Source: Clostridia bacterium
Lineage (GTDB): Bacteria; Bacillota; Clostridia; Oscillospirales; CAG-272
NCBI GenBank assembly: GCA_017452335.1
Contig: JAFTMP010000026.1
Coordinates: forward strand, 1 to 34,765
Direction of reading: 5' to 3'
Length of the DNA stretch: 34,765 nt
Part shown: piece after piece, positions 1 through 34,765 of the stretch
Numbering within the stretch: the stretch's first letter is position 1
Layout of the letters: every line of letters begins with the position of its first letter
Notes under the pieces: model-generated
What the model was told of the DNA's origin: nothing
Database searches by the model: none
The model's input: the letters and a program-made list of their open reading frames with translations, nothing else
Position numbers and translations under genes: made by a program

Positions 1-2
1 CC

Positions 3-479
3 CGTCTCGGTATCGGTGAGATATTCATTCCCGAGAACGAGCCCGGCTCTTCCATCATGCCCGGTAAGGTAAACCCCACACAGTGTGAGGCTGTGACCAA
101 GGTAGCCGTTCAGGTTATGGGTAACGACACCACCATCAGCATTGCCGCTTCTCAGGGTAACTTTGAGCTCAACGTCTTCATGCCCGTGGCAATGTACAAC
201 TTCCTGCAGTCCGGCAGACTCCTTGCTGAAGCGATCCTTTCCTTCAATAAGAACTGCGCTGTAGGTATCAAGGCAAACAGAGAAAAGATGCATGACAACC
301 TGCATAATTCTCTCATGCTGGTTACCGCGCTCAATCCCTACATCGGATATGAAAACGCGGCAAAGACTGCAAAGAAGGCATTTAAGGACAACATTTCCTT
401 GAAGGAAGCTTGCGTGGAACTGGGCTTCTTGACCGCTGAAAAGTTTGACGAAGTGTTCCATCCCGAAGAAATGGTTTAA
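3..479 (+). CDS. fumC: Class II fumarate hydratase, C-terminal fragment (5' end is outside the window)
   Basis: Frame 3 is open from the window edge. The translation [34 protein letters not shown]... carries the fumarase/aspartase superfamily signature in its fumarase form ([16 protein letters not shown]). Stop TAA at 477-479. Confidence 0.9.
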
Positions 480-508
480 AAACCCTTTAAAACTGATCTT
501 TCAAATGA

Positions 509-542
509 TCCATCACTTCCGCTTTGATGCGGAAGTGATGGA
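509..542 (+). terminator. Stem-loop downstream of fumC (possible weak terminator or attenuator)
   Basis: 14-bp perfect inverted repeat, tccatcacttccgc (509-522) / gcggaagtgatgga (529-542), with a 6-nt loop. No clear T-tract follows, so termination efficiency is uncertain. Confidence 0.35.
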
Positions 543-619
543 AAATGAAATTCTATGCGGCGAAAAACGCCGCGGCAGCCGTTTGAAGATGCTTTGGCGG
601 TTGCAAGAAAGGAACGAAA

Positions 620-1420
620 ATGAAGGTAAGTTATTTCCCCGGGTGTACCCTCAAGACCAAGGCAGTAAAGCTGGACGAATATGCCCGCCGCTGTGCCGAG
701 GTGTTGGGTGTGACCCTTGAAGAAATAGAAAACTGGCAGTGCTGCGGCGGTGTGTTTACCACCTCAAAAGACGAGGTTGCTACCAAGCTTTCTTCCGTAC
801 GTGTGCTCAAGGCGGCACAGGATAAGGAACAGGTGCTGGTGACTGTGTGCTCCGCCTGCCACAATGTGGTCAAGCAGACCAACCACCAGGTGCAGACCGA
901 TAAGGAATTTGCCGATAAGGTAAACCGTTACATGGCTGCAGAGGGCGGATATGACGGAACCACCAAGGTGTACCACTACTTAGAGCTGCTTCGCGATGTA
1001 GTGGGCTTTGACAAGATCAAGGAAAAGGTGGTTAAGCCTCTGAACGGCGAAAAGATCGCGGTGTATTACGGATGTCTGCTTCTTCGTCCCGGCACGGTGA
1101 TGAAGATGGACGATCCCGAAAACCCCAAGATCATTGAGGACTTGATCAGAGCCCTTGGCGGTGAGCCCGTGATCTATAACAAGCGCAACGAATGCTGCGG
1201 CGGTTATGTGACCATGGAGAATCCCGCATTTGCCGAGAAGAAGAGCCAGTCTATTACAGAAAACGCCAAGTCCTTTGGTGCAAGCCGTATGATCACCGCT
1301 TGTCCGCTTTGCAAGTACAATCTTGAAAAGCACGAAGAAGAGCTTCCCGTAGTATACTTTACCGAGCTGCTTGCAGAAGCGCTCGGCGTTAAGGAGGATG
1401 CCGATGAGTCAGCAGAATAA
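620..1420 (+). CDS. hdrB: Heterodisulfide reductase subunit B-like protein (two CCG cysteine-rich domains)
   Basis: 266 aa. Two copies of the CCG pattern C...CCGG...CxxC: FPGCTLK...WQCCGG...VCSACH and YYGCLLL...NECCGGY...ACPLCKY. ATG at 620 is preceded by aaaggaa. Confidence 0.85.
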   Translation: MKVSYFPGCTLKTKAVKLDEYARRCAEVLGVTLEEIENWQCCGGVFTTSKDEVATKLSSVRVLKAAQDKEQVLVTVCSACHNVVKQTNHQVQTDKEFADKVNRYMAAEGGYDGTTKVYHYLELLRDVVGFDKIKEKVVKPLNGEKIAVYYGCLLLRPGTVMKMDDPENPKIIEDLIRALGGEPVIYNKRNECCGGYVTMENPAFAEKKSQSITENAKSFGASRMITACPLCKYNLEKHEEELPVVYFTELLAEALGVKEDADESAE

Positions 1421-1796
1421 TAATTTAAAGGAAGAGTTGATCCGCATCAGCGGTGTCAACCCCAAGAAATGTATGCGTTGCGGAAAATGCTCCGCTACCT
1501 GTCCCGCTTATGAGGAGATGGAATACCATCCTCATGAATTTGTGGTCATGGTGGAAAACGGAAACATTGAACCGCTGTTAAACACCGAATCGCTGTACAG
1601 ATGTCTGACCTGCTTTGCATGCGTGGAAAGGTGCCCCAGAGGGGTAGAGCCCGCAAAGCTGGTGGAGGCAGTACGCCTGGTGGCAACCAGACGCCAGGGC
1701 GCCAACCACATGAAGGCAGACGATGTACCCGCGAAGCTGGACGAGGATCTGCCTCAGCAGGCGATCGTCAGCGCATTTAGAAAGTACACAAAGTAA
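1404..1796 (+). CDS. hdrC: Heterodisulfide reductase subunit C-like 2x[4Fe-4S] protein
   Basis: 130 aa from ATG 1404, with SD AAGGAGG at 1391-1397. Two CxxCxxCxxxCP motifs (CMRCGKCSATCP, CLTCFACVERCP). Overlaps the hdrB stop by 17 nt. The upstream start at 1371 in the ORF track lacks an SD. Confidence 0.8.
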   Translation: MSQQNNNLKEELIRISGVNPKKCMRCGKCSATCPAYEEMEYHPHEFVVMVENGNIEPLLNTESLYRCLTCFACVERCPRGVEPAKLVEAVRLVATRRQGANHMKADDVPAKLDEDLPQQAIVSAFRKYTK

Positions 1797-1814
1797 TAAG
1801 GAGGAAAACGCAAA

Positions 1815-3809
1815 ATGCAAAGAATTGGTGTATTCGTATGTTGGTGCGGAAGCAATATTGCAGGTACGGTAGACGTGCAGGCAGTATCCGATGCCCTGAA
1901 GAATGAACCCGGCGTTGTATTCTCCACCAACTATCAGTATATGTGCTCCCAGGCAGGTCAGAACATGATCAAGGATGCCATTAAGGAATATCGCCTGACC
2001 GGTATCGTTGTCTGCTCCTGCTCGCCCCGTATGCACGAGGCAACCTTCCGCAAGACGGCACAGGCTGCAGGCCTCAACCCCTACATGGTTGAAATTGCAA
2101 ACATCCGTGAGCAGTGCTCTTGGGTACATAAGGACATCCCCACCGGTACCGAAAAGGCAATCATTCTGGGTAAGGCGGCAGTTGCAAAGGTAAACCTCAA
2201 CGCGCCCTTAACGCCCGGTGAATCGCCCGTGACCAAGCGTGCGCTGGTGATCGGCGGCGGTATCGCAGGTATTCAGACCGCTCTTGATATCGCAGATGCA
2301 GGCTTCCCTGTAGATATCGTAGAGACCAAGCCCACCATCGGCGGTAAGATGGCACAGCTTGACAAAACCTTCCCCACCCTTGACTGTGCGGCTTGTATCC
2401 TCACTCCTAAGATGGTGGATGTGGCACAGAATGACAAGATCCGCATCTTCTCTTACAGTGAAGTGCAGGAGGTAAAGGGCTTTGTCGGCAACTTTGATGT
2501 AAAGATCAAGAAGAAGGCACGTTATGTAAATGAAGACATTTGTACCGGTTGCGGTGCATGTACCGAAAAATGTCCTCAGAAGAACGTTCCCAACGAATTC
2601 AACCTGGGCATGGATAACCGCCGTGCCATCTACATTCCTTTTGCACAGGCAGTGCCGAAGGTTGCAACCATTGACCCCAATGCCTGCAACATGCTGAAGA
2701 ACGGCAAGTGCGGCGTGTGCGCAAAGGTTTGTGCCGCAGGTGCCATCGACTATAAACAGCAGGATCAGATCATCGAAGAGAAGTACGGTGCGATCGTAGT
2801 TGCTACCGGCTTTAACCCCATCAGCATGGAGAAGTTCGATGAATTTGCATACAGCCAGTCTAAGGACGTCATCACCTCTTTAGAATTTGAGAGACTGACC
2901 AACGCCGCAGGTCCTACTGCAGGAAAGCTCCTTCGTCCCTCTGACCTTGAGCATCCTCACACCATCGTATTCGTACAGTGCGTGGGCTCCCGTTGCGCGG
3001 CATGCGCAGAAAAGGGCAAGGAATACTGCTCCAAGATCTGCTGTATGTATACTGCAAAGCATGCAATGCTGGTGCGTGACAAATATCCCGATACCGAGGT
3101 TTACGTGTTCTACATTGACGTCAGAACTCCCGGTAAGAACTTTGATGAATTCTATCGCCGTGCCGTAGAAGAGTACGGTGTACACTACATCAAGGGTATG
3201 GTCGGCAAGGTTACCCCCGAGGGCAAGAAGCTGAAGGTCCAGGGCTCCGATCTGATCATGGACGAGCAGGTGCACATTGACGCAGACCTGGTGGTTCTGG
3301 CAGCGGCAATTGAGCCCGATAAGTCTGCACGTCCTCTTGCAACCATGCTGACTGCAAGTATGGATACCAACGACTTCTTCACTGAAGCACATCCCAAGCT
3401 TCGTCCCGTAGAAAGCCCCACCGCGGGTGTGTTCCTGTCCGGTGCGTGCCAGGGTCCCAAGGATATTCCCGAGACCGTTTCTCAGGCAGGCGCGGCAGCA
3501 TCCAAGGTTATTGGACTGCTGGCAAAGGATAAGCTCACCGGTAACCCCTGCATTGCAAGCCCCAACGAGCTGATGTGTAACGGTTGCTCCTCTTGTGAGC
3601 GTGTATGCCCCTACGGTGCTATTACCTATGTTGATAAAGAATTCCGTATGCCCGACAGAACCACTGCGATCCGTCGCGTGGCACAGGTCAACCCTGCGGT
3701 TTGCCAGGGATGCGGAGCTTGTACAGTTGCTTGTCCTTCCGGTGCGATGGATCTTCGCGGCTTTGCAAGCGCGCAAATCATTGCGGAGGTGGATGCAATA
3801 TGCAAGTAA
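1815..3809 (+). CDS. hdrA: Heterodisulfide reductase subunit A (FAD plus multiple Fe-S; the electron-bifurcating-type flavoprotein)
   Basis: 664 aa. N-terminal IGVFVCWCGSNIAG Cys motif, dinucleotide fold VIGGGIAGIQTALD, the HdrA-typical CVGSR...CSKICCMY motif, and ferredoxin motifs CTGCGACTEKCP, CNGCSSCERVCP and CQGCGACTVACP. SD aaggagg upstream. Confidence 0.9.
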   Translation: MQRIGVFVCWCGSNIAGTVDVQAVSDALKNEPGVVFSTNYQYMCSQAGQNMIKDAIKEYRLTGIVVCSCSPRMHEATFRKTAQAAGLNPYMVEIANIREQCSWVHKDIPTGTEKAIILGKAAVAKVNLNAPLTPGESPVTKRALVIGGGIAGIQTALDIADAGFPVDIVETKPTIGGKMAQLDKTFPTLDCAACILTPKMVDVAQNDKIRIFSYSEVQEVKGFVGNFDVKIKKKARYVNEDICTGCGACTEKCPQKNVPNEFNLGMDNRRAIYIPFAQAVPKVATIDPNACNMLKNGKCGVCAKVCAAGAIDYKQQDQIIEEKYGAIVVATGFNPISMEKFDEFAYSQSKDVITSLEFERLTNAAGPTAGKLLRPSDLEHPHTIVFVQCVGSRCAACAEKGKEYCSKICCMYTAKHAMLVRDKYPDTEVYVFYIDVRTPGKNFDEFYRRAVEEYGVHYIKGMVGKVTPEGKKLKVQGSDLIMDEQVHIDADLVVLAAAIEPDKSARPLATMLTASMDTNDFFTEAHPKLRPVESPTAGVFLSGACQGPKDIPETVSQAGAAASKVIGLLAKDKLTGNPCIASPNELMCNGCSSCERVCPYGAITYVDKEFRMPDRTTAIRRVAQVNPAVCQGCGACTVACPSGAMDLRGFASAQIIAEVDAICK

Positions 3810-4234
3810 ATGAAAAAAAGCCTTTGATCGTGGCATTTTGCTGCAACTGGTGCTCTTACGCCGGTGCAGACCTTGCCGGTAACAACCGTTTGGCATATCC
3901 TGCGGATGTCAAGATCATCCGCGTACCCTGCTCTTGCAGAGTAAACCCCATGTTCATTCTGCGCGCCTTCCAGAGAGGTGCAGACGGTGTCATCATCTGC
4001 GGATGCCATCCCGGTGACTGCCACTACACCTCCGGTAACTACTTCACCCGCCGCCGTATGGCAATGCTCTTCTCAATGCTGGACTATCTGGGCATCGAGA
4101 AGGAAAGAACCCGCGTAGAGTGGGTGTCTGCGGCTGAAGGTGCAAAGTTTGCCGCAACCATGAATGATTTTGCCGAAAAGGTCGCCGCTCTTGGCGAGAA
4201 TAAGAGATTGGAGGATCTGCGATGCAAAAAATAA
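3800..4234 (+). CDS. mvhD: MvhD/FlpD (FlxD-like) 2Fe-2S electron-transfer subunit
   Basis: 144 aa from ATG 3800 (GGAGG about 10 nt upstream), overlapping the hdrA stop by 10 nt. Motifs FCCNWCSYAGADLAG, VPCSCRV and CGCHPGDCHY are typical of methyl-viologen-reducing hydrogenase delta subunit family proteins. Confidence 0.85.
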   Translation: MQVNEKKPLIVAFCCNWCSYAGADLAGNNRLAYPADVKIIRVPCSCRVNPMFILRAFQRGADGVIICGCHPGDCHYTSGNYFTRRRMAMLFSMLDYLGIEKERTRVEWVSAAEGAKFAATMNDFAEKVAALGENKRLEDLRCKK

Positions 4235-5220
4235 CTCGTGAAGTGCTGATCGAAAAAGCAGCCTCTTTATTAAATGAAGGCGTTGTTTCCGGTGTTCTTG
4301 GCTGGAAGCAGGGCGAATTTGCCTATGACGTAACGCCCGCGCTGTTCACCACCGTGGACGAGCTGAATGAACAGTTCGTTTGGGGCGATTTCTGCGGCGC
4401 AAACTTTTCCAAATATTTGGTAGCCCATACCCGCAAGACCCAGAGCAAGGTACTGGTGTTCTTGAAGCCCTGTGATACATACAGCTTCAACCAGCTGCTC
4501 ACCGAGCACCGCTTCGACAGAGAAAAGGTGTACGCAGTGGGTATCCCCTGCGAGGGCATGGCTGATGTTTCCAAGGTGAAGGCAATTGCAGGCGAGGGTA
4601 TCACCGCAATTGAAAGCACCGAAGAGGGTCTTGCTGTGACCACTCTTTATAACGACGCGCCCGTGGTGATCGCTTATGAAGACGCTCTTGCCGAAAGATG
4701 CATCAACTGCAAGAGTAAGAAGCATGTGGCGTATGATGAGCTGATCGGCGAAGAGGGCGATGTGCTGGAAAGCGGACGCTTTGACCAGGTTGCCGCACTG
4801 GAGGCAATGACTCCCGACGAGCGCTTTGCGTTCTGGCAGAAGGAGCTGTCTAAGTGCATCCGTTGCAACGCCTGCAGAGACGTTTGCCCTGCATGCACCT
4901 GCGAAAAGTGCGTGTTTAACAACCCCGTTTCGGGTGCTGAGACCAAGGCGCCCATGGGCACCTTTGAAGAGAAGATGTTCCATATCATCCGTGCCTTCCA
5001 CGTGGCAGGCAGATGTACCGACTGCGGCGAGTGCTCCAGAGTATGTCCTCAGGATATCCCTCTGCACCTGCTGAACAGAAAGTTCATCAAGGATATCAAC
5101 ACCCACTACGGCGAATACCAGGCAGGTGCCGAGGTTGGTTCCAGAGCTCCTCTTGTGAACTACACCACAAACGACGTTGAGCCCGGTGATGTGTTTGAAA
5201 GGGGTGAAGAGAATGCGTAA
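4222..5220 (+). CDS. Fe-S subunit, AsrA/HydB(sulfhydrogenase beta)/FlxC-like
   Basis: 332 aa. C-terminal CIRCNACRDVCPACTCEKC plus CTDCGECSRVCP, the CxxCxxCxxxCPxCxC pattern shared with the next gene. Overlaps the mvhD stop by 13 nt. SD GGAGG lies 7 nt upstream. Confidence 0.65.
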   Translation: MQKITREVLIEKAASLLNEGVVSGVLGWKQGEFAYDVTPALFTTVDELNEQFVWGDFCGANFSKYLVAHTRKTQSKVLVFLKPCDTYSFNQLLTEHRFDREKVYAVGIPCEGMADVSKVKAIAGEGITAIESTEEGLAVTTLYNDAPVVIAYEDALAERCINCKSKKHVAYDELIGEEGDVLESGRFDQVAALEAMTPDERFAFWQKELSKCIRCNACRDVCPACTCEKCVFNNPVSGAETKAPMGTFEEKMFHIIRAFHVAGRCTDCGECSRVCPQDIPLHLLNRKFIKDINTHYGEYQAGAEVGSRAPLVNYTTNDVEPGDVFERGEENA

Positions 5221-6241
5221 GTGTGCACTTGCAAATCTTGACAAGCTGTTTGCCGCTATTGCTGAAAATGCAGACCTGTATCTGCCTGTAAATGACGAGA
5301 ACGGTGCGGCATCCTATAAGAAATGGGAAGAGGGCACAGAAATGAGCGATGCGCTCAACACTGTAAAGAGCCCCAAGGATTTCTTCTTCCCTCAGAGTGA
5401 AGATCTGATGACCTTCAAGACCGAGGGCAAGAACATTGAGATCACCGATATCAGAGAAGAAAGCAAGGATTTCGTGGTATTCGGTGTGAGAGCCTGCGAT
5501 GTAAGAAGCTTTGACATTCTGGACCGTGTGTTCATCACCGATCCCCAGGATAGCTACTATGCTTCCAAGAGAGAAAAAGGCGTGATCGTTTCCATGGCTT
5601 GTACCAGACCCACCGAGACCTGCTTCTGCGCGGCATTTGGTATTGACGCGGCAGCACCCAAGGGCGACGTGACCACCTGGAAGACCGAGGCGGATCTGTA
5701 CCTGCAGGCAAATACCGAAAAGGGTGAAAAGCTGCTGGCAGCGCTGGAAGCACTGACCGAGGAAGCAGACTGTGCCGCTGTGGAAGCACAGCAGGCAAAG
5801 ACCCGTGCAATTATGGAAAAGCTTCCTCTTGCTGGGCTGGATACCGAACAGTTTGGTGGCGGCAAGACCAAGGAATACTTTGATGCACCCGAATGGAAGG
5901 AACTGTCTCAGTCCTGCCTTGGATGCGGTACTTGTACCTTCGTTTGCCCCACCTGCCAGTGCTATGATATCAAGGACTTCAACACCGGCAGAGGTGTGAT
6001 CCGTTACCGTTGCTGGGACTCCTGCATGTATTCGGAATTCACCAGAATGGCACACGGCAACAACAGAAACTCTCAGCTTGAGAGATTCCGTCAGCGCTTT
6101 ATGCACAAGCTGGTATACTATCCCGAAAACAACGACGGTATTTTTGGATGCGTGGGATGCGGCAGATGCCTTGCAAAATGCCCCATTTCCATGAATATTG
6201 TAAAGGTTATGAAGACTCTGGGAGGTAAGAAAGATGAGTGA
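5213..6241 (+). CDS. Fe-S subunit, anaerobic sulfite reductase subunit A-like / sulfhydrogenase beta-like (FlxB-like)
   Basis: 342 aa from ATG 5213; its first 8 nt overlap the 3' end, including the stop, of the previous gene. Motifs SPKDFFFPQSE, CLGCGTCTFVCPTCQCYD and CVGCGRCLAKCP. Paralogous to the preceding gene. Confidence 0.75.
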   Translation: MRKCALANLDKLFAAIAENADLYLPVNDENGAASYKKWEEGTEMSDALNTVKSPKDFFFPQSEDLMTFKTEGKNIEITDIREESKDFVVFGVRACDVRSFDILDRVFITDPQDSYYASKREKGVIVSMACTRPTETCFCAAFGIDAAAPKGDVTTWKTEADLYLQANTEKGEKLLAALEALTEEADCAAVEAQQAKTRAIMEKLPLAGLDTEQFGGGKTKEYFDAPEWKELSQSCLGCGTCTFVCPTCQCYDIKDFNTGRGVIRYRCWDSCMYSEFTRMAHGNNRNSQLERFRQRFMHKLVYYPENNDGIFGCVGCGRCLAKCPISMNIVKVMKTLGGKKDE

Positions 6242-7067
6242 GATGAGAGAACCCTTGATTCCCTACGTTGGGGTCATTACCGATGTGCGCATCGATACCC
6301 CCGACATCAAGACCTTCAGAGTGGTCACCCCCGATGGCAAGAAGGCATTTGACCATAGACCCGGTCAGTGCGCAATGCTGTCTATCCCCGGTGTGGGCGA
6401 GGCGATGTTCTCCATCACCTCCGCCCCCACAAACACCGAGTTTATGGAATTCTCCATTAAAAAGTGCGGATGCGTTACCGAGTGGCTGCACCAGGCTGAG
6501 GTTGGTCAGCAGGTAACCATCAGAGGACCTTACGGCAATCCTTTCCCTGTGGACGATGCCTTTGCAGGAAAGAACCTGCTGTTCGTAGCAGGCGGTGTAG
6601 GTCTGGCACCTCTTCGTTCTGTAATCAACTACTGCCGTCACTACCGTGACCGTTACGGCAAGATCGACATCGTTTACGGCTCCAGAAGCAAGGATGATCT
6701 GCTGGACTACAAGGAGATCATCGAGGAATGGGCTACCGACGAGGGTGTGAATGTACACCTGACCATCGACCGCGAGCAGGAAGGCTGGGACGGACATGTA
6801 GGCTTTGTGCCCAACTACGTGAAGGAACTGAACTTTGATACGGATAAGATCGCCGTACTGTGCGGTCCTCCCATCATGATCAAGTTTACTCTGGAGGGTC
6901 TGCAGGCGCTGGGCTTTGAAAAAACACAGGTATATACCACGCTGGAGCTGCGCATGAAGTGCGGTATCGGTAAGTGCGGTAGATGCAATGTAGGCTCCAA
7001 GTATGTTTGCAAGGACGGACCTGTATTCCGTTTTGACGAACTGGACGAGCTGCCCGGCGAATATTGA
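6234..7067 (+). CDS. FAD/NAD(P)H-binding oxidoreductase with C-terminal 2Fe-2S (AsrB / sulfhydrogenase gamma / PyrK / FlxA-like)
   Basis: 277 aa. Ferredoxin-reductase-type barrel (RPGQCAML...FSITS), NAD(P) fold LLFVAGGVGLAPL, and C-terminal CGIGKCGRCNVGSKYVCKDGPVF. Overlaps the previous gene by 8 nt. SD GGGAGG. Confidence 0.8.
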   Translation: MSEMREPLIPYVGVITDVRIDTPDIKTFRVVTPDGKKAFDHRPGQCAMLSIPGVGEAMFSITSAPTNTEFMEFSIKKCGCVTEWLHQAEVGQQVTIRGPYGNPFPVDDAFAGKNLLFVAGGVGLAPLRSVINYCRHYRDRYGKIDIVYGSRSKDDLLDYKEIIEEWATDEGVNVHLTIDREQEGWDGHVGFVPNYVKELNFDTDKIAVLCGPPIMIKFTLEGLQALGFEKTQVYTTLELRMKCGIGKCGRCNVGSKYVCKDGPVFRFDELDELPGEY

Positions 7068-7085
7068 TGAGAAGGAGAAATGAGA

Positions 7086-7760
7086 ATGGAAAACATGGTA
7101 AATATTTTTCTCTTCGGTAAGAAGTATCAGGTTCCCGGAAATCTGACCATCATGAGCGCAATGGAATATGCAGGCTACCAGCTGGTACGCGGCTGCGGAT
7201 GCCGTAACGGCTTTTGCGGTGCTTGCGCAACCATTTACCGTATCAAGGGTCAGCAGGAATTAAAGGCTTGCCTTGCTTGCCAGACCAAGGTTGAAGAAGG
7301 TATGTACATTGCAACTCTGCCTTTCTTCCCCCTGGTAAAGCAGGTATACGATATTGAAACTGTGAAGACCAACGAACAGGTGATGATGCAGCTCTATCCC
7401 GAGATCTATGCTTGTATCGGATGCAATGCCTGCACCAAGGCTTGTACCCAGGGTCTGAACGTTATGCAGTATATCGCGTATGCTCAGAGAGGCGACTTTG
7501 AAAAGTGCGCTGAGGAGTCCTTCGACTGCGTAATGTGCGGCGTATGCTCCTCTCGTTGCCCCGCAGGCATTTCCCATCCCCAGGTGGCAATGCTGGCGCG
7601 CAGAATCAACGGTAAGTACCTGGCTCCCGATTGCGGACATCTGGAGGACCGCGTAAAGGAGATCAAGGACGGCACCTTCAAGGAACTCATCGAAGCGCTG
7701 ATGCAGAAACCCGTTGAAGAAATGAAAGAACTCTATAACAATAGAGAGATCGAGAAATAA
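7086..7760 (+). CDS. Succinate dehydrogenase/fumarate reductase iron-sulfur subunit-like protein (2Fe-2S N-domain plus 2x Cys-cluster C-domain)
   Basis: N-terminal plant-ferredoxin-like CGCRNGFCGAC...CLAC. C-terminal CIGCNACTKAC and CVMCGVCSSRCP. SD GAAGGAG at 7071-7077 favours ATG 7086 over the track start at 7080, which is only 2 nt from the SD. Confidence 0.7.
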   Translation: MENMVNIFLFGKKYQVPGNLTIMSAMEYAGYQLVRGCGCRNGFCGACATIYRIKGQQELKACLACQTKVEEGMYIATLPFFPLVKQVYDIETVKTNEQVMMQLYPEIYACIGCNACTKACTQGLNVMQYIAYAQRGDFEKCAEESFDCVMCGVCSSRCPAGISHPQVAMLARRINGKYLAPDCGHLEDRVKEIKDGTFKELIEALMQKPVEEMKELYNNREIEK

Positions 7761-7772
7761 GGAGGGCGGACA

Positions 7773-9377
7773 ATGTATTCGGAGAATTTTCAGAAGTCTC
7801 TTAAGGCTGTAGAAGCGGCAAGAGAACAGAACGTTGCAATGGAACCTGCCCGTATGACTGCAAAGCAGAAGGAAGATCTGCTGGCAGAATTCCATCCTGA
7901 CTATAGACAGGATCAGTTTGAGATCCTGCAGATCGGTCCCAACAAGGGCGGTAAGGTGCCCAAGGAATTGGCGGCAACTCTGCAGGCTCACAGCCGTATC
8001 ACCGCTGACTCGGTGGATCTGTCCGCACCCGACTATGATGTGGACGTTCTGGTAATCGGCGGCGGCGGTGCCGGTGCTTCTGCGGCTATTGAAGCCCATG
8101 AAGCGGGTGCTGATGTCATGATCGTGACCAAGCTTCGTATCGGTGATGCCAACACCATGATGGCAGAGGGCGGTATTCAGGCGGCTGACAAGCCCAACGA
8201 CTCTCCTGCGATCCACTTTGTAGACGCTTTCGGCGGCGGTCACTATGCCGCAAAGAGAGAGCTGCTTGCAAAGCTGGTGTGCGATGCACCCGAGGCAATT
8301 CAGTGGCTCAGTGAACTGGGTGTTGAATTCGATAAGTACGAGGACGGCACCATGGTAACCACCCACGGCGGCGGTACCTCCAGAAAGCGTATGCATGCGG
8401 CGAAGGACTATTCCGGTGCCGAGATTATGAGAACCCTTCGTGATGAAGTATACAATCGTCAGATCCCCGTTGTGGACTTTACCTCCGCAATCGAGCTGAT
8501 CCTTGACGAAGAGGGCAAGGCGGCAGGTGCGGTGCTTCTGAACATGGAGACCGAGGAACTGCTGGTTGCCAAGGCAAAGACCGTGATCATCGCTACCGGC
8601 GGTGCAGGTCGTATGCACTATCAGGGCTTCCCCACCTCCAACCACTACGGCGCAACCGCAGACGGTCTGGTGCTGGGCTACAGAGTGGGCGCAAAGCTGC
8701 TCTATGCTGAAACCCTGCAGTATCACCCCACCGGCGCGGCTTACCCCGAGCAGATCTTCGGTGCACTGGTAACCGAGAAGGTTCGTTCTCTGGGCGCAAA
8801 GCTGGTCAACGCCAACGGCGAAGTGTTCATGCACCCGCTGGAGACCCGTGACGTTTCTGCTGCTTCCATTATCCGTGAATGCACCGCAAGAGACAACGGC
8901 GTTGACACCGGCAACGGCAAGGGTGTATGGCTGGACACTCCCATGATCGAGATCCTCGGTGGTGAGGGAACCATCATGAAGAGAATCCCCGCAATGTGGA
9001 GAATGTTTGATAAGTACGGCATCGACATCCGTAAGGAGCCCATCCTTGTATTCCCCACACTGCACTATCAGAACGGCGGTCTTGACATTACCGAGGACTG
9101 CATGACCACCAATGTGGAAAACCTGTTTGTTGCAGGTGAGGCAGTTGGCGGTATCCACGGCAGAAACCGTCTGATGGGTAACTCTCTGCTTGATATCATC
9201 GTATTCGGACGCAGTGCAGGTAAGAATGCGGCGGCAAAGGCAAAGAATACCACTGTTGGCACACTGACTCTTGATCATATTGCAAAGTTTGAACAAGAGA
9301 TCACCGATGCGGGTATCGAGACCGAGACCGTTTCGCCCAAGCTCCTTCCCAACTACACTAAGAGAGCAGACTTTTAA
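7773..9377 (+). CDS. FrdA/SdhA/NadB-superfamily FAD flavoprotein (soluble fumarate-reductase-like catalytic subunit)
   Basis: 534 aa. Dinucleotide fold DVLVIGGGGAGASAAIEA. Substrate and catalysis motifs of the fumarate reductase family: YHPTG, TEKVRSLG, LHYQNGG and GRNRLMGNSLLD. SD aaggaggg. Confidence 0.75.
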   Translation: MYSENFQKSLKAVEAAREQNVAMEPARMTAKQKEDLLAEFHPDYRQDQFEILQIGPNKGGKVPKELAATLQAHSRITADSVDLSAPDYDVDVLVIGGGGAGASAAIEAHEAGADVMIVTKLRIGDANTMMAEGGIQAADKPNDSPAIHFVDAFGGGHYAAKRELLAKLVCDAPEAIQWLSELGVEFDKYEDGTMVTTHGGGTSRKRMHAAKDYSGAEIMRTLRDEVYNRQIPVVDFTSAIELILDEEGKAAGAVLLNMETEELLVAKAKTVIIATGGAGRMHYQGFPTSNHYGATADGLVLGYRVGAKLLYAETLQYHPTGAAYPEQIFGALVTEKVRSLGAKLVNANGEVFMHPLETRDVSAASIIRECTARDNGVDTGNGKGVWLDTPMIEILGGEGTIMKRIPAMWRMFDKYGIDIRKEPILVFPTLHYQNGGLDITEDCMTTNVENLFVAGEAVGGIHGRNRLMGNSLLDIIVFGRSAGKNAAAKAKNTTVGTLTLDHIAKFEQEITDAGIETETVSPKLLPNYTKRADF

Positions 9378-9398
9378 GAGATTGGGAGGACGTTTGAG

Positions 9399-10654
9399 AT
9401 GACTTTATTTGGCGGTGTTATCCCGATTACCGGCGTAACATTTTTGATGTTTTCGATCTTCGCGATCATTGTAGTGGGATTTGCTCTGGGTAGAATTACC
9501 ATTAAGGGCGTTTCCCTTGGCGATGCCGGCGTGTTTATTATGGCGCTGGTGTTTGGTTGCTTCTTCTACAAGGTGCTGGACGCACAGTTGACTGTCAAGT
9601 TGGCTGAGGAAACTGTTAGCTACACCTCCAGTGCATTGAAGATTGTTGAAAGCCTGGGTTTGATCCTCTTTGTAACCTCTGTTGGTTTCATTGCAGGCCC
9701 CAAGTTCTTTGGCAACATGAAGAAGAACTTTAAGTCTTACGTGCTGCTTGGTCTGGTGTTATTTTGGCAGGCGGACTTTCGGCAGTGGCATGCATTATGC
9801 TGGGCAGAGTGACCGGCGTTGCACAGAACAACGACGAGCTGACTGCTATGGTTGTTGGTCTGCTTTCTGGTTCTCTTACCTCCACCCCTGCATTCTCTGC
9901 GGCAAAGGCAACTGTTGATGCCGTTTATGAGAGTGCTGTATCGGTAGGTCACGGTATTGCTTACATCTTCGGCGTGATCGGTGTGGTACTGTTCGTACAG
10001 ATCGTGCCCAAGCTTTCCAAGGCGAATATGGCTGAGGAAAGAGCGAAGCTCACCGTTGTTGAAGACGGTAAGGAAAAGAAAAAGTACACCGGCAAGCTTT
10101 TTGAGCTGGACGGACACGGCTTTGCAGTGTTTGCGCTGGCGGCAATCGTGGGTATTTTCATCGGTATGATCAAAATTCCCCTGTCCGCAAAGGGTCTTTC
10201 GGGAACCTGCTTCTCGCTGACCACCACCGGCGGATGCTTGATGACCGCGCTTGTCTTTGGTCACTTCGGCAGAATCGGAAAGTTTGCTCTGATGCCCAAG
10301 GAATCCACCTTGAAGATCTTCAAGGAACTGGGTCTGCTCCTCTTCCTTGTTGGTGCAGGTATTTCCGGCGGCGACGGCTTCTTTGAGATGTTTGACGTGC
10401 AGTACTTCTTCTACGGCGTGTTCATGACCATCGTTCCCATGATCGCAGGCTTCTTCTTTGCAAAGTACGTGCTGAAGCTGAACTTGCTCAACAACCTGGG
10501 ATCTCTTACCGGTGGTATGACCTCCACTCCTGCACTTGGAACACTGATCAACACGGCAGGTACCGACGACGTTGCTTCTGCTTATGCGGCAACTTATCCC
10601 GTAGCACTGATCGCAGTGGTTCTGGTTTCTCAGTTCCTGATCATTCTGTTCTAA
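9399..10654 (+). pseudogene. AAE-family (aspartate:alanine exchanger / YidE-YbjL / SucE-like) transporter, split by a frameshift near 9755-9765
   Basis: Two abutting ORFs (9399-9812 and 9764-10654) are each multi-TM halves of one duplicated-domain permease. The first half ends KSYVLLGLV, then turns to out-of-frame text. The second frame is open from 9734 and continues ILAGGLSAVACIMLG. The junction lies in gttatttt. SD gggagga precedes ATG 9399. Confidence 0.6.
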
Positions 10655-10680
10655 GAACAAAGCAACTACATTAACAAACA

Positions 10681-10708
10681 CCGCCCCGTTTCAATCGAAA
10701 CGGGGCGG
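10681..10708 (+). terminator. Rho-independent terminator closing the hdr-flx-frd-transporter operon
   Basis: GC-rich 11-bp stem, ccgccccgttt (10681-10691) / aaacggggcgg (10698-10708), with a 6-nt loop, followed by ctttcat. It starts 27 nt after the stop at 10654. Confidence 0.7.
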
Positions 10709-10753
10709 CTTTCATCCTAAAATAAAACGTATTTTACGAAAAAGGAGAATTCC

Positions 10754-11314
10754 ATGAGAAAAAATTTTGGCGCAAAACCTATTTTATATCCCCAGCCTGT
10801 CTTTATCATTGCCACTTACGGCGCTGATGGCACGCCCAATGCCATGAATGCGGCGTGGGGCGGGTTGAGCGAGGAAAATGAGATCACCATTTGCATCAGT
10901 GCCGATCACAAGACCACCGAAAATATCAAAAAGAGAAAAGCCTTCACCGTGAGTATGGCAACGGCTGAGTACGTTGCCGCCTGTGACTATGTGGGTATCG
11001 TTTCGGGCAATGATTGCGCGGATAAGTTTGCAAAAGCGGGGTTTCATGTTGAAAAAAGCAGTTTTGTGGACGCGCCGCTGATTAGTGAACTGCCCGTTGC
11101 GGTGGAGTGCACGCTGATCTCTTATGATGATGAAAGTTGTCGCTTGGTGGGACGGATCGAGAATGTGTGCGCTGACGAGCGAGTGTTAAACAAAAAGGGA
11201 AAGATCGACCCGCAAAAGCTGCGCCCCATTACCTATGATCCCATGAATCATGACTATTTGGTGTTGGGAGAGCCTGTAGGCAAGGCGTTCGGTGAGGGCT
11301 TGAAGTTAAAATAA
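10754..11314 (+). CDS. Flavin reductase-like (FMN-binding split-barrel) domain protein
   Basis: 186 aa. PQPVFIIATYGADGTPNAMNAAWGG is typical of Flavin_Reduct-domain proteins. SD aaaggag lies 6 nt upstream of the ATG. Confidence 0.7.
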   Translation: MRKNFGAKPILYPQPVFIIATYGADGTPNAMNAAWGGLSEENEITICISADHKTTENIKKRKAFTVSMATAEYVAACDYVGIVSGNDCADKFAKAGFHVEKSSFVDAPLISELPVAVECTLISYDDESCRLVGRIENVCADERVLNKKGKIDPQKLRPITYDPMNHDYLVLGEPVGKAFGEGLKLK

Positions 11315-11324
11315 AAGATCACTC

Positions 11325-11353
11325 TTGACGGCGACTGCGAAATATGCTATAAT
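11325..11353 (+). promoter_or_regulatory. Near-consensus sigma-70/SigA promoter for the NifX-like gene
   Basis: TTGACG (11325-11330), a 17-nt spacer, then TATAAT (11348-11353). About 35 nt upstream of the SD and ATG at 11388. Confidence 0.6.
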
Positions 11354-11387
11354 CGCTGTTGCGAATAACAAAGAGGAGATTGTCAAT

Positions 11388-11822
11388 ATGATTATTGCTG
11401 TAACGTATGAAAATGAACAAGTGTTCGGTCATTTCGGCCGCACCAAGCAGTTTAAGCTGTATACGGTGTTGAAGGGGGAGGTTGTTTCTTCCGAAGTTGT
11501 GGATACCAACGGAAGCGGGCACGGTGCACTTGCCGAATTTTTGTCAAATTTAGAGGTAGGTCTGCTGATTTGCGGCGGCATTGGCGGTGGTGCGCAAATG
11601 GCACTGGCGCAGGTAGGTATTTCGATTATTGGCGGTGTAACCGGGGAGGCTGATGAGGCTGTGGAGGCGTTTCTTAACGGAACGCTGGAGGATGATCCCG
11701 AGAATGCTGTTGCAGCCACCATGACGGTGAAGAACACCACTGCGGTGAGAATCACTGCGGCGAGCATGGCTGTGGCGGCGGATGCGGCGGACATTGCCAT
11801 GAATAAGAATAAAAAGCTTTGA
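11388..11822 (+). CDS. NifB/NifX/dinitrogenase FeMo-cofactor-binding family protein (C-terminal tail probably mis-framed)
   Basis: MIIAVTYENEQVFGHFGRTKQFKLY...VVDTNGSGHGALAEFL...LICGGIGGGAQMAL is the standard fold of this family. SD agaggag lies upstream of ATG 11388. The track start at 11325 lies inside the promoter. See the finding on the alternative-frame Cys/His tail that ends at 11806. Confidence 0.75.
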   Translation: MIIAVTYENEQVFGHFGRTKQFKLYTVLKGEVVSSEVVDTNGSGHGALAEFLSNLEVGLLICGGIGGGAQMALAQVGISIIGGVTGEADEAVEAFLNGTLEDDPENAVAATMTVKNTTAVRITAASMAVAADAADIAMNKNKKL

Positions 11823-11872
11823 AAACCAGCTGTTGGTGTTCATTAAAACACATTCTGACGGTATATATAGGT

Positions 11873-11922
11873 AAAAAAGTGGAGATCTGTCGACAATATT
11901 GTCGACGGATCTCCACTTTTTT
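11873..11922. terminator. Bidirectional rho-independent terminator between convergent genes
   Basis: 22-bp stem, aaaaaagtggagatctgtcgac / gtcgacggatctccactttttt (one G-U pair), with loop aatatt. There is an A-run 5' and a T-run 3', so it can terminate transcription from both strands. Confidence 0.75.
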
Positions 11923-11957
11923 AAGTAAGCATGATCAAAACATAGAGTATTCTTCAT

Positions 11958-13961
11958 TTACTCCAAATTGGTTGACAGCTCGCCAAGGGTAGTTTCGCCC
12001 CAGCTATAGTTTGTAAGATAACTTCCCTTGAAAAGCTGTGAATACTCCTCCTTGCCTGAAAGGTATTGATAAAGGTCGCACTGTACTCTTTCCATTACGA
12101 TCCGCCGTTTACCGTCTACGGATTCGATAACATCCGAAATGCCGTATTCTTCTAATGTATTTTTCAAGCGAAGTGCCACCTTGCGGTATCTGGATAGTGT
12201 TACGGTATTGGCAGGCTCATCTTCCCAAAGAAAACTGATTGCTTCTTCCGATGTGACATAGCCGCCCTTTCGGTCAACAAGAAGTGCAAACAATTCCTTT
12301 GATTTCTTGTTTCTGAAAGCGATTGGTCTATCTCCGACAAATACATCAAAATACCCAAATGTACGAATTGAAACGGTACGATTCTCAAGGAGTTTTTTAT
12401 TTTCATCCTCCTCGGTATCTTCAACCAAGTATAGCATAACGTATCTTGGAGAATGACTATTAGGTTCTTTTTGAGAACAGATTGCCTTTATTTTCCGTTC
12501 CGTTTCAGTGCTGTAGTCAAAATAGGTAAACTCTGCCTCGCCGGTTCTGAGCAGTTTTGCAAAATCCTCGTATGCCGCTTCGCTGTACGCAACAAAGTTT
12601 TCAATAGGTGTGTACTTTTCTGTCAGAGGAATCCATTCTTTTTTTGTGTATCCAAAGAATTCACACACATTTTCACTGGCGTAAAGAGGTTTCACCAAGC
12701 CTTCTGCTGAAATTTCAAATGCGGCGATTCCGTCAGAAAACTGCTTGACAAGGTCTTGCATTTTCTGCTTCAACTCATCATTTTCAGTTCGTAAAATGCT
12801 CTCTTTTCCTGTTTCTTGAATGTGACGGCAGCAATAATAGCTGATCGACTCATCGACCTTGATAAATATTCCGCTATACTGTTTAAGCGCTCCGTCAGAA
12901 GAACGGGCAGTATATGTGATTTGAGGAGGCTTTGCATCCGGCTCATACAGTTTTTTCTGACAAAAATCTCTAAAGAAGCCACGGATATTCTCACGGTCAT
13001 CAGGCTCCACAGCGCTCAGTATCCACTTGTCTAGTGCTTCGTCAATCTGCATGGGGATATCTTCAAATAATTTAAAGGATGACCCATCATTGCAGTGCAG
13101 GCATTTTACGGTGTTGGCATCAAGATTGAATTCAAATATTTTATCATACACATCGGTCAACGCCTTCATATAGCGTTTTGTTTCAGCGGCTTTTCGTACC
13201 TGATGCTGTGCGGTAACATCCATGCAGACACTCTGAAACTCTTCTATGCCTTCTTTATTGACAGTCTTGGTTACCCAGCCAAACACATAGGCGCGCGTCC
13301 CATCACAACGAAGCAAGGTCATCTCGCCGGCAATGGGCGCATCTGCAGAATAAACACGGTTCAGATACTTAGAGAATCTGCGCCGCTCTTCCATTGGGAT
13401 CATCAGGAATATATTGCGTTTATACAGTTCAAGGTAATCCAGCTCGCCTTCTCTAACGGTGGGGAAACGAAGTAAATCAATCATCGTCTGATTGATATAT
13501 GTAATTTTGGGTTGCTTTTCGCAGGTATATTTCAAAAAACCGCAGGGAATGGTTTCATTCAAGAACTGCAGATTATTGTTTTCATTCTTAATATCGGTTA
13601 TATCAGCAAGAACAGAATAGCATACAAGCGTGCCATCCTCCAGTTTCTTGGACGTGGCAGTATCTCTTACACAGATTACCGTGCCATTCTTTTTTATTAA
13701 ACGGTACTCTGCCTTAAGGGTCTGTTCTTGTTTAGATAAGTTGCAGATAAATTGGGCATACTTTTCGCGGTCAGCATGGTGAACTAATAGCATATAAAGA
13801 TCTTTGCTATCGTGAAGCAATTCCTGTTCTTCATATTCAACCATATCACATAGATTTTGGCTTACATATTCCAAGTGAATCGGATCATTCAATATATATT
13901 GATGAAAGCCGCTGATTTGCCGACTAAGTATATCCTCCATGTTTTTTGGTGTGTTGCTCAT
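11958..13961 (-). CDS. Multi-PAS sensor fused to a SARP/OmpR-type winged-helix DNA-binding domain (one-component transcriptional regulator)
   Basis: 667 aa from ATG 13961 (SD aaggag 6 nt upstream). It contains several PAS-like repeats, for example EYRLIKKNGTVICVRDTA and MTLLRCDGTRAYVFGWV. The C-terminus IRTFGYFDVFVGDRPIAFRNKKSKELFALLVDRKGGYVTSEEAISFLWEDE...RYRKVALRLKNTL matches the SARP wHTH pattern. Confidence 0.7.
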   Translation of the reverse strand: MSNTPKNMEDILSRQISGFHQYILNDPIHLEYVSQNLCDMVEYEEQELLHDSKDLYMLLVHHADREKYAQFICNLSKQEQTLKAEYRLIKKNGTVICVRDTATSKKLEDGTLVCYSVLADITDIKNENNNLQFLNETIPCGFLKYTCEKQPKITYINQTMIDLLRFPTVREGELDYLELYKRNIFLMIPMEERRRFSKYLNRVYSADAPIAGEMTLLRCDGTRAYVFGWVTKTVNKEGIEEFQSVCMDVTAQHQVRKAAETKRYMKALTDVYDKIFEFNLDANTVKCLHCNDGSSFKLFEDIPMQIDEALDKWILSAVEPDDRENIRGFFRDFCQKKLYEPDAKPPQITYTARSSDGALKQYSGIFIKVDESISYYCCRHIQETGKESILRTENDELKQKMQDLVKQFSDGIAAFEISAEGLVKPLYASENVCEFFGYTKKEWIPLTEKYTPIENFVAYSEAAYEDFAKLLRTGEAEFTYFDYSTETERKIKAICSQKEPNSHSPRYVMLYLVEDTEEDENKKLLENRTVSIRTFGYFDVFVGDRPIAFRNKKSKELFALLVDRKGGYVTSEEAISFLWEDEPANTVTLSRYRKVALRLKNTLEEYGISDVIESVDGKRRIVMERVQCDLYQYLSGKEEYSQLFKGSYLTNYSWGETTLGELSTNLE

Positions 13962-14069
13962 AACGACTCCTTTTTGCAAACGAAGCATTGCTTTGAAAAT
14001 AAGGACAAAATAAGTATAACATATAATTGTAAAAAAATCTTGTATGTTTTGTATTTTTCAAATAGGTCG

Positions 14070-15704
14070 TCAGCCTTGCTTTCGTTGCACGTTTTTTTGA
14101 ATCTTGCCGCTGATCGTTTTCGGCATTTCTTCTGCAAATTCAATGATGCGTATCCACTTGTACTCGGCAAGCTGTTGATTACAGAACTCCTTGATTTCCA
14201 GTTCCAGTTCCTTTGTCGGTGCGTATCCTCTGCCGAGTACGATCACCGCTTTGATCGCCTGACCTCGAAGGGAGTCCGGCACACCGATAACACTGCACTC
14301 TACAACTGCGGAATGCTCCATCAGAATGTTTTCCACTTCGTAAGGCCCTACACGAAATCCCCCCGTTTTGATAATATCGTCAAAACGACCGTGGAACCAA
14401 TAACGTCCGTTTTCATCCATATATGCCGCATCGCCCGTGTGGTACACGCCGTCACGCCACACGTAGTTATACTGCGGTTCATTGTCAAGATAAGCAGTAA
14501 ATACACCGGTTTGTTTGTACGGCTGTTCAGGGATAATGACCACTTCTCCGATTTCATTTACTCCAACGGGTTTGCCGTCTTTACCCCGAAGCTCAATATT
14601 GTAAAAAGGTGAGGGCACACCCATCGAGCCGGGGGCAGCTGTCATTCCTTTGAAATTCGCAAGCAGCAAGGTCGTTTCGGTTTGACCGTAACCCTCGCAG
14701 AGGGTGAGCCCTGTTCGTTCGGTAAATTTACGGAATACTTCGGGTGCCAGCATTTCACCTGCCGTGGAAGCGTGCTTTAATGTCGGCATATCGGGAATCC
14801 CCTTACGAACGAGATAGCGGTATACCGTGGGCGGAGCACAGAAAGATGTCACGGCGTATTTGTTGATGATATGTGTGAGCTGTTTGGGCTCGAAATTGTC
14901 AAAGTCATAGACCATAACGGCACTGCCTACAAGCCATTGACCGTAAAGCTTGCCCCAGGATGCTTTTGCCCAGCCTGTTTCTGCGATGGTAAAGTGAAGT
15001 CCGTTATCTTCTGCTTGTTGCCAATATTTTGCGGTTGCGATATGAGCAAGAGGATAACTGTGTTCGTGAATAACGCCCTTGGGATAACCTGTGGTACCGG
15101 ATGTAAAATACAGCATCATAGGATCGGTCGCTTGCGTAGGAACACGTTCAAGCTCTTTGCTTGCCGTTTGCATAGCGGATGTAATGTTTTCAAATCCCTC
15201 TACGTCAGCCTGCACACACCAAAGCTTTGCAGTCATACCCGATTGCTTTAACGCTTCAAGAAGCTTTCGGGGCACTTCGTTTTGCGAGGTGCAGACGATC
15301 GCCTTTGCTTTAGACGCTTTGATACGGTAAACAAGGTCGCTTACCGTCAGCATGTGTGTAGCCGGAATCATCACGGCACCCAGCTTGTGCAGAGCCACCG
15401 CCGCAAACCAATATTCGAAGTGGCGTTTGAGTATCAACATCACACGGTCACCGTGACCGATGCCTGCATTTCTGAATACATTCGCCATTTGATTGCTGTA
15501 TTTTTTTATATCGGAGAAGGTGAAGATGTGTTCCTCTCCTTCAACATTGCACCATACAAGCGCTCTTTTATCAGGTGTTTCGTCTGCTATTTTATCAACG
15601 ACATCATAACCGAAATTAAAATTGTCGGGATAGTCCAGTGTTAGTTTTTTCAGATTACCGTTCTCATCGGTAATCTCGTGGCAATAGTTCTGGTATATGC
15701 TCAT
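14070..15704 (-). CDS. AMP-forming acyl-CoA synthetase (medium-chain/ACSM-like adenylate-forming enzyme)
   Basis: Motifs YFTSGTTGYPKG (AMP-binding motif I), GYGQTE, TGD and ISGKI(Q)K. ATG 15704 is chosen because the alignable N-terminus DYPDNFNFGYDVVD starts shortly after it. The TTG at 15776 has no SD. Confidence 0.8.
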   Translation of the reverse strand: MSIYQNYCHEITDENGNLKKLTLDYPDNFNFGYDVVDKIADETPDKRALVWCNVEGEEHIFTFSDIKKYSNQMANVFRNAGIGHGDRVMLILKRHFEYWFAAVALHKLGAVMIPATHMLTVSDLVYRIKASKAKAIVCTSQNEVPRKLLEALKQSGMTAKLWCVQADVEGFENITSAMQTASKELERVPTQATDPMMLYFTSGTTGYPKGVIHEHSYPLAHIATAKYWQQAEDNGLHFTIAETGWAKASWGKLYGQWLVGSAVMVYDFDNFEPKQLTHIINKYAVTSFCAPPTVYRYLVRKGIPDMPTLKHASTAGEMLAPEVFRKFTERTGLTLCEGYGQTETTLLLANFKGMTAAPGSMGVPSPFYNIELRGKDGKPVGVNEIGEVVIIPEQPYKQTGVFTAYLDNEPQYNYVWRDGVYHTGDAAYMDENGRYWFHGRFDDIIKTGGFRVGPYEVENILMEHSAVVECSVIGVPDSLRGQAIKAVIVLGRGYAPTKELELEIKEFCNQQLAEYKWIRIIEFAEEMPKTISGKIQKNVQRKQG

Positions 15705-15806
15705 AATTAAGTCCAAAGCTTTCGCATTGCGAAAGCTTTCCTTTCTTTGGGAATTGGGGCTGGTTTTGCTCTGCAAAATCGCGGTTGAAAGATTGATCTT
15801 TCAAAC

Positions 15807-16598
15807 TTACTCCTTGATGACCGCGCCCGTGCCGATGTTGCGGAATCTGTCGTAACGGTTTGAGACGAGATCAGGATCATGTTCCAGTTCTTCGAGTTCC
15901 TCGGTCAAAAGGGTACGGATACGGTCATAAAATTCTTTTTTGCCGATTTCTTTTTCAGAAAGGATGCGCTCGATCACACCGAGACTTTTGGCATCTTCTG
16001 CCGTCAATTTCAAGCTTTGCGCCGCAGTTTCTGCTTTTGCCAAGTCTTTCCAAAGAATACTTGCACAGCCTTCGGGAGAAATAACCGAGTAAACGGCATT
16101 CTGCAGCATCCATACGCGGTCCGCTACCGCAAGCGCCAAAGCACCGCCGCTACCGCCTTCGCCAATCAGAATAGAAATAACGGGAACACACAGCGTTGAC
16201 ATTTCCATCAAGTTTTCGGCAATCGCCTGCCCTTGCCCACGTTCTTCAGCACCGATGCCGCAGAAAGCACCGGAGGTGTCGATGAAGCAGATAATCGGTC
16301 TGCCGAACTTTTCAGCCTGCTTCATAAGGCGCAGAGCTTTGCGATAGCCTTCCGGATTTGGTGCACCGAAATTACGGTAGGTGCGTTCCTTGGCTGTGTG
16401 TCCCTTTTCAATAGCAATAACGGTAACCGGACTGCCATTCAGCCTGGCAATACCGCCGACGATTGCCGGATCATCGGCATAGCGTCGATCGCCATGGAAC
16501 TCAATGAAACCCTTAAAAATATTTCTGATATAATCAAGCCCTGTCGGTCTGTCCTTATCACGGGCGAGCTTCACTCTTTCATAAGCTGATTCACTCAT
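15807..16598 (-). CDS. accA: Acetyl-CoA carboxylase carboxyltransferase alpha subunit
   Basis: 263 aa. RPTGLDYI...FIEFHGDR...[21 protein letters not shown] are canonical AccA motifs. The start overlaps the accD stop (TAATG). Confidence 0.9.
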
Positions 16599-17455
16599 TA
16601 AATTGCCCTCCCATCGTGCATCTTCAGTATCTCGGTCAGATATTTCTTTTGGCTCACGCGTGGAATAATGCTGTCAATAAATCCGTGCTCCAGAACAAAC
16701 TCTGACTGTTGAAAGCCCTTGGGAAGGGATTTCTTTGTGGTCTGTTCAATGACTCTTGTACCTGCGAAACCGACCGTAGCCCCGGGTTCTGCTAAAATAA
16801 TATCGGCTTCCATGGCAAAGCTGGCAGTAACGCCGCCTGTTGTGGGGTCGGTAAGCACCGCAATATATAACAGTCCTGCATCGCTGTGGCGCTTGACGGC
16901 AGCACTTGTTTTTGCCATTTGCATGAGGGACAAAAGACCTTCCTGCATACGGGCACCGCCCGATACGGTAAATCCGATCACAGGCAAGCGATACTGTATT
17001 GCATACTCAAAAAGCAAGGTTATTTTCTCACCGACAGCACTCCCCATACTGCCCATCATAAAATAGGATTCCATGACGAACAGACAGCATTTCTGCTTTC
17101 CGATCATTGCCGTACCGCATAGAACGGCTTCTCTTTCGCCGCTTGCCGCACGAACCGTTTCAATCTTGTCTCTATATCCCGGAAAGTTTAAGGGATTATC
17201 TGCTTTCATGCCGGAGAACAATTCACGAAAGCGGCCTTTATCGGCAATCATCTGAATACGCTGACGGGCTTTCATGCGGAAATGGTAACCGCAAGGACAC
17301 ACAAGGTCGTTTGCCCAAAGACGGCTGAGGGCAATATCTTTATGACAATTGGGGCAATTTTTTTCGGGCTCACCGGCATCTCGTTGTATCGGAGCGGAGG
17401 TGCGTCCCCCTTCTTCCAGCTGATTTTTCGGTTTCAAAAAATTCATCACTGCCAT
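16598..17455 (-). CDS. accD: Acetyl-CoA carboxylase carboxyltransferase beta subunit
   Basis: 285 aa. N-terminal Cys zinc ribbon (CPNC...CPCGYHFRM) followed by the carboxyltransferase domain ([16 protein letters not shown]). Confidence 0.9.
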
Positions 17456-17459
17456 AGCG

Positions 17460-18767
17460 TCACCTGTTTTTCATAAAAGTCAAATCATAAATACCGGATG
17501 TGAAGCGCTCATCCTCCACGATCCGCAACTGTTCTTCAATATTTGTCGGTATACCTTCGATCACCAATTCGCATAAAGCTGCACGCATCTTTCGCAAGGT
17601 TTCCTCGCGGGTTTTGGCAAACACGATCAGCTTGCCGAGCAGCGAATCGTAATACGGTGATACGGTTGTTCCGGCAATCAGGCAGGTATCAAAACGTACC
17701 GAGGGACCTCCGGGAACGTGGAGCATTTTCAGCGTTCCGCAGCTTCCCGCGTTGATACGGCATTCGATAGCCGATCCGCTTATCCGAATATCCTTCAGTG
17801 TGAAGTTCAGCGGAATACCGGCGGCAATACGGATCTGCCATTTTACAAGGTCATAGCCTGTCAACATTTCGGTAACACAGTGTTCCACCTGCAAGCGGAC
17901 ATTCATTTCCATAAACCAGAAGTTGCCGTCTTGATCAAGCAAAAATTCAAGCGTTCCGGCACCTACATAGCCGATTTTCTTTACGGCATCTACCGCAAGC
18001 TCTATGATCTTCTGCCGTTGCTCGTTGGTTACTGCAGGAGAAGGCGTTTCTTCGATCAGCTTTTGGTTTCTTCTTTGCAACGAGCAGTCACGGTCACCGA
18101 GACATACGGCGTTTCCGTGCTCATCTGCAAGGATCTGCAATTCCACGTGTCTTGCGGGGAAGATGTATTTTTCAAGATATACGCTTCCGTCACCGAAAGC
18201 ACCGATCGCTTCGGTCGTTGCTTGTAAATACGCATCGTCCAGCTCATCTGCAAAACGGATCAAGCGAATACCTCGACCACCGCCGCCTGCGCAGGCTTTG
18301 AGCATCACAGGGTAGCCGATTCTTTCGGCTGCTTTTTTTGCTTCTTCTGCAGATGCTATGGCCTTTGTGCCGGGTATTACGGAAAGTCCCGTATCGCGGA
18401 TCAGCTCTTTCAGTATTGCTTTGTCGCTTAGCCGTTCCATACTTTCGGGATCGGGCCCGATAAAGGAAAGTCCGTTTTTTCTGCAAAGCCGTGCAAAGTG
18501 TGCATTTTCAGAAAGAAAGCCGTATCCGGGATGGATCGCTTGGGCGCCTGCCAAAATAGCGGTACTGATTATTTGATTTTCATTCAGATAGCTTTCCGAA
18601 GGCTCATTGCCGCCGATGCAATAGCTTTGGTCGGCAAGTGCTACGTGCAAGGCGTTTTTATCCGCCTCGGAATATACAGCCACTGTAGCCACGCCCATCT
18701 CCTTACAAGCTCTGATAATACGGACGGCGATCTCGCCGCGGTTGGCGATCAGTATTTTTGAAAACAT
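17460..18767 (-). CDS. accC: Biotin carboxylase
   Basis: 435 aa. KILIANRGEIAVRIIRACKEMG, the ATP-grasp motif KACAGGGGRGIRL, and EMNVRLQVEH. Confidence 0.92.
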   Translation of the reverse strand: MFSKILIANRGEIAVRIIRACKEMGVATVAVYSEADKNALHVALADQSYCIGGNEPSESYLNENQIISTAILAGAQAIHPGYGFLSENAHFARLCRKNGLSFIGPDPESMERLSDKAILKELIRDTGLSVIPGTKAIASAEEAKKAAERIGYPVMLKACAGGGGRGIRLIRFADELDDAYLQATTEAIGAFGDGSVYLEKYIFPARHVELQILADEHGNAVCLGDRDCSLQRRNQKLIEETPSPAVTNEQRQKIIELAVDAVKKIGYVGAGTLEFLLDQDGNFWFMEMNVRLQVEHCVTEMLTGYDLVKWQIRIAAGIPLNFTLKDIRISGSAIECRINAGSCGTLKMLHVPGGPSVRFDTCLIAGTTVSPYYDSLLGKLIVFAKTREETLRKMRAALCELVIEGIPTNIEEQLRIVEDERFTSGIYDLTFMKNR

Positions 18768-18770
18768 CGT

Positions 18771-19193
18771 TTACGCTCCTGTAATCGCAAAGGAAAATTC
18801 GGCGGATACGCAGAGTCTGCCTTCCACGCTAATCGTGCCTTCTGCAAAATAAAAGGGATGCTTTGCTCTTTTAATATGGCACTGTGCTTCGATCCGATCA
18901 CCCGGCTTTACGGGCGAACGAAATTTTACATTATTCAGTCCTGTGTAAACAGGCAGCGTTCCCTCGCTCAGTGCATCCTGCATCAGTATGCAGGCGGACT
19001 GTGCCAAGATCTCGCAGAGAATAACGCCCGGAACAATGGGGTTATCGGGGAAATGACCTTTTAGGAAAAATTCATCTCCACGAACGGTATAATGCCCGAT
19101 GGCAGTACCGTCCTTATTTTCTACATCGTCCAAGAGCAGCATATTGTCCCTGTGCGGCAATATTGTCATTATTTCATTTCTGTTCATAGTCAT
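18771..19193 (-). CDS. fabZ: 3-hydroxyacyl-ACP dehydratase
   Basis: 140 aa. ILPHRDNMLLLD...GHFPDNPIVPGVILCE is the hot-dog-fold FabZ signature. Confidence 0.9.
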   Translation of the reverse strand: MTMNRNEIMTILPHRDNMLLLDDVENKDGTAIGHYTVRGDEFFLKGHFPDNPIVPGVILCEILAQSACILMQDALSEGTLPVYTGLNNVKFRSPVKPGDRIEAQCHIKRAKHPFYFAEGTISVEGRLCVSAEFSFAITGA

Positions 19194-19615
19194 TACCTCT
19201 TGATACGGAACAGCTCCGTGCCGTATTCCACAACCTGACCGTTGGTAACGCAGATGTCCGAGACAACACCGTCTTCTTCAGTGGTGATCTCATTCATCAG
19301 CTTCATGGCTTCTACAATGCAGAGCGTCTGACCTTTCTTTACGCGATCTCCGATGGCTACATAAGGATCTGCGTTTTCGGCAGGTGCGGCGTAAAATACA
19401 CCGACTATCGGAGAGTTCACGCTGATATAATCTTTCGGTTCAGATGTTGTTTGTATATCACCGACAGATTCGGTAACAGAATATATGGTTTCTTTTGTCG
19501 GTGGTGAAACGGAACGTTCCAAACGAACTTTGCTGTTTTCTTCTGTGATTTCAAGTCCGGTCAACCCAAGTTCCTTCATCAGTTCGGCATATTTGCGAAT
19601 ATCTGTTTCTTTCAT
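19193..19615 (-). CDS. accB: Biotin carboxyl carrier protein
   Basis: 140 aa from ATG 19615 (SD gaaaggtg, 4 nt after the fabF stop). Biotinylation motif CIVEAMKLMNEI. Confidence 0.9.
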   Translation of the reverse strand: MKETDIRKYAELMKELGLTGLEITEENSKVRLERSVSPPTKETIYSVTESVGDIQTTSEPKDYISVNSPIVGVFYAAPAENADPYVAIGDRVKKGQTLCIVEAMKLMNEITTEEDGVVSDICVTNGQVVEYGTELFRIKR

Positions 19616-19619
19616 CGGA

Positions 19620-20858
19620 TTACACCTTTCTGAAAGCAAGACAAGCGTTATGACCGCCGAACCCGAGAGAATTGGAAAGAGCCAATGTAATATCGGCGTT
19701 TACTGCCTTGTTCGGTACGCAGTTCAGGTCGCAAGCTTCGTCCTGCTCGTTCAAATTGATGGTAGGCGGAATTACACCCTCGTTCAGCGCGAAAAGACAA
19801 GCCAATGCCTCGATGGCACCTGCCGCACCGAGCATGTGACCGGTCATGGACTTGGTGGAGCTGACATACGCATTTCTTGCATTTTCTTCGCCAAGTGCTT
19901 TCTTAATAGCGGCGGTTTCGATTACATCATTCATCGGAGTGCCCGTGCCGTGTGCATTGACGTATACCACATCGTTTTTTATGTATTCCGCCTCTTTCAT
20001 AGCATCCATCATAGCCTGAGTACCCCCTCTTGCTTCGGGATGGGGCGCTGTGATGTGATGTGCGTCGCAGGTAGAACCATACCCGCAAACTTCGCCGTAG
20101 ATCTTAGCGCCACGTGCCTTTGCGTGCTCGTATTCCTCCAAAACAAGTGCAACGGCACCTTCACCGATCACAAACCCGCCTCTGCGTTTATCAAACGGCA
20201 GGGATGCTTCATCGGGATTTTCGGAAGTTGACAACGCCTGCATATTGACAAAGCCTGCAACGGCAGATGGAATGATAGCGGCTTCCGCACCACCGGTAAT
20301 TACTGCATCCGCATATCCGTGACGGACCAGACGCATTGCTTCACCGATCGCATTGGAGCCGGAAGCACAAGCGGTTACTGTAGGCATAGCAGAACCGCGG
20401 CAGTCGTGACGAATGGCAATCATACCTGCCGCCATATTGCCGATCATCATAGGAACAAACAGCGGCGATACACGGCGAGGCCCTTTTTCCATCAGTTTGG
20501 TATGTTCGGTTTCGAAGGTACTGATACCACCGATGCCGGTGCCGAAGATCACTGCAAAGCGTTCGGGCTCAACGGTACCTTGAACACCGCTTTCATCCAC
20601 TGCCTGTTGCGCAGCCGCAACGGCAAACTGCGCATAGCGGTCGGTACGGAGTATATCGTTTACTTCCAAGTATTCTTTGGGATCAAACCCCTTCACTTCA
20701 GCGCCCAGCTTTGCTTTGTATTTTTCTGTATTAAAAAGTGTAATGGGAGCAATGCCGTTTTTACCGTTTTTCATACCTTTCCAGGTATCTGTCACATTGT
20801 TTCCCAAGGGGGTAATTGCACCGATACCGGTGACGACGACTCTTCTGTTTTCACTCAT
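19620..20858 (-). CDS. fabF: Beta-ketoacyl-ACP synthase II
   Basis: 412 aa from ATG 20858 (SD aaggag). Active-site motifs TACASGS, NAHGTGTP and GHMLGAAG. Confidence 0.92.
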   Translation of the reverse strand: MSENRRVVVTGIGAITPLGNNVTDTWKGMKNGKNGIAPITLFNTEKYKAKLGAEVKGFDPKEYLEVNDILRTDRYAQFAVAAAQQAVDESGVQGTVEPERFAVIFGTGIGGISTFETEHTKLMEKGPRRVSPLFVPMMIGNMAAGMIAIRHDCRGSAMPTVTACASGSNAIGEAMRLVRHGYADAVITGGAEAAIIPSAVAGFVNMQALSTSENPDEASLPFDKRRGGFVIGEGAVALVLEEYEHAKARGAKIYGEVCGYGSTCDAHHITAPHPEARGGTQAMMDAMKEAEYIKNDVVYVNAHGTGTPMNDVIETAAIKKALGEENARNAYVSSTKSMTGHMLGAAGAIEALACLFALNEGVIPPTINLNEQDEACDLNCVPNKAVNADITLALSNSLGFGGHNACLAFRKV

Positions 20859-20868
20859 TATTTTCTCC

Positions 20869-21597
20869 TTACATGGCGATGCCGCCGTCAACACGAAGGA
20901 CTTCGCCCGTTACGTATTTTGCGCTTGCAAGGTATGCCACTGCTTCTGCCACATCTTCTGGTTTACCCATTGTGCCAAGGGGGATCATTTTAAGCAAAGG
21001 GTTTTCTGTTTGCCCCTCTGTCATATCCGTTGCAATAAATCCGGGTGCCAGCGCATTACAGCGAATACCTTTCGGCGCCAGTTCTTTTGCAACGGACTTG
21101 GTAAGACCGATCAACCCTGCTTTGGATGCGGAATAATTACACTGTCCTGCATTACCCATCATGCCTGCCACGGAGGTGATATTGATGATGCATCCCTCAC
21201 GGTTGCGGATAAATAAGCCCGAAAGGTGGCGGATCATATTAAAAGCACCCTTAAGATTGGTATCCAAAACATCGTCATAATCTTCTTCCTTCATCATAGC
21301 CAGCATACCGTCACGGGTAATACCCGCATTGTTGACAAGAATATGTACTGTGCCGAAGTCAGCCTTGATTTTTGCCACAGTATCCTTTACGGCAGAGAAA
21401 TCTGCAACATTGCACTGATATGCTCGGGCTTGCACGCCGTTTTCTTCTTTACATCTGCTGCATACGTTCTCTGCGGCGTCATGATTTCCTGCATAGATGA
21501 CAGCAATATTGGCGCCCATAGAAGCAAGCTTACATGCAATGGCTTCACCGATTCCACGGGATCCGCCTGTTACAACGGCTGTTTTTCCTTTTAACAT
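20869..21597 (-). CDS. fabG: 3-oxoacyl-ACP reductase
   Basis: 242 aa SDR. TGGSRGIG, NNAG, YSASKAG. Confidence 0.9.
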   Translation of the reverse strand: MLKGKTAVVTGGSRGIGEAIACKLASMGANIAVIYAGNHDAAENVCSRCKEENGVQARAYQCNVADFSAVKDTVAKIKADFGTVHILVNNAGITRDGMLAMMKEEDYDDVLDTNLKGAFNMIRHLSGLFIRNREGCIINITSVAGMMGNAGQCNYSASKAGLIGLTKSVAKELAPKGIRCNALAPGFIATDMTEGQTENPLLKMIPLGTMGKPEDVAEAVAYLASAKYVTGEVLRVDGGIAM

Positions 21598-22490
21598 TCT
21601 TCCACCTCCGCAAGATATTCGGTAACACTTACTGCTTTCACATCGGTGCTGATCTTCTTAATCATATTGGTCAGCGTTTTGCCGGGACCGATTTCAATGA
21701 AGGTGTCAACACCGTCGGCAATCATATTTCGGATGATCTTTTCCCACTGCACGGGGCTGCATATTTGCTTTGAAAGCAATTCTATAGCATCCTCGCTGTA
21801 AGGTTCAGCCGTCATATTGGAATAAAGCGTAATGGTTTTTTTCCCGGTTTCTGCCTGCGCTAATTCTTTTGCAAACGCATTTGCCGCCTCGTTCATAAAG
21901 GGCGAATGGAATGCTCCTTTTACTTTAAGGGGAATGGCTCTGCCGCCTGCAGTCTTTACCTCGGCAAAAAAGTCAGCCATTTGAGAGGAACGTCCCGAAA
22001 CGGTGATCTGACCGGGACAGTTAAAGTTTACAGGGTAAACGTCCGCATACTTGCCGCAAATCTCCTGCACCTGCTGCGGAGTCAATTTCACAATTGCCGC
22101 CATGGAGGTATCAAACTTTTCGGCTTCCCGTTGCATGAGCTCTCCACGCTTGCAAACGAGACGGAAGCCTGTTTCGTTATCAAAAATGCCGCTGACAGTT
22201 GCCGCAACCACCTCACCCAGGGAGAATCCTGCAACCGCATTCGGAACGATCCCTTTTTCTATTAGAACGCTCGCCGCCGCAAGCTCCATAGCAAACAGAC
22301 AGGGTTGTGTATTTTTCGTTTCCTTTAATTCATCCTCTGTTCCTTCAAAGCACTGGGTTGATGTGCCTGGGCGAATGCGGTCGCACAGTTCATAGACCTG
22401 TGCGGCAATCGGATATTTTTCGGCAAGCTCTTTTCCCATACCGGGATATTGGTCGCCTTGACCTGAAAAAACAAATGCTATTTTACCCAT
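21591..22490 (-). CDS. fabD: Malonyl-CoA:ACP transacylase
   Basis: 299 aa. FVFSGQGDQYPGMG and the active-site motif GFSLGE. Confidence 0.9.
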   Translation of the reverse strand: MGKIAFVFSGQGDQYPGMGKELAEKYPIAAQVYELCDRIRPGTSTQCFEGTEDELKETKNTQPCLFAMELAAASVLIEKGIVPNAVAGFSLGEVVAATVSGIFDNETGFRLVCKRGELMQREAEKFDTSMAAIVKLTPQQVQEICGKYADVYPVNFNCPGQITVSGRSSQMADFFAEVKTAGGRAIPLKVKGAFHSPFMNEAANAFAKELAQAETGKKTITLYSNMTAEPYSEDAIELLSKQICSPVQWEKIIRNMIADGVDTFIEIGPGKTLTNMIKKISTDVKAVSVTEYLAEVEEC

Positions 22491-23428
22491 TCTTTTGCCC
22501 TTTGAAGGAGCGGCTCTGCATCCTCCATCACTTCCTTAACGATTTCTGCCGCAGGTTGTTCTTTATTTACCATAGCGGCGATCTGCCCCGACAGAAAACA
22601 CCCCTTTTCATTGTCGCCTTCCTGTACGGCAAGTCTGAGTGCGCCCGTCGCCAATGCTTCCAGTTCTGCATCGGGCATACCGCCGTATTCCGCTTTGGAA
22701 TAGTCCCTTGCAAACTGTGTGCGCAGACTGCGCACGGGATGACCGAGTCGTTTGCCTGTTACCATTGTGCAAAGATCGGTGGCTTTCAGAATTTTTTCTT
22801 TATATGTAGGATGAATAGAACATTCTTTTGCACTTAAAAAGCGTGTGCCCATCTGAACGCCGCACGCACCGAGCATAAAGGCTGCCGCAACACCTCTGCC
22901 GTCAGCGATACCGCCTGCGGCAATGACAGGTAAAGTGGTGGCATCACAAATTTGCGGAACGAGCACCATTGTGGTCAGCTCGCCCACGTGACCGCCGCTC
23001 TCGCCTCCTTCTGCAATCAAGGCAGAGGCGCCCAGGCGTGTCATCAGCTTTGCCATGGCAACCGAGGCAACCACAGGAATAACCTTAATGTCTGCGGCAA
23101 GCCAATCTTTAATGTATTTGGAAGGATTTCCGGCACCCGTTGTTACAACCTCAACCTTTTCTTCTATAACAACCTGAGCCACTTCGTCCGCATAGGGGCT
23201 GAGCAGCATAATATTTACGCCAATAGGGTTATCAGTGATATTCCTGGCAATACGGATCTGCTGTCTTACATACTCGCCGGGCGCATTTCCTGCCGCGATG
23301 ATGCCAAGACCGCCGCCGCCCGAGACGGCAGCGGCCAGTTTACCATCAGCGATCCAAGCCATACCACCTTGAAATACGGGGTATTGAATACCCAGCATCT
23401 CACAAATTGATGACTGAATCATAAGCAT
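22478..23428 (-). CDS. fabK: Enoyl-ACP reductase II (FMN, nitronate-monooxygenase fold)
   Basis: 316 aa. IQYPVFQGGMAWI...GAGNP...AAGGIADGRG, positioned between acpP and fabD as in other Firmicutes FASII clusters. Confidence 0.85.
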   Translation of the reverse strand: MLMIQSSICEMLGIQYPVFQGGMAWIADGKLAAAVSGGGGLGIIAAGNAPGEYVRQQIRIARNITDNPIGVNIMLLSPYADEVAQVVIEEKVEVVTTGAGNPSKYIKDWLAADIKVIPVVASVAMAKLMTRLGASALIAEGGESGGHVGELTTMVLVPQICDATTLPVIAAGGIADGRGVAAAFMLGACGVQMGTRFLSAKECSIHPTYKEKILKATDLCTMVTGKRLGHPVRSLRTQFARDYSKAEYGGMPDAELEALATGALRLAVQEGDNEKGCFLSGQIAAMVNKEQPAAEIVKEVMEDAEPLLQRAKEWVK

Positions 23429-23649
23429 TAACCCTTTTTGCTCTGGATGAACTTATCCAGATCGCCGATGGTTTCAACCTTCTGATCCAATTCAATTTCG
23501 ATACCGATCTCGTCCTCAAGGTTCATCAGAAGCTCTACTGTGTCCAGAGAATCAATCCCAAGTTCTGAAAACTTGCTCTCCGGCTTTACAGCAGAAACAT
23601 CACACCCCGTGCGTTCCGATACAATTTTTGCGATAGCGTCAAAGTACAT
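23428..23649 (-). CDS. acpP: Acyl carrier protein
   Basis: 73 aa from ATG 23649 (SD ggagg). Phosphopantetheine attachment motif LGIDSLDTVEL. The 18-codon upstream extension in the ORF track runs into the promoter. Confidence 0.9.
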   Translation of the reverse strand: MYFDAIAKIVSERTGCDVSAVKPESKFSELGIDSLDTVELLMNLEDEIGIEIELDQKVETIGDLDKFIQSKKG

Positions 23650-23705
23650 AATAGTATGCCTCCAATAAAGTATTTCAAGCAGTCCGTGACTACTCGTTGG
23701 CATTT

Positions 23706-23749
23706 ATTATACGGATGTGCTGTTCCCAAATGAGCCATCCGCTGTTCCC
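23706..23749 (-). promoter_or_regulatory. Candidate fab/acc operon promoter (-10 TATAAT) with two direct GGGAACAGC repeats
   Basis: On the minus strand, TATAAT lies at 23711-23706, about 55 nt upstream of the acpP ATG. GGGAACAGC occurs twice (plus-strand gctgttccc at 23719-23727 and 23741-23749, 22 nt apart). No good -35 box is visible. Confidence 0.3.
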
Positions 23750-23834
23750 GATGCGTTCCAAAATTATGAAATTTTTTTAACTTTAATGGATGTATAGAAT
23801 TTGGACAACATCGGTTCTATGGGTTAAAACAAAA

Positions 23835-23869
23835 AAAGACAGCATAGCCATTTCGACTATACTGTCTTT
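23835..23869 (-). terminator. Rho-independent terminator after the DUF218 gene
   Basis: On the minus strand, stem aaagacagtatag / ctatgctgtcttt (13 bp, one mismatch) is followed by tttttttgtttt. Confidence 0.7.
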
Positions 23870-23959
23870 GGGTTAGTCCTGTACCGACTTTTGCCCATTG
23901 GTCAATTGTTGTCCCTTTGCGCAGAAGCCCTTGTGTTTTGGAAGCTTTTTACTTGTCAT

Positions 23960-24826
23960 TTATCCAAAAAGAAAGAGATGCACATAAGACATATATTCTC
24001 TGACGGTATATAAAAACTCTAAGAAGGGATAAGGGGAGGCGCTTGAGACGGTTGCGCAGTCTGCAAGTCCGTTTCGATGCCCCAGGAGCAAAATGCGCGG
24101 TGTGTGAAAACCGCTGGACACAAAGATGAAGGAGCAGTTTTCGGGGTCATAGCCTTTATTTTTCAAAACTTCTATGGAATAAGCCATGTTTTCTGCAGTA
24201 TTGGTGGAGCGTTCTTCCGTAAAAATACGGTTGCCGTCAATGCCTGCTCCCACCAAGACCTCCTTCATTTTCGCCGATTCGGGCATGGGCTCATTGTCTC
24301 CTTGCCCGCCTGCCGTGATGCAAATGGCATCGGGATGCTCTTCAAGCACCGCCGCGGCTGTTTTGAGCCGCTCGGAAAGCTCGGCGCTCAGCCGTCCGTC
24401 CATGTGTACTTGACAGCCAAACACGATCACCACCGGTTGTTTTTCGCTTTCCTTAAAGGCGGTATCTTGTGCTGTGTGAATTGCCACGCAAAAGATCAAA
24501 AAAGAGACCATGTAAAAGCACATTCCGCCGCACCAAATGCTTTTTAGGGGCGTATACGCCTTTTTGAGTAGCTTTTTGAGGGGATGGCGAAAGAGCACGG
24601 GCATCAGTACGCAGAAAAACACCAATAACGAGGCGGCGGTATCTGCCCCGTGTCCTCTTGGTGCGTGCCAGGCAAAATAGGGCAGATACATGGCGAGAAA
24701 AAATGCGCCCGACAGGATACAAAGAGCGTTGAATATCTTCGATTTGCCGCTTTTTTTCTTGGCGTATTCCTCGGGAGGAGCAAAAAAACGGGAAAGAGCG
24801 CTTTTGACGCTATTAAAAAATTTCAT
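23960..24826 (-). CDS. DUF218 (YdcF/SanA/ElyC family) membrane-anchored protein
   Basis: 288 aa. N-terminal TM helices, then VVIVFGCQVHMDGRLSAELSERL...SAKMKEVL...EERSTNTAENMAYS...FIFVSSGFHTPR, typical of DUF218. Confidence 0.7.
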   Translation of the reverse strand: MKFFNSVKSALSRFFAPPEEYAKKKSGKSKIFNALCILSGAFFLAMYLPYFAWHAPRGHGADTAASLLVFFCVLMPVLFRHPLKKLLKKAYTPLKSIWCGGMCFYMVSFLIFCVAIHTAQDTAFKESEKQPVVIVFGCQVHMDGRLSAELSERLKTAAAVLEEHPDAICITAGGQGDNEPMPESAKMKEVLVGAGIDGNRIFTEERSTNTAENMAYSIEVLKNKGYDPENCSFIFVSSGFHTPRILLLGHRNGLADCATVSSASPYPFLEFLYTVREYMSYVHLFLFG

Positions 24827-24854
24827 TCTGTGGGTTGATCCTTTCGGAAAAGAG

Positions 24855-24877
24855 GGGCGGGTGTTTTAGACCCGCCC
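24855..24877 (-). terminator. Rho-independent terminator after hydA
   Basis: Stem gggcgggt (24855-24862) / acccgccc (24870-24877) with a 7-nt loop. T-rich runs flank it on both strands. It lies 16 nt after the hydA stop. Confidence 0.7.
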
Positions 24878-24892
24878 TGATGTTTTTTATTC

Positions 24893-26635
24893 TTACAGTC
24901 CTCTCTTAATGTAGGAGGTATGCAAAATCTCATGTGCCTTGTGGCTGTTGGGCTCTCCGAAATACTCATCGTACAGCTTCTTTACTGCGCTGTTTTCATG
25001 AGACTTTCTAAGATCCATCTTGGCATCTGCAGTATAGAGCACAGATGCACGCAGAGCTCTCAAGTCTACGTTGTTTCTTACTACAGCGGGCTGGTAAGGC
25101 TGACCGCCGCCGTTGACGCATCCGCCGGGGCAAGCCATCACTTCAATGAAGTCTGCCTTGATCTCGCCCGACTGAACGCCCTTCAACAGCTTCTTTGCAT
25201 TACCGGTGCCGCTGGTAACTGCCACGTTCACGGTCAGATCGCCCAGCTTATAGCTTGCCAGCTTGATGCCCTCGGTACCTCTCACGTCCTCAAACTCCAG
25301 CTTTTCAAGAGGCTGACCCAAGATCACTTCTGCTGCGGTACGCAGTGCCGCTTCCATAACACCGCCGGTTGCACCGAAGATCACGCCGGCACCGGAGCCG
25401 ATATCGAAGGGATCGTCAAACTTTTCGTCATCCATTGCCTTGAAGTCTATGCCTGCCTGCTTGATCATTCTGCCAAGCTCTCTGGTGGTGATGGCGATAT
25501 CCACATCGGGTACGCCTGCCGCGCTCTGGTCGGGACGGTTTACCTCAAACTTCTTTGCAGTGCAGGGGATAGCAGACACGAATACGATATCCTCGGGATT
25601 CAGACCCATCTTCTGTGCGTAGTAGGTTTTATACAGTGCACCGAACATCTGCTGAGGAGACTTGCAGGTAGAGAGATTTTCGGTCATCTCGGGGAAGTAG
25701 TGCTCGCAGTACTTGATCCAACCGGGGGAGCAGGAGGTGATGAGCGGCAGAGGTCCGCCGTTCTTCACTCTGGAGAGGAACTCCGTTGCTTCTTCCATAA
25801 TGGTCAGGTCGGCAGTCAGGTTCATATCGTAAACGCCGTCAAAGCCCAGTGCCTTGGTAGCGGCAACCATCTTGCCCTCGCAGTCTGTGCCGGGCTCGTA
25901 GCCGAAGCACTCACCGATCTGTGCACGCACAGAAGGAGCCATGCAGATGGCAACGTGCTTGGTGGGATCTGCGATTGCTTCAAATACCTTTGCGGTGTCA
26001 TCTCTTTCACTCAGCGCACCGGTGGGGCATGCCACCACGCACTGTCCGCAGTTGATGCAGGAGGTCTCTGCCAAGGGCAGGTCAAAGGTACAGCCGATTA
26101 CAGTATCAAATCCGCGGTTGTTTGCACCGATCACGCCGATTCCCTGTACCTTTTCGCAGGTAGCGGAGCAACGGCGGCAAAGGATACATTTGCTGTTGTC
26201 GCGGATGATGGAAAGGGAAGAATTGTCGATCTTGGTTTCGGTTTTTGCGCCTGCGAACTTATCCTCATCCACACCGTATTCATTGCAAAGCTGCTGCAGC
26301 TCGCAGGTGGTGGAACGGGGGCAGGACAGACATTTCTTGTTGTGGTTGGATAAGAGCAGCTCCAGATTCATCTTTCTGTTTCTGCGGATCGCGGGAGATT
26401 CGGTCACGATCTCGGTGCCGTCTCTTTCAATGGGATATACGCAGGCTGCAACCAGTCCTCTTGCGCCCTTTACCTCTACCAGACACAGACGGCATGCGCC
26501 GATCTCGTTGATGTCCTTGAGATAGCAAAGGGTGGGAATGTTGATGTTTGCCATTCTTGCGGCTTCAAGAACAGTGGTACCGTAGGGAACCTGCAGTTCT
26601 TTGCCGTTGATCTTAATATTAAGCATCTGTTCCAT
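24893..26635 (-). CDS. hydA: [FeFe]-hydrogenase catalytic subunit, HydABC/Hnd (NADH plus ferredoxin, bifurcating) type
   Basis: 580 aa. N-terminal 2Fe-2S domain (CYLKDINEIGACRLC), His/Cys and 2x[4Fe-4S] domains, and H-cluster motifs TSCSPGW, PCTAKKFE and EVMACPGGCVNGGGQP. Sits in an operon with NuoE/NuoF-like subunits. Confidence 0.9.
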   Translation of the reverse strand: MEQMLNIKINGKELQVPYGTTVLEAARMANINIPTLCYLKDINEIGACRLCLVEVKGARGLVAACVYPIERDGTEIVTESPAIRRNRKMNLELLLSNHNKKCLSCPRSTTCELQQLCNEYGVDEDKFAGAKTETKIDNSSLSIIRDNSKCILCRRCSATCEKVQGIGVIGANNRGFDTVIGCTFDLPLAETSCINCGQCVVACPTGALSERDDTAKVFEAIADPTKHVAICMAPSVRAQIGECFGYEPGTDCEGKMVAATKALGFDGVYDMNLTADLTIMEEATEFLSRVKNGGPLPLITSCSPGWIKYCEHYFPEMTENLSTCKSPQQMFGALYKTYYAQKMGLNPEDIVFVSAIPCTAKKFEVNRPDQSAAGVPDVDIAITTRELGRMIKQAGIDFKAMDDEKFDDPFDIGSGAGVIFGATGGVMEAALRTAAEVILGQPLEKLEFEDVRGTEGIKLASYKLGDLTVNVAVTSGTGNAKKLLKGVQSGEIKADFIEVMACPGGCVNGGGQPYQPAVVRNNVDLRALRASVLYTADAKMDLRKSHENSAVKKLYDEYFGEPNSHKAHEILHTSYIKRGL

Positions 26636-26651
26636 GATCTATCTTCTCCTT

Positions 26652-28448
26652 TTACTTCTTGACGATGGCGCCGAACTTACAGTTGCTGATACATACGCCG
26701 CACTTGATACACTTGGAGACGTCGATGGTATGTGCTTCCTTCACAGAGCCGCTGATTGCTGCAACGGGACATTTTCTTGCACAAAGCGTACAGCCCTTAC
26801 ATTTGTCAGCGATGATCTCATAGTGCAGCAGCGACTTACAAACGCCTGCGGGACATTTCTTGTCTACCACGTGTGCGATGTACTCGTCTCTGAAGCGATT
26901 CAGCGTAGAAAGAACGGGGTTGGGTGCCGTCTGTCCCAGACCGCACAGCGATGCGCTCTTGATGTATTTTGCCAGCTCTTCCATTTCATCCAGATCGGAC
27001 AGCTCGCCCTTACCTGCAATGATCTTGTCAAGGATCTCCAGCAGTCTCTTTGTACCAATACGGCAGGGTGTACATTTACCGCAGGATTCATCAACGGTAA
27101 AGTCAAGGAAGAAGCGGGCAATATCTACCATACAGGTATCTTCGTCCATAACGATCAGACCGCCCGAGCCCATCATCGAGCCGATGGCAACCAGGTTGTC
27201 GTAGTCGATGGGGGTGTCGATCAGACTTGCGGGAATGCATCCGCCGGAAGGACCGCCGGTCTGTGCTGCCTTAAACTTCTTGCCGTTGGGGATGCCGCCG
27301 CCGATCTCCTCTACGACCTCGCGCAGAGTGGTACCCATGGGCACTTCTACAAGACCGGTGTGCTTGATCTTACCACCCAGTGCAAATACCTTGGTACCCT
27401 TGGATTTTTCAGTACCCATGGAAGCAAACCACTGAGGACCGTTTAAGATGATCTGGGTGATATTTGCGTAGGTTTCTACGTTGTTGAGAATGGTAGGCTT
27501 GCCAAACAGACCCTTTACAGCAGGGAAGGGAGGACGGGGACGGGGCTCGCCGCGGTTACCCTCAATAGAGGTCATCAGCGCGGTTTCCTCGCCGCACACG
27601 AACGCACCTGCGCCAAGGCGCAGCTTTATGTCAAAGTTAAAGCCCGTTCCAAAGATGTTATCGCCCAGCAGTCCGTACTCATGTGCCTGCTTGATGGCAA
27701 CTTCCAAGCGGTGAATTGCAATGGGATACTCTGCGCGCACGTAAATATAGCCTTCGTTGGCACCGATGGCATAGCCTGCAATTGCCATTGCTTCAAGAAC
27801 GGTATGGGGGTCGCCTTCCAGAATGGAACGGTCCATGAACGCACCGGGGTCGCCCTCGTCTGCATTACAGCAAACGTACTTCTGCACGTTGCCTCTGTTG
27901 CCCGAAGCAAATTTCCACTTTAAACCGGTGGGGAATCCGCCGCCGCCTCTGCCGCGCAGACCGGAATCCAAAACAGTCTGGATGACCTGATCGGGGGTCA
28001 TTTCAGTCAGTACCTTGCCCAGTGCCTGGTAGCCGTCAACACCGATGTATTCTTCGATGTTCTCGGGGTCGATCACGCCGCAGTTGCGCAGAGCGATTCT
28101 CTTCTGCTTTTTATAAAAGCTTGTTTCAGACAGCGATTTTACTTCGTCGGTGCCCTCCTGCAGGGTTTCATTATAAACCAGTCTGCGCACCACTCTACCC
28201 TTTAAAAGGTGCTCGGAAACGATTTCGGGAACATCCTCCACCGTTACTCTGCTGTAGAAGGTGCCTTCGGGATAAACGATCATGATGGGACCCAGCTCGC
28301 AAAGTCCGAAGCATCCGGTCTGAACGACCTTTATTTCTTGCGTAAGTCCCGCATTAGCGATTTCGTTTTCAAGCGAGGTACGGATATTTACGCTGCCCGA
28401 TGCCGAACAACCGGTACCACCGCAGATCAGTACATGTGAACGAATCAT
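26652..28448 (-). CDS. hydB: NuoF-like NADH/FMN subunit of bifurcating hydrogenase
   Basis: 598 aa. N-terminal thioredoxin-like 2Fe-2S domain, GGGGFPTGLKW, CNADEGDPGAFMDR, ESCGKCTPCR, and two C-terminal ferredoxin motifs. Confidence 0.9.
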   Translation of the reverse strand: MIRSHVLICGGTGCSASGSVNIRTSLENEIANAGLTQEIKVVQTGCFGLCELGPIMIVYPEGTFYSRVTVEDVPEIVSEHLLKGRVVRRLVYNETLQEGTDEVKSLSETSFYKKQKRIALRNCGVIDPENIEEYIGVDGYQALGKVLTEMTPDQVIQTVLDSGLRGRGGGGFPTGLKWKFASGNRGNVQKYVCCNADEGDPGAFMDRSILEGDPHTVLEAMAIAGYAIGANEGYIYVRAEYPIAIHRLEVAIKQAHEYGLLGDNIFGTGFNFDIKLRLGAGAFVCGEETALMTSIEGNRGEPRPRPPFPAVKGLFGKPTILNNVETYANITQIILNGPQWFASMGTEKSKGTKVFALGGKIKHTGLVEVPMGTTLREVVEEIGGGIPNGKKFKAAQTGGPSGGCIPASLIDTPIDYDNLVAIGSMMGSGGLIVMDEDTCMVDIARFFLDFTVDESCGKCTPCRIGTKRLLEILDKIIAGKGELSDLDEMEELAKYIKSASLCGLGQTAPNPVLSTLNRFRDEYIAHVVDKKCPAGVCKSLLHYEIIADKCKGCTLCARKCPVAAISGSVKEAHTIDVSKCIKCGVCISNCKFGAIVKK

Positions 28449-28512
28449 GTTTTAAGTCCTTGCCTTTCCTGTTTACGGAAAAACTTCCTTTCTTTATTTA
28501 TAAATAGTTGTA

Positions 28513-28875
28513 TTACAGTTCTCCGATGGTGTAGTCGGTCAGCACTTTGCCGTTGAGGATATGCGCTTCAATAACTTCTTTTGCCTTTTCGGGCGTCATC
28601 TTCACGTAAGTGGTCTTTTCGTCGCCGTGGAAGACCTCGAAAATGGGCTCATACTGGCAGAGTCCGATGCAACCTGTCTGGGAAACGTGAACCTGTCCTT
28701 CCAAACCCTTTGCGGTGATCTCCTCAAGCAGTGCGTTCATAACGGGTCTTGCGCCTGCCGCGATGCCGCAGGTTGCCATACCCACAACGATACGGTAATT
28801 GCTCTCGCCCTCACGAAGAGCAACCTTGTTTTTCATGCGCTCGCGAATTGCGCTGAGTTCTGCTAATGTTTTCAT
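28513..28875 (-). CDS. HndB-like thioredoxin-fold 2Fe-2S ferredoxin subunit
   Basis: 120 aa. VGMATCGIAAGA...SQTGCIGLCQYEP. Confidence 0.75.
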   Translation of the reverse strand: MKTLAELSAIRERMKNKVALREGESNYRIVVGMATCGIAAGARPVMNALLEEITAKGLEGQVHVSQTGCIGLCQYEPIFEVFHGDEKTTYVKMTPEKAKEVIEAHILNGKVLTDYTIGEL

Positions 28876-28938
28876 GACGGTGTGATCCTTTCATTATTGG
28901 TGTTATATGTGAATTTTCATAAATTAAGACTTAATTGC

Positions 28939-29490
28939 TTATAGTGCCCCTTCCATATCCGTAAGGTATTCCCGCACAAAGGCAAGCACCTCGGGCTCTG
29001 ATAAGGGGATATCGGCGCCTAACTGCTCGTGCAGATCGTCGGTATCCAAATAGCTTTCCTTGCCGTCCTTATGGTGGCGGTAGATATACCGCGGCGAAAA
29101 GGGCGCGCCTTGGATGAGCAGGACGATGGTGGATACGATGTCGCCAAGGGGCGGACAGTCGATATTGTCTGTATAAAAGCGGGCACACAGGGTCGTGCCA
29201 TGATCCTCATGCTCCTGTTCGTGCTTTGACACGATGGATAAAGACCCGCCTGTCTGCTCCGCCGCCATTTTTAAAAGCGGCAGCCCCAGCCCCACCTTGC
29301 GGGTGGTTCTGGTGGTGGTGAAGGGATCAAGGACGCCCGCAAGGAAATCCTGTTTCATTCCGTGACCGTTATCCTTCACGGTCAGCGTAAGAAGCGGTCC
29401 TTGCTCATGAATGGTGATCTCAATGATGTCGGCGTTTGCCCGCACCGAATTTTGTACGATATCTAAAATATTCAGCGACAGTTCTTTCAT
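28939..29490 (-). CDS. GHKL/histidine-kinase-like ATPase domain protein (no DHp/His domain)
   Basis: 183 aa. N-box NILDIVQNSVRA, G1 DNGHGM, G2 GLGLPLL. ATGA overlap with the downstream PHP gene. Confidence 0.7.
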   Translation of the reverse strand: MKELSLNILDIVQNSVRANADIIEITIHEQGPLLTLTVKDNGHGMKQDFLAGVLDPFTTTRTTRKVGLGLPLLKMAAEQTGGSLSIVSKHEQEHEDHGTTLCARFYTDNIDCPPLGDIVSTIVLLIQGAPFSPRYIYRHHKDGKESYLDTDDLHEQLGADIPLSEPEVLAFVREYLTDMEGAL

Positions 29491-30233
29491 AACGCTCCTT
29501 GGGGCTTTGCCAATTTTTTAATAAGGCTGATGCGCAAAAGCGCGGAGCTATAGGGTTCGTCATCCAGCAAGAGGGAATGTTCTCCGTCTTTGATCTGTAA
29601 AAGACTGTGTGCATCGGAGCAGCAAAGCTGGGTCAGTGCACCAAGATGGGGAAAGCGTTCAAGATACTCTTGCTTTTTGTCTTGATCGTGCAGCTCATAG
29701 CACCCAAATTGTATTTCAGGCGGAAACCCGCCAAGGATGGCAGGAAGCCCTCCCGAAGGACGGTCAATATGTGCCGGATAGCAGATACCGCCGTGCCGTT
29801 TGACTAAGGCAGGAACCTCCATGAGTGAAATATCGGTTGCGGCGGGCAGATACCAGGGATCACTTCCGATCACCCGATCCTCCCCGTCAAAGACTAACTG
29901 CTCTCCGAAAATTTCCGCACGGTTTTCGATCCTCATGCGCCGTTTCTTGACTGTTTCATCAAATTCCAGCGCCGCTTCAAGGGTGGGAAAGAGACAAACG
30001 ATGTGAATTTCCTCGGCTGTAGTCAGCTCCATTCCGCCCACAGGCACCACGCCGTAGCGCTTGCACGCCTCAAAAAAGGCGGGGCAGTTGGCACAGGTGT
30101 TGTGATCGGTGAGTGCCCCGATGGCAATACCTGCGAGACTTAAAAATCCTGCGATATTGTTTGGGGTCATCTCGTTGTCGCCGCAGGGCGAAAGGGCAGA
30201 GTGGATGTGCAGATCGTAGGTATAACGGTTCAT
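29487..30233 (-). CDS. PHP-domain metal-dependent phosphoesterase
   Basis: 248 aa from ATG 30233 (ATGA overlap with the upstream DRTGG gene). YDLHIHSALSPCGD...ALTDHNT...CSDAH are PHP His/Asp motifs. The 64-codon upstream extension in the ORF track overlaps the DRTGG gene out of frame. Confidence 0.75.
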   Translation of the reverse strand: MNRYTYDLHIHSALSPCGDNEMTPNNIAGFLSLAGIAIGALTDHNTCANCPAFFEACKRYGVVPVGGMELTTAEEIHIVCLFPTLEAALEFDETVKKRRMRIENRAEIFGEQLVFDGEDRVIGSDPWYLPAATDISLMEVPALVKRHGGICYPAHIDRPSGGLPAILGGFPPEIQFGCYELHDQDKKQEYLERFPHLGALTQLCCSDAHSLLQIKDGEHSLLLDDEPYSSALLRISLIKKLAKPQGAL

Positions 30234-30559
30234 GACAATTGTCCCGCGATCATGGCGCACAGCTCGTAAGCCGAAAGGGGAGAAGAAAGAATGTTTACTT
30301 CCTTTTCTAACGCCTTTTCGATCACCCCGGCATCGGGAGTTACGCCCGCGGCAAGGATCACGCAGGCAACATCGGTCAGCGTTGCCACTGCCACGATGTT
30401 TAAATTGGACATGATCGTTACCCAAGCATCCCCTTCTTGTGCTGTACCCATGACAAAGCTGAGCAGGTCACCGGTATATCCCGAGGACACTTCCTTTTCG
30501 GGCAGGGGCATAGAAAGAATTTTAAGATCCAGTTCCTTTTGCAGTTGTGCAACTGTCAT
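30230..30559 (-). CDS. DRTGG-domain protein (second copy)
   Basis: 109 aa. Paralogous to 32344-32694 (GDLLSFVMG..., VTIMSNLNIVAVATL...). Strong SD aggagggg. Confidence 0.65.
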   Translation of the reverse strand: MTVAQLQKELDLKILSMPLPEKEVSSGYTGDLLSFVMGTAQEGDAWVTIMSNLNIVAVATLTDVACVILAAGVTPDAGVIEKALEKEVNILSSPLSAYELCAMIAGQLS

Positions 30560-30571
30560 AACCCCTCCTGA

Positions 30572-31885
30572 TTATTCCTTTTCAAAATTTCTGTAGTCGA
30601 TTCTTTTGGCAAGATCTTCGATCAGCGCCCGCATATTGACGATACACTCGTCCTCGGTCACCTCGCCCTTTACCACGTCCTCCGCAAAGGAGCGACAGGT
30701 AGGAGAGCCACAGGAGCCGCAGTCATGATCGGGAAGCCGCGCATAAATGCGCTCGATCCTTGCCATTTTATCCATCGCTTCATCAAAGGTATCTCCAAGT
30801 GCCTTGGCAGGCTCATAGGTGAAGGGATCGGGACGGCAGACCTCCTCGGGAATGAAGAGCTCATCTTGACCGTCTTCCTTACGAAGCATGGTTCTCGAGA
30901 TCGGCAGGGTGCGTCGAAGATTTGTCAGTCTGGCACCTGCGATATAGGGGTTTTCAACTGTCAGCACTCCGCCCGTGCAACCGGCGTTGCAGGCGTTGAG
31001 CTCGATGAATTCCAACTCTGACAGTGACCCGTCTTCCAGGTGATCCAACACTCTGATAACGTTTTCAATACCGTCTGCTGCCAAATACTTTTCATTGAAC
31101 AGCGCGGTAGATTCTCCGCCCGTGCTTGCCCATCCAACGCCCAGCATGCCCGACTCGGAATAATGGGCAGGAACGATGTCCTGGCGCATTACGCCCAGCA
31201 GGGCGAAATACACCTCGGACATGGATAACACCACATCCACATCGGTCTTGTCGTTTTCCGGACGGTTTTTTACAAAACTGATCTTGGCAGGGCAGGGAGA
31301 AATGAATGCAATACCGATCTGATCGCTCGTGAGTCCGGGGTGCTCCGCGAGCGCCTTTTTTCTTGCCGCCGTTGCCGCCAGCTCCATGGGAGAGCGGATG
31401 GGCAGGAGGTGCTCACAAAGACCGGGATAGCGCAGGCTGATGAGTCTTGAAACCGCAGGACAGGCAGAGCTGATCACGGGAAGCTTTACGCCCGGTTTCT
31501 TCAAATACCGTCTGGTATATGCTGTCACAGCTTCCGCCGCACGGCTGACCTCGTAAACCTCGTCAAAGCCAATGCGGTGCAGTCCGTCGATCAAATAGTC
31601 GAGATCCTCCAGGTTGTTGAATTGCCCGTACAGCGAGGGTGCCGGCAGAGCGATCTTGTATGTATAGGGGTCAAGGACGCTTAGCAGATCGTATTTGGCT
31701 TTTTTTGCTTTGTGTGTGCAGACACGGATGCATTCTCCGCAGTCAATACAGCGGGACGCATCAATTCTGGCGTGCCCACCTCTGATGCGTATGGCCTCGG
31801 TGGGACAGCGCCTTAAACAGTTGGTGCACCCCTTGCATTTGTCCTCGCGCAGGGTCACGCTGTGATTGTAGGTAGCCTTTTCCAT
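30572..31885 (-). CDS. [FeFe]-hydrogenase-like protein with degenerate H-cluster motifs (putative sensory hydrogenase) plus C-terminal 4-Cys FeS domain
   Basis: 437 aa from ATG 31885. N-terminal CKGCTNCLRRCP / CIDCGECIRVC. H-domain motif equivalents SSACPA (in place of TSCCPxW), SPCPAK (in place of MPCxxK) and ELNACNAGCTGG (in place of ExMACxxGCxxGGG). C-terminal CGSCGSPTCRSFAEDV. Confidence 0.75.
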   Translation of the reverse strand: MEKATYNHSVTLREDKCKGCTNCLRRCPTEAIRIRGGHARIDASRCIDCGECIRVCTHKAKKAKYDLLSVLDPYTYKIALPAPSLYGQFNNLEDLDYLIDGLHRIGFDEVYEVSRAAEAVTAYTRRYLKKPGVKLPVISSACPAVSRLISLRYPGLCEHLLPIRSPMELAATAARKKALAEHPGLTSDQIGIAFISPCPAKISFVKNRPENDKTDVDVVLSMSEVYFALLGVMRQDIVPAHYSESGMLGVGWASTGGESTALFNEKYLAADGIENVIRVLDHLEDGSLSELEFIELNACNAGCTGGVLTVENPYIAGARLTNLRRTLPISRTMLRKEDGQDELFIPEEVCRPDPFTYEPAKALGDTFDEAMDKMARIERIYARLPDHDCGSCGSPTCRSFAEDVVKGEVTEDECIVNMRALIEDLAKRIDYRNFEKE

Positions 31886-31918
31886 CTTTATGACCAACTT
31901 TAGTTCATTTTTTAGGCG

Positions 31919-32347
31919 TTACCGATTGACGTTTACCGTCATGGTGATCTTTGTGCCCACACCCACAGTGGTTTCGATCTTCATTTCATCGGTGTTTGCC
32001 TTCATGTTTGGAAGCCCCATGCCGGCACCGAACCCCAGGGAACGGATGCGCTCGGGGGCAGTGGAGAAGCCCTCTTGCATGGCAAGATCTATGTTTGGGA
32101 TTCCGGGACCTTTGTCGTCTAAAACGATCTCGATCTTTTCCGGATAAACGCTTACGGTGGCACAACCTCCGTTTGCGTGGATCACCATGTTGATCTCTCC
32201 TTCGTACATGGCAATGGATACTCTGCGAATGATGTCCTGAGAAAGTCCCAATTGACGAAGGGATTTTTTTACCTTTACCGAGGCTTCGCCCGCCGAGGTA
32301 AAGTTTTCTCCGTCAATGTCGTATCGGTAAACGAGGGGCGCGCTCAC
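31919..32347 (-). CDS. Anti-sigma-factor-type Ser/Thr kinase-like GHKL ATPase (RsbW/SpoIIAB-like)
   Basis: 142 aa. GTG start in a GTGA overlap with the upstream gene. EGEINMVIHA (N-box-like), DDKGPGIPN (G1), GFGAGMGLPNM (G2). Confidence 0.7.
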   Translation of the reverse strand: MSAPLVYRYDIDGENFTSAGEASVKVKKSLRQLGLSQDIIRRVSIAMYEGEINMVIHANGGCATVSVYPEKIEIVLDDKGPGIPNIDLAMQEGFSTAPERIRSLGFGAGMGLPNMKANTDEMKIETTVGVGTKITMTVNVNR

Positions 32348-32694
32348 TGTAAAACGCCGCCCTTCAGTCCCGATTCGTAAATGGTCCCGCAGGCTTCAAA
32401 CATCCGAAGCTCGCTTGCCATAATGACGATCTCGCATTGCTTTGCAAGAGCTAAAATTTCGGGAGTGGGTTTTTTTCCGCGTACAAAAAGGATCGCGCGC
32501 ATATCCATCATTTCGGCAGTGCGTACTACTTGAGGATTTACAAGCCCCGTGATCAAAAGTCCTTGATCCTTTACAAAGGCAAGTACGTCGCTCATCATGT
32601 CACTGCCGCACGCGGAGTGTACTTCGCCGTCAAGAAACTCTTCGCAGCAGTAAACCTGTGCTTTTGCAAGTGCTGCAATTTCTCTGATCTTCAT
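32344..32694 (-). CDS. DRTGG-domain protein (first copy)
   Basis: 116 aa. GSDMMSDVLAF...LLITGLVNPQVVRTAEMMDM... Confidence 0.65.
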   Translation of the reverse strand: MKIREIAALAKAQVYCCEEFLDGEVHSACGSDMMSDVLAFVKDQGLLITGLVNPQVVRTAEMMDMRAILFVRGKKPTPEILALAKQCEIVIMASELRMFEACGTIYESGLKGGVLQ

Positions 32695-32733
32695 GTGAGT
32701 TCTTCCTTTTCGTATGTATTTTTTTATGCAGTC

Positions 32734-33234
32734 TTATAAAGAGGCGTGCTTCTTTAAAATTTCGGGAACTTCCTTTGCGGTCAGTCTTCCGTAAACCTCG
32801 CCGTTGATGGTCAGTACGGGTGCCAGACCGCAGGCGCCGATGCATCGTGTTGCCTCCAGAGAATACACACCGTCAGAAGAGGTGGAGCCGGCAGGAACGC
32901 CCAGTACCTCGGTGATCTTATCAAGGATTTCGCCGCTGCCCTTTACGTAGCAAGCGGTACCAAGACATACTGCAATAGCGATATTGCCCTTGGGGTTGAG
33001 CGCAAACTGAGAATAGAAGGTGGTTACGCCATAAACCTCTTCCATGGAAATATCCATGTTCAGTGCGATGATCTTCTGCACTTCGATGGGCAGATATCCG
33101 TAGATCTCCTGCGCATGCTGCAGAACAGGCATCAGTGCGCCTTCCACACCCTTGTATTCCGCGATCACCTCAAGAAGCTTTGCTTCCTGCTCGGGCGTGC
33201 CCTTGAAGGCCACGGTTGTCATATTCTTTTTCAT
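32734..33234 (-). CDS. hydC: NuoE-like 2Fe-2S subunit of bifurcating hydrogenase
   Basis: 166 aa. LMPVLQHAQEIYGYLP...VCLGTACYVKG...CIGACGLAPV. First gene of the operon, with SD ggagg. Confidence 0.88.
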   Translation of the reverse strand: MKKNMTTVAFKGTPEQEAKLLEVIAEYKGVEGALMPVLQHAQEIYGYLPIEVQKIIALNMDISMEEVYGVTTFYSQFALNPKGNIAIAVCLGTACYVKGSGEILDKITEVLGVPAGSTSSDGVYSLEATRCIGACGLAPVLTINGEVYGRLTAKEVPEILKKHASL

Positions 33235-33324
33235 GTAAATAATATTCCTCCGTTTTTATATTTTACGCGGCACATTTACCGCTATTCGGTCGGATTTTTC
33301 GAAAGATAAACCTTTCCATCGTCT

Positions 33325-33341
33325 ATTATACCACTTTTTTT
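33325..33341 (-). promoter_or_regulatory. Candidate extended -10 promoter of the hydrogenase operon
   Basis: The minus strand reads aaaaaaagTGgTATAATag, about 90 nt upstream of the nuoE-like ATG. The -35 (ctggaa) is weak. Confidence 0.45.
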
Positions 33342-33414
33342 GCCCGATTTCCAGCGTTTTTTGTATAAAAATATTACCAAAACAGTTTTTTGACGCAATG
33401 CACAAATGAGGACA

Positions 33415-33445
33415 CTATTTTTTGTGCAAAATGCACAAAAAATAG
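33415..33445. promoter_or_regulatory. Perfect 14-bp inverted repeat (candidate operator) in the divergent hyd/mrp control region
   Basis: ctattttttgtgca-aaa-tgcacaaaaaatag. A third TGCACAAA half-site lies at 33399-33406. Confidence 0.45.
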
Positions 33446-33458
33446 TTGGAAAGTGCTC

Positions 33459-33487
33459 TTGAAAAAAAGAGAAAAAAGTGGTATACT
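33459..33487 (+). promoter_or_regulatory. Candidate SigA promoter of mrp/apbC
   Basis: TTGAAA (33459-33464), a 17-nt spacer ending in TGg, then TATACT (33482-33487). About 55 nt upstream of ATG 33541. Confidence 0.55.
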
Positions 33488-33540
33488 ATATGGTAATGAT
33501 TGAAATAAAACGTGTGAAAGACACACGGGAAGGAGATAGT

Positions 33541-34377
33541 ATGGCAGAGAATAACGGATGTACTCATGATTGCTCCAGTTGCGGTGCGGATTGCGCTTCC
33601 AGAAAGCCTGAAAGCCTGTTGGTTCCTCAAAATGCAGGCAGTGATATTAAGAAAGTGATCGGTGTGGTATCGGGTAAAGGAGGCGTTGGCAAGTCCTTGG
33701 TGACCTCTATGATGTCTGTGCTCACCCGCAGAAAGGGCTATGAAACGGCAATCTTGGACGCTGACGTGACAGGTCCCTCCATTCCCAAGATCTTTGGATT
33801 GAAGTTTGGAATTGACGGCAACGACGAAGGAATGTTTCCTGCGAAAACCACCACAGGCATCAAAGCCATTTCTGTAAACCTGCTTTTGGAAGACGAGCAG
33901 ACCCCTGTAATTTGGAGAGGTCCTGTGATCGCAGGCACGGTAAACCAGTTCTGGAGCGGCGTGCTGTGGGGAGATGTGGACTATATGTACGTGGATATGC
34001 CTCCCGGAACGGGCGACGTTCCGCTGACGGTCTTCCAAAGCCTGCCGCTTGACGGCATCATCATCGTGACCACTCCCCAGGAGCTGGTATCCATGATCGT
34101 GGCAAAGGCTGTAAAGATGGCAGAGATGATGAACGTACCCGTGCTGGGTATCGTTGAAAACATGAGCTATGTGGAATGTCCCGACTGCGGAAAGCGTATT
34201 CAGGTCTTTGGAGACAGCCATGTGGACGAGGTTGCTGCGCAGTTTGGCTTAAAGGTGCTGGGCAAGATCCCCATGGACCACAAGCTTGCCGCACTTTGTG
34301 ACAAGGGTATTTTGGAGCTGATGGAAAATGACTATTTGAATGATGCTCTGGAAGCTGTTGAAGCTATTGAAAAGTAA
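33541..34377 (+). CDS. Mrp/NBP35/ApbC-family P-loop ATPase (Fe-S cluster carrier)
   Basis: 278 aa from ATG 33541 (SD ggaaggag). N-terminal Cys-rich CTHDCSSCGADC, deviant Walker A SGKGGVGKS, and CPDCG. Confidence 0.88.
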   Translation: MAENNGCTHDCSSCGADCASRKPESLLVPQNAGSDIKKVIGVVSGKGGVGKSLVTSMMSVLTRRKGYETAILDADVTGPSIPKIFGLKFGIDGNDEGMFPAKTTTGIKAISVNLLLEDEQTPVIWRGPVIAGTVNQFWSGVLWGDVDYMYVDMPPGTGDVPLTVFQSLPLDGIIIVTTPQELVSMIVAKAVKMAEMMNVPVLGIVENMSYVECPDCGKRIQVFGDSHVDEVAAQFGLKVLGKIPMDHKLAALCDKGILELMENDYLNDALEAVEAIEK

Positions 34378-34386
34378 AGTAATGAG

Positions 34387-34612
34387 AAGGGGCTGTCGCA
34401 GTTAGATGCAGAAGCCGCGATTTTGCCATCGTCGGCGTACAATGGTACGACAGAGGGCAAAATCATGGCTAAAAAGCTACATATATGGAGAAATCCGCCG
34501 ACGTTTTGTCGACGGATTTCCACTTTATAGGGTAAATTACAATAAAACTATCAGATTTTCACGATGCATTTGATCCGTAGCTTTTGTTCTGCGCTAAGTG
34601 AGACAGCCCCTT
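34387..34612 (+). repeat. 226-nt intergenic element closed by a long imperfect inverted repeat (structured RNA or MITE-like element)
   Basis: aaggggctgtcgcagttag(at)gcagaa at 34387-34413 pairs with ttctgc(g)ctaagtgagacagcccctt at 34587-34612, giving 23 base pairs with 2 mismatches and a small bulge. A T-run follows. The interior holds two further hairpins. Confidence 0.5.
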
Positions 34613-34625
34613 TTTGGTAAGAAAA

Positions 34626-34765
34626 TCAGTTTGCGGGTGCTTCTGCGGGCGCGTCGGTCTCTGCACTCACTTCCTCTTTTGCGGGCAGGAGCGTACAAGA
34701 ACGCAAGGTGTAGAGATAAATAGTCTGTGCAAAGCCCAGGGTTACGAGATTATCAAGAACGACGA
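34626..34765 (-). CDS. 3' end of an unidentified minus-strand gene (partial)
   Basis: The frame is open from the window edge to TGA at 34628-34626: VVLDNLVTLGFAQTIYLYTLRSCTLLPAKEEVSAETDAPAEAPAN. It is too short to classify and is absent from the ORF track only because it is under 60 codons. Confidence 0.3.
   Translation of the reverse strand, partial: VVLDNLVTLGFAQTIYLYTLRSCTLLPAKEEVSAETDAPAEAPAN

Follow-up and report, generated by a model that had tools for sequence, protein, structure and literature searches.

A Clostridia operon that places an Hdr-Flx module beside a soluble fumarate reductase-like pair: a candidate bifurcating fumarate reductase

The same operon as the one considered here, together with the same hypothesis about its function, was published in 2019-2020 as the "succinate operon" of Pseudoclostridium thermosuccinogenes (PMC7282089, citing a 2019 preprint). 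In that organism the operon rises approximately 4-fold as one unit, and succinate formation is abolished by high H2 (PMC7282089), which is what would be expected of a ferredoxin-reducing step. In tubeworm symbionts, work from 2019 and 2024 found Hdr-Flx genes interspersed with tfrAB in reverse-TCA (rTCA) clusters, for which the same coupling of Hdr-Flx to fumarate reductase was proposed (PMC6315080, PMC11636981). The rTCA models leave room for a DsrC-like intermediate, and in Endoriftia tfrAB is the sole part of the cluster that departs from the shared expression pattern (PMC11636981).

Layout of the operon

We analysed a window (the whole stretch of DNA under study, 34,765 nucleotides long) that carries an operon of this kind on its + strand. 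The original prediction described ten co-directional genes, and the strand and tight packing of all ten are borne out, but the tenth is not an intact open reading frame. The overlaps of 17 nt (hdrB/hdrC), 10 nt (hdrA/flxD), 13 nt (flxD/flxC), 8 nt and 8 nt are confirmed by the coordinates of the reading frames; the short gaps, given earlier as 18, 18, 12 and 21 nt, are in fact 18, 12, 12 and 21 nt. Shine-Dalgarno sequences of the GGAG/AGGAGG type precede all of the start codons, as had been claimed for those junctions that were examined. The setting of the operon is that of gut or rumen Clostridia.

The last gene, at 9399-10654, encodes a permease that belongs, as predicted, to the AAE family (domains Asp-Al_Ex and YidE_YbjL_dupl). 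However, the region is 1256 nt long, which is no multiple of 3, and is split into two ORFs (9399-9812 and 9764-10654). The frame switch is seen by tblastn, and blastn against relatives places the missing base at approximately position 9758, where a single-base deletion gives GGTCTGGT^GTTATT in place of the GGTCTGGTCGTTATT found in the relative L088. The permease is intact in relatives, with lengths of 420-487 aa (420 aa in L001, 487 aa in L088), so that the copy in the window is either a pseudogene or the product of a sequence error. Because the gene is frameshifted here and missing from 21 of 70 relatives, the proposal that the last gene exports succinate fails for this locus. Downstream of the permease gene lies a G+C-rich hairpin (10680-10709, no strand assigned; 13 pairs, 9 of them G-C) that likely represents the end of the operon. 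The hairpin of the proposed terminator is present, but its + strand tail is just TTT and a consensus scan returned no + strand site at this position.

At the other end, the left edge of the window cuts through fumC, the 3' part of which (1-479, + strand) specifies a class II fumarate hydratase with a frame that is open from base 3, a GSSxMPxKxNP signature and a FumaraseC_C match (4.7e-25). The gene is upstream of hdrB, as stated in the original prediction, but not immediately adjacent to it, because a strongly structured spacer of 140 nt (480-619, + strand) lies between the two. RNA folding gave this spacer a minimum free energy of -57.7 kcal/mol (z = -7.0). It contains a perfect hairpin (510-541) that occurs once in the window and was not found when looked for in 92 loci, and the spacer has no Rfam match. 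The corresponding spacer in relatives has a median length of 26 nt, versus 140 nt here. The spacer may be an attenuator, a processing site or a partial terminator. In 52 relatives fumC precedes hdrB, and in 45 mdh precedes fumC. An operon with mdh-fumC in front of it and a dicarboxylate-type permease behind agrees with a route from oxaloacetate to succinate.

The redox module and the reductase pair

Searches with Pfam and NCBIfam models bear out the predicted seven-gene HdrABC-FlxABCD set in the order hdrBCA-flxDCBA. HdrB (620-1420) has two CCG domains (Pfam, 1.1e-22), predicted to be the sites of two non-cubane [4Fe-4S] clusters; its PDB match is the HdrB chain 8rvv_B (2.4e-36), the NCBIfam models SdhE and HdrB tie on it at approximately 151 bits, and all ten motif cysteines are kept in 56/56 sequences. 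HdrC (1404-1796), a Fer4 dicluster protein (Fer4_8/Fer4_17 in Pfam; NCBIfam CoB_CoM_SS_C, 9.6e-18), would carry two [4Fe-4S] clusters, and its eight cysteines are likewise kept in all 56 sequences. In Mvh-Hdr, electrons are bifurcated by HdrA, an FAD flavoprotein. The HdrA encoded here (1815-3809) is full-length (NCBIfam HdrA2, 779 bits) and aligns end to end, ferredoxin domains included, with the structurally characterised bifurcating HdrA 5odc_A (residues 3-661 against 5-648, E = 7e-203).

The remaining four genes of the module encode the predicted entry path. FlxD/MvhD (3800-4234; Pfam FlpD, 2.6e-55), with all nine cysteines kept in 61/61 sequences, is probably a [2Fe-2S] electron-entry adaptor to HdrA. 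It is followed by the FlxC-like Fe-S protein (4222-5220), which has a Fer4 dicluster at residues 208-279 and is colinear in relatives, and by the FlxB-like protein (5213-6241), whose matches (Fer4_22, 6.3e-30; NCBIfam ShyB/HydB/AsrA; 9nez_B, the sulfhydrogenase I beta subunit, 3.7e-44) point to an Fe-S protein of the AsrA or sulfhydrogenase beta type. FlxA (6234-7067) has FAD_binding_6, NAD_binding_1 and DHODB_Fe-S_bind domains (Pfam; NCBIfam PRK08345, 1.6e-69) and appears to be an NAD(P)H-binding FAD/[2Fe-2S] flavoprotein of the AsrB or sulfhydrogenase gamma type, presumed to be the point at which electrons enter.

The adjoining genes were predicted to encode an SdhB/FrdB-like Fe-S protein and an SdhA/FrdA-like flavoprotein, which their domains and active-site residues confirm. 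The FrdB-like protein (7080-7760) contains Fer2_4, Fer2_3 and Fer4 (Pfam), with weak matches to TfrB and to the dhsB N-terminal model (NCBIfam), and has one SdhB-type [2Fe-2S] motif and two CxxCxxCxxxC motifs, the cysteines of which are kept in 73-76 of 76 sequences. Over the operon as a whole, all of the Fe-S cysteine ligands are conserved across 56-76 orthologues. In the FrdA-like protein (7773-9377), FAD_binding_2 (1.1e-68) is restricted to residues 91-472, and of the NCBIfam models TfrA scores highest, with 347 bits, below its cut-off of 718. Residues H318, T334, E335, R338, R359, H431 and R466 correspond to H232, T244, E245, R248, R287, H355 and R390, respectively, of E. coli FrdA, and the fumarate-site residues are invariant in the family. 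Asn127 sits at the position of the histidine that binds FAD covalently, and the FAD is predicted to be non-covalent; such a replacement is characteristic of soluble, low-potential enzymes that reduce fumarate, and speaks for that direction of the reaction. The protein has an N-terminal extension of approximately 90 aa and lacks Succ_DH_flav_C, the C-terminal domain of SdhA. Its AF2 model (pLDDT 87) gave E. coli FrdA (5vpn, 1kf6) as the best Foldseek matches, with TM scores of 0.70-0.71. These sequence and model comparisons support the assignment of a fumarate/succinate-type flavoprotein with a soluble Fe-S subunit as partner.

Consistent with the claim that no membrane anchor is encoded, the nine redox proteins have no transmembrane-like segment (maximum 19-residue Kyte-Doolittle score at most 1.36, compared with 2.5 for the permease). 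Moreover, sequence reading and Pfam revealed no 3-Cys 3Fe-4S motif, quinone signature or CCG domain in the FrdB-like protein. Since the operon also lacks a membrane anchor, no path is known by which this subunit could reach quinone or thiols.

A proposed mechanism and its alternatives

We consider it plausible, with the balance of probability about even, that the operon encodes a bifurcating fumarate reductase in which Hdr-Flx is the NAD(P)H-oxidising module. FlxA (FAD, [2Fe-2S]) would oxidise NAD(P)H, and the Fe-S proteins FlxB, FlxC and FlxD would relay the electrons to the FAD of HdrA, which would split the electron pair. The uphill electron would pass through the ferredoxin domains of HdrA to ferredoxin; the downhill electron would travel by way of HdrC and the pair of non-cubane clusters in HdrB, then straight to FrdB ([2Fe-2S] and two [4Fe-4S]) and on to FrdA, at whose non-covalent FAD fumarate would be reduced. 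Fumarate would take the place of the heterodisulfide, and no thiol carrier would be needed, because the sole CCG module is HdrB itself. We infer a physical complex of these proteins, with NADH rather than NADPH as the donor. The net reaction would be 2 NADH + Fd(ox) + fumarate -> 2 NAD+ + Fd(red, 2 e-) + succinate, with an energy of approximately -49 kJ/mol from the standard potentials (NADH -320 mV, Fd -420 mV, fumarate +33 mV). Together with fumC, and with mdh in relatives, the operon would supply the branch from oxaloacetate to succinate in the cytoplasm of a Clostridia bacterium that does not depend on quinones. The HydABC hydrogenase that had been named as the consumer of the reduced ferredoxin is indeed in the window (24893-28875, - strand), but its link to the operon is mere co-occurrence, 14 kb away and on the opposite strand.

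Sequence contains no proof of bifurcation, and the same proteins could form a single NAD(P)H:fumarate oxidoreductase in which Hdr-Flx is a mere Fe-S/flavin wire, without any reduction of ferredoxin and with the energy dissipated as heat. In L084 a more distant FrdAB homologue is paired with a NuoF-like NADH-binding subunit alone, so a simple NADH-dependent soluble fumarate reductase appears possible in the family. However, where one NuoF-like subunit is enough elsewhere, Hdr-Flx would be a costly wire: seven subunits, with a complete bifurcating-type HdrA and its ferredoxin domains, are under strong constraint in 55 species, and the H2 physiology of P. thermosuccinogenes agrees with ferredoxin coupling (PMC7282089). 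We regard this reading as unlikely, though one to be taken seriously.

The adjacency of frdAB and hdr-flx is repeated across genomes and is not due to chance. Among species-level genomes with enough flank (n = 56), hdrBCA-flxDCBA-frdBA is colinear in 55; the gap between flxA and frdB is 12 nt here and, across 74 relatives, 10 nt in the median, and stop and start codons overlap within hdr-flx. Note that the loci compared were the 80 closest relatives (74-88% identity) of a single clade, so shared descent could explain part of the conserved synteny. It is quite unlikely, in our view, that the two enzymes are co-regulated but physically separate, with FrdAB fed by reduced ferredoxin, flavodoxin or another donor and Flx-Hdr, which would serve another acceptor, just co-transcribed with the reductive TCA branch. 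In keeping with such a separation, L040 has CitMHS-frdB-frdA (81-85% identity) with no adjacent Hdr-Flx, several distant clusters likewise have FrdAB without Hdr-Flx nearby, more distant homologues being paired with a NuoF-like protein or standing alone, and the expression of tfrAB diverges from that of Hdr-Flx in Endoriftia (PMC11636981); FrdAB is thus a portable module for which other donors are possible. Nevertheless, the operon encodes no alternative acceptor for Hdr, and gene order is kept in 74 relatives with a spacing of 4-112 nt. Moreover, the link to Hdr recurs independently in Gammaproteobacteria (PMC6315080) and in the L003 lineage, where a 55%-identical FrdA lies directly behind hdrA-mvhD-hdrC-hdrB-frdB, beside a 2-oxoacid:ferredoxin oxidoreductase.

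We consider it distinctly improbable that two enzymes communicate through a diffusible thiol/disulfide, with Flx-Hdr reducing ferredoxin and a disulfide, either of a small molecule or of a protein resembling DsrC, and FrdAB, acting like methanogen TfrAB, re-oxidising the thiol as fumarate is reduced. Both CCG motifs of HdrB are intact, TfrA is the top NCBIfam model for FrdA, and a DsrC-like intermediate is permitted by the rTCA models (PMC11636981). However, TfrB has a fused CCG domain whereas the FrdB encoded here has neither this nor any other known thiol-oxidising site, and no DsrC-, TusE- or thioredoxin-like gene is present among the ten operon genes and the two directly downstream. To our knowledge, such bacteria also lack CoM and CoB. 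Finally, a non-fumarate substrate for FrdA, such as L-aspartate or another enoate, is very improbable: NadB models and structures score nearly as high as those of Frd/Sdh, and the missing C-terminal domain and the N-terminal extension are unusual, but the dicarboxylate-binding and proton-relay residues are all kept, His198 occupies the position of the NadB-specific Glu121, an Fe-S partner that NadB does not have is present, and fumC and mdh lie upstream in the relatives counted above.

Comparison with described systems

The original prediction held that no characterised enzyme has this subunit composition, and this seems to be correct for the literature searched, in which we found no biochemical or structural evidence for the complex or for ferredoxin reduction. 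The novelty that it implied does not stand, given the earlier publications on P. thermosuccinogenes (PMC7282089) and on the tubeworm symbionts (PMC6315080, PMC11636981). The likeness to the "succinate operon" of P. thermosuccinogenes is drawn from its published description. The layout of the operon in the window is real, and the operon is a further example of this published, still hypothetical system.

Operon layout and conservation

In the window, the 3' end of fumC (1-479, with the frame open from base 3 and the signature GSSxMPxKxNP) is followed on the same, forward strand by hdrB (620-1420), hdrC (1404-1796), hdrA (1815-3809), flxD/mvhD (3800-4234), flxC (4222-5220), flxB (5213-6241), flxA (6234-7067), a frdB-like gene (7080-7760), a frdA-like gene (7773-9377), and a gene for an AAE-family permease (9399-10654) whose frame is broken. 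Spacing from fumC to the permease gene is, in order, 140, -17, 18, -10, -13, -8, -8, 12, 12, and 21 nt (negative values denote overlaps). A GGAG-type ribosome-binding site is present at every gene start of the operon, and a hairpin with 13 pairs, 9 of which are G-C, lies 3' of the last stop codon (10680-10709). The operon as described in the original prediction was essentially right, apart from an overlooked frameshift in the permease gene and minor errors of spacing; in particular, the short gaps that had been given as 18, 18, 12, and 21 nt measure 18, 12, 12, and 21 nt, and fumC, which had been placed immediately upstream, is separated from hdrB by a 140-nt spacer.

Close homologues of the FrdA-like protein number in the thousands in metagenomes, and in a scan that used one genome per species 594 of the 600 candidates listed (at least 594 in all) encode a relative of it. 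The best 80 of these at least 594 (74-88% identity) are all from gut or rumen Clostridia, and include the cultured Yeguia hominis NSJ-40 as well as MAGs labelled Ruminococcus, Acutalibacteraceae, and Oscillospiraceae. When the proteins of the window were mapped onto the best 80 of the at least 594 loci, 56 of which extend 7.3 kb or more to the 5' side of frdA, the order hdrBCA-flxDCBA-frdBA was found to be colinear in 55 of the 56 loci with enough flank. Among the same best 80, the gap between flxA and frdB has a median of 10 nt (range 4-112, n = 74), fumC lies directly 5' of hdrB in 52 loci, mdh lies 5' of fumC in 45, and an AAE permease gene is found 3' in 49 of 70. The comparison of gene neighborhoods that had been proposed as a check thus finds hdr-flx and frd syntenic in nearly all of the species genomes compared (55/56, among the best 80 of at least 594). 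Chance juxtaposition of hdr-flx and the frd-like genes is thereby ruled out, and the conserved synteny shows that the adjacency is not unique to this genome. Moreover, the synteny and the gap figures argue against a putative break in the transcript between flxA and frdB.

Only one of the 56 loci, that of a Congzhengia MAG (L040, 8079-11605), departs from the conserved order: there, a gene for a CitMHS-type transporter precedes frdB-frdA (81-85% identity) and no hdr or flx gene occurs within 9 kb of frdBA. Either this genome carries hdr-flx at a different site, or its FrdAB takes electrons from a different donor. In loci that do not have the permease gene the operon ends at frdA, so the pathway may serve biosynthesis through a reductive TCA branch besides succinate fermentation. 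In one locus with the permease missing (L041, 12475-15114), argG-argH come after frdA. Fumarate is a product of argininosuccinate lyase, the ArgH enzyme; the arrangement may be a coincidence or a metabolic link.

The permease region of the window (1256 nt) is split into two ORFs of 137 and 296 aa. Comparison by tblastn with an intact 420-aa orthologue places the frame change at residues 119-120 of the permease, and comparison by blastn with the closest relative (L088, whose FrdA is 96% identical and whose permease is intact at 487 aa) indicates that 1 base is missing at approximately position 9758, which is outside any long homopolymer. The proposal of an AAE permease as the tenth gene therefore holds for the AAE domains and fails for the reading frame, which is broken at ~9758: both Asp-Al_Ex membrane repeats are recognizable, but one intact polypeptide is not encoded. 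The ORF is unbroken in relatives, and the copy in the window would be either a pseudogene or an assembly error.

The spacer between fumC and hdrB (480-619, 140 nt) contains three hairpins (MFE -57.7 kcal/mol, z = -7.0 relative to shuffled controls), one of which, at 510-541, is a perfect stem of 13-14 bp. This hairpin is absent from 92 related loci, in which the fumC-hdrB spacer has a median length of 26 nt, and it has no second copy within the window. We entertained the idea that the spacer holds a known RNA or riboswitch; there was no Rfam match across the window, and the hairpin is not a repeat element. It could be a lineage-specific attenuator, processing site, or partial terminator.

Beyond the terminator of the operon are a flavin-reductase-like gene (10754-11314), a small gene encoding a Nitro_FeMo-Co domain of the NifX/NifB type (11325-11822), and a sigma-70-like site with TG that matches the consensus at 11 of 12 positions (11325-11353). 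A gene on the reverse strand (11958-13988) encodes a 676-aa protein in which only an N-terminal PAS domain was recognized, and this stretch is poor in G+C (0.41, compared to ~0.50 for the window). A HydABC-type [FeFe] hydrogenase is encoded on the reverse strand (HydA 24893-26635, HydB 26652-28448, HydC 28513-28875); its genes are preceded, within 24893-31897 on that strand, by HATPase, PHP-domain, and HydS-like sensory hydrogenase genes. Between the frd operon and HydABC lies a complete fab/acc cluster for fatty-acid synthesis (14-23.5 kb).

Features of the nine redox proteins

Profile searches with Pfam and NCBIfam models, one of the checks that had been suggested, bear out all of the domain assignments first made from the sequence. 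HdrA is full length; its residues 3-661 align with 5-648 of 5odc_A (E 7e-203), the structurally characterized HdrA of Methanothermococcus thermolithotrophicus, and it consists of an FAD domain together with N-terminal, inserted, and C-terminal Fe-S domains. Its score against the NCBIfam HdrA2 model (779 bits) falls short of the 1100 set for equivalogs, since the window has MvhD as a gene of its own. HdrB is matched twice by Pfam CCG and also matches solved HdrB chains. When tested for two copies of the motif of the non-cubane clusters (CX31-39CCX35-36CXXC), HdrB was found to have C9, C41, C42, C77, and C80 together with C152, C192, C193, C228, and C231, all of which are kept in 56/56 orthologues. 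The NCBIfam SdhE and HdrB models score HdrB equally (152 bits on SdhE, against a cut-off of 500). HdrC keeps all eight cluster cysteines. By domain content the FlxABCD set is complete, with FlxA, the Fe-S proteins FlxB and FlxC, and an MvhD-like FlxD; domain searches find FAD, NAD(P)H, and [2Fe-2S] modules in FlxA, and FlxB is similar to sulfhydrogenase I beta of Pyrococcus (PDB 9nez_B).

The FrdA-like protein is matched by Pfam FAD_binding_2 over residues 91-472 only and does not have a Succ_DH_flav_C domain; NCBIfam models match only to approximately position 426. The N-terminal extension of ~90 aa is confidently modelled by structure prediction, and the best structural matches of the protein are to E. 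coli FrdA (5vpn and 1kf6, TM 0.70-0.71; 1kf6_A, TM 0.71). Residues H318, T334, E335, R338, R359, H431, and R466 correspond to H232, T244, E245, R248, R287, H355, and R390 of E. coli FrdA, and these seven dicarboxylate-binding or proton-relay residues are invariant in the FrdA family alignment (identity down to 39%). The histidine that carries the covalent FAD in E. coli FrdA (His44; 8-alpha-N3-histidyl FAD) is replaced by Asn127, an invariant residue of the family; non-covalent FAD suits an enzyme that runs in the direction of fumarate reduction. An L-aspartate oxidase, or an enzyme of some other specificity, is disfavored by the Fe-S partner, by the mdh-fumC context, and by the absence of an equivalent of Glu121, the marker position of L-aspartate oxidases, at which the FrdA-like protein has His.

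In the FrdB-like protein an SdhB-type [2Fe-2S] motif (C41-x4-C46-x2-C49-x14-C64) is followed by two four-cysteine motifs (C112/115/118/122 and C150/153/156/160). Because both of these later motifs are complete with four cysteines, there is no 3Fe-4S signature. Pfam finds no CCG domain in the protein. Membership of TfrAB, the thiol:fumarate reductase of methanogens, draws on the fact that TfrA is the best NCBIfam model for the FrdA-like protein (positions 6-426 of 546), but it is ruled out by the scores (TfrA gives 347 bits, with a cut-off of 718, and TfrB 37 bits, with a cut-off of 385) and by the lack of a CCG fusion. A membrane- or quinone-linked complex II is ruled out too, since no transmembrane-like stretch was found in the nine redox proteins and the operon has neither an anchor subunit gene nor a 3Fe-4S motif; the dhsB model gives only 29 bits for the FrdB-like protein.

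Proposed electron path and partners of FrdAB

The most economical reading of this gene content would be a four-step electron path, for which we infer both complex formation and ferredoxin reduction. FlxA would oxidize NAD(P)H, and FlxB, FlxC, and FlxD would relay the electrons to the HdrA flavin (FAD). From there the low-potential electron would exit through the ferredoxin domains of HdrA to ferredoxin; the high-potential electron would travel by way of HdrC, HdrB, and FrdB to the FAD of FrdA, where fumarate would be reduced. The overall reaction (2 NADH, oxidized ferredoxin, and fumarate yielding 2 NAD+, ferredoxin reduced by 2 e-, and succinate) is exergonic by ~49 kJ/mol from textbook potentials. 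Inspection of ORFs and domains found no thiol-carrier gene in the operon; this, together with the lack of a thiol-oxidizing CCG module in FrdB, makes direct Fe-S wiring between HdrB and FrdB likelier than a thiol shuttle in the style of TfrAB. The docking of a CCG protein on an SdhAB-type enzyme has precedents in TfrB, as a fusion of the modules, and in the SdhE protein of type E enzymes.

More distant relatives of the FrdA-like protein are found with other partners. In L003 (811-9771), genes for a four-subunit 2-oxoacid:ferredoxin oxidoreductase are followed by hdrA-mvhD-hdrC-hdrB-frdB-frdA, flxABC are absent, and FrdA (P0121) is 55% identical to that of the window. In L084 (9366-12891), frdB-frdA (P0128, 47% identity) are followed by a gene for a NuoF-like subunit with Complex1_51K, SLBB, and NADH_4Fe-4S domains, the stop and start codons overlapping; this trio may possibly constitute a three-subunit NADH:fumarate reductase. 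(The neighborhood of L084 is proteobacteria-like, with cytochromes c, DsrE, rhodanese, and UbiA.) In L085-L087 and L090-L092 (40-58% identity), frdA stands alone or with a small Fe-S partner. Among these, L087 (5250-7433, 58% identity) encodes in an unrelated gene context a natural FrdB-FrdA fusion of 727 aa, which supports the idea that FrdB and FrdA act as one unit. The varied contexts mark the FrdAB-like pair as a portable soluble reductase that is coupled to different electron-input modules, with Hdr as one recurrent choice.

A bifurcating fumarate reductase is a reasonable candidate for the product of the operon, one backed by comparative genomics. We would go further only tentatively, and regard it as a serious possibility short of a probability that the nine soluble proteins form one complex, the first flavin-based bifurcating enzyme with fumarate as its high-potential acceptor, in which the non-cubane clusters of HdrB would be a pure relay to FrdB rather than a disulfide-reducing site. 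Hundreds of Oscillospirales species of gut and rumen would then make succinate mainly by this enzyme, independently of quinone, and would recover some of the energy of fumarate reduction in the form of reduced ferredoxin, to be spent on H2 production or by Rnf. If bifurcation does occur, fumarate would join the known drivers of ferredoxin reduction (crotonyl-CoA, caffeyl-CoA, the heterodisulfide, pyruvate, and methylene-THF), HdrB-type clusters would act as electron relays, and succinate production with energy conservation in quinone-free Clostridia would be explained. Given its distribution in gut and rumen, the enzyme matters for how succinate and hydrogen flow in the rumen and in the human gut, and for bio-succinate production.

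Comparison with known systems

The layout of the window fits a published Hdr-Flx-fumarate reductase unit, the "succinate operon" of P. thermosuccinogenes described by Koendjbiharie and colleagues, which comprises genes for a fumarate hydratase, seven Flx-Hdr proteins, two fumarate reductase subunits, and a putative succinate transporter, and which rises ~4-fold as a unit under CO2 limitation (PMC7282089). Its authors, citing their 2019 preprint, propose that the operon couples the reduction of fumarate to that of ferredoxin. Going by the published description, the gene inventory, block order, and hypothesis are the same as for the window, and CDQ83_RS03315-03365 are the presumed orthologues of the window genes. 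P. thermosuccinogenes is a different organism and a thermophile, and its transporter is annotated as hypothetical, whereas that of the window is a frameshifted AAE-family gene.

In the rTCA clusters of tubeworm symbionts (Ca. Endoriftia) and of Thioflavicoccus mobilis, korABCD and tfrAB are interspersed with flxABCD-hdrABC, and it has been proposed that flavin-based bifurcation shuttles electrons directly (PMC6315080, Rubin-Blum et al.; PMC11636981, a 2024 study of the Riftia symbiont). In the Riftia symbiont, expression of tfrAB differed from that of the rest of the cluster (PMC11636981). As in the window, a soluble TfrAB/FrdAB-like reductase is genomically linked to Hdr-Flx, and L003 has this type of layout. 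These clusters belong to autotrophic Gammaproteobacteria and come with OGOR, ATP-citrate lyase, and PntAB, none of which is found in the window, where the context looks fermentative or anaplerotic. In addition, a 2024 preprint surveying HdrA makes a brief mention of a link between the HdrA of Ruminococcus champanellensis and succinate dehydrogenase/fumarate reductase. Full-text searches of the literature found papers that put forward the hypothesis, and none in which an enzyme of this kind was purified or assayed.

As a hypothesis, the idea has thus been in print since 2019, for two other lineages, and the window is a further example that comes with a broad comparative picture. What is added is how widely the operon is conserved in Oscillospirales of gut and rumen, how FrdAB is paired in modular fashion with other donors, which cultured organisms would lend themselves to enzymology, and what defines the FrdAB-like family (Asn at the flavinylation site, the N-terminal extension, no C-terminal domain, and FrdB with only [4Fe-4S] motifs after its [2Fe-2S] motif and no CCG).

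The FlxABCD-HdrABC system of Desulfovibrio vulgaris, for which Ramos et al. in 2015 are said to have proposed NADH oxidation with reduction of ferredoxin and of a high-potential acceptor, the DsrC disulfide, has all seven protein types in common with the window (by protein type). The gene order is mirrored (hdrBCA-flxDCBA in the window, flxABCD-hdrABC in D. vulgaris), and the window encodes a fumarate reductase in cis. TfrAB of Methanothermobacter, like the window pair, is soluble and without a quinone site, has an Fe-S subunit with [2Fe-2S] and [4Fe-4S] clusters, and ties CCG chemistry to fumarate reduction. The two CCG domains are fused in TfrB, whereas in the window they are on a separate HdrB within the HdrABC set, and the FrdA of the window, unlike TfrA, is without the C-terminal domain. 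To our knowledge, no CoM or CoB is to be expected in the organism of the window.

In the type E enzymes SdhABE/MfrABE (succinate:quinone reductase and methylmenaquinol:fumarate reductase), as in the window, a two-CCG HdrB-like protein (SdhE) partners an SdhAB-type enzyme, and in their SdhB a second [4Fe-4S] cluster replaces the 3Fe-4S cluster. Unlike the window system, these enzymes are tied to the membrane or to quinone and lack HdrA, HdrC, and Flx. In QmoABC-AprAB and MetFV-HdrABC-MvhD, as proposed for the window, an HdrA-type module serves a terminal reductase that does not act on a disulfide; in these the substrates are APS or methylene-THF, and Qmo is membrane-linked. AprA, which has a small Fe-S partner, is one of the flavoproteins of the fumarate-reductase family, and this kinship explains a weak match of the window FrdA to 8a8o.

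Finally, HdrA, HdrB, HdrC, and MvhD of methanogen MvhAGD-HdrABC (PDB 5ODC and related entries) are clear homologues of the window proteins, and the same bifurcating core is expected. The donor in methanogens is H2 via MvhAG, whereas NAD(P)H via FlxABC is proposed for the window, and the acceptor is CoM-S-S-CoB, whereas for the window we propose fumarate via FrdAB.
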